A DNA stretch of 64,000 nucleotides from Capsulimonadaceae bacterium. Its GTDB lineage: Bacteria; Armatimonadota; Armatimonadia; Armatimonadales; Capsulimonadaceae. Position numbers and translations under genes: made by a program. Below are positions 1 to 64,000 of the stretch, in pieces (within the stretch, counting starts at the first letter, position 1; every line of letters starts with the position of its first letter). The DNA lies in assembly GCA_965215505.1 (NCBI GenBank), contig OZ244065.1, positions 2,176,001 to 2,240,000 of the forward strand. Direction: 5' to 3'. The notes beneath the pieces are model-generated. The model ran no database searches. It saw only the letters and a list, made by a program, of their open reading frames with translations, and was not told the origin of the DNA.

Positions 1-2781
1 TACATCTTTTGGAACTTTCAGGAACCTCAGGAGGGCAAGTGGGACTTCTCCGGGGGCCACGATCTGGACGCCTTTCTAAAGCTCGTCAAGCAACTGGGCA
101 TGTACGCGACCGTGCGCGTCGGCCCCTATATCTGCGCCGAATGGGACAGCGGAGGCTTCCCGGTCTGGCTCCGGTTCAAGCCGGGCCTCAAGGTCCGCAC
201 CGATAATCCCGAGTTTGAAGCGGCCGTCGATGATCTCTACGACCACATGCTGCCCATTGTTGCTGCCAACCAGATCAACCACGGCGGCGCGGTAGTCCTC
301 GTGCAGCTCGAAAACGAGGATCCGGATGGCTGGGGCACCGAGCTTCCGAATGGTTACTTCCGACATTTGCAGGCCAAGGCGATCGCCGACGGAATCCAGG
401 TCCCCTACTTCTTCAGCGGTCTCCACCACGGCGGCGATCCCGGAGGAGACAATCCCTGGGCCAGCGCTCCGCGGACGAGCCCCTGGTACACCACCGAATT
501 CTGGCCCGGCTGGGCCGTCAACTACGGGGACCTGAACGCGGGCGACCTCCGCAAGTACGACCGCGGCACCTGGAAGATCGTCGCCCACGGCGGCAACGGC
601 TACAACTACTACATGCTCTGCGGCGGCACCAACTTCGAGACCTGGAACGATGACGAGGTCACTTCCAGCTACGACTACAGCGCTGCCATCGGCGAGTCTG
701 GCGGTCTCCGGCCCATCTACTACCGGTTCAAGCGTGCCGCCTACTTCGCAACCAGTTTTCCCAGCGTGCTGGAAGAGAGCGATAACGCTACCGACGCCTA
801 CCAGAGCGCGGCCACCAACCCTGAGATTCAGGTGACCGCCAGGAAGAGTCCGGCCGGAGCAATCCTCTTCCTGGACAACAACAGCGACAAGCCCGTGCAG
901 ACTCAGGTGAAGGGTCCGGATGGGGTTCTCTACCCGACGGCGGGGTCACTGACGGTCGATTCCGGGCAGATCGTTCCCATTGTCACCGATTACCGACTCC
1001 TTCCGGACGTCACGCTGCAGATGGCGGCCGCCAACATCCTGGGGATCGCCTCGCAGGGAGCCACCACCACCGTGGTTATCTATGGCCCGCCCGGGGACCC
1101 GGCTGAGCTGCGGTTCAGGGCTCCAGCCGGGGCGGTTGTAAAGAGCCAGACGGTGGCTTCATCCGGCTCCCTCTCCGCTGCGGGCAGCCACGGCGAGTTC
1201 GATCTGAAGGTACGGTTTGGGGAGGGCAGGCCGGGCGAAGCGACGTTCGAGATCGGTGCCGAGCGGCTGCGCGTCGTGGCTGCCAGTACGCAGGAAGCCG
1301 ATCACACCTGGTTCGTTGACGGCGGGGGCACGACCTACGTCATCGCAGGACCCGAGTACGTCGGCGACGTCAACGGCGACGCGACGACCGTCAACGTTGA
1401 GGACTACAAGAAGTACGCCGCATCGGCGTCGGCTGACGTGGTGGTCTATGGCCCGGGTGGCAGCGGACGCATTCTGTCCCGTGCCGCGGCCGACCCGAAT
1501 GCCGCGGTTGACTTTAACCCGCCAGCCCTAGGCACATGGGAGGCCCGCAGCGGCAGTGCCCAAGCAGCCGGTGACTACGCCGGTATCGGGTGGCTCGCCA
1601 GCCAGGACCCTCTCCAGATGGGGGCGGATGGCGACTACTCTGCCTATGCCTGGTACCGGGCCACAATCACTCCTCCTGCGGCCGGGACCTACACCCTCAA
1701 CTTCTCGGATGCGGGGGATTGGATCTCGGTCTTTGTCAACGGCAAGCACGCCGCCAGCAGCAAAGTCCAGGAGCGGGACAGCGGCCCCGTCGCCCGGCAC
1801 GTCACTGTCACCCTCCCGGCCGGCCCCAGCGCCGTCGCTGTCCTCGCCGCGCACTATGGGCGGAACAGGCTTCTCGGGATTCTTGGACCGATCGACACGA
1901 TCTACTCGAAGGGAGTCAGCGGTCCGGTCGCCCTCTCCCGATCCACCAATGAGGTCTCCCTCACCACCTGGCGCTGGAAATCCGACGCCAACGGCGAGGG
2001 CGACTCCGCCGCCATGACCGCCTCCGATCTGGATACCGGCGGTGCCGGTTGGAATGCGGGCAAGATCGGCGAGGACATCTTTCACGGGAAGCCGGGCTTT
2101 GCATGGTTCCGGAGCATCCTCCCCGCTGTGAAAGGCGATCACCACCAGCTCCACTTTAAATCGGTGGACGACAACGCCACCGTCTACCTGAACGGGCGCC
2201 GCCTCGCGCATCATGAAGGCTGGACCAGTCCGTTCGACGTCGCCCTGGACTCGGCGTGGAAACAGGGTGGACCCAACAACCTGGCCGTTCTGGTGCAGAA
2301 CGTTGACGGAGGTGGTGGCATCATGGGCGATGTGACGCTCACCAGCTCCGAAGGAGATCAGCCCGTGCGCGGCTGGAAGATGCAGGGCGGGCTGGGCGCC
2401 ATCAGTCCAGACCAGGGCTGGAGCCCGGCTGCCAGCGCCGGCAACACCGCCGACACCGGCGCCGCCATGTTCTACCGGACAGCCTTCACTGTCACCCCGC
2501 CAACTGCCGCCGGTCCCCACCCGATCCTGCGCGTCTCGCTTAACAGAATGTCCCGCGGCTTCGTCTGGCTCAATAGACATAACCTGGGCCGGTATCCTGA
2601 CAGGGAACCGGTGGACGGTCTGTACCTGCCCGAATGCTGGCTCAAGAATGGCGTTAACAGCCTGGTCGTCTTCGACGAAGAGGGGAATGCCCCGTCGGGA
2701 GTCAAGCTGGTTGTGGAGGCCGAAGCCTCCCGCACCATCACGCCGTGGTCCGCCGCGGGCGCCAAGAGCGTCCATCGCTAA
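1..2781 (+). CDS. GH35 beta-galactosidase with C-terminal jelly-roll domains (5' end outside the window)
   Basis: Frame is open from base 1 (YIFWNFQEPQEGKWDFSG...). GH35 motifs RVGPYICAEW, QLENE, TEFWPGW, NYYMLCGGTNF, TSSYDYSA. Confidence 0.9.
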   Translation, partial: YIFWNFQEPQEGKWDFSGGHDLDAFLKLVKQLGMYATVRVGPYICAEWDSGGFPVWLRFKPGLKVRTDNPEFEAAVDDLYDHMLPIVAANQINHGGAVVLVQLENEDPDGWGTELPNGYFRHLQAKAIADGIQVPYFFSGLHHGGDPGGDNPWASAPRTSPWYTTEFWPGWAVNYGDLNAGDLRKYDRGTWKIVAHGGNGYNYYMLCGGTNFETWNDDEVTSSYDYSAAIGESGGLRPIYYRFKRAAYFATSFPSVLEESDNATDAYQSAATNPEIQVTARKSPAGAILFLDNNSDKPVQTQVKGPDGVLYPTAGSLTVDSGQIVPIVTDYRLLPDVTLQMAAANILGIASQGATTTVVIYGPPGDPAELRFRAPAGAVVKSQTVASSGSLSAAGSHGEFDLKVRFGEGRPGEATFEIGAERLRVVAASTQEADHTWFVDGGGTTYVIAGPEYVGDVNGDATTVNVEDYKKYAASASADVVVYGPGGSGRILSRAAADPNAAVDFNPPALGTWEARSGSAQAAGDYAGIGWLASQDPLQMGADGDYSAYAWYRATITPPAAGTYTLNFSDAGDWISVFVNGKHAASSKVQERDSGPVARHVTVTLPAGPSAVAVLAAHYGRNRLLGILGPIDTIYSKGVSGPVALSRSTNEVSLTTWRWKSDANGEGDSAAMTASDLDTGGAGWNAGKIGEDIFHGKPGFAWFRSILPAVKGDHHQLHFKSVDDNATVYLNGRRLAHHEGWTSPFDVALDSAWKQGGPNNLAVLVQNVDGGGGIMGDVTLTSSEGDQPVRGWKMQGGLGAISPDQGWSPAASAGNTADTGAAMFYRTAFTVTPPTAAGPHPILRVSLNRMSRGFVWLNRHNLGRYPDREPVDGLYLPECWLKNGVNSLVVFDEEGNAPSGVKLVVEAEASRTITPWSAAGAKSVHR

Positions 2782-3154
2782 GGTCTCTGAGAAGGAGAGT
2801 CGTCGTGGCGTGCAGACCGGAGCATTGTCGGCACCCTTTGTCACGTCGATCTGCGGGAAACTCCCGCCCAATGCCAAGGGCGGTCACACATGCGCTGGAG
2901 GAGCAAGCGCGAACTGCTCGCACTCAGTAGAACGCAATGCGTCTGCCGACGGCCCAGCGGACGTCTAAGTCTATGTCAACGGCGTCCTCGCGGCGTCCGC
3001 GCCGAGATATACCGACGGCTACACTTTCCTGCCGATGTCCGATGCCGCCCGCGAGGCTCTGCATCCGGGGCAGAATGTGCTGGCTTTCCCTTGTCAACAA
3101 ATGTCATCAAATGATCGGCGGCTAGGTCGCCGATGTCAGAGTCACGGCGGAACA

Positions 3155-4333
3155 ATGAATCACTTCCAAACCTCACGGCGCGTTGCCATCCTGATGATCG
3201 TCGCGGCCATGCTCGCAGTCCTGTGCCTCCAGAGGCCTTGCAGTGCCGATCGGCAGCCTTTCCTGCACGGTGCAGACCTGTCCATGCTCAAGGTTGACGA
3301 GGACGCAGGAGTCGTTTACCGGGATCACGGACGGTCGGGCGACTCCATCCAGATTTTCAAGCAGCACGGCTGGAACATGGTCCGCCTGCGGCTCTGGGTC
3401 CACCCGAGCGGACAGAGTGGGATGGTATGCGATTTGGGTTATGTTGGGGCTTTGGCACGGCGCGCGAAGGCCGCCGGAATGAAGTTCTACTTGGACATCC
3501 ACTACTCCGATACCTGGGCCGATGCGGGCAACCAGAAGAAGCCGGCCGCATGGGCCAACGACACATTCGACACGCCCCGCAAGCTTTACGAGGATGTCTA
3601 CTGGTACACATCGAACGTCCTCTACACGCTGGCCCACACCTACCATGCCGCCCCCGACTATGTCTCGATCGGCAATGAGATCACCTACGGCATGCTCTGG
3701 CCGGACGGCTACCTGGGAGCAGTCAAGGGGGCATGGAGCAACTGGACCAAGTATGCGACCCTGGTGAACAAAGGCATTCAGGGGGCGCAGCGCGGCGCCC
3801 ACAAAGCCGGCATGACGATGCCAAAGTTCATCATTCATGTCTCGTTCGGCCCGTATTGGAACGTCGTCAATGGCTTCTTCAGCGGCCTCACGTCGGCACG
3901 GGACATTACGGGGCAGCCGGTAAGATTCGACGTCATCGGCCTGAGCTACTATCCAAACGACAAGACCGACCTGTCGGACATCAAGGGTGTGCTCGCGAAC
4001 TGCGCCCAGAAGTTCGGCAAGCCGATCTTGCTCTGCGAGACGGCTTATCAATATCGCGAGACCGGCAGCGCAAACAGCGGCCTTTATCCGCAGACCCCGG
4101 CCGGGCAAGCCGCCTATCTATCCGATCTGGTCACCGCCGTGAAAAACACGCCGGATGGACTGGGACTCGGCCTCTGCTACTGGGAACCGGAAGCGCTGCC
4201 GAATCCCGTCACCGACGCCTATGCGTATGGCAGTTGGCGGGACAGCGGATGGAGCGCCTTATTCGATACGCAAACGGGCGAGGCCGAGCCGGGAATCGCC
4301 GCCGTTGGCACAAGCGCCGCGAAGGCGAGATAA
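3155..4333 (+). CDS. GH53 endo-1,4-beta-galactanase, secreted
   Basis: GADLS, RLRLWVHP, DIHYSDTWADAGNQKKP, IGNEI, GLSYYP, CETAY, YWEP motifs; signal peptide after ATG 3155. Confidence 0.9.
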   Translation: MNHFQTSRRVAILMIVAAMLAVLCLQRPCSADRQPFLHGADLSMLKVDEDAGVVYRDHGRSGDSIQIFKQHGWNMVRLRLWVHPSGQSGMVCDLGYVGALARRAKAAGMKFYLDIHYSDTWADAGNQKKPAAWANDTFDTPRKLYEDVYWYTSNVLYTLAHTYHAAPDYVSIGNEITYGMLWPDGYLGAVKGAWSNWTKYATLVNKGIQGAQRGAHKAGMTMPKFIIHVSFGPYWNVVNGFFSGLTSARDITGQPVRFDVIGLSYYPNDKTDLSDIKGVLANCAQKFGKPILLCETAYQYRETGSANSGLYPQTPAGQAAYLSDLVTAVKNTPDGLGLGLCYWEPEALPNPVTDAYAYGSWRDSGWSALFDTQTGEAEPGIAAVGTSAAKAR

Positions 4334-4494
4334 GCTATCACCGGCTACCCTTGGTTTGGCTATCGATTTTGCCCACTGGGCCCGGATTTCGGGGAGAAGA
4401 CGTTAGCGTACGAATTTTGGTTCATCGGCACTTTCGCTGAAGCTTGCCTCCTTACGGCGTCGCGTCAAGATGCCAGGATGGGTAAAACACCCGT

Positions 4495-4685
4495 ATGTCT
4501 ACCCAGTCGATCCTGCCCGGCCTGCATCGCTTGGCGCTTGACGGGCTGCGCCTTTCCCAAGAAGTCGTCGTGGTCCAAGTCCACGCCGTCGGCCACACTG
4601 CTCTGTGCCCCCTCTGCGGCCATGGGGCGGAACGTGTCCACAACCGCTACCCGCGCACACTCCAGGACCTGCGCTGGCAGGGAAA
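4495..4685 (+). pseudogene. ISL3-family transposase N-terminal remnant (zinc-finger part only)
   Basis: CPLCG..RVHNRYPRTLQDLRWQG matches the ISL3 zinc-finger region; similarity stops abruptly after WQG. Confidence 0.7.
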
Positions 4686-6487
4686 TGCCCCTTTCTCACA
4701 CTATCAATCCTACCTTGAAAGTCCACAAGCCTACCACCCTCCTGGAGCCTGAGAAAGCGGTCCGCTAGGACATTTCGGAACGTGTCTGTGTGTCCGCTCG
4801 GCCAGCGCACCCGCACCGTGTCTGCGGCGGTCGCTGCGCCCAGGCCGATGTGAACGCGCTTGTCTGAGGAGGACAGATACGACCCGTCGGCGTGGCAGAG
4901 GCGCGTCTGCACCAGGCCCGGCGTCTCGGCCGTCACCCGCGCCCCGTAGCCGTCCCGGTTGCTCCGGTTGCCGACGAGCGACAGCGACAGCCAGTGGCCG
5001 GTCGTGGCGCTCTCGTTGCGGAGCAGGAGGGGCGCCCCCTCGCTGTCCACGACCAGCGCGTCTTCCCGCCCGTCGTTGTCGAAGTCGCCGACCGCAAGGC
5101 CCCGCCCGACGAGTGGCTTGGACAGGTCTGTCCCTGCCCGCCCACTCATGTCCACGAAGAGGTACCCGTGGTCGTTCCGGAATAGTTGCGTTGCCTGGCG
5201 GTAGCGGGTGGAAGGGTCTGCTTGGGCGATGTTGTCGCGGACGGCCCCATTGGTGATCATCAGGTCCAGCCAGCCATCGTTATCGTAGTCCAGCCACTTC
5301 ACCCCGAAGGCAACGTTGCCCGCCGTGCGGCCCGTGAGCGCGAGGGGGTCCGAGACCTCCTCGAACAGTCCCGCCCCCACATTATGGTAGACGCACTTCG
5401 GCTCCCCCTGGAAGGCCATCACCGTCAAGTCCAGCCGGCCGTCGTTATCGTAGTCGCCCCAGTCCAGTCCCATGCCGGAGTGGATCTTCCCGTGCCCATC
5501 GTAGGCGCTCCCCGACCGGCGTGCCAGGTCTATAAACCTGCCCCCGGCGTTGTGGAACTCCTCCCCCGGCCGGGTGTCATTCGCGAGATAGAAGCTCTGG
5601 CGGCCCGACCCGTCGTAGTCGGCGAAGGCGACCCCGAGGTTCTTGCCGATGCTCTGCACCCGCCACTCGGCGGAGACATCTCGGAACCGCCCCTGCCCCT
5701 CGTTGTGGTACAGCACGCCCTGTTCCGGCGGGTACATCATGGGGCTGCATGTGCCGTCCAGCCGGCCGTCATTGCAGAGCCGGTGCGGGTCGGCCGGGTC
5801 GAACTTGACGTAGCCGCAGACGAACAGGTCGAGCCGCCCGTCGCCGTCTATGTCCCCCCAGGCGCACGAAGTACCCCAGGGCTGGGGCTTCAGACCGGCT
5901 CGCGCCGTCACGTCCCGGAAGGACTTCCCCTTCTCGTTGTGCAGCAGCAGCCCGGTCCGGTAGCCGCTGAGGTAGATGTCGTCGTAGCCGTCATTGTCGT
6001 AGTCGCCGACGGCGCAGCCCAGGAAGTGGCCTTTGAGGGCGTCCAGGCCCATCGAGCGCGAAACGTCGGTGAAGTGTCCGCGCCCGTCGCCCTTGAAGAG
6101 CGCGACATGGTCGGTGCCGACCAGCAGGACCGACAGGTCGCCCGAGTTGTCATAGTCCAGGAAGGCGCAGCCGTTGCCGATAGTCTGCAGGATGTCCAGC
6201 GGCCTTGGCCCCGGCACGGTCCACCGGTAGCGCAGACCGGCCTTCTCCGCCACGTCCACGAAAGACGCCCGCGCCGCGCCCGCGCTCCCGATCGCCGCCG
6301 CGCCGGTCGGGGCGCCCGGCTCCGGGCGGTGAAGCGCCGACCAGGGAGTGCCGCGCCGGACGCTCCTGCCGGGGGCCGCCATCTCCCGCTCGAAATGGTG
6401 CGCAGTGGCGTGATAATGCGCCGCCCCCGCGAGAAGCAGGGCGGCCCCGGCCAGGGCGATCATGGCCGGCAGGCATGACGGTTTCAT
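4499..6487 (-). CDS. CRTAC1-family FG-GAP repeat / ASPIC-UnbV domain protein, secreted
   Basis: Repeated GDYDNDG.D motifs; ASPIC/UnbV segment SNRDGYGARV...SYLSSSDKRVHIGLG...VRWPSG. The last ~60 codons run antisense through the ISL3 remnant. Confidence 0.85.
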   Translation of the reverse strand: MKPSCLPAMIALAGAALLLAGAAHYHATAHHFEREMAAPGRSVRRGTPWSALHRPEPGAPTGAAAIGSAGAARASFVDVAEKAGLRYRWTVPGPRPLDILQTIGNGCAFLDYDNSGDLSVLLVGTDHVALFKGDGRGHFTDVSRSMGLDALKGHFLGCAVGDYDNDGYDDIYLSGYRTGLLLHNEKGKSFRDVTARAGLKPQPWGTSCAWGDIDGDGRLDLFVCGYVKFDPADPHRLCNDGRLDGTCSPMMYPPEQGVLYHNEGQGRFRDVSAEWRVQSIGKNLGVAFADYDGSGRQSFYLANDTRPGEEFHNAGGRFIDLARRSGSAYDGHGKIHSGMGLDWGDYDNDGRLDLTVMAFQGEPKCVYHNVGAGLFEEVSDPLALTGRTAGNVAFGVKWLDYDNDGWLDLMITNGAVRDNIAQADPSTRYRQATQLFRNDHGYLFVDMSGRAGTDLSKPLVGRGLAVGDFDNDGREDALVVDSEGAPLLLRNESATTGHWLSLSLVGNRSNRDGYGARVTAETPGLVQTRLCHADGSYLSSSDKRVHIGLGAATAADTVRVRWPSGHTDTFRNVLADRFLRLQEGGRLVDFQGRIDSVRKGHFPASAGPGVCAGSGCGHVPPHGRRGGTEQCGRRRGLGPRRLLGKGAARQAPSDAGRAGSTG

Positions 6488-6515
6488 GGCATCTTTCTGT
6501 TCCCCGAGATGCGGG

Positions 6516-8537
6516 TCAGCGGGCGAAGGTGCGGAAAAGGTTGACGTGAAAGAGGGTGCCGACGATGCTCCAGGCCGCCCCGGTCACGAAATCACCCAGG
6601 ATGAGGCCCAGGAAGAAAGGCAGGGCGCGGCGGTACACCGCCATGCCCCCGTAGCGCAGGATCAGGGCCTTAAACAGCCAAGCGACGAACATATCGCCCC
6701 AAAAGAAGTCGTTGGCGAAGGTCATATTCAGGGCATAGGGGGCCGGGTGCAGCGGGAAGCCGAGGAAGCGCGCCCGGATGGCGGCCAGCGCCATGGTCAG
6801 GGCCGCGCCGAACACCATTGCCGCCAACGCGTGCGGGTCGGCCGGCTGCGGGTCACGGAGCCAATGCTGCAAGCCGTGCCAGGCTTCCGAGCCTTTGTCG
6901 GTGCGCCAGCCGTTGACGTTCCCGGTCGCGGCGCCGTGAACATAGTAGAGCTGCAAGTCCCACAGGAGCGCCGAGGCCATAGCCACCGCCCCCGCCAGCA
7001 TCAGCGCGGGCACCAGCGGGGATAGCCGGGCGCGCGTCCGCTCCAGCCCGACGAACGCTTCTAGCTGGTGCGGCATCGCCGCCGCTCGGTAATCGAGGTT
7101 GAACCAGGACAGCGTCGCCGTGTGCGCGAGGTCCGCCTGGGAGAGGTTGGCGCTGCCCAGGACGCCGGTCAGGATGCTCTGCGGGTTGACCCACATCAGC
7201 TCAGTGGAGAGCACGGCTGTTTCGGCCCGGATGCGCGAGAGCGTCACCATCAGCAGCAAATAGACGCCCAGGAAGGCGACGGGCAGCCACCACGACCCGC
7301 CCCAGGACCAGACGAAGGCGGACAGTGCTAGGAACCCGACGAGGAAGCCGGCGACCGCCAGGCGAGCGCTCATCGGCTCGTCGGCGTCCAGGACTTTCTC
7401 GCCGCCCCGCAGGGCACGCTGCAGGTAGATCTTGAAGGACCCGCGCCCGGCCCAGAGCGCGCCCAGGCCGAGGATAAGCCAAGCTCCCCACGCCTGGTCA
7501 CCGGTGTAAGGGAACTGGGCGCTCGCATCCACGACCCAGCCGGTCGCCGGCTGGCGCCAGCCCTGGGTGACGCCCCAGACGCTGGCGGCCTTCTTGGCGA
7601 GGTAGAAGAACCAGAGGGAGAACGAGACGTCCGTGTTGACCAGATACCCGAAGCCCACACCCGAGGGGTGAAGCTGATAGAACAGCGACCCGACGCCGGT
7701 CCACGGGAACTGCAACGGGGCGTCCCAGAGCAGATCGTGGGTGCTGTTGATGGGGAACGACGGCAGAGTGGGGTAGACGCTCTGGAGCGAGTTGAGTGAG
7801 TGCAGGGCGCAGGGCAGGGCGAAGCCCAGCCACAGCAGGCGGCTGCGGTAGAGGGGCGCCCCTTCGCGTGTCATCTCCAGGGGCAGGGCGATGACTGGGA
7901 AGGGCAGATGCTCCTCATCGGCCCAGCGGCGGCGAAGGATGGCGGCAAGGCAGAGGGTCGTCCAAAGCAGGATCAGAAAGAAGACGCCCCATGTCAGAAG
8001 GTGCGGTGCCCAGGCGGCCATGACCTCGGGCCGGAAGAAGGTGGAGTGGCCCGCGTAGAACCCCTGTAGGACTGCCGGGTCGCGCGGGCCGACGGCGGGC
8101 GGCAACAGGTGCTGGAACTCGCGCCAGCCGTTGCTGTTGTCGGCGAAATAGAAGGCGTTGGACAGGAACGGGGTGAAGAACCCGATGTTCCCCACACCCG
8201 CCACGGCACTCGACATGGACAGCAGGCTGTAGAGCGCCATCATCTCGGGCTGGTTCATGGCCGCCGCCCCGGCCAGTCGGCGGACTAGGAGGTTCAGCAG
8301 GGTGAGCACGAACAGCAGGAAGGTGACTCCTAGAAAGAGCGTGGAGATGGTCATTTCGGTCATGCCGGCCCGCATCTCCGAGTTCGCGATCCAGCCCGTG
8401 TTGAGGACGATCAGCGGCAGGGTGACGGCGGCGACGTACCCCCAGCGGACGGGGACGGGGTCTGCCGGCGCGCTGCTTCCCTCCGGGGGTGACATCGCTT
8501 GCCCCGGCGCATCATGTGCCGTCTTGTTCATCGGCAT
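6516..8537 (-). CDS. DUF6785/DUF6784-like polytopic membrane protein (putative OPT-like transporter)
   Basis: Many hydrophobic helices; RRRWADEEHLPFP and FPLHPAPY...PFFLGLILGDF motifs typical of this family. Confidence 0.65.
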   Translation of the reverse strand: MPMNKTAHDAPGQAMSPPEGSSAPADPVPVRWGYVAAVTLPLIVLNTGWIANSEMRAGMTEMTISTLFLGVTFLLFVLTLLNLLVRRLAGAAAMNQPEMMALYSLLSMSSAVAGVGNIGFFTPFLSNAFYFADNSNGWREFQHLLPPAVGPRDPAVLQGFYAGHSTFFRPEVMAAWAPHLLTWGVFFLILLWTTLCLAAILRRRWADEEHLPFPVIALPLEMTREGAPLYRSRLLWLGFALPCALHSLNSLQSVYPTLPSFPINSTHDLLWDAPLQFPWTGVGSLFYQLHPSGVGFGYLVNTDVSFSLWFFYLAKKAASVWGVTQGWRQPATGWVVDASAQFPYTGDQAWGAWLILGLGALWAGRGSFKIYLQRALRGGEKVLDADEPMSARLAVAGFLVGFLALSAFVWSWGGSWWLPVAFLGVYLLLMVTLSRIRAETAVLSTELMWVNPQSILTGVLGSANLSQADLAHTATLSWFNLDYRAAAMPHQLEAFVGLERTRARLSPLVPALMLAGAVAMASALLWDLQLYYVHGAATGNVNGWRTDKGSEAWHGLQHWLRDPQPADPHALAAMVFGAALTMALAAIRARFLGFPLHPAPYALNMTFANDFFWGDMFVAWLFKALILRYGGMAVYRRALPFFLGLILGDFVTGAAWSIVGTLFHVNLFRTFAR

Positions 8538-8585
8538 TGTTGTTCATCGGTCTTTTCGTACATCGGCATTGTTGTTCGTCGTCCG

Positions 8586-8642
8586 TCACCTCTGGTAGAC
8601 CCAGGTGTACGTGTAATGTCGCGTCGGGGTCGGGTCATTAAG
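8586..8642 (-). pseudogene. C-terminal remnant of a fourth DUF2961 paralogue
   Basis: Translates LNDPTPTRHYTYTWVYQR*, versus [18 protein letters not shown] in the intact paralogues. Confidence 0.65.
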
Positions 8643-8837
8643 ACCGGAGAGGATGCGCCTGCCGCGTCCGGCGTCGGGCCTTCTCCCGGTCTCTCATTAG
8701 GTCCGTTTTGCATGACAAGTTCCGTTTTCCGCGCCACGACTCCGGCTGCACTGCACCTGACGCCTAGTTGCCGAAACGCCCTGTCCGGGCTTTCCCGGCC
8801 CAGCTGCATCCACGGCGTTGGCTCCGGCACCGCGACC

Positions 8838-11462
8838 TCATCTCTTCTGGACTGTTTCAGCGCTACTTGGTACTGTTAGCCACAGGGAATTCTCCACGTC
8901 CAGTGTCTGCGGTTCCGGCAAGTCTATGACACCGCCCTGGGAAAGCTCCAGTCTTTTAAGCTTCAGTTCCCCAAACATCACCTGCACCGTCACTTCCGTG
9001 CCGGACTCGACCGGCTTCTGTCGGCACGTCCCCCACACCGATCCGTTTGACCAGAACCATTGGCATGGTTCTGGCGAAGACCGGAAGCGGAGCGTCTGAG
9101 CCACAGCGTCATAGTGAAACCCGGTCAGCGCCAGCACCGCCGACCAGCTCGCCATCGCGCGGAAGTAGTGGTGGCCGCACTCGGCCTCGTCGAACGGGCT
9201 GCGCTTGCGCCCGTCATACCGATCACGGATCGCCTGGATGACGCGCAGGCCGTCCTCGCATTGGCCTTCGTAGAGCATCCCGACCGCTGCGACGTGTTCG
9301 TAGCCGGTCATCACCTCGTTGTAATAGGGGAACGGGCGCTTGGGGCGGCGGCCCAGTGGGTAGGTTGCCATCAGCATCGCCGACTCTTCCTGCAGCGCGA
9401 ACGTCCGCAGGTGGTTGAAGTGGCCGTACAGGTCGGTCTTGAAGTTGTAGCGCATCAGGCTGCGCAGGGTCGCCCGTACGTGTTCCGGGTCCAGCAGGTA
9501 GTCCAAGCCGCAGACGTGCGCCAGGTACTGCCCGACCAGTTGGTCTATCAGGCAGCCCGCGCCGAGCTGCAGTTCCGGGTCGGAGAGGTCGCGGGCACCC
9601 ATGCTCTCGTGCCGCAGGCCGGGCGCGATAGCGGCCTCATCACTGATGGGCCGTATCTGGTGCTCGTAATACTCGCCGTTGAAGAGATGCCGGTCTATCC
9701 AGCGACTGCCTCGATCAAAAAGGTCGCGGCAGGTAGCGGCGAACTCGCCTTCGCCCAGGTGACGCGCCATCTCTTCGCACGCGCGCAGTGCGCCCAGGTA
9801 CCACGCCCCCATCTGCGGGTTAGGGCCGTAGTATTCCACATCCATCGTGTTGTGCTGGCAGCCTTCCATCACGCCGTCTTTGTCCGCGTCCCAGCCGCCC
9901 TCGATCCAGCAGAACTCCAACGCCTTTTTTGCACGGGGCCAAAGCGAACTGAGCATGGCCTCATCGCCGGATAGACGCCAGTCCCGGTAGAGCTTCATCA
10001 GGCAGCCCATCTGCCCGTCCGCCGCCGCCAAGCCCCACTCTTGCGCCCGGCCCAGGGGCAGGTTGACTCGGAAGCTCATCAGGCCGTTCGGGGCGGTCGT
10101 GTGGCCGAACTCGACCTCGCGCATGGCGCGGGACAGGTCGCCGAACAGGAACGCCGTTGCCGTCTCGTAGTTGAAGACGTGGGTGCAGCTGCCGTGGCAG
10201 CACCCGCTCTTGTCGCCGCAGCCCTCCCACCCGTAGAACCGTCCGTCCGCCGTGCGGAAGCAGGTCTGCGTGCGCAGCGTCGAGAGGTTGAACAGAGCCG
10301 CCTCTTTCACCACGTCCGGCAGGTCGCTGCCGCAGAAGGCGCGCACGAATGCCACAGTGTCCTTCTCCAGACTGGGCAGGGCCACAACAGTGCGCTTGGC
10401 GACATCCCAGGCGTCGCGGTACTGGGTCGCGTAATGGTTGCCGATCCAGTCGGGATTGTCGGCCGGGTCGCCGCAGGAGCCATCCGCACAACCGCAGCTG
10501 TCGGCTTGGTTGGTAAGAGCCGGAGTCCAGGTCATTCGGTTGGGGAAGTGCCACGTCAGCAGGAACGTGATCTCCTGGCTGGAGCCGGCGGGTAGGTCCA
10601 GCGTCACCGCCAGGGAGGCGGTCGGCGCGTCTTCGTCCGTGGCCGTGCGTTCTTCCAGCCTGCCATCCTCGCTGAAGTCGTCCCAGAAGTCCAGCAGCGA
10701 GTCGCCCCAGCTCAGGGACGGCCAGGCGGTGCGATAGGTCACGCCGTCGGTCGTCGTCGTGCCGACCGCCATCGTCCCCCACTGTTCGGCCTGCGGGTCC
10801 ACGCCCTCGGAGCGCAGGAACACGCCGGACAAGCCGTCCGTCTGTCGGAAGACGTTCCTGTTTTTGCTTGGCTTCCCGTTCGACCCGTCCTGACCGATGA
10901 AGTTCTGGACGCTGCCGCAGACCGAGGCCGTCAGCGCGCCGTCCGTCCTGTTCGTCAGTACATAGCGCAGGAACGCGATGGGGATGCCGCTGCGCTCGGC
11001 GTCGCCTGGAATCAGCGGGTTAAAGGCCTGCAGCCGGACCTCGACCGGGACATCGGGATCGGAAAGAAGCACCTGCCCCAGCGGGTACGCCGCCTCGAAC
11101 CGGGCAGAGCGGAAACGCGGCAGGCCGTGGTTCTTAGCCGTGCTGCCGAAGTCACCCTCGTAGGCGGTCACGTCCAGCGGCCCTTCCAGAGCGCGCGTGA
11201 CGGAAAGCCCGTTGTCCGACCGAACATTCAGGGCGAAAAAGGTTCGCTCCGGCGTGAAGCCTTTCGCGGGTCGGTTGACCACCTCCCAATCCCGCAGGTC
11301 GCCGCGCCCGCCGAGCGAGACGGTCCCCGTGCCGATGCCGCCCAAGGGTAGGGCGATCCGCGCCAGATGGTCCTGGTCGTACTCACGCAGGACCGGCCAT
11401 GTTTCCGTCGGCAGTCGTCGTTCCTTCACGCTGTGTTGCTCCGCTGCCGCTGTGTGATTCAC
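8838..11462 (-). CDS. GH116 glycoside hydrolase
   Basis: IALPLGGIGTG, FYGWEGC, GSCTHV, AADGQMG, HNTMDVE, DQLVGQ, EAECGHHYFRAMASW. Confidence 0.9.
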   Translation of the reverse strand: MNHTAAAEQHSVKERRLPTETWPVLREYDQDHLARIALPLGGIGTGTVSLGGRGDLRDWEVVNRPAKGFTPERTFFALNVRSDNGLSVTRALEGPLDVTAYEGDFGSTAKNHGLPRFRSARFEAAYPLGQVLLSDPDVPVEVRLQAFNPLIPGDAERSGIPIAFLRYVLTNRTDGALTASVCGSVQNFIGQDGSNGKPSKNRNVFRQTDGLSGVFLRSEGVDPQAEQWGTMAVGTTTTDGVTYRTAWPSLSWGDSLLDFWDDFSEDGRLEERTATDEDAPTASLAVTLDLPAGSSQEITFLLTWHFPNRMTWTPALTNQADSCGCADGSCGDPADNPDWIGNHYATQYRDAWDVAKRTVVALPSLEKDTVAFVRAFCGSDLPDVVKEAALFNLSTLRTQTCFRTADGRFYGWEGCGDKSGCCHGSCTHVFNYETATAFLFGDLSRAMREVEFGHTTAPNGLMSFRVNLPLGRAQEWGLAAADGQMGCLMKLYRDWRLSGDEAMLSSLWPRAKKALEFCWIEGGWDADKDGVMEGCQHNTMDVEYYGPNPQMGAWYLGALRACEEMARHLGEGEFAATCRDLFDRGSRWIDRHLFNGEYYEHQIRPISDEAAIAPGLRHESMGARDLSDPELQLGAGCLIDQLVGQYLAHVCGLDYLLDPEHVRATLRSLMRYNFKTDLYGHFNHLRTFALQEESAMLMATYPLGRRPKRPFPYYNEVMTGYEHVAAVGMLYEGQCEDGLRVIQAIRDRYDGRKRSPFDEAECGHHYFRAMASWSAVLALTGFHYDAVAQTLRFRSSPEPCQWFWSNGSVWGTCRQKPVESGTEVTVQVMFGELKLKRLELSQGGVIDLPEPQTLDVENSLWLTVPSSAETVQKR

Positions 11463-11510
11463 GTGATTTCTCCTTCGTCAGGGTTTGCCGACCTGGACAG
11501 GGACATTTTG

Positions 11511-12557
11511 TCACCATTGGTAGAGGAAAACGTAGGTCCTGTATTCGGTCGGCGGGGGATCGCCGATCACCCCATAAACACCGCCGTAGCGTTCGCCGTC
11601 CCGGCAGGTGAGTCGGAAGCCGTGCTGGAAGAAGACGGGGTCGTCGTCGTGGAACCGGTACGCCGAGAAGGCGTTCTCGGCCTTGTTGATGTAGGTCAGT
11701 CCGGCGACCGCCCCGTAGTAGAGCTGGCTCTGATGGAAATAGCCCGACCCCAGGAAGTAGTCCTCCAGGCCCGACGACAGAAGCTCGGGATCCTTCGAGC
11801 CGTCGATATAGGCCCGGATGTTTCCCTCCATATAACTCAGGTCCGTCCAGTTGCCGGTCGCCTTGCGCTGCCCCTGTGCCGCCATCACGACCAGGTAGAG
11901 CATGCCTGCGCCCCGGACGTTGCACATATCGAACTCTTCCAGCGGCTTGGCGTCGTAGGGCTCCAGCGTGTAGAGCCTCAGTCGGGCATTGTCGGGCAGG
12001 CGCATTCCGCCGACGATCGTCGGCAGGTTGTCCGTTCCCCGGATCGTCCACCAGCCCTTTTTGCCCGTGCCGGCGTTGAAGACGTTCGTCATCGGGAAGA
12101 TGGTCACACGGACGCTTTTGCCGTAGGGGATGCGGTAGGTGTTGAACTGCGCTCCGTAGCGGCCCATCTTCGGGCTGCCGAAGGGCGCGGGCGAGCCGCC
12201 GAAGGCGTACCCGTGCCCCAGGTCCAGCGCCATGTCGATCGAGGGGCGCGCCTCCCCGTCCACATACACGCGCACCCGCACCCGCTCGTCCATGGCGAAG
12301 AACATATAGGTCAGGCAGCCATGGCCGGTGTGGCTGAGGAGTTCCGTTTCCTTGCCCGCCTGCAGCACGTCGCCGCCTTTGCCGCTGGCGCTGAAAGTCT
12401 TCAGGGCGTTAAAAGCGATGGCCGGGGTCCCTTTGACACTCTTCCCGGCGGGGCTCGCGGGCATGGCCGTGTCACGCTGAGGCGCGGCGCAGGAGGCGAG
12501 GGCCGTCAGCAGCACCACGGCGCTAAGTGTCAGGGACAGAGTGGCGTGACATTTCAT
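11511..12557 (-). CDS. DUF2961 (GH172-like) glycoside hydrolase, lipoprotein
   Basis: Lipobox [33 protein letters not shown]. Start set at MKCHAT; the ORF is open to 12632. Confidence 0.8.
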   Translation of the reverse strand: MKCHATLSLTLSAVVLLTALASCAAPQRDTAMPASPAGKSVKGTPAIAFNALKTFSASGKGGDVLQAGKETELLSHTGHGCLTYMFFAMDERVRVRVYVDGEARPSIDMALDLGHGYAFGGSPAPFGSPKMGRYGAQFNTYRIPYGKSVRVTIFPMTNVFNAGTGKKGWWTIRGTDNLPTIVGGMRLPDNARLRLYTLEPYDAKPLEEFDMCNVRGAGMLYLVVMAAQGQRKATGNWTDLSYMEGNIRAYIDGSKDPELLSSGLEDYFLGSGYFHQSQLYYGAVAGLTYINKAENAFSAYRFHDDDPVFFQHGFRLTCRDGERYGGVYGVIGDPPPTEYRTYVFLYQW

Positions 12558-12625
12558 TGTGGTTGAAGAGTGGCGCTTCATTGCCAGACGGTTCTTTCTT
12601 GGGCGTCCCTGCCGGACCATGGGAT

Positions 12626-13543
12626 TCACCATTCATAGACCCAGGTGTAGGTCGTGAAGCGCGTCGGCGGCGGGTCGTGGAGCACGGCGCCGTTCAGCTC
12701 CTCGCCGCACCGGCAGGTCAGCCGCAGGCCCGCCCGGAAGAAGATGGGGTCGTCATCGTGGAACCGGTACGCCGAGAAGGCTTTGCGCGCAGCGTCCAGG
12801 AACGTCAGGCCGGCGACCGCGCCGTAATAGAGCTGGTTCTGGTGGAAGTAACCCGAGCCGAGGAAGTAGTCTTCCAAGCCCGAAGACAGATACTGCGGCT
12901 CGGTCCCGCCGTTCAGGTAGGCCCGTATGCAGCCTTCCATGTAGCTGATATCTTTCCAGTCGCCAACGTTCCGCAGGCTCTCCGCGGCTATGGTGACTAA
13001 ATAGAGCAGGCCCGCGCCGGGGACGTCGCACAGGGCGAACTCCTCCAGAGGCTCGGCCTCGTGTCCCTCCAGGCGGTGCAGCCGCAGCCGCGCCCCGTCC
13101 GGCAGGCGCTGACCAGCGACCACAAGGGACAGATCTTCCGTCCCCCGGATGATCCACCAGATCTTCCGCCCTGTGACCCAGTCGAAGACAGCGGACGTGG
13201 GGAGCAGTGTGACGCGCACCCCGTCGCCGTAGGGGATGTGGTAGGTGTTGAAATGTCCCCCATACCTCCCCATCTTCGGACTGCCGAAGGGGGACGGCGA
13301 GCCCCCAAAGGCATACCCGTGGCCCATGTCCATTGCCATGTCGATCGAGGCCGCCGCCTCGCCGTCCACATAGACGCGGATGCGGACGCGCGGGTCCATG
13401 GCGAACCACATGTGTGTCAGGACGCCCCGCCCGGCGCGGCGGAACAGCTCGATCTCCCGGCCCGCTTCCAGCGCCTCGATCTCTTTGCCCATGGCGCTGA
13501 AGGTGTCCAACGTGTCCAAACTGTTCAACCGCTTACCACTCAT
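12626..13543 (-). CDS. DUF2961 (GH172-like) glycoside hydrolase
   Basis: [35 protein letters not shown]. Confidence 0.85.
   Translation of the reverse strand: MSGKRLNSLDTLDTFSAMGKEIEALEAGREIELFRRAGRGVLTHMWFAMDPRVRIRVYVDGEAAASIDMAMDMGHGYAFGGSPSPFGSPKMGRYGGHFNTYHIPYGDGVRVTLLPTSAVFDWVTGRKIWWIIRGTEDLSLVVAGQRLPDGARLRLHRLEGHEAEPLEEFALCDVPGAGLLYLVTIAAESLRNVGDWKDISYMEGCIRAYLNGGTEPQYLSSGLEDYFLGSGYFHQNQLYYGAVAGLTFLDAARKAFSAYRFHDDDPIFFRAGLRLTCRCGEELNGAVLHDPPPTRFTTYTWVYEW
12633..12775. repeat. 143-bp direct repeat, copy 1 (3' end of a DUF2961 gene)
   Basis: Matches 13540-13682 with one mismatch by manual alignment. Confidence 0.9.
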
Positions 13544-14558
13544 AGACCCAGGTGTAGGTCGTGAAGCGCGTCGGCGGCGGGTCGTGGAGCACGGCGCCGT
13601 TCAGCTCCTCGCCGCACCGGCAGGTCAGCCGCAGGCCCGCCCGGAAGAAGATGGGGTCGTCGTCGTGGAACCGGTACGCCGAAAACGCGTTCTTTTCGGC
13701 GTCGAAGTGCGTCAGCCCGGCCAGGGCGTTCGCGTACAACCCCCGGTTAAAGTAGTAGGTGCCCAGGAAGTAGTCTTCCAGGCCCGAGGAGAGCAGGACC
13801 GGGGCCGGCTCGCCGTTCACATAGGCCCGCACGATGGCCTCCAGGTAGCTGATGTCCTTCCAGTCGCCGACGTTCCGCAGGCTCTCCGCGGCCATGGTGA
13901 CCTGGTACAGCGCGCCCGCACCCGGAACGTCGCACAGCACGAACTCTTCCAGGGGCGGGGCGACAAAGTCCGCGTGGGTATGCAGGCGCAGCCGCGCCCG
14001 GTCCGGCAGGCGCACGCCCGCTAACGTCACCGGGAGGTTCTTGGTGCCGCGCACGATCCACCAGAAGGCGGCCCCGTCGGGCGAGGCGGCATCCCGCTGG
14101 GCGGTCACCCGGACGCCTGCGCCGAAGGGGATCTTGTAGGTGTTGTAGACGCCGCTGGGATGGCCGGTCTTGCCCATCTTTTCGGTGCCCCAGGGCGCGG
14201 CCGTGTCCCCAAACCCGTAGCCGTGGCCCAGCCCCATTTCCATCTCGATGGAGGGGTGCGTTTCGCCGTCCACATAGACGCGCAGCCGCGTCTTCTCAAA
14301 GCCGGGCCAGTCGCCCCCGAACCACATGTGGGTGAGGCAGCCCCGGCCTTCCACGCGCAGCAGCTCCGCCTCGGCGTAACCGTCCAGCACGAGGACCTCC
14401 TTGCCGATGGCGCAGAAGGTCTCCAGCGAGGCGACGTCGTCGGCCGACCCGGCGTGCGGTGCTGCCGTCAAAGCCGTCCCGTTCGCGCCCGGTTTCGTGT
14501 CAGATGCAGTCACGGGCAGTGCCTCTCCGCCATTCAAAAATACCTCTCCGCTAATCAA
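13533..14558 (-). CDS. DUF2961 (GH172-like) glycoside hydrolase
   Basis: [43 protein letters not shown]; exact start uncertain. Confidence 0.85.
13540..13682. repeat. 143-bp direct repeat, copy 2
   Basis: Matches 12633-12775. Confidence 0.9.
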
Positions 14559-15633
14559 AGACGATCACCACTTTCCCGCTCTGGCCCCTGTCGGCCACCT
14601 CATATGCTTCGGCGGCCTGGTCCAGCCGGAACCGGTGCGTCACCGTCTTCTCCGGGTGCAGGTCCCACCGCGACAGACGCTCCACCAGGTCCTCCATGTG
14701 GCTCAGCGACGTCACCCACGACCCGTACAGCGTGATCTGCGGGTGGATCAGGAAGGGGGACACGTCGAAATCCACCGTCCCGCCTTCGCCCACGAACGCG
14801 CACCGGCCCCACTGCCGAGTCCCCCGCAGGGCCAGCTTGCGGGCGGGAGCCGCCCCGGAACAGTCAATGCTGGCCTCGCAGCCCTTGCCCCCCGTCGTCG
14901 CCTTGATCTTGTCCAGCGCACCGGCGTCGCTCAGGAACGCCGCGTCCACCAGGCCTAACTCGCATGCCAGATCAATCCGGCCCTGGCTGGTGTCCACGCC
15001 GATCACCTGCGTCGCCCCCAGCGCCCGCCCCAGCATCGCCGCCGCCAGGCCCACCGGACCCAGGCCCGTCACCAGCAGCCGGTCCCGGCCGCCGACGTTG
15101 ATCCGCGTCAGCGCCTCCCAGGCTGTGCCGAAGCCGCAGGCGACCAGGGCGCCGTCAATATAGCTCAGGTTGTCGGGGAGGGCGATGCAGGTGTTCTCCT
15201 CGGCCAGCAGGAACGGTGCGTGGCCGCCGTCCCGCTGCCAGCCGTAGGCGGCCCGGAACGGCGAGTGGCAGGAGATCATGTACCCGGCCTGGCAGTCCTC
15301 GCAGACCCCGCAGCCGCTGATGTGGTACAGGACCACCCGGTCGCCCACTTTAAAGCGCTTGCAGCCCGGCCCGACTTCGGCGATCTGCCCGCACGGCTCG
15401 TGGCCAGCCAGGACGCCCTTGTACGCCTCGTCGCCGACGCCCAGGTGCTCGCGGTAGATGGCCCGGATGTCGCTGCCGCAGATGGAGGACGCCTTCATCT
15501 GGACCAAGACCTGCCCGTGCCCCGGCGTGGGGATCGGCTGCTCCCGGAAGGCGACGGTGCTGTTGCCGGGCAGCACAACGCCCCGCATCGCTCTTCCTGC
15601 CGTCCCGCGCGTTGGAGTTGTTTGTGTCATCAT
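14551..15633 (-). CDS. Zinc-dependent (MDR family) sugar/alcohol dehydrogenase
   Basis: [20 protein letters not shown]....C structural Zn site, GLGPVG. Confidence 0.9.
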
Positions 15634-15668
15634 CAGTCTCTTCCCTTCGAGTATCGGTCACTTCGGTG

Positions 15669-16727
15669 TCAAGGAGGCGTGATCTCACCGGTCACGTCCC
15701 ACAGATCCTCCCAGGTCTGGCCGTCTTTCCACAGGAAGACGTGGCCCTTGATCAACCGATTGTTCTTGTCAATGCCCGCAATGGCCTGCATCTCCGCCTC
15801 GGTCAGCGGGTCGCCGCCGACGCCTTGCAGGGTCGCCAGATACTGCGAGCGCTTGACCGAGAACGGGATCGCCGCTCCCCCGCGCTGCACTGCCCACTTG
15901 ACGCAGACCACGGCGGGGTGGACGCCAAGACGCTGGGCGATGCGTACGATGACCGGGTCTTCCACGTCCACGGTGTCATCGGGCGTCCGGTCTCGTTCGG
16001 GACGGGAGGGTGAGCCGATGGGGGAATAGCCGATGGGCAGGATGCCGTTGTCCACAATGTACTGGAACAGGTCCGGCTGCTGGAAGTGGGGGTGCAGTTC
16101 CATCTCGTTGGCGGCGGGTTTGATGTCCGCATCGCGCAGGAGGAGCTCCAGCTTGGGGATCGTCATGTTGGACGTGCCGATATGCCGAACCAGGCCCGCC
16201 TCAACCAGCTGCTCCATCTGCCGCCACGTTCGCACATAGTCGTCGTGGAGGTAGGCCCTGGCGTGGGGGTCGCGGGAATGGGCGTCCACGCCTTTGCCGT
16301 GCGAATTGGGGAAGGGCCAATGGACAAGATAAAGATCGAGGTAGTCGAGCTGTAAGTCCCGCAACGACTGCCGGCAGGACTCGATGACCTGGCCGTGCTT
16401 GTCGTTCCAGACTTTGGAGGTGATCCACAGGTCTTCGCGGGGGATGTCGCCCTCCATGATGGCCCGGAGGGAGCGGCCCACGGCGTCCTCGTTGCCGTAG
16501 ACGCTGGCGCAGTCGAAGTGGCGGTAGCCGACCGAAGCGGCGCCGACGACGGCCTTGGCGATCTGCTCGGTGGAATAGTTGTCCGAGCCGAAGGTGCCCA
16601 GGCCGAGGGCAGGCATGGCCGCGCCGGTCGGCAGGGTCATGTGGGGGACACGGCTGGGGTCTACCCCATCGGCGGCGGTAGCAAACGGCGCCAGATCAGT
16701 TCCACTCGGATCATCCATAACTGTCAT
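15669..16727 (-). CDS. Aldo/keto reductase
   Basis: MPALGLGT, GYRHFDCASVYGNE, TSKVWN, LDYLDLYLVHWP, IGTSN. The ATG at 16727 overlaps the LacI stop (ATGA). Confidence 0.9.
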   Translation of the reverse strand: MTVMDDPSGTDLAPFATAADGVDPSRVPHMTLPTGAAMPALGLGTFGSDNYSTEQIAKAVVGAASVGYRHFDCASVYGNEDAVGRSLRAIMEGDIPREDLWITSKVWNDKHGQVIESCRQSLRDLQLDYLDLYLVHWPFPNSHGKGVDAHSRDPHARAYLHDDYVRTWRQMEQLVEAGLVRHIGTSNMTIPKLELLLRDADIKPAANEMELHPHFQQPDLFQYIVDNGILPIGYSPIGSPSRPERDRTPDDTVDVEDPVIVRIAQRLGVHPAVVCVKWAVQRGGAAIPFSVKRSQYLATLQGVGGDPLTEAEMQAIAGIDKNNRLIKGHVFLWKDGQTWEDLWDVTGEITPP

Positions 16728-17779
16728 AGTCTGTTTTCTATACTCTCTGCGGGCCCGCGCCATTCGCCACTAGAACGTCGCACAATGAGTTCGCCGTCGA
16801 GCAAAACTTCACGGAACGGGGGCGGGTCCTTGGCGTCGAGGCGCGTGAGCAGGATTTCAACGGCTTTTCGCCCCATCTCATAGGCAGGCTGGTCTACCAC
16901 CGTAAGGAAAGGAAAGGTCACAAAGGCCGGCGGGAGATCGTCAAAGGCGACCAGCGCCACGTCCTCCGGTACCCGTCTCCCGGCATCGTGCAGCGCATTC
17001 AGTGCGCCGATGGCGAGGAAGTTGTTGGTCGCAAAGAGGGCGGTCGGGCTTGGCGCATCAGACAATGCTCGCAAGGTCATGTCGTACCCGCTCTTCTGGG
17101 TCAGGTTGCCGTAATAGACCGGGGCGATGTCGCCGTGATAGACGCGGGCACCCCGCTCGAGGCCAGCCTCCGCCAGCGCCCTCTGGAAACCCGCGACCCG
17201 GTCGTCGGAGGTGAGTAGGCCCTGCGGCCCCGCCACCGTCGCCACCGTCCGGTGACCAAGCGAGACGAGCAGCCGGCCCAGCTGATAAGCCCCCTGCCCC
17301 GAGTCACACCGCACCACGTCCACATTCGCTCCACCGACGCGGCGGTCCAGCACCACCACGGGCGTCTGCTGGTGCTGGATGACGCGGAGCGACTCCGTGG
17401 CGTCGCCTGCGGGCACCAGCAGGACGCCGTCCACCTGCTTTTGCAGCAGCATCTGGAGGGATCGCCGCTCCTTGGCCTCGTGCTCGTCGGTGTTGCTCAG
17501 GATGACCATGAAGCCCGCGTCGCTGGCCGCATCTTCGACGCCGCGGGCGACCGTGGTGAAGAACGGGTTGGTGACGTCGGTCACGACCAGAGCCAGCGTG
17601 TTCGTGCGCCGGGAGCGCAGGCTCCGCGCCAGGGTATTCGGAACGTATCCGAGATCGGCAATGGCCGTCTCGACCCGCGCCCGCATCGCCTCGGCGACGT
17701 AGCCGGACTTGTTGACCACGCGGGAAACGGTCATCGGCGCGACGCCCGCCTGCTTGGCGACATCCTGGATTGTAGGCAT
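16724..17779 (-). CDS. LacI-family transcriptional regulator
   Basis: TIQDVAKQAGVAPMTVSRVVN HTH, YVPNTLARSL hinge, VPEDVALVAFDD. Confidence 0.95.
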   Translation of the reverse strand: MPTIQDVAKQAGVAPMTVSRVVNKSGYVAEAMRARVETAIADLGYVPNTLARSLRSRRTNTLALVVTDVTNPFFTTVARGVEDAASDAGFMVILSNTDEHEAKERRSLQMLLQKQVDGVLLVPAGDATESLRVIQHQQTPVVVLDRRVGGANVDVVRCDSGQGAYQLGRLLVSLGHRTVATVAGPQGLLTSDDRVAGFQRALAEAGLERGARVYHGDIAPVYYGNLTQKSGYDMTLRALSDAPSPTALFATNNFLAIGALNALHDAGRRVPEDVALVAFDDLPPAFVTFPFLTVVDQPAYEMGRKAVEILLTRLDAKDPPPFREVLLDGELIVRRSSGEWRGPAESIENRL

Positions 17780-17804
17780 AAGCGCATTCTACCACCGGCT
17801 GCGA

Positions 17805-18653
17805 TTAATTTGGGCTGAACGTGACGTACATGCCATTTTGTCCCATGGTCTGCGTGCCGGCGGCGGAGCAGCAGGGGACGCCCGCGCTGCCCGCCGGGAC
17901 GTCCTGGGGATTGTTCGGACTCGGGTTAGTGCCGCCAGGGGATACCTGCGAGGGCCGGAACCATTTCACATGGCCGTCCAGCATGGCGAAGTTACTGCCG
18001 TCCGAGTGGCGGCCGGTCTGCTTGTTCCAGGCGTCCTGGCGGCCCAGATGATGCACGGGGCTTCCCATCCAGCCCGTGTCGTACTGGGCGATGCTATTCG
18101 GACGAACGCCCGGAATCTGGTCGATCCAGCCGGCCCCGCCCTCACCGCCGTCCCCAGCAGGGGCACCCTTGCTCGGTGAGGCGAGTTCGGCGTCAGCGCT
18201 CGTCGGGTCCGTCTGAGCATTAGTCGTTTCGAACAAAAGTACAGTAACGGCTGGCGAGTTGTGGGTGGAGATATTGCCGTTCGGCCCGAAGGCATTGAGC
18301 TGATCGTTGACCCCATAAGACATCGGCACGAGGTTACCGTTCGCCGGGGTCGGGTCATCAGGGCAGAGAAAAATGCCGGTGCTCTTCGCGAACGGGTAGA
18401 TGAAGTGCGCCCAGCCGCGCCCCGGCGAGCCGTTGTCGGGCGGCATCAGCTCGTCGCTGTCCTGGGTGTACTGGAGGAAGGTCAGCGTGATCTGTTTCTC
18501 ATTAGACTGGCAGGAGGCGCGGCGCGCGTTCTCCCGGACCTTCTGGAAGACGGGGAAGAGAATGGCGGCAAGAATCGCAATGATAGCGATTACGACAAGA
18601 AGCTCGATCAGTGTGAAGCCCTGCTGGCCTCTACGACCTGTTGCAAGAAACAT
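17805..18653 (-). CDS. DUF1559 prepilin-type N-methylation protein with H-X9-DG C-terminal motif
   Basis: [54 protein letters not shown]. Confidence 0.9.
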
Positions 18654-18701
18654 GTGACCTCCTCAAAAATGGCGCAACTCCGCTGAAGCGCCGCCCTAGA
18701 C

Positions 18702-18740
18702 TGTGATAACGATATCACAATATGTGGTATCGTTATCATA
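18702..18740. promoter_or_regulatory. Two LacI-type operators
   Basis: TGTGATAACGATATCACA (18702-18719) and TGTGGTATCGTTATCATA (18723-18740): near-palindromes with central CG, inverted relative to each other with 2 mismatches. Confidence 0.8.
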
Positions 18741-18766
18741 CTAACACAGATTTTTGGAAATGTCAA
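18738..18766 (-). promoter_or_regulatory. Sigma70 promoter of the sugar operon
   Basis: TTGACA (18766-18761), 17 bp, TAGTAT (18743-18738) with an extended TG; the -10 box overlaps operator 2. Confidence 0.75.
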
Positions 18767-19029
18767 GCCCAAGGAAAATAATTTGCTTCTTCTTTAGATT
18801 GTCTTGCCCCCTCTTGAACTTGCATGCTATAACCCCGTGATCTGTTCACAACCAGAGTGCATTTTCCAAATGTCATCTGAGCCAGAGCCTTATGCTGGCT
18901 CAAGTCACGAGCGCTTGGTAGCTTACCTTGGTCTTGTCGTACCGGATCGCCACCCACCGTGACTGCTTCAGCCGCAGAAAGGTTCGCTCGATCACGTCGC
19001 GCTCTTTGTATGACTCGGCGTCGAACTTG

Positions 19030-19463
19030 TAGGGACGCTAGCCGGCACGCCCTTTCCCCTGGCGATGCGCGCGCTGGTCCCGCCGCTCCGGGATCAGCAT
19101 CTTTTCCGGGATCAGTATCTTCACGCCCTGCCCCGGAGCAGACGGCGGCAGGAGGGATGGCTGTACCCCTTGTCGCCCAGCACACAAACCGGACGCTTGC
19201 ACGGGTGACCGCGCCCGCCGCCATCCTCTCCGATGTGCTAGGGCGCCCGATCCGGCACATCCAGGTCTCGCCTAACCAGGCGCGGGACGCCTTCCTGAGC
19301 ATAGGTGCCAGCCCGGCCTCCACCGCCCTCTACGTGGAGATGTATCAGGGCTTCTCCCACGATCCGACGCGCGGCCGAGCCGCGCTCGCCCGAAACTGCC
19401 ACGCCGACTACCTTGGACGTCTTAGCGGGCGAGGTGCTGGCGCCGCTGGTCAAGGCCCCCTAG
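19030..19463 (+). pseudogene. Degraded NmrA-like NAD(P)-binding protein
   Basis: Fragments AAILSDVLGRPIRHIQVS...LYVEMYQGF and, in another frame, PETATPTTLDVLAGEVLAP*; no intact N-terminus. Confidence 0.45.
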
Positions 19464-19598
19464 CCGCGAGGGCGGCGGGGGCTTTGCCCCGCCGCCCTGC
19501 CCCGTCGTCATGAACTGTACTTGCCCCAGCGGGATGGCCCACAGGAGCAGACGCGTCCCTGTGTTTTGTTGCATTACTCGTCACAGACTAAAATCTGG

Positions 19599-19620
19599 AC
19601 GTATAAATGACGTTATACGT
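19599..19620. other. Putative tyrosine-recombinase core site
   Basis: ACGTATAA-atgacg-TTATACGT: perfect 8-bp inverted arms around a 6-bp spacer, directly upstream of the recombinase gene. Confidence 0.7.
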
Positions 19621-19648
19621 TGACTTTCGCTCGGTCTCGGCGTATAAT
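19620..19648 (+). promoter_or_regulatory. Sigma70 promoter of the recombinase gene
   Basis: TTGACT (19620-19625), 17 bp, TATAAT (19643-19648). Confidence 0.75.
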
Positions 19649-19723
19649 TGTCCCAGACCGGCGGGGTTATCCGCCGAAAAACTGTGCGTATAATACTTTT
19701 CCCATCATACCGCTGAGAATCCC

Positions 19724-20650
19724 ATGGACAAGCAGACCGTCTTCCCCACCCCACCGAGTCTGGACCTCCCCTGTCTGGCTCAGTTCGCCGAGCACCTGCG
19801 CCACCGGGAGTGCAGCCCGCTGACCGTCAAGAACTACTTGGCCGACCTCCGCGCCTTCGCCCGCTGGTTCGAGCAGACCAACGGCGACGGCCTGTCCCCG
19901 GACCGGGTCACGCCCACCGACCTGCGCGAGTTCAAACGGCATCTAGTCCAGGGGAAGCTCAAGCCGGCCAGCATCAACCGCAAGCTCGCCACTCTTAAGA
20001 GCTTCCTGAAGTGGGCCACGGAGGCAGGGCTGGCGACGGGCACGGCGATCCTGAAGATGCCCAAGGCCGAGCGCCAGTCGCGCCTCGGCCCGCGCTGGCT
20101 GGACCGGCGCGAGCAGAACGCGCTGTTGCGGGCTGTCGAGCGCGGCGGCAGCGTCCGTGACCTAGCGGCGGTCACGCTGATGCTGCACTGTGGCCTGCGG
20201 GTGGCAGAGCTGTGCGCCCTGACCTGGACGGACGTCGCGGTCGGCGACCGGAAGGGAGTGCTGACGGTCCGCAGCGGCAAGGGCGGCAAGCGGCGCGAGG
20301 TGCCGCTCAACGCCGACGCGCGTGCGACCCTGCTGGGTTTAGGCTATGCCGGGCTGTCCGGACGTCCGGACAGAATGTTCCTGGGACAGCGCGGCCCACT
20401 GACGCCCCGGGGGGTGCAGTCTATGCTGACTGGGTATGCAAGGACGGCTGGCCAACTGGGGTTAGATGGGCTCTCCCCTCACGCACTGCGCCACACCTTC
20501 TGCAAGAACCTAGTAGATGCCGGCGTGGGATTAGAGCAAGTGGCTGCTCTTGCCTCACATGAGTCGCTGGACACTACGCGGAGGTATATCGAGCCGTCGC
20601 TGAGGGACTTAACAAAAGCCGTGGAACTGGTTAGTCAAGAGGGCAAATGA
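19724..20650 (+). CDS. Tyrosine recombinase (XerC/TnpI-like)
   Basis: SAM-like N-terminal domain; GLRVAEL, GKGGK, HALRHT, ASHES, RRY catalytic residues. Confidence 0.92.
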   Translation: MDKQTVFPTPPSLDLPCLAQFAEHLRHRECSPLTVKNYLADLRAFARWFEQTNGDGLSPDRVTPTDLREFKRHLVQGKLKPASINRKLATLKSFLKWATEAGLATGTAILKMPKAERQSRLGPRWLDRREQNALLRAVERGGSVRDLAAVTLMLHCGLRVAELCALTWTDVAVGDRKGVLTVRSGKGGKRREVPLNADARATLLGLGYAGLSGRPDRMFLGQRGPLTPRGVQSMLTGYARTAGQLGLDGLSPHALRHTFCKNLVDAGVGLEQVAALASHESLDTTRRYIEPSLRDLTKAVELVSQEGK

Positions 20651-20945
20651 TGGAAAGTACTGTCCCTCTCGTCAGACGCGTCTAAACCACGACCTGGATT
20701 TATACAAAACCGCAATGACAGCTCGTATCCGCGTGACCTGTTTTCTATTTCACCCTAGTAAATACCGTTAGACTTGAACTTGTTTAGATTCAAATAGACA
20801 TATCGCCCGAAGAGGTCCCGGCCGAAGCCGTTGCGTCTTTTGATCAGTGAACAGCGACACCTCCGACGAGATGGCCTTGTCATGTAAGCGGCTTTCTGCT
20901 TTAGTTAAGTATCGGCCTACAGGTTACGACGGATCCGGACCATTT

Positions 20946-23690
20946 ATGCGCCCCGAAACCACCACACGGCAGGAAATCATCGACGATCAGCTCCGCCGTG
21001 CCGGCTGGGCCGTCGAGCGCCGGAACCTCCTTAAAGAGTACCCGCTACGCCCTGACCTCTCCGAGATCCACGAGGCCAGTGCATCTTATGCGACCGGCGC
21101 TGAGTTCGCCGATTATGTCCTGCTCGGGCCAGACCACAAGCCTCTCGCTGTCGTCGAAGCTAAACACACCGGTCGGGACGCCCTCGCCGGGCAGCGCCAG
21201 GCCGCTGACTATGCCGACCGTCTCCGCGCCCAGCATGGCTTCGATCCCTTTGTCTTCCTCAGCAACGGCGTGGACTGTTGGTTCTGGGACCGGGACCGGT
21301 ATCCTCTGCGACGCGTCAGCGGCTTCTTCACGCCCGACGACCTCCAGCGCCTCGCTTTCCAGCGCCAGTACGGCAAGCTGCTGCGCGGGCTCGCCGCGGC
21401 ACCCACCATCGCCGGACGGCCCTACCAAGTCGAAGCCATCAAGCGTACCACCGAGGCAATCGAGACCGGCCAACGCAAGTTCCTGCTCGTCATGGCCACC
21501 GGCACCGGCAAGACCCGCACCGTCGTCGCCCTGATCGACTTGCTCCTAAGGGCGGGCCGCGCCCAGCGCATCCTCTTCCTCGCCGACCGCCGTGAGTTGG
21601 CCCGCCAGGCCCTCGCCGCCTTCAAAGAACACCTGCCCAACGAGACCCGGGCCACCATCGAAGGCGGCGTCGCCGACCCGAGCGCCCGCCTCCACGTCGC
21701 CACCTATCCCAGCATGATGCAGGTCTACGGGACGCTCTCCCCCGGCTACTACGATCTGATCGTCGCCGACGAAAGCCATCGCTCCATCTACAACCGTTAC
21801 AGCGCCCTGTTCACACACTTTGACGCCCTCCAGCTCGGCCTCACCGCCACGCCAACCGACTATATCGACCACAACACGTTCGAACTGTTCGAGTGCCCCG
21901 ACGGCCTGCCGACCTTCGTCTATCCCTACGAAAGCGCTGTAGACGAAGGCTACCTCGTCACCTACCGCGTCCTGGCCGCACAAACCACGTTCCAGCTCCA
22001 GGGCATCAAGGCGGGCCAGCTCCCCCTCGAGATCCAGCGCCAAGTCGCCGAGCAAGGAATCGACCTCGGCGAGATCGACTTCGAAGGCAGCGAGTTGGAA
22101 CGCCGCGTCACCAATACCAGCACCAACGACGCCATCGTGCAGGAGTTTATGACCAAGGCCCGCAAGGACTCTATGGACACCTTGCCCGCCAAAACCATCC
22201 TTTTCGCCATCAGCCACGCCCACGCCGTCGAACTCTGGGAAAGCTTCAATCGCCTGTATCCCGACCTCCAGCGGCGCGGCTTCGCCGAAATTATCGACAG
22301 CCACATGGAGCGCGCCGACCAGACCCTCGACGACTTCAAGCGCCGCGACATGCCCCGGGTCGCCCTGTCCGTGGATATGCTCGACACCGGTGTTGATGTC
22401 CCTGCCCTCCAGAATCTCGTGTTCGCCAAGCCCGTCTTCAGCCAGGTCAAGTTCTGGCAGATGATCGGGCGCGGCACCCGCCTCTACACGGACCCCCTCA
22501 GCGGACAGGTTAAGGCTGACTTCCTCATCATCGACTACTGGAACAACTTCGCCTACTTCAACATGAGCCCTGACGGCGAGATCAGTCACCCCACCGAGCC
22601 GCTCCCCGTCCGCCTGTTCCGCCTTCGCCTTGACACCTGGCGCCTCCTAGCTGGCCAGTGCCGGGACGAAGAGGCCGCCGCTGTCCGCACCCAGCTTCAA
22701 GGCATGCTTGCCCAACTCCCTACGGACAACAGCAGCGTCCGTTCCTACCTCGCCGATCTGGCCGAGTTGGGGCGCCCTGAGGCCTGGGACACCCCGACAC
22801 TGCCCTTTCTGGAACGCCTCAGTGCCGCCATCGCCCCCGCCCTGCGCTTCCTGCCCGACATCACCCTGCCCGTGATGTCCTTCGAAGCCCTCACCGAACG
22901 TCTCATCGTCTCCCATTTGGAAGGAAACGCCGCTGCCATCCCCGCTATGCAGGAAAAAGTCATCCGCGACTTGAATCTCCTGCCGGACACGCTCCGCGAG
23001 GTGCAGGAACACGCGCCCCAGCGGCTCTGGATGACAAGTTCCCCATTCTGGGCGGCCCTAGACTACGGGCGGCTCCGGGATCTGCAAACGGCCTTCGCGC
23101 CGCTCATGCGGTATCGTCGTCCCGAACGCGCCGACGTCGTCCGGCTCAGCCTGCCCGACCAGATCGGCAGCCGCCGCTGGATCGTCTACGGGCCCGGCGG
23201 CGAGGGCGCCTTCGCCGAGACCTATCGCGAACAGGTCGAGGCTTACGTCCGTGGCTTGGCCGATAGCCTGCCCGCACTCCGCAAGCTGCGCCAGGGCACC
23301 CCGCTTGCCGACGCCGACCTGAACGCACTCGCGGACGCACTCAATCGCGCCGACCTGTTCATTACCGAAGACACGCTCCGCCAGGTCTACGGGCAGGCCG
23401 ATGTGGATCTGTCAGCCTTTCTACGGCATATCCTGGGCCTGCACGCCTTGCCCAGTCGCGAAGACCAGATAGGGGCGGTATTCGAGAGCTTTCTCGCCGA
23501 GCAACCGCATTTTACAGCCACCCAGGTGCTCTTCCTGCGCACTGTCCGCTCCGCCGTCTTGCGCGGCACCCGGTTGACCGAAGAGGACCTCCGGCGCCTA
23601 CCCTTCAGCCGCGTCGGCGCCGTGTCCCGCCTGTTCCACCCGAATCAGGTCGCCCGTATTATCGAATTCGCCAACGCGCTGGCGGCCTGA
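20946..23690 (+). CDS. hsdR: Type I restriction enzyme R subunit (EcoEI-like)
   Basis: ADYVL..VVEAK nuclease, MATGTGKT, DESHRS, GLTATP, DMLDTGVD, QMIGRGTR. Confidence 0.92.
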   Translation: MRPETTTRQEIIDDQLRRAGWAVERRNLLKEYPLRPDLSEIHEASASYATGAEFADYVLLGPDHKPLAVVEAKHTGRDALAGQRQAADYADRLRAQHGFDPFVFLSNGVDCWFWDRDRYPLRRVSGFFTPDDLQRLAFQRQYGKLLRGLAAAPTIAGRPYQVEAIKRTTEAIETGQRKFLLVMATGTGKTRTVVALIDLLLRAGRAQRILFLADRRELARQALAAFKEHLPNETRATIEGGVADPSARLHVATYPSMMQVYGTLSPGYYDLIVADESHRSIYNRYSALFTHFDALQLGLTATPTDYIDHNTFELFECPDGLPTFVYPYESAVDEGYLVTYRVLAAQTTFQLQGIKAGQLPLEIQRQVAEQGIDLGEIDFEGSELERRVTNTSTNDAIVQEFMTKARKDSMDTLPAKTILFAISHAHAVELWESFNRLYPDLQRRGFAEIIDSHMERADQTLDDFKRRDMPRVALSVDMLDTGVDVPALQNLVFAKPVFSQVKFWQMIGRGTRLYTDPLSGQVKADFLIIDYWNNFAYFNMSPDGEISHPTEPLPVRLFRLRLDTWRLLAGQCRDEEAAAVRTQLQGMLAQLPTDNSSVRSYLADLAELGRPEAWDTPTLPFLERLSAAIAPALRFLPDITLPVMSFEALTERLIVSHLEGNAAAIPAMQEKVIRDLNLLPDTLREVQEHAPQRLWMTSSPFWAALDYGRLRDLQTAFAPLMRYRRPERADVVRLSLPDQIGSRRWIVYGPGGEGAFAETYREQVEAYVRGLADSLPALRKLRQGTPLADADLNALADALNRADLFITEDTLRQVYGQADVDLSAFLRHILGLHALPSREDQIGAVFESFLAEQPHFTATQVLFLRTVRSAVLRGTRLTEEDLRRLPFSRVGAVSRLFHPNQVARIIEFANALAA

Positions 23691-23718
23691 CCCCGCCGCG
23701 CTGTAAACCGAGGATGCC

Positions 23719-25464
23719 ATGCTTTCGCCCCAGCTTAAGACCGAGATCGACAAGCTCTGGAACCGCTTCTGGTCCAGTGGCATCGCCAACCCACTCACCG
23801 CCATCGAACAGATAACATACCTGATCTTCCTCAAACGCCTGGAAGACCAGGACAAAGAGCGCATCACTCAGGCCGGCGACCGTGTCGTCCCGTCCGTCTA
23901 CGCCGGTACTGCCAACCAATTTCGCTGGAGCCGGCTCTTATACATGCCTGGCGATGAGGCCCTGCGCTTCATCCAGGGCCCCGTCATGGACTGGCTCAAA
24001 ACCATGCCCGGCGCCCAGGAGCAGATGCAGGATGCCGTCTTCGTCCTCCCCAACGCCAGCCTCCTTCGGGGCGCAATGGACGCCGTCAACACGCTCATCG
24101 TCCCGGAACGCAACCAAGATACCCTCGGCGACATCTTCGAATACCTCCTCAGCGAGATCGCAACCGCCGGCAAGAACGGCCAGTTCCGCACCCCGCGCCA
24201 CATCATCCGTGCCATGTGCGAGCTGACCAACCCCAAGTTCGGCGAACGCATCTGCGACCCCGCCTGCGGCACCGCCGGATTTCTCGTCAACGCCTACCAG
24301 CACATCCTCCAACAGCACACCAGCCGCGACATCCTGGAATTCGCGGCCGACGGCACCCCCTTGAACCTCATCGGCGACCGGCTCAGCGCCGACCAACACG
24401 ACGCCCTCCGGCAGAACCATTTCTACGGCTTCGATTTTGACCGCACCATGGTCCGGCTGGGCTGGATGAACATGGTCCTGCACGGCCTCGAAAACGCCCA
24501 GGTCCACTACGGCGACACCCTCGGCAGCAAGTTCAACGAAGGCGTCCGCGAGGGGCGCACCGGCCACTTCGATGTTATCCTCGCCAATCCACCCTTCGCT
24601 GGCAGCCTGGACAAAAGCGACGTCGGCGAGTCTCTGCGCAGCCTGGGCACCAACAAGACCGAACTGCTCTTCCTCGACCTCATCCTCCAGCTCCTGCGCC
24701 CCGGAGGACGCGCCGCCGTCATCGTTTCCGAGGGCGTCCTCTTCGGCTCCACCGGCGCGCACCGCGCGATCCGTCGTCGCCTGCTCGAAGAGAACCAGCT
24801 CGTTGCTGTCGTTTCCCTCCCCAGCGGCGTCTTCCAGCCCTACACCGGCGTCAAGACTTCCATTCTGTTCTTCACCAAAGGCGGCAGCACCGAGCGCGTC
24901 TGGTTTTACGACGTCACCGCCGACGGCTACACGCTCAATGCTCGCCGCACCGAACAGCCCGAGAAGAACGACCTGTGGGACCTGACACTTCAAGCAAAAA
25001 CGTCTCTCAACGTTGATCCCTCCACTCAAACGACTCGTCGAAATCCAGAGGTACGAGACCTTCCATTTGAGCAAACACCGGCCTTCATCGCGAAACCCTT
25101 GTGGGAAGAGTGGCGCGCTCGCATCGGTCCGGACCCTTCCTATTATCAGGCATCGTTTAAGACAGAAATCCGCGAAATTGATGATGAACCTAACCTTTCG
25201 GGCACTCTGATAACACCTGTTCCCATTCATCTTCTTCAGAGTCTCGAAGTGGTCACGCCTACTGAGCCGAAACACAGGTTCATCTCTGCTGTCCAGATCC
25301 GCGAGAACGACTTCAACTTATCCGCCGGGCGCTACAAAGCGGCCGCCGCCGCCACGGATATTTATGAACCGCCCGCTGATCTCATCCGCCAATTGCAGGC
25401 ATTGGAAGAAGACATCCAGAACGATCTCGGCAACCTGCTGGCGATGGTGGAGAACCGCGTATGA
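23719..25464 (+). CDS. hsdM: Type I R-M N6-adenine methyltransferase
   Basis: GQFRTPRHI, DPACGTAGFL, NPPF, GVFQPYTGVKT. Confidence 0.95.
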   Translation: MLSPQLKTEIDKLWNRFWSSGIANPLTAIEQITYLIFLKRLEDQDKERITQAGDRVVPSVYAGTANQFRWSRLLYMPGDEALRFIQGPVMDWLKTMPGAQEQMQDAVFVLPNASLLRGAMDAVNTLIVPERNQDTLGDIFEYLLSEIATAGKNGQFRTPRHIIRAMCELTNPKFGERICDPACGTAGFLVNAYQHILQQHTSRDILEFAADGTPLNLIGDRLSADQHDALRQNHFYGFDFDRTMVRLGWMNMVLHGLENAQVHYGDTLGSKFNEGVREGRTGHFDVILANPPFAGSLDKSDVGESLRSLGTNKTELLFLDLILQLLRPGGRAAVIVSEGVLFGSTGAHRAIRRRLLEENQLVAVVSLPSGVFQPYTGVKTSILFFTKGGSTERVWFYDVTADGYTLNARRTEQPEKNDLWDLTLQAKTSLNVDPSTQTTRRNPEVRDLPFEQTPAFIAKPLWEEWRARIGPDPSYYQASFKTEIREIDDEPNLSGTLITPVPIHLLQSLEVVTPTEPKHRFISAVQIRENDFNLSAGRYKAAAAATDIYEPPADLIRQLQALEEDIQNDLGNLLAMVENRV

Positions 25465-27494
25465 ACACTTCTAATACCCCTGAGACTTGGACCGAGGTCA
25501 AGCTTCGGGAGGTGGCGCGAGTTGTTTACGGGAAGGCGCTCCACACATCAAGACGTGAGCCCGGAGGCGATATCCCTGTTTATGGTTCCAGCGGCGAAGT
25601 CGGACATCATGATAAAAGCCTACACCCTGGGCCAAGTATTGTCATAGGCCGTAAGGGTACAGTCGGTTCTGTCTATTATATTGCCGCGCCATTTTGGTGT
25701 ATAGATACTGCTTTCTATCTGGACGGTATTCGGCAAGATGTTGATATTGAATACCTTGCCTACGCCTTGCGAAAACAGAATTTAGTTCGCCTTTCGCTTT
25801 TTGCGGCTGTTCCCGGTCTTGGCAGAGCAGACTTAGAATCTGTTATAATCCCCCTTCCCCCACTCCCCGAGCAGCGCCGCATCGTCGCCATCCTGCGCCA
25901 AGCCGAAGAGATACGTAGGAAACGACGGGAGGCAGAAGATATTGCCGCGAAATTTCTGCCATCTATGTTCCATGGGATGTTCGGCAGTCCCATTCAGAAT
26001 GAAATGGAATGGCCCACCAAACCCCTGGATGGTATGGGAACTGTCATGACAGGGAATACGCCGCCACGGCAGCAAGAAGAATATTATGGTGATGACGTAG
26101 AGTGGATCAAGTCCGATAATCTGGACACCCGAATTGACTACGTCACTCAAAGCAAAGAGGGTCTGTCACTTTTGGGGGCCGAGCGAGCCAGAATTGCAGA
26201 AGCAGGCTCGACACTCATCACGTGCATAGCTGGCAGTCCTGACTCAATCGGAAAAGCGGCGCTGACAGACAGGGATGTTGCATTCAATCAACAAATCAAC
26301 GCGATTACGCCAAACTTTGATGTGCCCTCTGTTTATTTGTACGGTGCAATCAAAGCGTTGAAGCCGGCCATTCAAGCACTTTCCAGCGGCGGCATGAAAG
26401 GAATCGTCAATAAATCTAGTTTGGAGCAACTCCTTACCATTGACCCACCCCCACGTCTAAGGAAAGAATTCACGCGGCGCGCCGAAGCAGCGATTTTGTT
26501 AAAAGCAAGTGTCGTAGAAGCGGCTGATAAAGCCGACATGTTAGTCATATCACTTATGGCCAAGGCATTTACCGGCGAGTTGACGGCGGCGTGGCGAGAG
26601 ATGCACCGGGAGGAACTAGCCGAGACCCCGGAAACGGTGATGGTGCCGGAAGCGCTAGAAACGCGGCTGGCGCAGGGGATTGCCACGTCCGCCGACCTGG
26701 AGGAAGCACAACGACGTATCGAGAACAGCATCCGGGAAGTTCTCGGACCTCTCGGAGTGATGTTGATCAACGCGCCGAATGACATCGGAGGGCTGGATAC
26801 TGCGCCGATGGTCCGGTTCGCCCAATTCATTCAACTCGTCAAGCCCTACGAGAACGCACTTATTGAGGCGGGGATTATCCGAATACTGTCCGAAACCACC
26901 GCCGCTGTCCTGCCGCCCGAGTTGCGAGATTTCACGCTCAACCCCGCCGATAATCTCTTCCTCGGCCTCATGTGGGATCAGTTAAATGAGATCTTCGCGA
27001 ACGGTGATCTGGCGCTGACAGACGCCATCCTGGCGCTGCAAGAGGTGAGCGATGAACTGAAGACGATTGAGTTCACCCGTCACGTCCGTGTTCTGGACCC
27101 CGACGATCCTCGCTTTCACCTGCTGCGCGAACTCAGCGAAGCGCAGAAGACCGTGTATTGGGAAGTCAGAAACGCTCCAGGCTATGTCACACCCGCGATG
27201 CTGCATGAGACCAAGGATATCAACCTGGCTGTCGCCCGGCGCGGACTGCTACTGCTTGCCCGCACCGGCCTCATCCAGGCTATCTCGCTGCCAAATTCCG
27301 ATGGCGCCTCCCAGTCCATGCCGAGCTTCGTGGACGCTTACCGGAAACTTCGCCCGGAGGACGACGATGGCAAGGCGGATTTTGATCCCGCCGTCACAAC
27401 CGCACCTTCCCAGCCCGGCAAGAGTTTAGCCGAGACGAAGGCCGATGTCCTGGGCTTCAATCGAACCTCCAATGATACGCCGCATCTCACCTAA
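25461..27494 (+). CDS. hsdS: Type I R-M specificity subunit with a ~300-aa C-terminal extension
   Basis: Two TRDs, PLPPLPEQRRIV repeat, FNQQIN, KAFTGEL (~aa 374), then an extra region. Confidence 0.85.
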   Translation: MNTSNTPETWTEVKLREVARVVYGKALHTSRREPGGDIPVYGSSGEVGHHDKSLHPGPSIVIGRKGTVGSVYYIAAPFWCIDTAFYLDGIRQDVDIEYLAYALRKQNLVRLSLFAAVPGLGRADLESVIIPLPPLPEQRRIVAILRQAEEIRRKRREAEDIAAKFLPSMFHGMFGSPIQNEMEWPTKPLDGMGTVMTGNTPPRQQEEYYGDDVEWIKSDNLDTRIDYVTQSKEGLSLLGAERARIAEAGSTLITCIAGSPDSIGKAALTDRDVAFNQQINAITPNFDVPSVYLYGAIKALKPAIQALSSGGMKGIVNKSSLEQLLTIDPPPRLRKEFTRRAEAAILLKASVVEAADKADMLVISLMAKAFTGELTAAWREMHREELAETPETVMVPEALETRLAQGIATSADLEEAQRRIENSIREVLGPLGVMLINAPNDIGGLDTAPMVRFAQFIQLVKPYENALIEAGIIRILSETTAAVLPPELRDFTLNPADNLFLGLMWDQLNEIFANGDLALTDAILALQEVSDELKTIEFTRHVRVLDPDDPRFHLLRELSEAQKTVYWEVRNAPGYVTPAMLHETKDINLAVARRGLLLLARTGLIQAISLPNSDGASQSMPSFVDAYRKLRPEDDDGKADFDPAVTTAPSQPGKSLAETKADVLGFNRTSNDTPHLT

Positions 27495-27498
27495 ACCC

Positions 27499-29415
27499 AT
27501 GAAAATTCGCTACCTGCGCGTCCAAAACCTGCCGCCGCTCGACGACATCACCCTCCACTTTGGTCATGAGCCCATGCTCGGGCGGCCCGTCGCCATCCAT
27601 TTCGTCGTCGGCGTCAACGGCAGCGGCAAAAGCCGCGTGCTCCAGGCCCTCGCCGAGATCGTCCTATCGACCGAATCCCTCCGCTGGCCTGATTTCCCCT
27701 TCAGCCTCGTCTACGATCTCGGTAGCGCCCCCGTGCAGACGATTATCTTCCATAAGCCCGGACACGACAACGCCGAGGCCGCCGTCTTCGTCTTGCCCCG
27801 GATGGCCGACCCTGTCGAAGGATGGACTGCCTGGCTCGCCCGCGACTGGCGCATCGCGACCCAGCACCCGCTCGGCGTCAGCCCCAGCATCCTCGGCAAA
27901 CTCGACGGCACCACCCTCATCGGCTCTGTACTTCCCAGCGCCGTCCTCACCGCTACCTCCGGCCACACCGAACCATGGGATGAGATGCTGGCCCGCCATG
28001 GGGCTTACTCTATGGAGACAGACACCGCCTTCCCAGCCAGCCCCACCCCCGACGACGAACGCCCCGCCGGCTGGACCGCCCGCCAGGAACGGGAACGCTA
28101 TCTCACCAACCCAGCCGACGCCATGCCACTGCCCGACGCCATACCGCCGGACCGAACGGTTTCTAGCCGCGTCACGTTCGTCCCGCCCCGACGCCTCAAA
28201 TTCGCCCTCGCCGCCGTCGCCCTCACCCACTCCGCCCAAGAATTTGCCTACAACACCAGCCTTGAGACGGAGGAGAAATTCATCAGAAGAATCCAAGATT
28301 GGCAGGCGCGCGGCGAGCGCATGAGCGGTCTGCGCGGCATTCTTAACGAAGTCGATTGGCTCTGGCCGCTTGTCCTCAGCCTCGATCTGCAATGGGACCC
28401 AGACAACATCGAACCCAGTCGCCTCCGCCAAATCCAGACCCTGGCCCAACTCGCCAGCGGCATCCGTCGCGAACCGGGAAACGGCCCAGGCCGCACACTC
28501 ACCTTTGACCTGCGCCGCCCTTTGGCCGACCGAGACTATGAACGAACCCTCACCGACGCCCTTCTGGAAGCCATGGGTGGCGGCATCACAGGAAGCGCGT
28601 TCGGGGCATTCACCACCCTTTGCACCTGGCAGGATGAGGGCTTGCTCCTGGACCTATCCCTTTCACTCCGAAAACACAACCTCGAAGACGTCCTACTCTT
28701 CGACTGGCTCAGCGACGGCGAACGCCTCTTCCTGGGCCGCATGGCCCTCTTCTACCTGCTCCGCGACCAGACCGGCCACAGCCGCCCCGACGCCCTGATC
28801 TTACTGGACGAACCCGAAACCCATTTTAACGACGTCTGGAAACGCGAGATCGTCGACATCATCGACGAAAGCCTCGGCGACGCCGCCAGCGACGCCATCA
28901 TCACCACCCACTCCAGCATCTGCCTCACCGACGTTTTCGACGACGAGATCGCTCTGCTCAAAAAGGAAAACGGTGTCATCAGTCAGAACACTGACCGACG
29001 CCGCAGCTTCGGGGCGTCCCCCACCGACATCATGCAGGACATATTTGGTGCTACCGACACCGTTGGCCTGCGCGCCGCCAAGTTCCTCGACCTCGTCCTC
29101 GTTGTTGCCGCCGAACCTCAGATTGCCATGGACGCCTGGCGTCTGCACCAGACACAGCCCACGGAGACCAACGCCGCCTGGATTGCACTGCGCGAGAAGG
29201 TCCGGGCCCTCCCCCATGACTACGGCTCCGTCGCTGAACTCGACGCGCGCCTCCTGAACGTCCTATCGGTCATGGACAGCTATTCACCCGATGATCCTGA
29301 TCTTACCACCCAGGGACTCGTAGACATGGTCGCCCTGGTCGAAGAGCGCCTCGGGTCCGGGTATTACCAATTCGAATTCCGCCGACGCCTCCGGGCACTC
29401 CGACAACTCCTCTGA
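27499..29415 (+). CDS. ABC/AAA_21-type ATPase (restriction-system-associated, PtuA-like)
   Basis: Walker A GVNGSGKS, signature LSDGE, Walker B LILLDEPETHFN, H-loop IITTHS. Confidence 0.85.
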   Translation: MKIRYLRVQNLPPLDDITLHFGHEPMLGRPVAIHFVVGVNGSGKSRVLQALAEIVLSTESLRWPDFPFSLVYDLGSAPVQTIIFHKPGHDNAEAAVFVLPRMADPVEGWTAWLARDWRIATQHPLGVSPSILGKLDGTTLIGSVLPSAVLTATSGHTEPWDEMLARHGAYSMETDTAFPASPTPDDERPAGWTARQERERYLTNPADAMPLPDAIPPDRTVSSRVTFVPPRRLKFALAAVALTHSAQEFAYNTSLETEEKFIRRIQDWQARGERMSGLRGILNEVDWLWPLVLSLDLQWDPDNIEPSRLRQIQTLAQLASGIRREPGNGPGRTLTFDLRRPLADRDYERTLTDALLEAMGGGITGSAFGAFTTLCTWQDEGLLLDLSLSLRKHNLEDVLLFDWLSDGERLFLGRMALFYLLRDQTGHSRPDALILLDEPETHFNDVWKREIVDIIDESLGDAASDAIITTHSSICLTDVFDDEIALLKKENGVISQNTDRRRSFGASPTDIMQDIFGATDTVGLRAAKFLDLVLVVAAEPQIAMDAWRLHQTQPTETNAAWIALREKVRALPHDYGSVAELDARLLNVLSVMDSYSPDDPDLTTQGLVDMVALVEERLGSGYYQFEFRRRLRALRQLL

Positions 29416-29424
29416 GTAACCGAC

Positions 29425-30615
29425 ATGCTTCACAAAATCAATCGGCCCCAATCCTGGCAGCAGATGGAGAATCTTCTCCAATTCCAGCAGAACGTCCTGA
29501 GTCTCTTGTGTGACTCCGCGACTCCGGTACCCCTTGATGATATCGAGGCTCCTCAGCCCACTCTGCTGGCCGCCTTTCACACTCACCTTGGTACGGCTCC
29601 CGGCGACTGGTTTTGGGGCAAGCGGGGCCGCCAGATCAAGAGCGGCGGGACTCTCCTGAAGGCCCTCAAGGATGTCGTGACCCATGTCTATGCCCACCCT
29701 GCCGAAGGTCCCAAAATCTTAGCGGCATTCCATCACGACACTACGTTCCACAAGGACAACACCAACCAGACGACCTTCGCATTCGAGTATCACACACAAC
29801 TGACCGACGACGCCCGCAAAGTCCTTAAACCACTCTTCCAGGCATTCTACACGGACCTGCTCGCCGGCGGCTTCCCGGCTTCCATCCATGGCGGTCCGCC
29901 TGGCAATTTCGACCGTGACAGCTTCATCTCTGCCTTTTGGGAGGCAAATAAAGAGATGAGCGTCTGCCCCGCCTGTGATGGTCCCCGCTCAGACACGGAG
30001 GGGGACAAGCACTTCGACGATGCCGACCATTATCTGCCCAAATCCGAATACCCATTCTTTTCTCTGCATCCGGCGAACCTGGTTCCCCTGTGTCTCCAGT
30101 GCAACCGCACCTTCAAAGGTGATCGTGACCCTGCCGATACACGTTCACTCACGCCCCAGGAACGGGACCCTTTGTATCAGCAGACACACGGCCCCCTTAC
30201 AGGCGCTTTCTTTCCTTATGCGAAGCTGCCCGCCGTCAGCCAGCTTACGCTCCATGTCACCCGCTCTCCGACCGGGGAGCGGCAGATGTGTTTCGAGGAT
30301 CACAGCGGGATGCCGTCCCGACGCGCCGCCAGTTACACCCGTGTGTTCCACATCCCTGGCCGATGGAAAGGGCGCTTAGATGACCAGATCAAAAGTCTTC
30401 GCAACGAACTTGCCCAAACCGGCCGAAGCCATGTCCGCCTCATGCGTCGACTGAGTGATACGGAGCTAAAGCAGGAAATCTTTTATATGCTCGATGACCG
30501 AATAAAATTGATCAGCCAGGAAGAGAATCTTGTTGTGCAGACAAGCTATCTGCGTTATGCCCTGAGCGACAGCGACGAGTTCCAGGAACTCTACAGCCAA
30601 TATCTGGGCCAATAA
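29425..30615 (+). CDS. HNH endonuclease (PtuB-like)
   Basis: CPACDG...DADHYLPKSEYPFFSLHPANLVPLCLQCN..K. Confidence 0.8.
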   Translation: MLHKINRPQSWQQMENLLQFQQNVLSLLCDSATPVPLDDIEAPQPTLLAAFHTHLGTAPGDWFWGKRGRQIKSGGTLLKALKDVVTHVYAHPAEGPKILAAFHHDTTFHKDNTNQTTFAFEYHTQLTDDARKVLKPLFQAFYTDLLAGGFPASIHGGPPGNFDRDSFISAFWEANKEMSVCPACDGPRSDTEGDKHFDDADHYLPKSEYPFFSLHPANLVPLCLQCNRTFKGDRDPADTRSLTPQERDPLYQQTHGPLTGAFFPYAKLPAVSQLTLHVTRSPTGERQMCFEDHSGMPSRRAASYTRVFHIPGRWKGRLDDQIKSLRNELAQTGRSHVRLMRRLSDTELKQEIFYMLDDRIKLISQEENLVVQTSYLRYALSDSDEFQELYSQYLGQ

Positions 30616-30743
30616 TAAGCGGCTGTGCATCCACTGCACAGCCGTTTAAAGCAGAACCCCCCCGCCAATATGCCCCTACGATTTCGATGACCGATGGGTA
30701 GCCCGGCAAGTGCTCCGCCCAGCGAGAACAGCAACGCGGCGGC

Positions 30744-32894
30744 TCAATCTTGGACGTGGGCGGGATTGTCCGGGAACACTGGCGTCCCGGTCTGAGTGGC
30801 GTCGGACGCCGCATCCCCATCGGAGAGCGGCGCGTAGAGCTGCGGCATCAGGCGCAGGTTGGAGGCCGGCTTCGGACTGTTGCGGGCGAACAGCGGTGTG
30901 CCGCCTGACGCCGGTGGCTGCGGCCAGTCCCGCATCAGTCCGTCGATATCCCCTAAGACCTTTTTGACCTGTCCGACCCACTGATCGGTCTTCACATCCC
31001 AGTGGAGATCACCCGAAGAGCGATAGCCATAGGGAAAACCTTTCCGCTGCTGTTCTCCCAGCAGCCGTCCGGCATCGAACTTTGCCTGCTCCGCCGGTGG
31101 CTTCACAACGAGCCGATCCTGCATCTCGCGCAGTTCGGCCTCCAGTTGCCCCATGACTACGCGGAAGCGAGTCCACTGATGCTCGTCGAGATCGAAATCG
31201 GAAAGAAGCCCTTCTCCCGCCATCTTTCCTTTCTCCGCAATCCCCCGGAGCGTCTCCGACGGCATGTCCAGATTTAGGCCGCCCTCCGTTTTCTTCAAGC
31301 GCACCTGGATGATCCGCTCCCGATAACTCGGGAGTTGCGATTGCTGATTATCCCGGTAATTCTGCATCACCGACACGATCGCCCCCAGGAACGAAACCAG
31401 AGTTGGCAATGCATTCACGATCTTCGGTGTGTTTTCACTCGCCCGGGGCAGATAAACTGCGGCCGCCGGGTCACCCACCTGGCGTTTCTTGTTCCGCCCT
31501 TCGGACTCGCCGGGGGTCGGGGGGGCCGAAAACATCGCAGCCTGCATCATCTCTCCCTGGACGGAAGTCTGCGGCACATCTTGGCCGTTTTTGACGAACG
31601 CCTCCGGGGGATAAGCCGTGAGGTTAATGCCGAATGTCGGGCGAGTTGGTAGCCAACTGTCGAAGAAATGGATAGGGAAGTTGCTTGACAGGCCCCCGTC
31701 GCTGAACCAGTTCTCATTCAAGTCATCCTTTGTCAGCGCCTCAGCATGTTTCCTGTTGATCTTGGTGAATGCGGTCGCTCCCAGTGTCCAGAGCGGCACA
31801 GCACTGAGCAGAATCGGAAAGCTCAGGCTCATCCTCATTGCGACTACGATAGGCAGATCATTTGCGTCCGGCAGGAAAAAGAATCCGGGCGGCGGCTGCA
31901 GGCCACGACCTGAGCGGTGCCTTTTCCCCACCAGATGATCGACGACATCGCGAGGGAAATACTCCCGCATCTTGGATTCCTCGAACAAGAAGCGATTATT
32001 TTCGAACGGAAGCACATACGGCAGTTCCTCGCTGATGTTGGTGGTCATCATCTTCAGGACGATCGGATTTGATCTGCTTTGCAGGTCCCCGAATGTTAGC
32101 GGCATTTTGTATTTGCGCCCCGCCCCCGACAGCCCCTTCTCTACGGTCGCCCACTCATTTTTGGCTCCGATGCCCTCGATCTGCCCGATCAGCCAGTCGA
32201 TCAGCACTGGCTTCCCTTCATCCGGTATGCTCCCTTTCGCCTTCGGATTGTGCCCAATACAGATGCCAAAACCATTGTTCGGCAGGTCAAAAAAGAGTTT
32301 GCGCAGCAGTGCCCATCCGGGGCCGACCAGTGCCCCCAGAATCCCATACAGTCCCAGGAAAATCTTACGGCGTACCCCCGTCGCCGTCCCACCGTCCAGC
32401 GCCGACAGTCCCCAGCCGACTCCTATACCTGCCAAAGCCCCGAGTCCCAGTTCTGCCGCCGTGTTCCGAAAGAGAGCCCGTGTCATCCAGAGGATTTTCT
32501 GCACCACGCGCACGACGGCGAAGCGGCTTGTCTTGCTCATCATGGCTGCAGAGGCGACATTCATCAGCGCCGCCGTCTTCGGCGAGGGTTGGAACAGGTC
32601 CCGCAGGAAAGACTGTTCGCACAACTTGTCATTGAGCGCCCCCAACCGGTCGAAACCGTCTTTACCGGCGGCATCCCTAGCCTCTCGTCCATACTCTGCT
32701 GCCGCAGACGCCGCCGCCGCGATCGCTCCTGCCGAGGTCCCACCAATGTTGCAAAATCGGTACGTGTCTTTTAGCGCCAGTACCGCCTTGGGGTACACGA
32801 TCCCGCTCGTGATCCCCCCCTTCATTACCAAGTCACACTCCAAGAAGGGATTGTTCCCCTTCGTCTCTGTTCCTGTCGTCACTTCACTGCTCAT
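30744..32894 (-). CDS. Patatin-like phospholipase with internal hydrophobic helices
   Basis: DLVMKGGITSG, GGTSAG nucleophile elbow, RMSLSFP, FSDGG. Confidence 0.85.
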   Translation of the reverse strand: MSSEVTTGTETKGNNPFLECDLVMKGGITSGIVYPKAVLALKDTYRFCNIGGTSAGAIAAAASAAAEYGREARDAAGKDGFDRLGALNDKLCEQSFLRDLFQPSPKTAALMNVASAAMMSKTSRFAVVRVVQKILWMTRALFRNTAAELGLGALAGIGVGWGLSALDGGTATGVRRKIFLGLYGILGALVGPGWALLRKLFFDLPNNGFGICIGHNPKAKGSIPDEGKPVLIDWLIGQIEGIGAKNEWATVEKGLSGAGRKYKMPLTFGDLQSRSNPIVLKMMTTNISEELPYVLPFENNRFLFEESKMREYFPRDVVDHLVGKRHRSGRGLQPPPGFFFLPDANDLPIVVAMRMSLSFPILLSAVPLWTLGATAFTKINRKHAEALTKDDLNENWFSDGGLSSNFPIHFFDSWLPTRPTFGINLTAYPPEAFVKNGQDVPQTSVQGEMMQAAMFSAPPTPGESEGRNKKRQVGDPAAAVYLPRASENTPKIVNALPTLVSFLGAIVSVMQNYRDNQQSQLPSYRERIIQVRLKKTEGGLNLDMPSETLRGIAEKGKMAGEGLLSDFDLDEHQWTRFRVVMGQLEAELREMQDRLVVKPPAEQAKFDAGRLLGEQQRKGFPYGYRSSGDLHWDVKTDQWVGQVKKVLGDIDGLMRDWPQPPASGGTPLFARNSPKPASNLRLMPQLYAPLSDGDAASDATQTGTPVFPDNPAHVQD

Positions 32895-33606
32895 AATCAC
32901 CTCGCTTCGCCCTATCGGCGGTCTTAGATATCAGAATTAAGATGTGTCGGTTTTGGAAGGCATGGCCCACCTTTTAAGGGAGCGGTTACCGCATATGTAA
33001 GGCACAAAATAGGTAGAGTACAAAGGCAGAGCAAAATGAGAAAGGCGGCTAAAAATGAAGAGAATTTCTGAGGGTGAATTATCAGTTTTTGGGTCAAAAC
33101 GTCAGGTAAACGCCTGAGAGATGACACCGTGACGAGGGTGTAGAGCAGTCAAGAAGTAACATGTTTCCCCTTTCCTGGCAATCTTCCGTACAGTTGGCGA
33201 AAGGCTCGAGCTTTTACCAAACCTTGTGGATGAAAGTTGCAGCAAACAATTGGTAGTACAGGAGGAACAGGTAAAACACAGTAACTGGACAACAGGACAC
33301 TGCCAGGATAGAATAACACATGAGCAACAAAGTTGTCAATACTAGCAACAGACAAATGGACACTGATGTCGAATGGTAGACAGACTGCGGTATGCGCCAA
33401 CGATTTCGCCATTCTGGAGCATTCTTATATACAAAGGTTTTGGGCGTCCTGTATTCACTGTTTTCTTCCAAGTGTTCAACAATGCGTAGAAAATGGGGTA
33501 AGATATCAACACTTCGTTTCCGGAAATATGGGGGATGAGGGGCCGTAAATTCGTGGTTTATTGCCATACATCGAACTTTGATGGTAGTAAATAACAGGTC
33601 GAGGTC

Positions 33607-33656
33607 GCACTTCGTTGACATCGAAGGGGTCACAAGTTCGAATCTTGTACTGTCCA
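33607..33656 (+). mobile_element. 3' fragment of tRNA-Val(GAC), putative att site
   Basis: CTTCG-TTGACAT-CGAAG anticodon arm, ACAAG-TTCGAAT-CTTGT T arm, ACTGTCCA acceptor strand; no matching 5' acceptor strand or D arm upstream. Confidence 0.75.
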
Positions 33657-33778
33657 TTCCTCGCTCTGAGATCATGATAGGTGACTGTGGCTTTGGCTGG
33701 CTCAGTCACTTCAAGATCGTCATTCCCATCCTCGAATAAACCCGTCCTGAACTTACAGAAAACGCAAGGAGAAGCCGA

Positions 33779-34258
33779 ATGGCCGGTCCGAAAACCAGTC
33801 CTCCGCCAAAAGGGTCCTCCGTAGACACAGGGGGAGTCCACGCCAATAGAGGCCCTGCAAAGATGTACGCGGACAGTCCTTTGGCGATGCTTCCCGACAA
33901 GATTGAAGTCACCGGGCATCCGGCAAGGCATGATGAAATTGCCTATCTTCAGGAACTCTACACGGCTGAGAGTTGGAATGATGTACTCGGGTTCCTAATG
34001 GACAACCCCGCTCTGGCACCGCTTCTTTTGGAGGCCCGCCCTCGCCTGCATGACGTCTTCGCAGGAAGCCGATCCGTTCAACTACGCCTAGTTCCGGGCT
34101 ATGAGGAAGACGAACCGGCTTTGCTGTTCGCCGACATCATGACCACGGCGGACCCGATGCTTGCTTTCGATCAGATGAACCGGTTTGAAGACGAGTGGTG
34201 GCTCGATTCCATGACTCCCGCTCAAGGGCTTCTGCATTTTTCGGTGGAGTTCGCCTGA
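33779..34258 (+). CDS. Hypothetical protein, putative antitoxin partner of the HEPN protein
   Basis: TGATG coupling to the HEPN gene; acidic RFEDEWWLD C-terminus. Confidence 0.55.
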   Translation: MAGPKTSPPPKGSSVDTGGVHANRGPAKMYADSPLAMLPDKIEVTGHPARHDEIAYLQELYTAESWNDVLGFLMDNPALAPLLLEARPRLHDVFAGSRSVQLRLVPGYEEDEPALLFADIMTTADPMLAFDQMNRFEDEWWLDSMTPAQGLLHFSVEFA

Positions 34259-34665
34259 TGCCGTTTGACTGGCGGGACTATCTGATACTGGCGGATGGTC
34301 TGGTCGGGATGACGGCAGAGTCCGCCAAACGCTCGGCCATAAGCCGGGCCTATTATGCCGCGTTCCATAAAGCGGAAGAAGTCTACTCCAACAATCATGC
34401 GACCTACCTTCAGACACGCGGGACGCAGTCGCACTATGATGTCTGGAACTGGTTTGAGTCCCACCCAGCACTGAGCTACAAGAAGATCGGAACAGCGGGC
34501 AAGAACTTAAAACGTCGGCGCGAAGATGCTGACTACAGAGACATGTTCCCTGGAATCGCAGAGCAGGCGGTATATCAGGTAGCAAGGGCGAAAGAGATCA
34601 CTCAGGGTATCGACCGGATTTCCGCGCCACCTAGAGGCGTTCCGCCCTCAGAAGACCAGTCTTGA
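34258..34665 (+). CDS. HEPN-domain protein (UPF0332-like)
   Basis: MPFDWRDYL, RSAISRAYYAAFH, SH..V, LKRRREDADY. Confidence 0.75.
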   Translation: MPFDWRDYLILADGLVGMTAESAKRSAISRAYYAAFHKAEEVYSNNHATYLQTRGTQSHYDVWNWFESHPALSYKKIGTAGKNLKRRREDADYRDMFPGIAEQAVYQVARAKEITQGIDRISAPPRGVPPSEDQS

Positions 34666-34890
34666 GAAGACCCAAAACAAAACGACGTTGCCTGTCGGCA
34701 GATTGTACTGCCCGTTTCTCCCCCGACCAACCCGACCACTTGTTCATAAGCCATCGCAATGCTGCTTCCACCTCGACCCGGCTCCTCAAGATCGCGCTTA
34801 TGACCCCGCCGGAGGGTATGTCTGGAAAAGCCCCGAATGACAATCGGCAATAGGAGTAGTGACACTATAGTCAGGGAAGGACGTCGAGAG

Positions 34891-36189
34891 ATGCGGAGCG
34901 CGCGGGTTTCTGCGCTGCTGATGGCCTTGCTGCTGACGCTGCTGCCGGGCTGCGGACGGGACACGGGCCGCCGGGAGGCCGGGCCGGTGCGTGTGCAGGT
35001 CTGGTCCATGTGGAGCGGCGACGAGGAGCGCGATTTCGAGCAGGTACTGGACTACTACAACCGCGCTCATCCCGGCGTCGTCGTCGAGAACCTGGGCGCG
35101 GTGGATGACGCCAAGACCGTCCGCGCCATCATCGCCGCCGACCCGCCCGACCTCTGCACCCTGGCGGAACCGTCCTACCTCGGCGCTTTGGCGGCAAACG
35201 GTGCCGTGCAGCCGCTCGACGCGCAGTTCCGGGCGTCCGGCTTCAAGGGAGCCGACTACACGCCCGGTTCCCTCAGCCAGTGCCGCTACGGCGGGCACCT
35301 GTACGCCGTTCCCTACCTATTGGACTGCATCGCCCTCCTGTATAACAAGGACGTTTTCCGGGCGGCGGGCCTCGACCCGGATCGGCCGCCACGCACATTG
35401 GAGGAGATGGAGGCCGACTGCCGCAAGATCACCCGCCGCGACGCCGTGGGGCATCTGACCCGGCTGGGCCTGCGCCCGCCGGACGCGGTCCAGCTCCTGT
35501 CGCTCTACGGCGGCGGCTTCCTGGACTCGGCGACCGGGCGGATCACGGCGGACAACCCGCGCAACCTGGAGGCCGCCGCCTTCGACAAGGGGCTGATGGA
35601 CGCGCAGGGCGGCTATGAGAGTGTGCAGAGCTTTTCCCAGGGCTTCGCCAGCGACATGGGCAGCTTCAACCCGTTCTTCCTCGGCCAGATCGGCATGACC
35701 TTCAGCGGCCAGTGGAACACCTACTGGGCCTACCATTACAGCCCGCAGACCCACTACGGCATCGCGCCGCTGCCCTTCCCCGCCGCCCATCCGGAGCGGG
35801 CGGGGATGGTCTGGCTGGGCGGCAACCTGTTCTGCATCCCGCGCGGCGCGAAACACCCCAAGGAGGCGTGGGACTTCCTGGCCTGGTCGCAGTCGCCCGA
35901 GGGCCAGCGGCGGTTCGCGATGAGCCTGCACGGCATCCCCAACATCCGCGCCTCGCTCCGCGACCCCGCCCTGCGGACCGGCACGGCCTGGCGGCCTCAG
36001 TACGGACGGTTCATGGACCTCTCGGACAGCCCCAACGCGGCCCATTTCCCGCCGATGCCGGTGGCGACGCTTTATCAGAACGCGCTGGCGAACGCCATGG
36101 ACTCCGTCCGCTACGGCCACAAGTCGCCGCCGCAGGCGCTCACCGCCGTCCGCCTGCGCGTCCAGCGCGAGATGAATGACTACCGGTGA
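34891..36189 (+). CDS. Sugar ABC transporter substrate-binding lipoprotein
   Basis: Lipobox LLPGC; LYAVP, LLYNKDVFRAAGLDP. Confidence 0.9.
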   Translation: MRSARVSALLMALLLTLLPGCGRDTGRREAGPVRVQVWSMWSGDEERDFEQVLDYYNRAHPGVVVENLGAVDDAKTVRAIIAADPPDLCTLAEPSYLGALAANGAVQPLDAQFRASGFKGADYTPGSLSQCRYGGHLYAVPYLLDCIALLYNKDVFRAAGLDPDRPPRTLEEMEADCRKITRRDAVGHLTRLGLRPPDAVQLLSLYGGGFLDSATGRITADNPRNLEAAAFDKGLMDAQGGYESVQSFSQGFASDMGSFNPFFLGQIGMTFSGQWNTYWAYHYSPQTHYGIAPLPFPAAHPERAGMVWLGGNLFCIPRGAKHPKEAWDFLAWSQSPEGQRRFAMSLHGIPNIRASLRDPALRTGTAWRPQYGRFMDLSDSPNAAHFPPMPVATLYQNALANAMDSVRYGHKSPPQALTAVRLRVQREMNDYR

Positions 36190-36195
36190 CACAAC

Positions 36196-37089
36196 ATGGC
36201 TAAAGACAGGGCTAAAACAAGACCGGTCCTGACGGGGCTGCTGTTCATCTCCCCCTGGCTGCTCGGCTTCCTGGTCTTCACGGTCTTCCCCGTCATCGCC
36301 TCGCTCTACCTCAGCTTCACCGACTACCGCGTGCTGTCGCCGCCGCGCTGGGTCGGCCTCGCCAATTACCGGTCCCTGCTCGGGGACACGGACTACTTCT
36401 GGCCCGCCCTCGGCAACACGGTCTTCTTGTTCCTGGAACTGCCGCTGTCCCTTTGCCTCGGCCTGGCCCTGGCGCTGCTGCTCAACCAGAAGCTGCGCGG
36501 CATTGCCCTCTACCGGACATTCCTTTTCGTCCCGTCCATCGTCCCCGTGGTCGCGAGCGCCATGCTGTGGCTGTGGGTGCTGAACCCCGAACACGGCCTG
36601 CTGAACGCCGGGCTGCGCGCCGCCCACCTGCCCGCCCCGCCCTGGCTGGCCTCGCCGCTCTGGGCGAAACCCGCGATGATCCTGATGGACCTGTGGGGCG
36701 TGGGCGGCGGCATGGTCATCTATCTCGCCGCCCTCCAGGCGGTCCCGGCGGCGCTGTACGAAGCGGCCGCGCTCGACGGGGCGAGCTTCTGGCAGCGCAC
36801 CCGGCACATCACGCTGCCCTCGATCTCGCCGGTGATCTTTTTCAACCTCATCATGGGCGTCATCGGGACCTTCCAGTACTTCACGCAGACGTTCGTGATG
36901 ACCAGGGGCGGGCCGGACAACTCGACGCTCTTTTATGCGCTGTACCTTTACGAGAATGCCTTCGAGTACTTTCGGATGGGGACGGCCTGCGCCATGGCCT
37001 GGATACTGTTTATCCTCACGCTGGCGGCGACCGCGCTGGTCTTCAAAAGCTCCGCGCGCTGGGTCTATTATGAAGGCGAGCCGAAATGA
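36196..37089 (+). CDS. Sugar ABC transporter permease
   Basis: LYEAAALDGAS EAA motif; TM helices. Confidence 0.92.
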   Translation: MAKDRAKTRPVLTGLLFISPWLLGFLVFTVFPVIASLYLSFTDYRVLSPPRWVGLANYRSLLGDTDYFWPALGNTVFLFLELPLSLCLGLALALLLNQKLRGIALYRTFLFVPSIVPVVASAMLWLWVLNPEHGLLNAGLRAAHLPAPPWLASPLWAKPAMILMDLWGVGGGMVIYLAALQAVPAALYEAAALDGASFWQRTRHITLPSISPVIFFNLIMGVIGTFQYFTQTFVMTRGGPDNSTLFYALYLYENAFEYFRMGTACAMAWILFILTLAATALVFKSSARWVYYEGEPK

Positions 37090-37907
37090 ATAGAACACTT
37101 TCTCAGGTCTTCGGCCATGCCGCGCTCCTGGCCCTCAGCGTCCTCTTCCTCGCCCCCGCCCTGTTCATGCTCTCCACGTCGCTCAAAGACGACGGCCAGA
37201 TCTTCACCCGGACGATCCGATGGATTCCGCACCCGGCGCTGTGGAAGAACTACCCGGCGGCTCTGGAATACTTCCCGTTCTGGCTCTATCTTCGCAACAC
37301 GCTGGTGATCTGTGTCGGGACCGTCGTCGGCACACTCGTCTCGGCCGCCCTGCCGGCCTATGGCTTCGCGCGCCTGCGCTGGCGCGGGCGCAACGCGCTG
37401 TTCTTCGTGATGATCGCGACCATCATGCTGCCGGGACAGGTGACCCTGCTGCCGGTCTTCCTGCTGTTCCGGCACCTCGGCTGGACGGGGAGCTTCCTGC
37501 CGCTGATCGTCCCCAGCTTCTTCGGCAACGCCTTCAGCATCTTCCTCCTGCGCCAGTTCTTCCTCGGCATCCCGCAGGAGCTGTCCGACGCCGCCCGCAT
37601 TGACGGGTGTTCGGAGTTCGGCATCTTCCGAAGGATCATCCTGCCGCTCGCCAAGCCCGCCCTGGCGACTGTCGCGCTGTTCGCGTTCATGGGGGCCTGG
37701 ACGGACTTCCAGGGGCCTCTGATCTATTTGCATGACGAGCATCAGTACACGCTGGCGATCGGCCTGAGCAGTTTCCTGGGCCGGCACGGGGGTGAGTGGA
37801 ACCTGCTGATGGCCGCCTCGACGGTGGTCACGCTGCCGCTCATCATCGGCTTCTTTTTCGCCCAGCGGACGTTCATCCAGGGGATCGCGTTCACCGGTTC
37901 CAAGTAA
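37086..37907 (+). CDS. Carbohydrate ABC transporter permease
   Basis: ELSDAARIDGC EAA motif; QRTFIQGI C-terminus. Confidence 0.92.
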   Translation: MNRTLSQVFGHAALLALSVLFLAPALFMLSTSLKDDGQIFTRTIRWIPHPALWKNYPAALEYFPFWLYLRNTLVICVGTVVGTLVSAALPAYGFARLRWRGRNALFFVMIATIMLPGQVTLLPVFLLFRHLGWTGSFLPLIVPSFFGNAFSIFLLRQFFLGIPQELSDAARIDGCSEFGIFRRIILPLAKPALATVALFAFMGAWTDFQGPLIYLHDEHQYTLAIGLSSFLGRHGGEWNLLMAASTVVTLPLIIGFFFAQRTFIQGIAFTGSK

Positions 37908-38059
37908 GGGGGCGGAAGCAGGTCCGCGCGCCGCCTTCCCGCATTTGTTTTTAGGCCCTAAAGAACTCCCCTCGACATCCCGATACATATACCTATCTAG
38001 TTTTCCTGTAAAGGCGAATGCAAGGCCCTGTTGATGGGGGTTCTTGCTTAGGAAGGCCC

Positions 38060-39520
38060 ATGACCGCCCCATTACCGCCCGACGAGACCGAACGCCTGCG
38101 CGCCCTGTACGAGTGCAGCATCTTGGACACCGCGCCCGAGGAAGTGTTCGACGATATTACCCGCTTGGCCGCCCAGGTCTGCGGCGTGCCCATCGCCGCC
38201 GTTACCCTCATTGACGCGGAGCGGCAGTGGCTCAAATCCGTCGTGGGCCTGAGCGGCAGGGAAACTCCGCGCGATGTGGCCTTCTGCGCCCACACGATCC
38301 TCCAGGCGAATATTTTGGTCGTCCCCGACGCCCGCGCCGACCTCCGATTTGCCGACAACCCCCAGGTGACGGGGCCTCCACACATCCGCTTCTATGCGGG
38401 CGTGCCGCTGATCTCCGAGGAGGGACGTGCGCTCGGCTCCCTGTGCGTCATTGACACTCTTCCCAGGACTCTCACGCCGGACCAGGAGGCGACCCTGTGC
38501 CTGCTGTCGCGTCAGGTCTGTAGCCATCTCCGGGCGGCCCGCCGGGCCACTGAGCGGGAACGGGCCGAGGCCGCCCTCGTCCAGACCCATTCGGCGCTGC
38601 GGACGGTCCTGGAGAGCGCGCCCCTCATCCTCTACGCCGCCGACGCCGACGGGACGGTGACCCTGTCCGAGGGAAAGGGCCTGTCGGCGCTCGGGCTGGG
38701 GCCGAGCGATGCGGTCGGGCACTCCGTCTTCGAGTTCAGCGCGGGGGACACCGAGAACGAGACGAATATGCGCCGCGCATTGGCGGGCGAAGCGATTTCC
38801 TACGACGCCCGCGTGAACAGCGTGTGGCTGCACACTGAGGTGCGGCCCCTGCACAATGCGGACGGGACGCCCTCGGGCATCATCGGCGTCTGCCTGGATG
38901 TGACCGAGCGGATGCGGGCGGAGGAGCGGGTCAATGACCATGTGGTCATCCTGGAGTTCCAGGAGCTGCAAAAGAATGAGCTGGAGAAGGCGAACGCGGA
39001 ACTCGCGTCGCTCGCGACCACAGACGGGCTGACGGGCCTAAAAAATCATCGGGCTTTCCAGGAGAGGCTGGCGGAGGAGGTCAGCCGGAGCGCCCGCTAC
39101 GGGACGCCGCTGTCGCTGATCCTGCTCGATGTGGACCGATTCAAGCACTATAACGATGCTCACGGCCACCCGGCGGGGGATGCAGTCCTCATGGCGGTGG
39201 CGAGCATCCTCCAGCAGAGCGCGCGGGAGACGGATTTGGTCGCCCGATACGGGGGCGAGGAATTCGTGCTGATCCTGCCCCAGACCGACCTGGACGGGGC
39301 ATCGGCCTTCGCCGAGCGCCTGCGCGTCTCAGTCGAGGGCCATTCCTGGCCGGTGCGCGCCGTCACCGCCTCCTTCGGGGTGGCATCCCTGCGGCTGGAG
39401 GACTGCGGCTCGGACGTGATCGCCCGCGCGGACGAGGCGCTGTACCGGTCCAAGGCGGCGGGGCGGAACCGGGTGACGTCCTCAGCCGGGCCTTGCGGCC
39501 CCGTCGTCCGGCATCCGTGA
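38060..39520 (+). CDS. GAF-PAS-GGDEF diguanylate cyclase
   Basis: GAF (AFCAHTIL, RFYAGVPL), PAS, DGLTGL, RETD I-site, RYGGEEF. Confidence 0.92.
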   Translation: MTAPLPPDETERLRALYECSILDTAPEEVFDDITRLAAQVCGVPIAAVTLIDAERQWLKSVVGLSGRETPRDVAFCAHTILQANILVVPDARADLRFADNPQVTGPPHIRFYAGVPLISEEGRALGSLCVIDTLPRTLTPDQEATLCLLSRQVCSHLRAARRATERERAEAALVQTHSALRTVLESAPLILYAADADGTVTLSEGKGLSALGLGPSDAVGHSVFEFSAGDTENETNMRRALAGEAISYDARVNSVWLHTEVRPLHNADGTPSGIIGVCLDVTERMRAEERVNDHVVILEFQELQKNELEKANAELASLATTDGLTGLKNHRAFQERLAEEVSRSARYGTPLSLILLDVDRFKHYNDAHGHPAGDAVLMAVASILQQSARETDLVARYGGEEFVLILPQTDLDGASAFAERLRVSVEGHSWPVRAVTASFGVASLRLEDCGSDVIARADEALYRSKAAGRNRVTSSAGPCGPVVRHP

Positions 39521-40564
39521 CAGCTCCGCCTCGATCTGCCCGACGGTCGGCAGACTGTCCAGGAGGTCATCGGGGAGGGCGTCGGTGACGCGGAACCCGG
39601 CGACTCCGATGGGCGTGGCGTTGTTCCGCAGCGCGTATTCCACCGTGACCTGCTCGCGCGTCTTGCACAGGATCAGGCCCAGGCTCGGCGCGTCCGTCGC
39701 GTGGCGCATCAGGTCATCCACGGCGGACAGGTAGAAATTCATCTTGCCCGCGAACTCCGGCACGAACTCGGTCATCTTCAGGTCCACGACGACGAAGCAG
39801 CGCAGGCGCAGGTGGTAGAACAGAAGGTCGAGGTAATAGTCCTTGCCGCCGACCTCTAGGTGGTGCTGGCTCGCGACGAACGAAAACCCGGTGCCCATTT
39901 CCAGCAGGAACTTCTGGAGGTGTGCCAGCAGCCCGTGTTCAAGATGCCGCTCCTGGGCGTCCGGTCCCAGCGTGAGGAAGTCGAAGTTGTACGGGTCCTT
40001 CAAAATCTGCTGGGCCAGGTCCGACTGGGGTGGGGGCAGCGCGCGTGAGAAGTTCGTTAGCGCCTGGCCCTGACGCCCGTACAGGCCGCTCCCGATCTGG
40101 TGTTCCAGGACGGCCCGGCTCCAGCCGTGTTCATGCGCGGCACGGATATACCAGAGCCGCTGGTCAGCGTCTTTGACCCGGTCCAGCAGCCGAACGTGGT
40201 GGCCCCAGGGCAGCGGCGAATTGTGCAACAACTGTTGCACAATTGCGGAGTCGGGATAGGCTTCCGCGAACGCGCGCATGTATTTGAGGTTGCGCGGAGA
40301 AAAGCCCTCCACCCCTGGAAACGCCGCCTTTAGGTCCACCGCCAGGCGATCCACGACTTTCGCGCCCCAGCCGTGCCGCGCCTGCCGCTGCCGGACCTCA
40401 TCGCCGATCTGCCAGTAGAGCCAGACCACCTCGCGGCTGAGGGACAGGGCCGCCCGCACCTGTGCCGTCTGGATGCGGCCCTTGATGTCCGTGAGGAAGT
40501 CCGCGTACCCCTCGAAGCCTCGGGCGATCCCGCCGGCCTCCTCTTCAGTCTCTCCTTGATCCAT
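39482..40564 (-). CDS. YhcG/DUF1016 PD-(D/E)XK nuclease family protein
   Basis: LYWQIG, GFSPRNLKYMR, KDPYNFDFL, DLLFYHLRLRCFVVVDLK, GKMNFYL. Confidence 0.9.
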   Translation of the reverse strand: MDQGETEEEAGGIARGFEGYADFLTDIKGRIQTAQVRAALSLSREVVWLYWQIGDEVRQRQARHGWGAKVVDRLAVDLKAAFPGVEGFSPRNLKYMRAFAEAYPDSAIVQQLLHNSPLPWGHHVRLLDRVKDADQRLWYIRAAHEHGWSRAVLEHQIGSGLYGRQGQALTNFSRALPPPQSDLAQQILKDPYNFDFLTLGPDAQERHLEHGLLAHLQKFLLEMGTGFSFVASQHHLEVGGKDYYLDLLFYHLRLRCFVVVDLKMTEFVPEFAGKMNFYLSAVDDLMRHATDAPSLGLILCKTREQVTVEYALRNNATPIGVAGFRVTDALPDDLLDSLPTVGQIEAELSRMPDDGAARPG

Positions 40565-40800
40565 GTGCTGCTTCCTTTCGATGCGCTCGTTCCTCGGATC
40601 CCTATCACCCTACTCGACAGGTGCGCTGGGAAGCGGAAAAATAGCAAAAACCATTTTTAGGGCTTGGGCGGCGCGGTGGGGGTGACGCTAACTTCGCCGC
40701 ATTTCCAGCGAATCCTGCTTACGCCTGACCGAGAAGTCGCCGTGTCGCCTTGTGCGCCCGCGTTTGTGGGTATGAGGGATCACTGAAGGAGACACCCCCA

Positions 40801-41787
40801 ATGGACTATGTGAAGCTCGGCAAGACCGGCCTCAAGGTTTCGCGCATCTGCCTCGGCTGCATGAGCTACGGCATCCCGGAGCGCGGCGCGCACCCGTGGT
40901 CGCTGGACGAGGAGGCAAGCCGGCCGTTCATCCAGCGCGCCCTGGAACTCGGCATCAACTTCTTTGACACCGCCAACGTCTACTCCGACGGCACCAGCGA
41001 GGAGATCACGGGCCGCGCCCTGCGCGACTTCGCCCGGCGCGAGGAGATGGTGATCGCCACCAAGGTACACGGGCGGATGCGGGCCGATTCCAACGGCGCG
41101 GGCCTGTCCCGCAAGGCGATCATGGCGGAGATAGACCACAGCCTCCAGCGACTGGGCACCGACTATGTGGACCTCTACCAGATCCACCGGTTCGATTCCG
41201 AGACACCCATCGAGGAGACTTTGGAGGCACTGCACGACGTGGTCAAGTCCGGCAAGGCGCGCTACATCGGCGCATCCTCCATGTATGCCTGGCAGTTCGC
41301 CAAGGCGCTGTACCTCGCGGACCGGCACGGGTGGACGCGGTTTGTCAGCATGCAGAACCACTATAACCTGCTCTACCGGGAGGAGGAGCGAGAGATGATG
41401 GGGCTGTGCCGTGAGGAGAGCATCGGCGTCATCCCCTGGAGTCCCCTGGCGCGTGGCCGTCTGGCCCGCCCCTGGGAGGAGCGGTCGGGGACCGAGCGGG
41501 CCGGGTCGGACCAGTTCGGCAAGACGCTTTATGTCCGGACGGAGGAGGCCGACCATAAAGTCGTTGACCGCGTGGGGGAGATCGCCGAGGCGCGCGACGT
41601 CCCGCGCGCCCAGGTCGCCCTGGCCTGGCTGCTGCAAGCGCCGGGCGTGACCGCCCCCATCGTCGGCGCGACGAAGACGCATCACCTACAGGACGCCGTT
41701 GCCGCCCTGTCCCTGACCCTCTCGCCCGAGGAGGTCACATCGCTCCAAGAGCCGTATGTGCCGCATCCAGTCCTTGGGTTCTCGTAG
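40801..41787 (+). CDS. Aldo/keto reductase (YajO-like)
   Basis: LKVSRICLGCMSYG, FFDTANVYS, GTDYVDLYQIHR, MQNHYNLLYREEERE. Confidence 0.92.
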   Translation: MDYVKLGKTGLKVSRICLGCMSYGIPERGAHPWSLDEEASRPFIQRALELGINFFDTANVYSDGTSEEITGRALRDFARREEMVIATKVHGRMRADSNGAGLSRKAIMAEIDHSLQRLGTDYVDLYQIHRFDSETPIEETLEALHDVVKSGKARYIGASSMYAWQFAKALYLADRHGWTRFVSMQNHYNLLYREEEREMMGLCREESIGVIPWSPLARGRLARPWEERSGTERAGSDQFGKTLYVRTEEADHKVVDRVGEIAEARDVPRAQVALAWLLQAPGVTAPIVGATKTHHLQDAVAALSLTLSPEEVTSLQEPYVPHPVLGFS

Positions 41788-41842
41788 GTATACTGCGTAG
41801 GTATACTAACGGCGTCGGCACATCAAAGGAGACAAACACGTT

Positions 41843-42316
41843 ATGGCGGAACTGGATCTGGCCGCGCAGCTACGCGCGACGACGGAGAGGGCCTACAGCA
41901 ACCTGGTCAACGACCTGAACGCGCTGGACGAGGAGAAGGCGAGCGGCAGCCCGGATACGGCACTGCGCCCGGCGATCAAGGTAGTGGCGGAGTGCGGGTC
42001 GGTCAACGGGCTTCTGGCGGAACTGGTGACGACCGGCACCGCGACGAGGCCGTCGCCGGAAGAGCGGGAGGTCTATTACGCCTCCATCACGACGCGCGCC
42101 GAGGCGCTGGCCGAGCTGGAGAAGGGGACGCAAAAGCTGTACGCGGCCATTGACGGCGTCGCCCCGGACCGCTGGGGCGAGACGGTGCCGACGCCTCTTG
42201 GCCCGATGACTGTCCTGGGGGCGGCAAACTTCGCCGCCCTGCACATGATGTACCATGACGGGCAGATCAACTACCTGCACATGCTGCACGGCGACACGGA
42301 GATGCACTGGACGTAG
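41843..42316 (+). CDS. DinB-family protein
   Basis: Helical protein ending HMMYHDGQINY; AAGGAG RBS. Confidence 0.7.
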   Translation: MAELDLAAQLRATTERAYSNLVNDLNALDEEKASGSPDTALRPAIKVVAECGSVNGLLAELVTTGTATRPSPEEREVYYASITTRAEALAELEKGTQKLYAAIDGVAPDRWGETVPTPLGPMTVLGAANFAALHMMYHDGQINYLHMLHGDTEMHWT

Positions 42317-42342
42317 GCGGCTGACGGCGGGCGCGGGGGCGG

Positions 42343-43413
42343 TCAGCGCCCCCGCGACCGACCGGCTTGGAGTGTGACGAGGCCCGTCCCATCGGGGTTC
42401 TCCACCAGCGCGGCCTCGACGGGCAGGAACTGCGGGACGACCCACAGCACGGTCCGCAGGTGTTCTGTCACCTGAGAGGTCGTCCAGCGGCTCTCGCCCG
42501 CCGTCAGCGCCATCGGCAGGACAAGCTGGTCCGCCAGATGCTCCTCGCAGGCCGCGCCCGTCTCCCACCACGCTTTGAAGGCGTGGCAGACCTCCTCGGC
42601 GACGGCTTCCATGCGCTTGCCGCGCTCGCCGATGGCGGAGAAACCCGCCAACCCGCCTTCGCACTCGGCGACCAGAAGAACGGCAGCCCCCGCCCCGACC
42701 GAGGGCGCTTCGCGCATCTCGGTGGATAGCTCCACCGGCAGGCGACCCACTTCCTGACGCACGGCGGCGACGCCTCTCTCAGCGACGGTCGGAGGCAGCC
42801 CTGATGTCACGACGAGGGCCGTCACGGCGCGCAATCCGCCCCGCTCCGTCAACGTGATAGGCGAAATCGCGGCGTTCCCCGCGACCTCGGCACTCACCGC
42901 CCCTCCCCCTTTAGGAAAGAACCCCGCCTTCGGCGACAGCAGAGAAGCGGCCAGGCCGTGCCGCGCCAGTGTCGGCAGATAGACGCGCTCCAGGTAGTCC
43001 GCCGTCGGCGCGTGCGAGACGTGCGTCCCGCCGGTGACGGTGACGCGGGAGGCGGCAGGGGCAAAGGCGAGCGGCATCAGGACGGTTTGCAGGACGAGGG
43101 CCGTCGCCCCCGCCGTGCCGATGGCGAAGTGGTAGACGCCGTGCGTCGGCGGTGCCTGTGGGGCGAAGCGGAGGCGGACCGACCCGATCTCCGCGCCTTC
43201 CAGCGAGGCCGCACACAGCTCGGCTGCGGCCTTGACCGAGGCAAGATGCTGGGGCTGGAGGCCGGGCCGGGCGCGGCCCGCGCGTATCCGCACGATCTCG
43301 ACGGGCCGCCCCGTCAGGGCCGATAGGGACAGGCTCGTCCGCAAAATCTGCCCGCCGCCCTCCCCGTGCGACCCGTCAATGGTGACGCTGGATTGTGTGT
43401 CTAAGTTCTTCAT
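42343..43413 (-). CDS. rtcA: RNA 3'-terminal phosphate cyclase
   Basis: DGSHGEGGGQILRTSLSLS, RPGLQPQHL, GGTH, EHLADQL, TEHLRT. Confidence 0.95.
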   Translation of the reverse strand: MKNLDTQSSVTIDGSHGEGGGQILRTSLSLSALTGRPVEIVRIRAGRARPGLQPQHLASVKAAAELCAASLEGAEIGSVRLRFAPQAPPTHGVYHFAIGTAGATALVLQTVLMPLAFAPAASRVTVTGGTHVSHAPTADYLERVYLPTLARHGLAASLLSPKAGFFPKGGGAVSAEVAGNAAISPITLTERGGLRAVTALVVTSGLPPTVAERGVAAVRQEVGRLPVELSTEMREAPSVGAGAAVLLVAECEGGLAGFSAIGERGKRMEAVAEEVCHAFKAWWETGAACEEHLADQLVLPMALTAGESRWTTSQVTEHLRTVLWVVPQFLPVEAALVENPDGTGLVTLQAGRSRGR

Positions 43414-43430
43414 GGCTGTCTTAGTATTCC

Positions 43431-43558
43431 CGTGCAGGCAGCGCGCCTATCCGAGACTTGTGCCCCTTCGGGGGCGGCAGGCGTCGGATCTTGGTGTTCG
43501 CTTTTGGAGACACGGACCGCCCGTGACCTCCCTTGATGGCGGCGCGCATGCATGCACG
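43431..43558 (-). ncRNA. Candidate ~128-nt structured RNA between tRNA-Arg and rtcA
   Basis: Ends pair (CGTGCA-t-GCA-t-GCGCGCC with GGCGCGC-TGC-c-TGCACG) and enclose two hairpins; no family recognised. Confidence 0.35.
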
Positions 43559-43561
43559 AAG

Positions 43562-43637
43562 TGGTGCTCCCGACAGGATTTGAACCTGTGGCCTCGACCG
43601 TCGCAGGATCGCGTTCTATCCGCTGAACTACGAGAGC
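43562..43637 (-). tRNA. tRNA-Arg(GCG)
   Basis: 76-nt cloverleaf: GCTCTCG/CGGGAGC, A20, anticodon loop CT-GCG-AC, TTCAAAT, encoded CCA. Confidence 0.85.
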
Positions 43638-43647
43638 AATTCGAAAA

Positions 43648-43718
43648 CTCCTCGACCCGGATTCGAACCAGGGCGAACGCATTAACAGTGCGTGATGCTG
43701 CCGCTACATCATCGAGGA
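43648..43718 (-). tRNA. tRNA-Asn(GTT)
   Basis: TCCTCGA/TCGAGGA, G73, ACGCA-CTGTTAA-TGCGT, TTCGAAT; no CCA. Confidence 0.85.
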
Positions 43719-43763
43719 TCACGGCCCAGCGGTCTGTCATGACCGCCGGACCAAGTTAGAGAA

Positions 43764-43836
43764 TCGTGGCGGTGGGAATTGAACCCACGATTTACAGGGT
43801 ATGAGCCTGCCGCCTTACCAGCTTGGCTTCGCCACA
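43764..43836 (-). tRNA. tRNA-Met(CAT), atypical
   Basis: TGTGGCG/CGCCACG-A, GCAGG-CTCATAC-CCTGT, GTGGG-TTCAATT-CCCAC; no CCA. Confidence 0.8.
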
Positions 43837-43889
43837 ATGCCGTCTCTCGCTGCCCCTACCAGTCAGGGGGCAGGGGCAGAGTCCGGACG

Positions 43890-44123
43890 TCAGATGTCTG
43901 ACGCCCGGCGCGTGTGCTTGTAGTCCTGGCTGCGCTCGCGGACATATTCCACGGGCTGCCGCGCCCCGGCCCCGGTGACCTCCCAGCCGTCCTGGGTGAT
44001 TCCGTCCTCCGTCAGCCGCAGGAACCGCCCGACGACGGCGTGCTTCTCCGGTATCCAGGCCATCTGGTGCGCTGGCCCCCGCCGGAGCCGGCACTGGACG
44101 TAGTACTGTGTGTAGCCGGACAT
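43890..44123 (-). CDS. Small hypothetical protein (77 aa)
   Basis: MSGYTQYYVQCRLRR...RRASDI*; strong RBS GAAGGAG. Confidence 0.7.
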   Translation of the reverse strand: MSGYTQYYVQCRLRRGPAHQMAWIPEKHAVVGRFLRLTEDGITQDGWEVTGAGARQPVEYVRERSQDYKHTRRASDI

Positions 44124-44149
44124 GATGTTTCTCCTTCCCTTTCTGACTG

Positions 44150-44782
44150 TTACACGGCGGCCCGCGCGACCAGCGCCTGGCTGATCGCGGCGGGTACTTC
44201 GGCGTAACCGGCGACGCTCATCGAGAACGACGCCCGCCCCTGCGTCAGCGAGCGCAGGTCGGTCGTGTAGCCGAACGTCTCGGCGACCGGGACGGTGGCC
44301 CGCACGACGGCCGTGCCGTCGGCCAATGCGCTCTGGCCCAGAAGATGCCCGCGACGCCGGGCGATGTCCCCCAGCACCGGCCCGACGAAGCCGCCCGGCG
44401 TCAGCACTTCGACCAGGCCGATCGGCTCGATGAGGATCATCGGCGCGTGCTTGCAGGCATCCAGGAACGCGAGACGCCCCGCCTCGGCGAAGGCGTAGTC
44501 GGTCGAGTCCACCGCGTGCCAGCTCCCGTCCACGACCGCCACCCGCACGTCCACCACGGGGTAGCCCGCCAGGACGCCGCCGGCCATCGCACTCCTGACG
44601 CCCTTCGCGATGCTCGGGAGGAAGATGCGGGGGATGACGCCGCCCACGAGGCCGCTGACGAACTCGAACCCCGCCCCCGCCTCCAGGGCTTCCAGCATAA
44701 GGACGCAGTACGCCTTCTGGCCTTTGCCGCCGTTCTGCTTGTCCACGCGGCCTTCGCCGCGATATCTGGTCTGGTCGGTCAT
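44150..44782 (-). CDS. Stand-alone elongation factor G domain IV-V protein (no GTPase domain)
   Basis: KQNGGKGQ, GGVIP, GYPVVDV, DGSWHAVDS, EPI, GDIARRRG, FGYTTDLRSLTQGRA; own RBS GAAGGAG, with a tRNA directly upstream. Confidence 0.88.
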   Translation of the reverse strand: MTDQTRYRGEGRVDKQNGGKGQKAYCVLMLEALEAGAGFEFVSGLVGGVIPRIFLPSIAKGVRSAMAGGVLAGYPVVDVRVAVVDGSWHAVDSTDYAFAEAGRLAFLDACKHAPMILIEPIGLVEVLTPGGFVGPVLGDIARRRGHLLGQSALADGTAVVRATVPVAETFGYTTDLRSLTQGRASFSMSVAGYAEVPAAISQALVARAAV

Positions 44783-44815
44783 GGTCTTTCTCCTTCGTTC
44801 CCGGCGTTCGAGTGA

Positions 44816-44888
44816 AGCGGAAGGCGGGGCTTGAACCCGCAGCCTTCATGGTGGCACCGTGACGCTCCGCCGATTGAGCTACTTCCGC
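44816..44888 (-). tRNA. tRNA-Gly(GCC)
   Basis: GCGGAAG/CTTCCGC, U73, TCACG-GTGCCAC-CATGA, TTCAAGC; no CCA. Confidence 0.8.
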
Positions 44889-44925
44889 ATTGACTTAGTT
44901 CCGCGTGTCCTGCTCGTGGCAGGGA

Positions 44926-45000
44926 TGGAGATGGTCGGAATCGAACCGACGGCCTCCTGTTCTTCAGACAGGCGCTGCTACCGGACTGAGCTACATCTCC
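44926..45000 (-). tRNA. tRNA-Phe(GAA)
   Basis: GGAGATG/CATCTCC-A, CCTGT-CTGAAGA-ACAGG, TTCGATT; no CCA. Confidence 0.85.
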
Positions 45001-45016
45001 ACAATCAACAGCCGAG

Positions 45017-45053
45017 ACAAACAAAACGGCCTCTCGCGTAGTGCGGGAGGCCG
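45017..45053 (-). terminator. Intrinsic terminator C, upstream of tRNA-Phe
   Basis: GGCCTCCCGC-actac-GCGAGAGGCC followed by GTTTTGTTTGT. Confidence 0.75.
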
Positions 45054-45082
45054 GAGGGTTCATGGTGTGGCAGGATCGCTTG

Positions 45083-45247
45083 CTACAGCAAACGCTCCCT
45101 CCCCCATAAACCCTTCGCCCCCGCCATAAAGCGGGCACCGCCCATCGCCTGGACCTGACCTAACCCCGGCGTGACACGGCTCAGAATCAGGCGGCTTCCC
45201 GCCTGGTTCGCTTGAGCCGGTATGAAATTATTATTTGTCGCTATCAT
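45083..45247 (-). CDS. Putative leader peptide C (54 aa)
   Basis: MIATNNNFIPAQANQAGSRLILSRVTPGLGQVQAMGGARFMAGAKGLWGRERLL*; contains a G-rich segment complementary to the 5' arm of terminator C. Confidence 0.55.
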   Translation of the reverse strand: MIATNNNFIPAQANQAGSRLILSRVTPGLGQVQAMGGARFMAGAKGLWGRERLL

Positions 45248-45258
45248 TGCTGTTTAGG

Positions 45259-45267
45259 AGTATACCA
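45259..45267 (-). promoter_or_regulatory. Extended -10 promoter (internal P2)
   Basis: TGG-TATACT, 11 nt upstream of the leader C ATG, in an AT-rich stretch; no clear -35. Confidence 0.5.
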
Positions 45268-45337
45268 CGGTTTCATGGCAAATAACCATAAAGTTTACGG
45301 AGCTATCAATTTTATTTTCATGGCCGGTTGATCTGGA

Positions 45338-45409
45338 TGGGGACGCAGGGAGTTGAACCCTGACTTCGCGCTTAAAAGGCGCACACACTGACCGTTATGT
45401 TACATCCCC
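45338..45409 (-). tRNA. tRNA-Lys(TTT)
   Basis: GGGGATG/CGTCCCC-A, TGCGC-CTTTTAA-GCGCG, CAGGG-TTCAACT-CCCTG; no CCA. Confidence 0.82.
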
Positions 45410-45425
45410 GTCTTCTGACGCCGCC

Positions 45426-45464
45426 ACAAAAAGATCGGCCCCGCGCTGTCTGCACGGGACCGAT
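45426..45464 (-). terminator. Intrinsic terminator B, upstream of tRNA-Lys
   Basis: ATCGGTCCCGTGC-agaca-GCGCGGGGCCGAT followed by CTTTTTGT. Confidence 0.78.
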
Positions 45465-45488
45465 TGTGTCTGTCTCTTTTCCTCTTCC

Positions 45489-45641
45489 CTAAAGCGGTGG
45501 GAGGAGCCGCCGATGAGGCGGCGACACGATCGGTCCCAGTATGAAGTTTTTGAGAAAGCCTGAAGCCGGGCGTAGCAGAGCCACGGCCAGGCGGTGACCC
45601 GGCATCATCTTTGTATTGCGTTTCGTCGTCAGGCTGGTCAT
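45489..45641 (-). CDS. Putative leader peptide B (50 aa)
   Basis: MTSLTTKRNTKMMPGHRLAVALLRPASGFLKNFILGPIVSPPHRRLLPPL*; contains GGGACCGAT, the exact complement of the terminator B 5' arm. Confidence 0.55.
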   Translation of the reverse strand: MTSLTTKRNTKMMPGHRLAVALLRPASGFLKNFILGPIVSPPHRRLLPPL

Positions 45642-45676
45642 TAGGTTTCGTCTCGGGTCAAGTAGGCGGGCGAATG

Positions 45677-45721
45677 CAAACACAAAACGCCCGCCTTCGG
45701 CACGGTGGCAGAAGGCGGGCG
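45677..45721 (-). terminator. Intrinsic terminator A
   Basis: CGCCCGCCTTC...GAAGGCGGGCG (11-bp perfect stem) followed by TTTTGTGTTTG. Confidence 0.8.
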
Positions 45722-45757
45722 CTCGGAAAAAGGTCTTCCTGCGGGCTGGGCGCGAGG

Positions 45758-45874
45758 TCACTCGCGCCAGCCACCTCCTGCGGGGATAGGGCGACGCCCC
45801 TGGAAACCGAATGAGGGTTTCAGGGTGCCGCCGACCATCGGGCCGTTATTCGGTTGTTTCAGGGGCGAGTTCAT
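45758..45874 (-). CDS. Putative leader peptide A (38 aa)
   Basis: MNSPLKQPNNGPMVGGTLKPSFGFQGRRPIPAGGGWRE*; GCAGGAGGTGG can pair with CCGCCTTCTGC of terminator A. Confidence 0.6.
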   Translation of the reverse strand: MNSPLKQPNNGPMVGGTLKPSFGFQGRRPIPAGGGWRE

Positions 45875-45884
45875 CGTGGGGGAC

Positions 45885-45914
45885 ACTCTACCCGACGCGC
45901 ACTGCCGTTGTCAA
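45885..45914 (-). promoter_or_regulatory. Sigma70 promoter P1 of the tRNA/rtcA locus
   Basis: TTGACA (45914-45909), 18 bp, TAGAGT; leader A ATG 10 nt downstream (near-leaderless). Confidence 0.6.
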
Positions 45915-45983
45915 GAGCAGACGGAAAGTTTTTCGCGGCGGCAGGAATTCCGCCGTGCGTGCGGTATAGTCTAGGGGAAAGAA

Positions 45984-48527
45984 ATGTCACCTAACGCCCC
46001 CACGAAGCCTCATTCCAAGCGCCCCCCGGCCGCACTGGCGACTGTCGTCCTGTTGTCGCTGCTGTCCTGGATGGCGCTGGCCGGTCCCGCCGCGCCGGAT
46101 GCTGTCGCGATCCGGCCTCTTGACAAGGCCGAAGCGCGCGGTGTCAATTACCGGCATCAGATCCAGCCGCTTCTGGCAAGCCGCTGCGGCCAGTGCCACG
46201 GCGGGGCCGCGCCGTCGGGGGGCCTCAGCGTCGTGTCACTGGCCGCGCTCCTGCGGGGCGGCGCGCACGGGTTGGACATAGTGGTCGGCAAGCCCGACGA
46301 GAGCGCGCTGATCCAGTATGTGCGCGGGCTGAGGACGCCCCGGATGCCGATGAGCGGCCCCGCCCTCTCGGTAGACGAGGTCCACTTGCTGCGCGAATGG
46401 GTTTTCGCCGGGGCGCGTGACGACGCGGTGGCAGGTGGCGCGGCGGGCGTCCAAGCGCGTCCCATCGCTCAGTTGCCAATCGAGGACGAGTCGGGATTGA
46501 GTCTCGCCGAGCTGCGGGTCAAGCACCTGGCCCGGCTGCCCCGCGCGCCTGCCGTCCCGGTCGTCAGTGCGCCCGCCTTCAACGAGATCGACCGCTTTAT
46601 CGCGGCGAAGTGGCGGGAAAAGAAATTCCCCACGCCGCCGGTCTGCGACGATAATGCCTTCGTGCGGCGGGTCTATCTAGACGTGGTCGGCGTCATCCCA
46701 ACGACCGCGCAAGCGCTGGCCTTTGTGCAGGACAGGACTCCCGGCAAACGAACGCGCCTCGTGGACGGTCTGTTGGCCCGTGATGACGACTACGCAGCCA
46801 ATTGGACTCCCTTCTGGGAGGACGCGCTGGCCTCCAACGGCGCGCACCAGGGCGGGGCCGGGTCACGCCCCAACCTGCGGTCCTGGCTTGCCGAGAACCT
46901 GCGGCACAACCGGCCCTATGATGAGATGGTCGCCGAACTGATCGACCCCACTTCTAGCGGCCCGACGGCCCCGCTGGCGCGCGGCTGGATACAGAACGCC
47001 GACCACACCGAGACGGCCCAGAGCGCGGCGTATGTCGCCCAGGTCTTCATGGGCACGGCGGTCAAGTGCGCCTCCTGCCACAACCACTTCCTGAACCCCG
47101 AGTGGCCCCAGAAGAAGTTCATGGGCTATGCCAGCTACTTTACGCCCCAGAACATGGAGGTGATCCGGTGCGAGGTGCATGAAGGCGAGTTCGTCCCGCC
47201 CACCTTCCTGTTCGACCAGCCGAGCGCGCGCAATGCCGCCGCCCACACGCCGCTCGATCAGGACCACCGCCTGCGTCAAGTTTCGCGGCTGATCGTGGAC
47301 CCCGAAAACCCCCGCTTCGCGACCTGTATCGTCAACCGCCTTTGGAAGCGCTACTTCGGCCTGGGCCTGGTCGAGCCGGCCGACGACTTCCGGGCGGAGG
47401 GCCGCGCTCCGAGCCACCCGGCCCTGCTGTCCTGGCTGGCCGATGATTTCATGCGCCACGGCTACGACCTGAAGCACACGATCCGGCTGATGCTGACCAG
47501 CCGCACCTATCAGCTCCGCTATGACCCGCGCCTGGCCGACACGTTCAGCGCCGCCGCCCCGGACGCCCCGCGCTTTTACCGCTCCCCCACCCTGCGCCGC
47601 CTGACCGAGGAGCAGCTTCTGGACAGCGTGAACGTCGCCATCGGCAACACGGGTGCGCCGCGCGCTTATTTGGACGGCGACTCGACCGCCCTTTCGCGCG
47701 CCCTCGGCAAGCCCGCCGCCCGTAACGAAGTTTCGACATCGCGCTCCGATGATGTCGCCGTCGTGCAGGCTCTGGAACTCCTGAACGGCGGGGAGTTCAA
47801 CCGCCGCGTCGCACTTGGAACGCTGGACCGGGAGTTGTCGGAGGAGCCGGAGTGGCCGCGCATCGTCAGCCGCGCTTATTGGGCGACACTGGGCCGCGCG
47901 CCGACTTCTAAAGAACTCGGGGCCGGCAACCAGTTTTTAGAAGCCGCACCGCCCATCCCGCCGAGCAGTCAGACCCCAACCGAGGCCATGTGGTGGGAGG
48001 ACGGCCCGCCCGCCGGGACGATGCTGCAAGGGCCGTGGCAGATAACCTCGGGCCTCGTCTACTCCGGCAAACAGGCCCACACCGCGCCCATCATGGCGGG
48101 CGCACAGCAGCACTACTTTCTGGGCGCGGCCACGCCGCTCTCCGTCGGGATGGGTGATACGCTGTTTACCTACGCTTATCTTGACCCGAAGGCCATGCCG
48201 CGCGAGGTCATGCTTCAGTGGAACGACGGCCTCTGGGAGCATCGGGCGTTCTGGGGCGAAGACCTGATCAACTTCGGCACGACGGCCACAACAAGCCGTC
48301 GGCGAATGGGCGACCTGCCCGCACCGGGAAAATGGGTGCGCCTGGAGGTCGCCGCCGACGCCGTGGGTCTGGCCGGGCACGAGATCGGTGGGATGTCTTT
48401 CGACCAGTTTGACGGGCGTGTCACGTTCGACCACAGCGGCGTGGTCCACGCCGTCCCGCCGCGCCCGGCCATCGTGGATATGCTGTGGGCGTTGACGGTC
48501 AGCCCGGAGTTCCAGTATATCCGGTGA
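45984..48527 (+). CDS. Planctomycete-type cytochrome c + DUF1549/DUF1553 (PSD1) protein
   Basis: CGQCH haem motif, FVRRVYLDVVG, CASCHNH, VNRLWKRYFGLGLV, PSHPALLSWLA, SPEFQY. Confidence 0.88.
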   Translation: MSPNAPTKPHSKRPPAALATVVLLSLLSWMALAGPAAPDAVAIRPLDKAEARGVNYRHQIQPLLASRCGQCHGGAAPSGGLSVVSLAALLRGGAHGLDIVVGKPDESALIQYVRGLRTPRMPMSGPALSVDEVHLLREWVFAGARDDAVAGGAAGVQARPIAQLPIEDESGLSLAELRVKHLARLPRAPAVPVVSAPAFNEIDRFIAAKWREKKFPTPPVCDDNAFVRRVYLDVVGVIPTTAQALAFVQDRTPGKRTRLVDGLLARDDDYAANWTPFWEDALASNGAHQGGAGSRPNLRSWLAENLRHNRPYDEMVAELIDPTSSGPTAPLARGWIQNADHTETAQSAAYVAQVFMGTAVKCASCHNHFLNPEWPQKKFMGYASYFTPQNMEVIRCEVHEGEFVPPTFLFDQPSARNAAAHTPLDQDHRLRQVSRLIVDPENPRFATCIVNRLWKRYFGLGLVEPADDFRAEGRAPSHPALLSWLADDFMRHGYDLKHTIRLMLTSRTYQLRYDPRLADTFSAAAPDAPRFYRSPTLRRLTEEQLLDSVNVAIGNTGAPRAYLDGDSTALSRALGKPAARNEVSTSRSDDVAVVQALELLNGGEFNRRVALGTLDRELSEEPEWPRIVSRAYWATLGRAPTSKELGAGNQFLEAAPPIPPSSQTPTEAMWWEDGPPAGTMLQGPWQITSGLVYSGKQAHTAPIMAGAQQHYFLGAATPLSVGMGDTLFTYAYLDPKAMPREVMLQWNDGLWEHRAFWGEDLINFGTTATTSRRRMGDLPAPGKWVRLEVAADAVGLAGHEIGGMSFDQFDGRVTFDHSGVVHAVPPRPAIVDMLWALTVSPEFQYIR

Positions 48528-48537
48528 CGAAGCACGA

Positions 48538-48684
48538 GCAGACGGAGGACGAGTGAATGAATTCACTCGCTTCGGGGAGAAGCGTCCAGGGGACGCGAGA
48601 ACGGCAAAGGCAGTCAGCACGTCTTCTGTCCCCTGGACAGGTCTTACAGGAGCGAGTGAATTCATTCACTCGTCCTCCGTCTGC
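48538..48684. repeat. REPIN/MITE-like element, copy A
   Basis: Perfect 34-bp terminal inverted repeat, plus inner GTCCAGGGGAC/GTCCCCTGGAC. Confidence 0.85.
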
Positions 48685-48698
48685 GTAACAAGGCTTAC

Positions 48699-48896
48699 AT
48701 GATGAAGAAATACTTGCCCGGTGCCGTCAGCTTCGCCTTGTTCCAGTTCGTGCCAATCATGATGAGACACACCCGGTTCAAGGAGTACACCACAGCCTAT
48801 ACCGGCATTCTCTTTGGCCTAGAAGTGCTGCTTCTCGCTGCCGTCCTGATCGTCCGACGTAACCGCCGAAAAATGCCCCCCGTCGCCCGTCTCTGA
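48699..48896 (+). CDS. Small two-helix membrane protein
   Basis: Two hydrophobic stretches and a basic tail; co-oriented, fills the gap. Confidence 0.45.
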   Translation: MMKKYLPGAVSFALFQFVPIMMRHTRFKEYTTAYTGILFGLEVLLLAAVLIVRRNRRKMPPVARL

Positions 48897-48925
48897 AAAT
48901 CCGCCATCGTAAGGAACCACCGTCC

Positions 48926-50902
48926 ATGAAGACCTTCCCCCGTACACTACTTCTGTGCGCCGCATTCGCCGCACCCCTGCCCGCGCTCGCTCAGGTGGCG
49001 GCGCCCCCGCCCGCCGACCGCCCGTTCCTGAACCCGCTGTTCAGCGACAGCATGGTACTCCAGCGCGGCCAGTCCGACCCCGTGTGGGGCTGGACAACGC
49101 CCGGCGCGACCGTCCGCGTCAGCATCGCGGGCAAGAACGCGCGGGCCGTGGCGGGCGCAGACGGCATGTGGATGGCGAAACTGCCGCCGCTGCCAACGGG
49201 TGGGCCGTACACGCTGAAGGTCACGGGTCCACAGACCGTGACCCTGACCGACGTGCAGGTGGGCGACGTGTGGGTCTGCTCCGGCCAGTCCAACATGGAG
49301 TTCGGGCTGGGCAATGTGGTCAACGCCGACCAGGAAACGGCGGCGGCGAACTACCCAAAGATACGGCTGTTCATGGTCCAGCACAACGTCAAGACGGACC
49401 CGCAGGCGACCGCCCCCGTCGCGCCCTGGGTGGCCTGCACCCCGCAGACTGTCCGGCAGGGCGGGTGGAACGGCTTCAGCGCCGTCGGCTACTTCTTCGG
49501 GCGCGAGCTGTACCAGAACCAGCACGTCCCCATCGGCCTGATCGAGACGGACTGGGGCGGGACGCCCGCCGAGGCCTGGACGAGCGGCCCGGCCCTGGCG
49601 AAGATGCCGGACTTCCAGGCCGCCGTGGCGCGGTTGACCGACCAGAGCGGCATGGCGTTAAGCCAAGCGCAGCAGATGAGCGCCTGGTACGCGAAGAACG
49701 ACCCCGGCCTGGCGTCCAAATGGTCCGACTCGGCGGCGGACGACGCGGCCTGGCCGACGATGACTCTGCCCGTGCTTTTCCAGGACGCGGGCATCACCGA
49801 ACTGAGCCGGTTCAACGGCATCATCTGGTTCCGCAAGACGGTTGATATTCCGGCCGACGTGGCCGGCAAAGACGTGACGCTGCACTTCATGGCGGACGAC
49901 AACGACACCACCTGGGTCAACGGTGTGCAGGTGGGCGCGACGGAGGGCTACAACGTCCCCCGCGCGTACCACATCCCCGCCGGGGTCCTCAAAGCCGGAC
50001 CGAACACCATCGCGGTCCGCGTCCTGGACACGGGCGGCAAGGGCGGCATCTACGGCGACCCGGCGGGCCTGTCCCTGGAAGTACCAGGGGGCCAGGCCGT
50101 CTCCCTCGCCGGGCCGTGGCGGTATCAGGCTGGCATCTCGCTGACGAAGGCGACGCCGCTGCCGCACGGCCCCGTGGACCAGAACACTCCGATGACGCTC
50201 TTCAACGGCATGGTCAACCCGCTCATCCCCTTCGGCATCAAGGGCGCGATCTGGTATCAGGGTGAGGCGAACGCCGGGCGGGCCTATCAGTACCGGACTC
50301 TGCTGCCGACGATGATCGCCGACTGGCGGGCGCGCTGGGGCGAGGGGAACTTCCCCTTCTACATCGTCCAGCTCGCCAACTGGGCACCCGGCGGCGATGC
50401 CTGGCCCGAGCTTCAGGAGGCACAGTGGCTGACGGCGAAGACCGTCCCGAACGCGGGCATCGCGACGGCCATAGACATCGGGAACTCGACCGACATCCAC
50501 CCCAAGAACAAGCAGGAGGTCGGACGCCGCCTGGCCCTCGTCGCCGAGGCGCAGGCCTTCGGCGAAAAGGTCGAGGACTCCGGCCCGCTCTACAAAGCCA
50601 TGACCGTGAATGGCGGCGCAGTCCGCCTGACCTTCACCCACCTCGGCGGCGGCCTGACGGCCAAAGCCGATGCCCCGCTGACGGGCTTCACCATCGCCGG
50701 CGCGGACAAGAAGTTCGTCCCCGCTAATACCCACATTGACGGCGACACGGTCGTCGTCTCGTCGCCCCAAGTCACGGCCCCCGTCGCCGTCCGGTACGCC
50801 TGGGCCGCCGACCCGGCGATCAGCTTGTACAACAAGGCGGGTTTGCCCGCCCTGCCCTTCCGCACCGACGACTGGCCGGGCGTGACGGCGAACGCCAAGT
50901 AA
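48926..50902 (+). CDS. Sialate O-acetylesterase (SASA) family protein, secreted
   Basis: GDVWVCSGQSNM, WGGTPAEAW, WYQGEAN, DIHPKNK, VRYAW. Confidence 0.9.
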   Translation: MKTFPRTLLLCAAFAAPLPALAQVAAPPPADRPFLNPLFSDSMVLQRGQSDPVWGWTTPGATVRVSIAGKNARAVAGADGMWMAKLPPLPTGGPYTLKVTGPQTVTLTDVQVGDVWVCSGQSNMEFGLGNVVNADQETAAANYPKIRLFMVQHNVKTDPQATAPVAPWVACTPQTVRQGGWNGFSAVGYFFGRELYQNQHVPIGLIETDWGGTPAEAWTSGPALAKMPDFQAAVARLTDQSGMALSQAQQMSAWYAKNDPGLASKWSDSAADDAAWPTMTLPVLFQDAGITELSRFNGIIWFRKTVDIPADVAGKDVTLHFMADDNDTTWVNGVQVGATEGYNVPRAYHIPAGVLKAGPNTIAVRVLDTGGKGGIYGDPAGLSLEVPGGQAVSLAGPWRYQAGISLTKATPLPHGPVDQNTPMTLFNGMVNPLIPFGIKGAIWYQGEANAGRAYQYRTLLPTMIADWRARWGEGNFPFYIVQLANWAPGGDAWPELQEAQWLTAKTVPNAGIATAIDIGNSTDIHPKNKQEVGRRLALVAEAQAFGEKVEDSGPLYKAMTVNGGAVRLTFTHLGGGLTAKADAPLTGFTIAGADKKFVPANTHIDGDTVVVSSPQVTAPVAVRYAWAADPAISLYNKAGLPALPFRTDDWPGVTANAK

Positions 50903-50913
50903 ACGAGGCCCAT

Positions 50914-52371
50914 ATGTCGGACCGGGATGAACAAGCACTGACGCGCCGCCGCCTGCTCCAAATGGGGATAGCGGCGGCAACACTCAACCTGCTCGGCGGT
51001 CGCACCGCTGGTGCCACGTCCGCCAAGACGCCCGCCGCAAAGCTCAAAGCGACTGCAGATTCAGTCATCGTCATCTGGCTGCCGGGCGGCGTCGCCCAGA
51101 CGGACACCTGGGACCCGAAGAAGTTCACCCCCTATGTCCAGGGCATGAAGGGGGGCGAGATCCTCGGCACCTGCCCTTCCATCCCGACTGCCGCCGACGG
51201 CGTCCGGCTGGGTGCGGGGCTGGAAAACATCGCTTCGGTCATGGACAAGGGAACCCTCCTGCGGAGCCTGACCAACCAGACCAAGTTCGGCGCGGTCCAC
51301 CTCAAAGCGCAGTATTACATGATGACCGGCTACCTCTTCCCTGCCGGGGTGGAGGCCCCCAGCCTCGGCGCGGTCGTCAGCCGGACTCTGGGGCGGCGCG
51401 ACCCGAACATCCCAGCCTATATTGACATCGGGCGGGACATCAACACCAGCAACGAGGAGTTCCTGTTCATCAACGAGTTCATGGGGCCGGGGTTTTATGG
51501 TGTCAAGCACGCGCCTTTCATGATCCCCGAGCCGGCCCAGGGCCTGCCGACCTTGAAGGCCGTCGCGGGCATGGATATGACACGTTTAGACCGGCGGCAG
51601 CACTACTTGGAGGCTATTACCGGCCTCTCCGCGCCCGCTTTGCAAACGGCCCACCCCGTCAAAGACTACGTCAAGGTGATGGAGGACGCGCGGGCCATGA
51701 TGGACTCGCCGGTCGAGCGCGCCTTCAAGTTCGCCGAGGAGGAGAAGCCCGAAACGCTCAAAGCCTACGACGTGGGCCACCGATTCGGCTTCGGCTGCCT
51801 GCTCGCCCGGCGTCTAGTGGAGAGCGGCGCACGGTTCGTCCAGGTGGAGTACCAGTACGAGCCGTTCGGCGGCTTCGACATGCACGCCGACGGCCAATCG
51901 CGCATGAAGGCCATGAAGGCGCAGATAGACCGCCCCATCGCCCAGCTCATCCGCGATCTGGACCAGCGCGGACTTTTGGACCGCACCCTGGTCGTCGTCA
52001 TGTCCGAGTTCGGCCGCACCATCGCCAACCAGCCCGCGGCGGGGACGGAGGCGTTCGGCTTTGCCGAGCGGTCCACGGGACAAGACCTGATCATCCAGAA
52101 CGAGAAGATGTACGGCTTCCACGGCCACTTCAGCAGCGGCAACTGCATGCTCTTCTTCGGCGGCGGCTTCAAGAAAGGCTTCGTCTACGGCAAGACCGCC
52201 GACGCCCATCCTCTGTTGCCCATCGAGAACCCGGTGCGATTAGAAGACATCCACGCCACTATTTACAAGGCCTTGGGAATTCCTGCCGACACCTTCTACG
52301 TCACCGAGCAGCGCCCGTTCTACGTCACCAACAACGGCAAAGGCGTCCCAATAGACGCCCTGCTGGCATAG
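50914..52371 (+). CDS. DUF1501 domain protein (Tat signal)
   Basis: LTRRRLL, GG..QTDTWDPK, LLARRLVESGARFV, SEFGRT. Confidence 0.9.
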   Translation: MSDRDEQALTRRRLLQMGIAAATLNLLGGRTAGATSAKTPAAKLKATADSVIVIWLPGGVAQTDTWDPKKFTPYVQGMKGGEILGTCPSIPTAADGVRLGAGLENIASVMDKGTLLRSLTNQTKFGAVHLKAQYYMMTGYLFPAGVEAPSLGAVVSRTLGRRDPNIPAYIDIGRDINTSNEEFLFINEFMGPGFYGVKHAPFMIPEPAQGLPTLKAVAGMDMTRLDRRQHYLEAITGLSAPALQTAHPVKDYVKVMEDARAMMDSPVERAFKFAEEEKPETLKAYDVGHRFGFGCLLARRLVESGARFVQVEYQYEPFGGFDMHADGQSRMKAMKAQIDRPIAQLIRDLDQRGLLDRTLVVVMSEFGRTIANQPAAGTEAFGFAERSTGQDLIIQNEKMYGFHGHFSSGNCMLFFGGGFKKGFVYGKTADAHPLLPIENPVRLEDIHATIYKALGIPADTFYVTEQRPFYVTNNGKGVPIDALLA

Positions 52372-52375
52372 TCTT

Positions 52376-52510
52376 GGCGGGTGGTTGAAAACCACTCGCT
52401 AGGAAAGGTATTCTTCGGATACTGGACATGATCTCATGAAGGCGGGAGCCTGGGATCTGATCCCCGTCCGAAGGACGCTTCTCCTAGCGCGTGGTTTTCA
52501 ACCACTCGCC
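52376..52510. repeat. REPIN/MITE-like element, copy B (diverged)
   Basis: GGCGGGTGGTTGAAAACCACTCGCTAGGA ... TCCTAGCGCGTGGTTTTCAACCACTCGCC. Confidence 0.7.
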
Positions 52511-52703
52511 TTGTCTGGACTCACGGGAACCTTCAGGATGGGGAAAGCCGACACCCGACAATTACCCCAGTTGCCTTACCGAACGTGCTATAATCAGTTA
52601 GCAAGGAAACAGCGAACATGGCAAGACCTGAAATCGAGTTAGCGCCCGAAGAACAGGCCTAGACTCAGCAGGGGGCGTATAAGACTCATGCCCCGAGAAG
52701 AAA

Positions 52704-55133
52704 GTGACACCTTTGCGATTGACCCGCGAAACCTGGAAAACCCGTGTCCAATGGGGCCTGTGGACGGTCGGCCTCCTGGGCATCATCGGCCTGGCGGGGA
52801 TGTCTTCGCCGCCCGCCGCTTCCCCGGCGCCTCCCCCCATGGCCGCTGGGCCGGTTTCGTATGACCGGGACGTCAAGCCGCTGCTGGTGGCCCGCTGCTA
52901 TGCCTGCCATGGCAATGGGACGCGGTTGGGCGGCTTCGCCGTAGACAGCCGCGAGGGCGTCCTGACTGGCGGGCAGGTGCATCCGGGCGTCGTACCGGGC
53001 AGCAGCGCGAAGAGCTACCTCATCAAATTAGTTCAGGGCGAGGTGCCGGACGAAGTCATGCCCGCGCGTGGGCCGCGCCTGACGCCCGCCGAGGTCGGCC
53101 TGCTGCGGGCGTGGATCGATCAGGGCGTGTCGTTCGGCAGCGCCACGACCGCCCTCTGGGTTCCGCCGCTCGCGCCGCGTCATCCGAAGCTGCCGGTCGC
53201 CAAACCGGGGTCCGGGCTGACCAACCCGGTTGACCGGCTCCTTCAGCCCTACTTTGCTGCCAACAAGATCATCCCGCCTGCCCTGGCGGATGACCGGACG
53301 TTTGCGCGGCGCGTCTCCCTGGATACCGTCGGCCTGCTGCCTCCACCCGATGAACTGGACCTCTTCGTCCGTGACCGCCGCCCCGACAAGCGGGCGCGGC
53401 TCGTGCAGCGGCTCCTCGGGGACGACACCGCCTATGCCGACCACTGGCTGACGTTCTGGAACGACATGCTCCGCAACGACTACGCCGGAACGGGCTACAT
53501 CGACGGCGGGCGGACGCAGATCACCGATTGGCTTTACGGCGCGCTCTGGCACAACCTGCCGTATGACAGGTTCGTGGCCCGACTGGTCGCCCCCACCCCG
53601 GACTCGGCGGGCTTCACCAACGGAATCGTCTGGCGTGGCACCGTGAATGCCAGCCAGACGCCCGCCATGCAGGCCGCCCAGAATGTCTCGCAAGTGTTCC
53701 TGGGCGTCAACCTCAAATGCGCCTCGTGCCACAACAGCTTTGTTTCGTCGTGGAAACTGGCCGATGCCTACGGCATGGCGGGCGTGTATTCGCCCTCGGA
53801 TGGCCCATTAGAAATGGTCCGGTGCGACAAGCCGACCGGGCAGACCGCGCCGATCAAGTTCATCTACCCCGCCCTGGGCACGATTGACGGCAGCGCGCCC
53901 CGCGAGAAGCGCATGGCGCAGCTCGCCGCCGTCCTGACCAGCCCGCGCGACGGGCGGCTGACCCGCACCTTCGTCAACCGCCTGTGGGCGAAGCTGATGG
54001 GGCGCGGACTGGTCGAGCCGACCGACGAGATGGACAGCCGCCCCTGGGACCCGGACCTGCTGGACTGGCTGGCCTCCGACTTCGCCGACCACGGCTACGA
54101 CGTCAAGCGCACCATCGGCCTGATCGTCACGTCGCGCGCCTACCAGATGCCCGCCGTCGGTCAGCCCTCGGAGCGCGCCGACGACTACCGTTTCACCGGG
54201 CCGACGGTCAAGCGCATGTCGGCGGAGCAGTTCTGCGACGCCGTTTCGCGGCTCACCGGCGTCTGGCCAGGCCCGGCCAACCCCATGCGGATCGTCAACG
54301 GCCTGCCCCAGCCGCCGCCGGGCCGTCAGGCCACGATCAAGTTCCAGAGCGGCGTCATCAAGTCCGGGTCGGTCCCCGTTGACGTAGACATCACGGGGGC
54401 ACGGTCGCTGTCTCTGGTGGTGACGAACGGCGGAAGCGGCTCGGTCGCCGACGATTGGGCGGATTGGGCCGAGCCGACACTGACCGGCCCGAGAGGCACG
54501 ATCAAGCTGACCGACCTGAAATGGGCCTCGGCGACGACGGGCTACGGCACGGTCCAGATGGACAAGAACATCATCGGGAAGCCGCTGCGCCTGGACGGCA
54601 AGACGTTCACAGGCGGCATCGGCACCCACGCAAACTCTGTCATCACCTACCTGCTGCCGCCCGGCCTGACCCGGTTCCATGCCACAGCCGGGCCGGACAT
54701 GGGCGCGCTCGAAGAGGGCAAGGGCGTCACGACGCTGGCCTTCTTCGTGCTGACCGGCGACCGTTCCCTGGTCGAGACGCGCGCCGCATTGGCCCAGGCG
54801 GACCCGCTCCAACGCGCTTTGGGCCGCCCCAACCGTGAGCAGGTGGTCACGGAGCGCCTGACGGCGGCGACGACGCTGCAAGCCTTAGAACTGACCAACG
54901 GCGAGACGCTGGCGGGGATGCTGGACGCGGGCGCGGCCCGGTGGACCGCAGACAAATCACAGCCGCCCCCGCGCCTCGTCAACGCCCTGTACCTGCAAGC
55001 ACTGGGCCGCCCGCCGACACCCGCCGAGCGCAAGGCCGCGCTGGCCGAGATCGGCTCCCCCGTCCGCTCGGAGGGCGTGCAAGACCTGCTCTGGGCGCTC
55101 GTGATGCTGCCCGAGTTCCAGCTAGTGTATTGA
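52704..55133 (+). CDS. Cytochrome c + DUF1549/DUF1553 protein with an inserted NPCBM/NEW2 domain
   Basis: CYACH, CASCHN; NPCBM-like KWASATTGYG...GIGTHANSVITY and DWADWAEP. Confidence 0.85.
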   Translation: MTPLRLTRETWKTRVQWGLWTVGLLGIIGLAGMSSPPAASPAPPPMAAGPVSYDRDVKPLLVARCYACHGNGTRLGGFAVDSREGVLTGGQVHPGVVPGSSAKSYLIKLVQGEVPDEVMPARGPRLTPAEVGLLRAWIDQGVSFGSATTALWVPPLAPRHPKLPVAKPGSGLTNPVDRLLQPYFAANKIIPPALADDRTFARRVSLDTVGLLPPPDELDLFVRDRRPDKRARLVQRLLGDDTAYADHWLTFWNDMLRNDYAGTGYIDGGRTQITDWLYGALWHNLPYDRFVARLVAPTPDSAGFTNGIVWRGTVNASQTPAMQAAQNVSQVFLGVNLKCASCHNSFVSSWKLADAYGMAGVYSPSDGPLEMVRCDKPTGQTAPIKFIYPALGTIDGSAPREKRMAQLAAVLTSPRDGRLTRTFVNRLWAKLMGRGLVEPTDEMDSRPWDPDLLDWLASDFADHGYDVKRTIGLIVTSRAYQMPAVGQPSERADDYRFTGPTVKRMSAEQFCDAVSRLTGVWPGPANPMRIVNGLPQPPPGRQATIKFQSGVIKSGSVPVDVDITGARSLSLVVTNGGSGSVADDWADWAEPTLTGPRGTIKLTDLKWASATTGYGTVQMDKNIIGKPLRLDGKTFTGGIGTHANSVITYLLPPGLTRFHATAGPDMGALEEGKGVTTLAFFVLTGDRSLVETRAALAQADPLQRALGRPNREQVVTERLTAATTLQALELTNGETLAGMLDAGAARWTADKSQPPPRLVNALYLQALGRPPTPAERKAALAEIGSPVRSEGVQDLLWALVMLPEFQLVY

Positions 55134-55149
55134 GCGGGAAGGCGATTTG

Positions 55150-55305
55150 GACGAGTGAGTGAAATCACTCGCTCCGCGACGGACCTGTCCAGGGGACAGA
55201 AGATAACACGCTGCGGCAGGCGTTATCAGCCACGTCGGCTCTTGAAATTACGCCCTTGTCCCTTGGACAAATCTGGCGCGCAGCGAGTGATTTCAATCAC
55301 TCGTC
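55150..55305. repeat. REPIN/MITE-like element, copy C
   Basis: GACGAGTGAGTGAAATCACTCGCT ... AGCGAGTGATTTCAATCACTCGTC; inner TGTCCAGGGGACA/TGTCCCTTGGACA. Confidence 0.8.
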
Positions 55306-55369
55306 TTGACGAGGCCCGGTACGCCAAGCGCCGCGTAACATCAGTCACTGACTCTCTAGAGGCCCACCC

Positions 55370-56800
55370 ATGATCCGAACCCGTGATCTTACGCGCCGCG
55401 ATTTCCTGAAGACCGCCAGCGCGGCAACGCTCGCCGCCCTGGCCGCAGGCTATCCGCGCGCCCTGCTGGCCGCCACGGAGCCGAAGATCGCGCCGGCGGC
55501 GGACGCGGTCATCGTCCTCTGGATGGCGGGCGGCATGGCCCACACCGAAACCTTCGATCCCAAGCGGTGTGCGCCGTTCACGCCGGGGATGCCTGCCAAC
55601 GCCGTCCTCAGCACGTTTCCGGCGATCCCGACGGCCGTAGACGGTATTCAGTTCTCGCAGGGATTGGAGAAGATCGGGGCGGTCATGGACCGGGGGACGG
55701 TCATCCGCTCCTACCGGGCGGGCGACCTGGGCTTCATCCTGCACTCCCGCCACCAGTACCAGTGGCATACGGGCTATGCGCCGCCCCAGACCGTCGCCGC
55801 GCCGCACCTCGGCGCGGTCATCGCCCGGACGCTCGGCCCCAAAGACCCCGCCGTCCCGCCCTTCATCAACATCGGGCAGCGCTTCGACCTGGGCGAAGGC
55901 GAGGAGCTGAAGGCGTTCACGACGGCAGGGTTTTTGGGCAGCGAGTTCGGCCCGTTCAACCTGCCCTTCCCCGACCAGGCCGCCGAGGCGGTGCGACCGC
56001 CGCACGGGATGACGCCTGGCCGGTTCGAGAGCCGGACGAAATTCTACAAGCGGCTCGTCGCCGACAGCCCTATCACCCAGGCCGGAAGCGACTACCAGCG
56101 TGAGTCGCTGCTGCGCTCGCTTGACAACTCCCACCGCCTCCTCAGCTCGCCCGCCGCCAAAGCCTTCGACCTCACCCTGGAGCCAAAGGCTTCCTATGAC
56201 ACCTACAACACGGGCCGCTTCGGGCAGGGCTGCCTCCTGGCCCGGCGGCTGGTCGAGTCGGGCGCGCGCTACGTCGAGGTGACGACCGAGTACATCCCGT
56301 TCCTCAACTGGGACACGCACGACAACGGACATACGCGCATGGCGGACCTCAAGAAGCAGATCGACGCCCCCGTCGCCCAGCTCATCCTGAACCTGGAACA
56401 GCGCGGCCTGCTCGACCGGACCTTGATCGTGCTGGCGAGCGAGTTCAGCCGCGACATGCTGACCGAGGGCAAGCCGGACCAGAAGGTCAAGGACCAGGTG
56501 ACGGTGCCGGACACCCTGACCGAGATGAAGCACTACGGGATGCACCGTCACTTCACCGACGCCGGCTCCGTCCTGCTCTTCGGCGGCGGCATCAAGAAAG
56601 GCCATGTCCACGGCAGGACGGCGGACGAGCGCCCCTGCAAGACCATCGAGAACCCCGTCGTCATCGAGGACCTGCACGCCACGATTTACCACGCGCTCGG
56701 CATCTCCCCCAAGCTCTCCTACCTCATCGAGAAGCGCCCCTTCTATGTGACGCACGACGGGGTCGGGGAGCCTGTCCGGGACGTTCTGGCGGAGGCATAG
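55370..56800 (+). CDS. DUF1501 domain protein (Tat signal)
   Basis: LTRRDFLK, GGMAHTETFDPK, WDTHDN, SEFSR. Confidence 0.9.
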   Translation: MIRTRDLTRRDFLKTASAATLAALAAGYPRALLAATEPKIAPAADAVIVLWMAGGMAHTETFDPKRCAPFTPGMPANAVLSTFPAIPTAVDGIQFSQGLEKIGAVMDRGTVIRSYRAGDLGFILHSRHQYQWHTGYAPPQTVAAPHLGAVIARTLGPKDPAVPPFINIGQRFDLGEGEELKAFTTAGFLGSEFGPFNLPFPDQAAEAVRPPHGMTPGRFESRTKFYKRLVADSPITQAGSDYQRESLLRSLDNSHRLLSSPAAKAFDLTLEPKASYDTYNTGRFGQGCLLARRLVESGARYVEVTTEYIPFLNWDTHDNGHTRMADLKKQIDAPVAQLILNLEQRGLLDRTLIVLASEFSRDMLTEGKPDQKVKDQVTVPDTLTEMKHYGMHRHFTDAGSVLLFGGGIKKGHVHGRTADERPCKTIENPVVIEDLHATIYHALGISPKLSYLIEKRPFYVTHDGVGEPVRDVLAEA

Positions 56801-56861
56801 GTCCCCCGCACGGCATCAAGCGCCGTGACCCTCCGGCTGCTTCCATACCCATGCGAGCGGC

Positions 56862-58199
56862 CTACTGCCTCCGCAGAATGAACCGGTTCCTGAACCGGTA
56901 ATCCGTTTGCCGCCTGGGGCGATATTCTTCCTGGATCGTCAGGGAGTTAGTCCCGAGCGTGAAACGCATCCGGACATCCGCATCCCGCCCCGGGCTCTTC
57001 CCCTGAAATGCGAACCCGCCCCGAAGCTTCACGAGTTCGCCCACGCCGGCCAGCCGGTGCGAACTCTGCGCCCCACCGTTCGTCACCGTGAACGTCCCCG
57101 CGCGCGCCCCGCCTGTGAATGTGGTGCGGTCCACGGCGGTGGACCCGGTGTAGGCGGCCACAAAGCTGAAGCCGTTCCCGCCGCCGAGGCTGCGGGCGGT
57201 CACGGTCGTCGGATAGGTGAAGTGCTGCCCCGTCCGGTCGTCGGCGTACTCCAGGCTGCCGCGCCAGGTGCCCTCAATCGTCTGGAACGCGCGGCGCTGC
57301 TCGCTCGGACTCATCCGGGGCGGGGGTAAAACACGCCAAACCTGGACGATGCCGACGAGAACCGCTAGGGCCACCACCAAAACAGCGAGCGGTCGGAGGG
57401 CCGACAAGAACAGGAGGAGCAGGGAGACCCGACGCACGGCGGCGGTGACTGATGGTATCCGGACCCCCGGCGGGGCGGCAGGAGGAGCCGAAAGCCGGTC
57501 GAGGAGGGCATCCGGCAGGGCGGACGCGCCGTGTTCCAGCAGCAAAGTAGCCAGCAAGGCGAGCGTGACGGCGACGCCGGCCCGGCTCAGGTGCGCCCGG
57601 ATCTTTGCCAATGACCTCTGGACACGCATCCGGGCGGTGTTCTCCGAGACGCCCAGGCCCGCGCCGACCTCGGCCAGACTCTGCTGCTGCATGAAGCGCA
57701 GCAGCACCGCCTCCCGGTCAGCCGGCTTGAGGCGGCCCAGGGCATCGTCCAAGTGCGGCTCGACCTGCTCCCAGAGCGGGTCGGCGGCGTCCTGTCGGAG
57801 GGCTTCCGAGGCGGCTTCTCGCACGGCGCGGGCTTCGTTCATCTGCCGTCGGCGCTCCTGTTTATGCAAGTTCCGGGAGACATGGCGCGAGGCGGTATAC
57901 AGCCAGTCGGCCAGCGTCTCGCGCTTTTCCAGGCGGTGTGCTTTTTCGCTCAGAAGCAGGAAGACCCCCTGCGCGGCGTCCTCCGCCAGCGTCGGATCAC
58001 CGATCTCGCGCAGGCACGTCGAGTAGACCAGACGGGCGTAGCGCCGCCGCAATTCGGCGAAGGCCGGCTGGGAGCGACCCGCCGCGTAGAGTCGCAGCAG
58101 ATCGCCGTCGCGCTTCCGGCGCAGGCCGGGGGTCTCGGCCCCTTTTCCCGTGCTGCCTTGTTGGGTCGTGTCCGGCGTGTTCATGTTCGATGAGTTCAT
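56862..58199 (-). CDS. ECF sigma-70 factor with transmembrane and extracytoplasmic C-terminal extension
   Basis: AEDAAQGVFLLL, WLY (region 2); DREAVLLRF..SLAEVG..LGVSE (region 4); then TM helix. Confidence 0.85.
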   Translation of the reverse strand: MNSSNMNTPDTTQQGSTGKGAETPGLRRKRDGDLLRLYAAGRSQPAFAELRRRYARLVYSTCLREIGDPTLAEDAAQGVFLLLSEKAHRLEKRETLADWLYTASRHVSRNLHKQERRRQMNEARAVREAASEALRQDAADPLWEQVEPHLDDALGRLKPADREAVLLRFMQQQSLAEVGAGLGVSENTARMRVQRSLAKIRAHLSRAGVAVTLALLATLLLEHGASALPDALLDRLSAPPAAPPGVRIPSVTAAVRRVSLLLLFLSALRPLAVLVVALAVLVGIVQVWRVLPPPRMSPSEQRRAFQTIEGTWRGSLEYADDRTGQHFTYPTTVTARSLGGGNGFSFVAAYTGSTAVDRTTFTGGARAGTFTVTNGGAQSSHRLAGVGELVKLRGGFAFQGKSPGRDADVRMRFTLGTNSLTIQEEYRPRRQTDYRFRNRFILRRQ

Positions 58200-58801
58200 G
58201 GCGTGATCGGGACAATGGCGCAGCCGAAGGACCGCCCGCCCTGGACGGCGACCGGCTTCCCGGCGGCGAGGCTGCGGAGGGCGTCCCGCAGCGGCGTCCT
58301 CCGGACGTGCGCCTCGTCCACGCTGTCATCCAGGCCGCCGTGATAGCGCAGCCGGCCGGCCTTATCAATGACGGCGAAGGTCAAGGATTGACGGACATCG
58401 AAGCGGGCGGCGACCTCGCCCCGGACATCATCCGCGAACGGCATCTTCAAATAGCTCGTCTCGGGCAGTGTGACCGGGGCCTCGGGGTGGAGTTTCTTGC
58501 CGCAGCGGACGCCGACGAACACGAACCCTTTGCCTTCAAAGTCCTGCTCCAGTTTTTGCAGGCGCGCTTTATAGAAATAGGTGATGCCGCACTGTTCGCT
58601 CAGGAAGAAGAGTACCAGATTTTTGCCGCCCTTCTGCCGGCTGAGGCTCATTGTCGCCTCTACGTGATCGGCGCGGATCTGCGGCAGCGTGATGTCCAGC
58701 GCGACCGGGGCGTTCAGCGCGGTGGGCATTGCCCAGGCCGGGGCCATGAGGCAGCAGGCGGCGACGGCAACCGCCGGGAAAACGCGGAAGTGTGTTTTCA
58801 T
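58196..58801 (-). CDS. Secreted redoxin/thioredoxin-fold protein
   Basis: SEQCG, LRYHGGLDD, LRDAL, FGCAI; ATGA overlaps at both ends. Confidence 0.75.
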   Translation of the reverse strand: MKTHFRVFPAVAVAACCLMAPAWAMPTALNAPVALDITLPQIRADHVEATMSLSRQKGGKNLVLFFLSEQCGITYFYKARLQKLEQDFEGKGFVFVGVRCGKKLHPEAPVTLPETSYLKMPFADDVRGEVAARFDVRQSLTFAVIDKAGRLRYHGGLDDSVDEAHVRRTPLRDALRSLAAGKPVAVQGGRSFGCAIVPITP

Positions 58802-60864
58802 TTTTGGCTCCATGAGAACATCCGAGGCAGGCCGTACTTCTTGCCGACGGCTTCAATGAGTTCGTTGCTGAGACGCCAGCTCATGATGCGGTTCTGCATC
58901 ACGACGACGCCGCAGCCATTCTGAAGGTCGGTCATGTGGTTGGCGTAGAATCCATACGAATCCCCGCCGTGAAAGAAGTAGTCCGTGTCCTCACTCTTGA
59001 TCAGGCCCAGCACTCGCTTTGGTCCGGCCACTCGCTGCCACAGATCGCGCCGCTCGGCGGGGAGAATCGCGTTCGGCTTCCCAGCCACGAGCAGATGCAT
59101 CTGGCCGAGCATCCGGGCGAAGTCCCCTGCGGTGGTCCAGAGGCCCGTCTCGCCCTGTTCGGGATAAACGTGGACCCCGTCCAGCATCAGCTCGCCGGTG
59201 GAGTAGTGGCCGAGCGCGGCGTTCACCGCAGGCAGTTCTTCGTAGGTGCTGTGGGTCATACCGCAGGGCAGGAAGATCTCTTCACGCATCAGGTCGGCGA
59301 AGGGCCTGCCGACCGCGTCCACGATCACCTGCTCCAGAACGGCCTGATCGACTCCCGCCCCCACAAAGGCTGTGCCTGGCTCCGACTTGACTTGGAGCGG
59401 CTCCATCTCCGCCGGGTCGGCCCCATGCAGGAGCGCGGCCAGCGTGGGCCGCGCCGCGCCGGGCCGATAGCCGGCGAACTTGTACTGGGTCAGCCCGCTG
59501 GTGCCGTTCAGCAGGTCCAGGACTTTGACCTGACGGTTTTTTGTGAAGTCATTGCCGGGGATCTTTGCCCCCTGGAGGTAGGCGTTCACGTCCCGGTCCA
59601 GATCCAGTCTACCCGACCCGGCCAGCCGCAGCGCGAGCAGGTTGACGAGCGGGCTGCCCATGCCTCCCGCCTGGAAGCGCGTGTCCTCGTCCACCGGCTC
59701 GCCGGTCTCGGTGCTCCTCACGCCGAACGCGCCGACCTCGGCGACGGTGCCGTCCTGGATGCGGGCGATGGAGACGGCGGGGACGTGGTAGAACCGCATC
59801 CGGTCGGCCAGCGTCCACCCCTTGCCATCAGCCATGATTTTCAGATCGCGGAAGCCCGGCCCCTGCGCCGTGCCGGGCGGGGCGGGCGCGAAGTCATCGG
59901 AGGGGCGTTTAGGCCGGCCATGGAAGGTGAGGGTGTCGTTCTTACCCACGAGACGGCCTCGCAGCGCGTCGCCGTCAAACACGGCTTCCCCGTCCCGCGC
60001 ACCGCATAGGGGATTGTCCGGCAGGTGGAACGTGAGCCTCTGGCCTTCGCGCCGGACATCGGCTGCGTTCAGCACTCCGGCCGCCGCGCGGAATGATGCC
60101 GTGGGCGGGTGGCTGTCGAGATCGAATGTGGCATCCACCTTGAGCGGGTCGTCGCGATCCGCGACCTCCGTTTTCCATGTCCTGGCGGTAGCCGCCGTAG
60201 CCTCACCGGCCGCTTTCGCCGGTTTGGGCGCATCCGGTTTGGGCACATAGTGGATGCCGACGCAGGAGACGCGGACCTCGACGGCGTCGGCGACCAGGTC
60301 CGTCGGGATGCCCGCGCTGATGCCGAGTTTGGTCCGGCTGACCTTGAAATGGGTGCGGAGGACGAGTACGTCGCCCTCGAACTGACCGTTCGTGCGCTCC
60401 GCCGCCCGGCCCGGAAAGAAGCTGGCCGTGACGGGGACGGTCATGGGGAGGGTGATCCCCTTGCAGACGAAGTCCGCCTGGACCATGCCCTGATAGACAT
60501 TGGGCGCGGGGTTCGTGACGGACAGGACTTTCTTGAGGATGAACGCGATGGTCGGGTACTTCTTGCCTTCCAGGGCGAACCCGCGCGCCGTCGCGGTATA
60601 GCCCTCGTTGGCGAACTGGACGCTGTCCACGGCGACCTCGATGCTCCCGACAGTCGCCTTCGGGTGGGCGGGGTCAAACCGCACCGTGCCGGAGATGCCT
60701 TTCGCGTAGCCGAAGATGGGTTCCAGATTGGAGTCAATCGTCAGGCTGACCGCGCTGATCTCCTTGGGGTCCTTGTAGTCGAATGTCATGCCTTCCGCCT
60801 CACTCCTCCGTGCCACCAGTAGGGCCAAGATCAGCCCGAACATCATCAGTGCCTCACATCGCAT
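58798..60864 (-). CDS. YceI domain + beta-lactamase/serine-hydrolase-fold fusion, probably inactive
   Basis: YceI-like N-terminus (ISGTVRFDP, YPTIAF, RTKLGI); C-terminal VPAVSIA, TRFQAG, GLWTTAGD, FFHGG. Confidence 0.75.
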   Translation of the reverse strand: MRCEALMMFGLILALLVARRSEAEGMTFDYKDPKEISAVSLTIDSNLEPIFGYAKGISGTVRFDPAHPKATVGSIEVAVDSVQFANEGYTATARGFALEGKKYPTIAFILKKVLSVTNPAPNVYQGMVQADFVCKGITLPMTVPVTASFFPGRAAERTNGQFEGDVLVLRTHFKVSRTKLGISAGIPTDLVADAVEVRVSCVGIHYVPKPDAPKPAKAAGEATAATARTWKTEVADRDDPLKVDATFDLDSHPPTASFRAAAGVLNAADVRREGQRLTFHLPDNPLCGARDGEAVFDGDALRGRLVGKNDTLTFHGRPKRPSDDFAPAPPGTAQGPGFRDLKIMADGKGWTLADRMRFYHVPAVSIARIQDGTVAEVGAFGVRSTETGEPVDEDTRFQAGGMGSPLVNLLALRLAGSGRLDLDRDVNAYLQGAKIPGNDFTKNRQVKVLDLLNGTSGLTQYKFAGYRPGAARPTLAALLHGADPAEMEPLQVKSEPGTAFVGAGVDQAVLEQVIVDAVGRPFADLMREEIFLPCGMTHSTYEELPAVNAALGHYSTGELMLDGVHVYPEQGETGLWTTAGDFARMLGQMHLLVAGKPNAILPAERRDLWQRVAGPKRVLGLIKSEDTDYFFHGGDSYGFYANHMTDLQNGCGVVVMQNRIMSWRLSNELIEAVGKKYGLPRMFSWSQK

Positions 60865-61051
60865 TCTGTCGTCTTCCCTCCTGTCGCTTGAAATACAGTG
60901 GGATATGTACGCCGACGGCGCAGACCGCACAGAATTGTGGGGGCGGACGGAATTATTTTCGGCGGCAAGGAATGTGCGTGGCGTATGGTTAATCGTGCAA
61001 GCGGTCGCGGACACCGCCCGTGCCGGCTTTTCTCGCAGAGGAGACAACACA

Positions 61052-63097
61052 TTGCCCGACACTTTGACCGCCGCCGAACTGGTCTCCAGCCGGTTCCGGC
61101 AGATCCACCTGGACTTCCACACGTCGCCCGAGATCCCCGATGTGGGCCGGGACTTCGACGCGGACGTATTCGGGGACACCCTGGCAGAAGCGCGCGTCAA
61201 CTGGGTGACGCTGTTCGGCAAGTGCCACCACGGCATGAGCTACTACCCGACGAAGGCCGGCGTCATGCACCCGAGCCTGAAGTTCGACCTCTTGGGGGCG
61301 CAGGTTGAGGCCTGCAAGCGGCGCGGGATCGCCGCCCCGGTGTACCTCTCGGTGCGGGTGGACCAGCACATGGGCCTGACGCGGCCCGACCTGATCTGCC
61401 GGCTCTCCGACGGAAGGCTGTGGGGGCCGAACGCGCACGAGGCGTCGTGGTATCAGGTCTGCATGAACAACGCCGAATATGTGGACTATCTGGCGGCGCA
61501 GACGGAAGAGGTCTTTTCGAACTACGACGCGGACGGCATCTTCTACGACATGTGCTACTACCCGCCGGACCCCGGCTGCTTCTGCGAGAAGTGCCTGGCG
61601 CGGCTGGAGAAGTCGGGGCATTCGCGGGATGACGCACAGGCGCACCGGCAGCAGACGTGGGAGATCATGCGCGAGTACACGACGCGGCTGGCGAAGCTGT
61701 GTCGTCAGCTCAAGCCGAACGCGACGACGTTCTTCAACGCCCGCATCAGCCCGAACGTCCACCGGGAGCTGGACGTGCTGACGCAGCTCGAGATCGAGTC
61801 GCTGACGACGGGCGGCTGGGGGTATCTCTTCTTCCCGGCCTGGTCCCGGCTGGTCCGCACCTACCCGCGCCCGATCCAGGGGATGACGGCGCGGTTCCAC
61901 AAGTCCTGGGCCGACTTCGGCGGGCTGAAGACCGTGCCGCAGCTCGGCTACGAGGCCGCGACGATCCTGGCGGCGGGGGGCGTGGTCAACATCGGCGACC
62001 AGCTCCACCCGCGCGGGACACTGGACCGAGGGGCGTACCAGGTGATCGGCGAGGTCTTCCGCCGGGTGGAGGCGATGGAGCCGTACTGCCTGGGTGCCGT
62101 CCCGCAGGCGGACATCACCGTCCTGCTGCTGCCCGAGGCGGCGTCGGTAGACCAGACGCACAAGGGGGGCATGAACATCGCCGCCGTCGGTCATTCCTTT
62201 GAGGGCGCGGCGGCGACGCTGGCGGCCCTGAAGCAGCAGTGGAACGGGGAGACGCCGGACCGGGACAACCTGGCGCGGTACAAGCTGGTCATCATCCCGG
62301 ACGGCGGCATCCTGGAAGAGGACATGCGGGCGAAGCTCGCGGCCTTCCGGGCGGGCGGCGGGGCCGTGCTGTTCTCGCACGAGGCGACGCTGGCGGGCGG
62401 GGCGTTCGCGCTGCCGGACTCGCCGGTCGAGTACGAGGGTCCTTGCCCGTACACGCCGTCCTACATGAAGCTGGGGGAGACGCTGGGGGCGGGCGAGCCG
62501 GACACCGAGTTCGTCAATTACCAGCCCGGCTCGTATGTGAAGCCTACGGCGGGGGCGGAGGCCTTGGGTGAGGTGTGGCGGCCCTACTTCAACCGGACGC
62601 CGGGGCACTTCTCGTCGCACGCCCAGACGCCCGTGGACAAGCCGACCGGGCACCCGGTCGCGGTGCTGTCGGCGGACCGCAGGACGGCCTACGTCTACGC
62701 GGCCCTGTTCAAAGGCTACCGCGAGGACGGCTTCTATCTGTACAAGGCCATGGCGGGGCGGCTGCTGGACGTCCTGCTGCCAGATCCGCTGGTACGGGCC
62801 GGGGCGAACGTCCCCGCCGCCATGGAGATCGCCGTTCTGCGTCAGGAGGCCGAGAACAGGCTGATCGTCCATCTGGTGAGCTTCCAGCCGCAGCGGCGGA
62901 TGGTGGCCAGCGAGTTCATCGAGGACGCCGTGGCCCTGCGCGACGTGTCGTTCGCCTTGCGGACCGAGGCGGCCCCGGCCCGCGTCTTCCTGGCCCCGTC
63001 GGGGGAGGCTCTGCCGTTCCGGCAGGAGGGCCGCTACTGCCGCGTCACGGTGCCGATCGTGCTGACCGCGCAGGCGGTCGTGTTCGAGGGCGTGTAG
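61052..63097 (+). CDS. GHL6-like glycoside hydrolase with beta-galactosidase trimerisation-type domain
   Basis: RQIHLDFHTSP, FGKCHHG.SYYPT, DGIFYD, RFHKSWADFG, IGDQLHP; TTG start after AGGAG. Confidence 0.8.
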   Translation: MPDTLTAAELVSSRFRQIHLDFHTSPEIPDVGRDFDADVFGDTLAEARVNWVTLFGKCHHGMSYYPTKAGVMHPSLKFDLLGAQVEACKRRGIAAPVYLSVRVDQHMGLTRPDLICRLSDGRLWGPNAHEASWYQVCMNNAEYVDYLAAQTEEVFSNYDADGIFYDMCYYPPDPGCFCEKCLARLEKSGHSRDDAQAHRQQTWEIMREYTTRLAKLCRQLKPNATTFFNARISPNVHRELDVLTQLEIESLTTGGWGYLFFPAWSRLVRTYPRPIQGMTARFHKSWADFGGLKTVPQLGYEAATILAAGGVVNIGDQLHPRGTLDRGAYQVIGEVFRRVEAMEPYCLGAVPQADITVLLLPEAASVDQTHKGGMNIAAVGHSFEGAAATLAALKQQWNGETPDRDNLARYKLVIIPDGGILEEDMRAKLAAFRAGGGAVLFSHEATLAGGAFALPDSPVEYEGPCPYTPSYMKLGETLGAGEPDTEFVNYQPGSYVKPTAGAEALGEVWRPYFNRTPGHFSSHAQTPVDKPTGHPVAVLSADRRTAYVYAALFKGYREDGFYLYKAMAGRLLDVLLPDPLVRAGANVPAAMEIAVLRQEAENRLIVHLVSFQPQRRMVASEFIEDAVALRDVSFALRTEAAPARVFLAPSGEALPFRQEGRYCRVTVPIVLTAQAVVFEGV

Positions 63098-63163
63098 TGC
63101 GGCGGACGTGCGGCGAAGGCGGAACCGTGCTATAATAGTGGTGCAATTAGAAAGGCACTACCA

Positions 63164-64000
63164 ATGTTCGTCCCGCGCACAAGCGGTTTCTCTCCTTCGG
63201 CCCCCGCGCTGACCAGGGCCTGTCTGAGCGGCGCGCTGCTGGCCGCGCTGCTCCTCGCCCAGACGCCCTCCGCGCGGGCGGTGGGGGCCTGGACCCCGCT
63301 CGCCAACCAGGCGCCGGAGGCGATCGGCACGATGCTTCTGCTGACGGACGGGACGGTCCTGGCCCAGGGCACGTCCGGCGTACACGACGACGGGGTCAGC
63401 GCCCACTGGTTCAGACTGACCCCGGACGCTTCGGGGAGTTACGCGAACGGCACCTGGACGCGGCTGGCCGACATGCACCACGGGCGTCTCTATTACGCCT
63501 CCGCCGTCCTGCGGAACGGCCAGGTCCTTGTGGCGGGCGGCGAGTACACTGAGGCCGGCTATGTGGACACCAACACGGCGGAAACCTATGACCCGGTGGC
63601 CGACGCCTGGACCGAGATCCTCGGGCCGCCCGGATGGGGCAGCATCGGCGACGCCCCGGTGAAGACCCTGTTCGACGGCACCGTCCTGCTTGGCAACATC
63701 TTCTCCGGCCAGACCGGGCTATACGACTACACGGCCAACACCTGGGCGGTGGGCGGGAGCGCGGCGGCCGTCAATGACGAGGCGAGCTGGGCGCTGCTGC
63801 CGGACCAGACGGTGCTGTCGCTAGACATCAGCCGAAGCCCGCTAGCCGAGAAGTACGTCCCCTCCCTCAAAGCCTGGGTCAGCGCCGGGCAGTCCCCCGT
63901 GAACGTGGTGCAGACCAGTTCCAATGAGATCGGTCCGGGCGTCCTGCTGGCCGACGGCCGGTGCCTCTTCATCGGCGCGACCGGCCACACCGCCCTGTAC
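63164..64000 (+). CDS. Secreted Kelch-repeat protein (3' end outside the window)
   Basis: Signal peptide, MLLLTDGTVL, LTPDASGSYANGTW, RLYYASAVLRNGQVLVAGGEY; open to the window end. Confidence 0.75.
   Translation, partial: MFVPRTSGFSPSAPALTRACLSGALLAALLLAQTPSARAVGAWTPLANQAPEAIGTMLLLTDGTVLAQGTSGVHDDGVSAHWFRLTPDASGSYANGTWTRLADMHHGRLYYASAVLRNGQVLVAGGEYTEAGYVDTNTAETYDPVADAWTEILGPPGWGSIGDAPVKTLFDGTVLLGNIFSGQTGLYDYTANTWAVGGSAAAVNDEASWALLPDQTVLSLDISRSPLAEKYVPSLKAWVSAGQSPVNVVQTSSNEIGPGVLLADGRCLFIGATGHTALY

Follow-up and report, generated by a model that had tools for sequence, protein, structure and literature searches.

The locus lies on the minus strand of the window, which is the whole stretch of 64,000 nucleotides that was analyzed. 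Here a promoter is followed by leader A, a terminator, leader B, a second terminator and a tRNA-Lys gene, and then by a second promoter, leader C and a third terminator. Downstream of the third terminator come tRNA-Phe, tRNA-Gly, a protein made of EF-G domains IV and V, a 77-aa phage-type protein (p77), tRNA-Met, tRNA-Asn, tRNA-Arg and RtcA. The features are given below in the order in which they would be transcribed.

45885..45914, minus strand: sigma-70-like promoter P1, with its -10 hexamer 10 nt upstream of the leader A start codon
45758..45874, minus strand: leader A ORF, 38 codons plus stop
45771..45781, minus strand: 5' arm of the leader A antiterminator, codons 32-35
45687..45720, minus strand: terminator 1, a stem of about -24.5 kcal/mol followed by a U-tract
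45489..45641, minus strand: leader B ORF, 50 codons plus stop, with an internal start
45523..45537, minus strand: 5' arm of the leader B antiterminator, inside the ORF and directly 3' of the GFLKNF codons; partner 45474-45460
45434..45464, minus strand: terminator 2, 13 bp followed by a U-tract, its 5' arm shared with the antiterminator
45338..45409, minus strand: tRNA-Lys(UUU), extra copy, 44/76 aligned positions identical to the housekeeping copy
45259..45267, minus strand: second promoter P2, extended -10 type, 11 nt ahead of the leader C start codon
45083..45247, minus strand: leader C ORF, 54 codons plus stop
45104..45118, minus strand: 5' arm of the leader C long helix, codons 44-48, directly 3' of the MGGARF codons; partner 45065-45051
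45027..45053, minus strand: terminator 3, overlapping the long helix by just 3 bases (its first three are the last three of the helix)
44923..45001, minus strand: tRNA-Phe(GAA), extra copy, with an anticodon loop unlike that of the housekeeping copy
44816..44888, minus strand: tRNA-Gly(GCC), extra copy
44150..44782, minus strand: protein of EF-G domains IV and V only, 210 aa (EFG_IV 3e-29, EFG_C 2e-24)
43890..44123, minus strand: p77, 77 aa, phage-type, of no known family
43562..43837, minus strand: tRNA-Met(CAU), tRNA-Asn(GUU) and tRNA-Arg(GCG), extra copies
42343..43413, minus strand: RtcA, RNA 3'-terminal phosphate cyclase, the last gene of the operon (RTC 1.4e-76, RTC_insert 3.9e-16)

All six tRNAs have a housekeeping counterpart elsewhere in the genome, with identities of 56-69% over the aligned positions (44/76 to 53/77); the anticodon loops differ in four of the six pairs. 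By these sequences, the spare tRNAs duplicate the housekeeping set, and the phage relatives of the linked p77 point to a foreign origin. The tRNA annotated as Met could instead be a lysidine Ile tRNA. The array comprises 6 tRNAs within 1.85 kb, with two protein genes between them, and the largest relative examined (L041) has 15.

Among the protein partners, the stand-alone EF-G IV-V protein has relatives of 204-221 aa. For p77, no match was found in Pfam or NCBIfam, and the comparison of its model with the PDB by Foldseek gave none at E up to 0.001. The protein has 40 homologues, and it resembles proteins of Caulobacter jumbo phages in fold and sequence alike; CcrColossus was the one phage locus examined, and there the matching protein closes the tRNA array. 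In related loci the same attenuator is followed by a DRB0094-type RNA ligase (182.8 bits; cut-off 151). Neither RtcB nor an RtcR-type sigma-54 activator was found in the operon or immediately beside it, and the flanking ORFs encode a DinB-like protein, a putative aldo-keto reductase-like ORF, a YhcG nuclease and a PSD1-type protein.

Promoter P1 matches the consensus at 10 of 12 positions (two such sites were observed and 0.4 expected in shuffles), and its two hexamers are conserved in the related locus G012. The P2 block is likewise conserved in G012, and the other type-C units that were read have 10-11 nt between the -10 box and the ATG. A consensus promoter scan picked, instead of P2, a weak overlapping site at 45256-45227. 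Leader A keeps its frame, length and stop in five of six related loci, and the amino acids vary over the first two thirds. The leader C frame is open in all 10 curated type-C units and also in L041-L044, and the 16 aligned type-C sequences are several indels apart. Of 24 genomes of the genus, 10 have the terminator 3 motif, compared to none of 47 other genomes of the order. None of the three leader peptides matched Pfam or NCBIfam. A 90-codon GTG ORF (45761-45489) that would span the tail of leader A, terminator 1 and leader B was ruled out, being broken by a 4-nt indel in G012.

A promoter, an ORF, an intrinsic terminator (GC-rich hairpin and U-tract) and an alternative pairing were found for all three units. 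The type-B terminator was paired in 97.1% of the alignment cells, with double changes in 5 pairs (16 cells) and none of 500 shuffles as high. Of 14 units, 13 can pair the 7-bp core of the type-B antiterminator; the core shows 2 compensatory double changes, and 79.9% of its cells were paired compared to 16-42% in slid controls. For the 13 pairs of the type-C long helix, the corresponding values were 88.9% and 32-50%, with double changes in 9 pairs (27 cells) and again 0/500 shuffles as high. The arms of the unit A antiterminator are invariant in all six loci, and hence no covariation signal is possible there. When the nascent RNA of unit A was folded without the 3' arm of the terminator, the arm 45771-45781 paired over 9 bp with 45716-45708 unless a ribosome stood at codon 30 or beyond. 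Equilibrium folding was discarded as support for this antiterminator, as the terminator always won (probability 0.98-1.00) and the alternative appeared only in the nascent-RNA fold. In the model of unit B, the probability of the terminator was 0.91 without a ribosome; it dropped to 0.20-0.66 only while the A site occupied codons 24-31, and was at least 0.93 from codon 32 on. Sequence and modeled folding together indicate that the three units have the anatomy of leader-peptide attenuators.

The sequence-only reading had counted 18 of the 38 codons of leader A as readable by the six encoded tRNAs, and a recount on the minus strand returned the same composition (Asn 3, Lys-AAA 2, Met 2, Phe 2, Gly-GGY 6, Arg-CGY 3). 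The peptide clusters that it had named, KRNTKMM and GFLKNF in leader B and NNNF and MGGARFM in leader C, are present as well, and GFLKNF does stand just ahead of the leader B antiterminator, whose arm starts directly after its codons. Leaders B and C contain 14/50 and 17/54 matching codons, respectively (15 and 18 when AAG is counted). The background was computed for the 10 codons readable by the six tRNAs, which make up 18.7% of the codons in 3,411 long ORFs of the genome and on average 17.1% in 13,749 ATG ORFs of 30-60 codons. The fraction of these short ORFs reaching the share of the leader was 1.5e-4 for A, 0.054 for B and 0.019 for C; among the 4,556 intergenic ORFs only, it was 2.2e-4, 0.075 and 0.028, respectively. 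Combining the three leaders by Fisher's method, calculated by hand, gave approximately 2e-5. Leader A is thus far above the background of its own genome, an enrichment clearly beyond chance. As whole ORFs, leaders C and B are modestly enriched, and their signal sits in the short window before the antiterminator. Taken alone, the AT-rich subset (Asn, Lys, Met and Phe codons) was only marginally enriched, with P values of 0.020 (A), 0.066 (B) and 0.089 (C).

The comparison was extended to 26 hand-curated leaders from the same Armatimonadota genus, whose operons carry differing tRNA sets with altogether 22 tRNA species as cargo. Leader starts and cargo lists alike come from manual curation, and in related arrays at least two long-arm tRNAs escaped ARAGORN. 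For 18 of the 22 species, the share of cognate codons was higher where the operon holds the tRNA, e.g., 6.2% vs. 0.7% for Met, 4.5% vs. 0.5% for Tyr, and 4.7% vs. 1.4% for Asp, and the homologous loci thus bear out the proposed match between leader codons and tRNA content. The four others, Gln, Ile-GAU, Ser-CGA and Phe-AAA, showed no enrichment. When the tRNA sets were permuted over the leaders, the P values were about 5e-5 for all 24 units, 1.5e-4 for the 10 type-C units and 5e-5 for the 14 type-A/B units; these values overstate the evidence since the loci are kin. The matching codons are gathered in the stall window: in type-B leaders 21/90 codons matched there and 32/528 in the rest (Fisher P 2e-6, with kinship ignored and independence thus overstated), and in type-C leaders 47/90 and 158/467, respectively (z of approximately 3.2, hand count). 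In the 9-codon stall windows of the present locus (G000), 5/9 codons match in A and 5/9 in C; for B, the count is 1/9 for the cargo of its own segment (Lys only) and 5/9 for that of the whole operon.

Single units illustrate the match. A unit gating only tRNA-Pro and tRNA-Met has a leader of 52 codons with 6 internal Met and 10 Pro codons. In G000, which has lost the Asp tRNA, the three leaders contain no Asp codon, compared to 7 in G012. Sister pairs with different cargo are nearly equal (19/64 in G014-C vs. 18/62 in G003-C; 6/60 in G016-C vs. 8/55 in G005-C), and between G000 and the outgroups there is a weak trend, with 9 changes from the codon class of lost tRNAs to that of kept ones and 4 in reverse. 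Fast co-evolution was not upheld by the sister-pair contrasts, which are mostly flat; close sister loci track recent tRNA loss weakly. Related units of the same leader type in G013 and G008 gate an RNA ligase and p77 without any tRNA, and therefore the module evidently also works without codon-matched cargo.

With somewhat more confidence than doubt, we propose that the leaders are multi-codon leader-peptide attenuators that sense a shortage of decoding and gate six spare tRNAs, RtcA, the EF-G IV-V protein and p77. As part of the best explanation, the operon would be a phage-derived set of spare parts, with A and B as tandem attenuators and C behind its own promoter. As the leaders are rich in codons of the downstream tRNAs, a lack of those tRNAs at the ribosome is probably what turns the spare set on. 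Translation of a leader would start at an AUG approximately 10 nt past the -10 box, and that of leader B at its internal start. A ribosome reaching the end of the leader would cover or sterically block the 5' arm of the antiterminator, so that the terminator could form and transcription would stop. If a cognate aminoacyl-tRNA were scarce, the ribosome would stall within the approximately nine codons before the arm, the antiterminator would form, and the polymerase could enter the tRNA and repair genes. Since the codons of the stall window are largely those of the downstream tRNAs, the circuit would report a shortage of those species and its products would shut it off. The trigger is probably damage to or depletion of tRNAs, e.g., by anticodon nucleases, with which the RNA-repair genes among the cargo agree. 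The sequence-only reading had suggested that the leaders sense the loss of exactly these tRNAs; its core is backed by the background comparison, the homologous loci and the clustering in the stall window, but "exactly" is too strong, because the three leaders also hold many non-cargo codons.

A more far-reaching version can be offered only tentatively. The operon could be a domesticated phage module acting as an autonomous circuit of immunity or repair, a kind of tRNA insurance, in which tandem multi-codon attenuators check, codon by codon, the housekeeping decoding of a defined codon set. Losses caused by an anticodon nuclease or toxin would be answered with replacement tRNAs presumed insensitive to the nuclease, with RtcA and an RNA ligase for healing and sealing of ends, and with two ribosome-directed helpers, p77 and the EF-G IV-V protein, the latter as a mimic acting at the A site; relief of the stall by the replacement tRNAs would close the loop. 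The same logic may head phage tRNA arrays and would then be a widespread, undescribed regulation of tRNA genes.

The alternative that survives best, although we regard it as rather improbable, is that the attenuators are real but act as general sensors of translation stress, opened by any slowing (antibiotics, ribosome damage, global starvation), with the likeness of codons and cargo being inherited composition. The available portion of PMC8421152 fits this view in describing a silent tRNA array of Anabaena that is induced by general translational stress. So do the tRNA-free operons of G013 and G008 behind the same leader type, the many non-cargo codons, the sister loci that lost tRNAs and kept the leader composition, and the weakness of the shift in the G000 lineage. 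However, the cargo codons are gathered in the stall window and not distributed along the whole leader, and the shuffling of tRNA sets is significant even inside one leader type. Moreover, the usage of Met, Tyr and Asp codons differs 3- to 9-fold by presence of the tRNA, and leaders lacking those tRNAs fall below the usage of the genome (ATG 0.7% vs. 1.84%).

In the his and trp attenuators, stalling through uncharged tRNA is established, and a stalled ribosome has no means to distinguish a missing from an uncharged tRNA. The signal could accordingly be amino-acid starvation in place of tRNA loss, answered as in classical multivalent attenuators. We consider this unlikely, as tRNA genes, RtcA and an RNA ligase would give no relief of an amino-acid shortage and the operons examined contain no biosynthetic or transport genes.

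Still less probable is that the ORFs are untranslated and the hairpins serve as ordinary terminators, as sites of processing or as spacers that separate tRNA transcription units. Strong Shine-Dalgarno sequences stand before the EF-G-like and p77 genes, whereas the three leaders lack one, and open frames come easily in GC-rich DNA, where by a rough estimate about one in five 50-codon frames would be open by chance. No RNA run containing this DNA turned up in the run listing, in which two entries of doubtful RNA type matched 0.05 of the words. Against this reading, the distance from the -10 box to the ATG is fixed at 9-12 nt in the units of types B and C that were read, and all 13 type-B ORFs (13/13) share the frame through the antiterminator arm. 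The frame also survives indels of 57 nt (in frame, in leader B of G012) and 3 nt, the stop position is unchanged by a 1-nt indel in the same G012 leader, and the codon statistics contradict the idea. Arrest peptides or drug sensors, in which an Asn-rich N-terminal motif and a Pro-Pro-Ile-Ala-Ser-like motif would stall on a small molecule or on lack of EF-P, are equally improbable: both motifs recur among leaders of type B, and type C shares the N-terminal one, but Pro-Pro-Ile is encoded by the RNA arm itself, where compensatory changes alter the peptide (G012, G023b), and the stretch between the motifs is not conserved as peptide.

Transcription attenuators with leader peptides are known for the amino-acid operons trp, his, leu, thr, ilv and pheA and for pheST. 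The portions of PMC1183508 and PMC3082878 at hand describe such attenuators in general terms. In the reading that we favor, the present units share with those of the amino-acid operons a short promoter-proximal ORF, an intrinsic terminator, an antiterminator 5' arm in the terminal part of the ORF, with regulatory codons just upstream of it, and with those of thr and ilv the use of several kinds of codons. They differ in that the output consists of tRNA genes, RNA-repair proteins and proteins that resemble translation factors, not of biosynthetic enzymes or a synthetase, and that the regulatory codons match the anticodons of downstream tRNAs. In addition, there are three units per locus, two of them in tandem, and the predicted mRNAs are near-leaderless without a Shine-Dalgarno sequence.

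The cyanobacterial L-arrays (Santamaria-Gomez et al. 2021, PMC8421152) are described, in the part of that source available, as horizontally acquired extra tRNAs that stay silent until an impairment of translation induces them. In both cases there are neighboring or co-regulated RNA-repair genes, rtcB in the L-arrays and RtcA with an RNA ligase here. The same part of PMC8421152 credits the control of the Anabaena array to a presumed repressor and to direct repeats that cover the -10 box, and the words leader, attenuator, terminator and uORF are absent from the main text; here, in contrast, control would be exerted by ORF-terminator units, and the array is short and split by protein genes. By the definition found in the accessible part of PMC4758250, a tRNA array unit or L-array has at least 20 tRNA genes at a density of at least 2 per kb, and the locus, with its 6 tRNAs, stays below that number. 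A literature search that left supplementary files, e.g., those of PMC8421152, outside its scope found no tRNA genes or arrays under leader-peptide attenuation.

T-box riboswitches likewise are cis-acting RNAs with a terminator/antiterminator switch that follows the state of one tRNA species, but they bind the tRNA directly, whereas sensing here would proceed via the ribosome and codons. A T-box or other curated leader was not detected by Rfam in 42000-46500, where hits with E up to 1 were the tRNAs and chance-level matches only. In the RtcR-controlled rtcBA operon, RtcA is reportedly expressed upon tRNA damage (Hughes et al. 2020); the sensor there responds to tRNA fragments, whereas the one proposed here is a stalled ribosome.

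Phage tRNA arrays are regarded as a counter-defence against tRNA-cleaving systems, and mycobacterial arrays are called a putative antidefence system in the part of PMC12803027 available. The present locus resembles phage tRNA arrays in its extra tRNAs, some with altered anticodon loops, and in p77, which it has in common with Caulobacter jumbo phages. Unlike them, it is chromosomal in Armatimonadota, with ordinary genes at its flanks and related modules in 10/24 genomes of the genus.

Genes for tRNAs are usually seen as constitutive or controlled by growth rate. If the proposed attenuation is true, a translated test frame would gauge the decoding capacity codon by codon, and the cell would answer with exactly those tRNAs and with RNA-repair enzymes. 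This would join classical attenuation with the unexplained supernumerary tRNA arrays and with the arms race of tRNA-cleaving toxins and phage defences. It would also make three uncharacterised partners, p77, the DRB0094-type ligase and the stand-alone EF-G IV-V protein, approachable through a function. The natural variation of the genus, i.e., the 26 curated leaders and 22 cargo tRNA species, amounts to a ready-made set of codon-swap variants.

The locus lies on the minus strand and combines three leader units with six tRNA genes. Each unit consists of a short ORF (leader A, B or C), a proposed antiterminator and a terminator (1, 2 or 3); units A and B stand in tandem, and C lies behind a second promoter. 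The tRNAs downstream of a leader are referred to as its cargo.

Features of the locus, in their order on the minus strand
45914-45885, minus: sigma-70-like promoter, upstream of leader A
45874-45758, minus: leader A ORF
45720-45687, minus: terminator 1, a strong hairpin with a U-tract, 3' of leader A
45641-45489, minus: leader B ORF
45464-45434, minus: terminator 2, 13 bp, 3' of leader B
between terminator 2 and an AT-rich stretch, minus: tRNA-Lys(UUU)
45267-45259, minus: extended -10 box within the AT-rich stretch, ahead of leader C
45247-45083, minus: leader C ORF
45053-45027, minus: terminator 3, 3' of leader C
44923-45001, minus: tRNA-Phe(GAA), after terminator 3, then tRNA-Gly(GCC)
44150-44782, minus: EF-G-like protein of 210 aa, solely EF-G domains IV and V, with a strong Shine-Dalgarno, inside the tRNA array
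43890-44123, minus: p77, a 77-aa protein without a family, after the EF-G-like gene
after p77, minus: tRNA-Met(CAU), tRNA-Asn(GUU) and tRNA-Arg(GCG)
last in this order, minus: RtcA (RNA 3'-phosphate cyclase)

Rfam identified the tRNAs and no other RNA family at the locus. The genome (6.18 Mb, 66.5% GC) has 63 tRNA genes. Because all six locus anticodons are present again elsewhere in it, the locus tRNAs share only 56-69% identity over the alignment with the housekeeping copies (44/76 to 53/77), and the anticodon loop differs in four of the six, the cargo is a second, divergent tRNA set. The tRNA-Phe of the array is given as 79 nt by ARAGORN, with the anticodon at position 37, and as 75 nt by Rfam, and has extra D-arm bases. 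Stand-alone relatives of the EF-G IV-V protein form about 35 clusters (178-225 aa, 53-93% identity); as some of these lie on contigs as long as 1.3 Mb, the protein is not a fragment created by assembly. It may act as an A-site mimic on stalled ribosomes.

The sequence-only reading had proposed that the leader codons mirror the six encoded tRNAs. Its count of 18 readable codons out of 38 in leader A was exact, and all the clusters it named in leaders B and C were present; B has 14 of 50 readable codons (15 with AAG) and C 17 of 54 (18 with AAG). The same codon set makes up 18.7% of the codons in 3,411 long high-GC3 ORFs of the genome and on average 17.1% in all its 13,749 ATG ORFs of 30-60 codons. 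Against these short ORFs the enrichment was clear for leader A, whose share was reached by a fraction of 1.5 × 10−4, and weaker for C (0.019) and B (0.054); the three combined, by Fisher's method by hand, gave about 2 × 10−5. Using intergenic ORFs alone as the background changed the shares of the three leaders little. The further claim that AT-rich codons stand out was marginal when taken alone (0.02-0.09 for the three leaders).

The RNA of each unit was then analyzed for alternative folds. In unit B, 15 nt of the ORF (45537-45523) base-pair with terminator 2, along its 5' arm and the sequence flanking it on the 5' side. Modelled by partition function, with the ribosome covering 28 nt, the terminator probability was 0.91 without a ribosome, 0.20-0.66 when the A site was placed at codons 24-31, and at least 0.93 from codon 32. 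Across 14 aligned type-B units (units of the same type as unit B) the terminator is 97.1% paired; five pairs and 16 cells carry changes at both positions, a level that 0 of 500 shuffles reached. The antiterminator is 79.9% paired vs. 16-42% for slid controls, with two clean compensatory changes in its 7-bp core. In unit C, codons 44-48 form a 13-bp helix with the bases just before the terminator and three bases into it, enclosing the stop codon; in 16 type-C units it is 88.9% paired vs. 32-50% for slid controls, with double-sided changes at nine pairs and in 27 cells (0 of 500 shuffles as high). Since this helix overlaps only the three bottom base pairs of the terminator, exclusivity is weaker in C than in B, and the equilibrium model showed a drop in the terminator at codons 23-25 only. 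In unit A, pairing between codons 32-35, at the ORF's end, and the 5' arm of the terminator arises solely in nascent RNA and only with the ribosome at codon 27 or earlier; at equilibrium the terminator is always favoured, and both antiterminator arms are invariant across six loci, leaving no covariation to score. Two clusters singled out in the sequence-only reading, GFLKNF and MGGARFM, coincide with the stall windows of B and C. The stall windows, the nine codons where a stalled ribosome should free the antiterminator, are PSFGFQGRR in A, PASGFLKNF in B and VQAMGGARF in C, each with five cargo codons out of nine (in B counted against the whole-operon cargo).

Comparison with the related genome G012 (about 80% DNA identity) indicated that the leader ORFs are maintained. 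Leader A has the same start, length and stop in both, with 15 of its 38 amino acids changed, leader C has a 3-nt indel, and leader B has a 57-nt in-frame indel and, despite a further 1-nt indel close to its end, a stop in the same place within a base or two. A longer GTG frame uniting A and B is disrupted by a 4-nt indel. The type-B ORFs share a frame through the antiterminator arm in 13 of 13 cases. The -10 hexamer is followed at 9-12 nt by the ATG in those type-B and type-C units that were read, implying near-leaderless mRNAs. All leaders lack a Shine-Dalgarno, which remains a weakness of the case for their translation; strong ones precede the EF-G-like and p77 genes.

Relatives were collected by DNA similarity in 41 related genomes, by motif in 71 genomes of the order, and by p77 scans. 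Within the genus, 10 of 24 genomes had the terminator-3 motif; elsewhere in the order, 0 of 47 did. The closest relatives (G012 and loci L041-L045) have Lys, Glu, (Gln), (Pro) and His ahead of the third terminator and Phe, (Ala), Gly, Leu, (Leu), Met, Asn, (Ile), Asp and Arg behind it; the array studied here is therefore a reduced derivative. Other loci hold Gly, Leu, Ile, Leu, Asn, Asp, Arg and Ser, or Leu, Leu, Asn, Asp and Arg with two or three Ser; further ones hold Tyr with Lys, Cys or Ile, or Pro and Met alone.

For 26 leaders curated by coordinates, four type-C starts being trimmed by homology, the downstream tRNAs were listed; in related arrays at least two long-arm tRNAs escaped ARAGORN, so the lists of G016 and G005 are one tRNA short each. 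Cognate codons were commoner where the operon holds the tRNA for 18 of 22 tRNA species, among them Met (6.2% vs. 0.7%), Tyr (4.5% vs. 0.5%), Asp (4.7% vs. 1.4%), His (5.6% vs. 1.8%), Arg-GCG (6.5% vs. 3.1%) and Lys (3.7% vs. 1.7%); Gln, Ile-GAU, Ser-CGA and Phe-AAA showed no enrichment. The following P values ignore the kinship of the loci and overstate the case because related loci are not independent: with cargo sets shuffled among units 20,000 times, 403 matches were observed vs. 294 ± 16 (P = 5 × 10−5), with 205 vs. 173 ± 8 inside 10 type-C units (P = 1.5 × 10−4) and 198 vs. 141 ± 12 inside 14 type-A/B units (P = 5 × 10−5), while codons for the segment's cargo in type-B units with cargo made up 21/90 of the stall window vs. 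32/528 elsewhere (Fisher P = 2 × 10−6), and cargo codons in the ten type-C units 47/90 vs. 158/467 (z about 3.2; hand count). Close sisters with unlike cargo were nearly equal (19/64 vs. 18/62, 9/64 vs. 10/70 and 6/60 vs. 8/55). Scored against the majority of five outgroups, the genome studied here had changed codons of lost tRNAs to those of kept tRNAs nine times and the reverse four times, and 33 of 57 'lost' codons were unchanged. The exception was leader A, where the His, Asp, Glu and several Leu codons of the G012, L041 and L043 consensus were swapped, mostly to Asn, Gly, Lys, Phe or Arg codons. None of the leaders of this genome has an Asp codon.

The codon counts and clusters of the sequence-only reading are confirmed. 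That the leaders sense the loss of these tRNAs is supported by the background and cross-locus tests, within limits set by kinship, the flat sisters and the tRNA-free units, and we consider codon-matched attenuators sensing a shortage of cognate tRNAs the probable reading, with some reserve. That the same attenuators are general translation-stress sensors is less likely, and draws on genomes G013 and G008, where a like leader-terminator unit precedes a DRB0094-type RNA ligase (182.8 bits, cut-off 151) and p77 with zero tRNAs; as such tRNA-free units show, the module also acts in general stall sensing. Other explanations share the small remaining probability. A full-text literature search found no paper that connects leader-peptide attenuation to tRNA genes or arrays. 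Closest is work on the Anabaena L-array, induced by translational stress via promoter repeats (PMC8421152), in the main text of which the terms leader, attenuat-, terminator and uORF do not appear.

Homologues of p77 numbered 40 among 5.8 billion clusters. Its predicted fold (pLDDT 83.9) had no match among PDB structures at E up to 0.001 and matched uncharacterised proteins of Caulobacter phage CcrColossus (E = 1 × 10−5, 40% identity) and Sinorhizobium phage phiN3. By tblastn, p77 was found in 16 phage records, every genome being about 280-595 kb; relatives occur in Caulobacter jumbo phages, that of CcrColossus (L073 4986-5207) immediately past the last tRNA of the array, and more distant ones on tRNA-dense contigs of 37-41% GC (L052, L054-L058). 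The module, now among ordinary chromosomal genes, therefore looks phage-derived. In CcrColossus, the main tRNA block is preceded by an annotated 65-aa ORF (L073 2391-2595) whose end overlaps a rho-independent terminator, likewise annotated; the two may form an analogous leader-terminator unit.

Several further features were observed nearby and at the related loci. A YhcG/DUF1016 PD-(D/E)XK nuclease family protein (39482-40564, minus) lies about 1.8 kb past RtcA, with two plus-strand ORFs between, and a lower-GC stretch (0.47-0.60 vs. about 0.66) at 25000-35000 is about 10 kb from the locus. The DRB0094-type ligase (TIGR02306, 182.8 bits) stands behind the same type-B attenuator, with or without tRNAs, at L037 (3436-4446), L039, L015, L018, L047, L048, L051 and L053. 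At several loci, a conserved, roughly 180-nt element bearing a tRNA-like T-arm lies 3' of the ligase gene (L014 1304-1369 and about 1620-1810; L015 about 1420-1610, minus orientation; L018), and an adjoining stretch partially matches YrlA (Y RNA-like; 37.3 bits, gathering score 69). The long-arm tRNAs unreported by ARAGORN, with tRNA-Sec as the best Rfam model, lie between tRNA-Asp and tRNA-Arg (L014 3119-3205, 49.2 bits; L015 2170-2255, 45.9 bits). The G016 array has a tRNA-Phe with the anticodon AAA (A34; L014 2749-2822), which is unusual for bacteria; Phe codons are absent from the leader of this array. A 408-aa protein with a PcfJ-like domain (6.8 × 10−11) is encoded between the attenuator or tRNAs and p77 in G021 and G023a (L038 2787-4013; L032 about 2065-3350, minus orientation).
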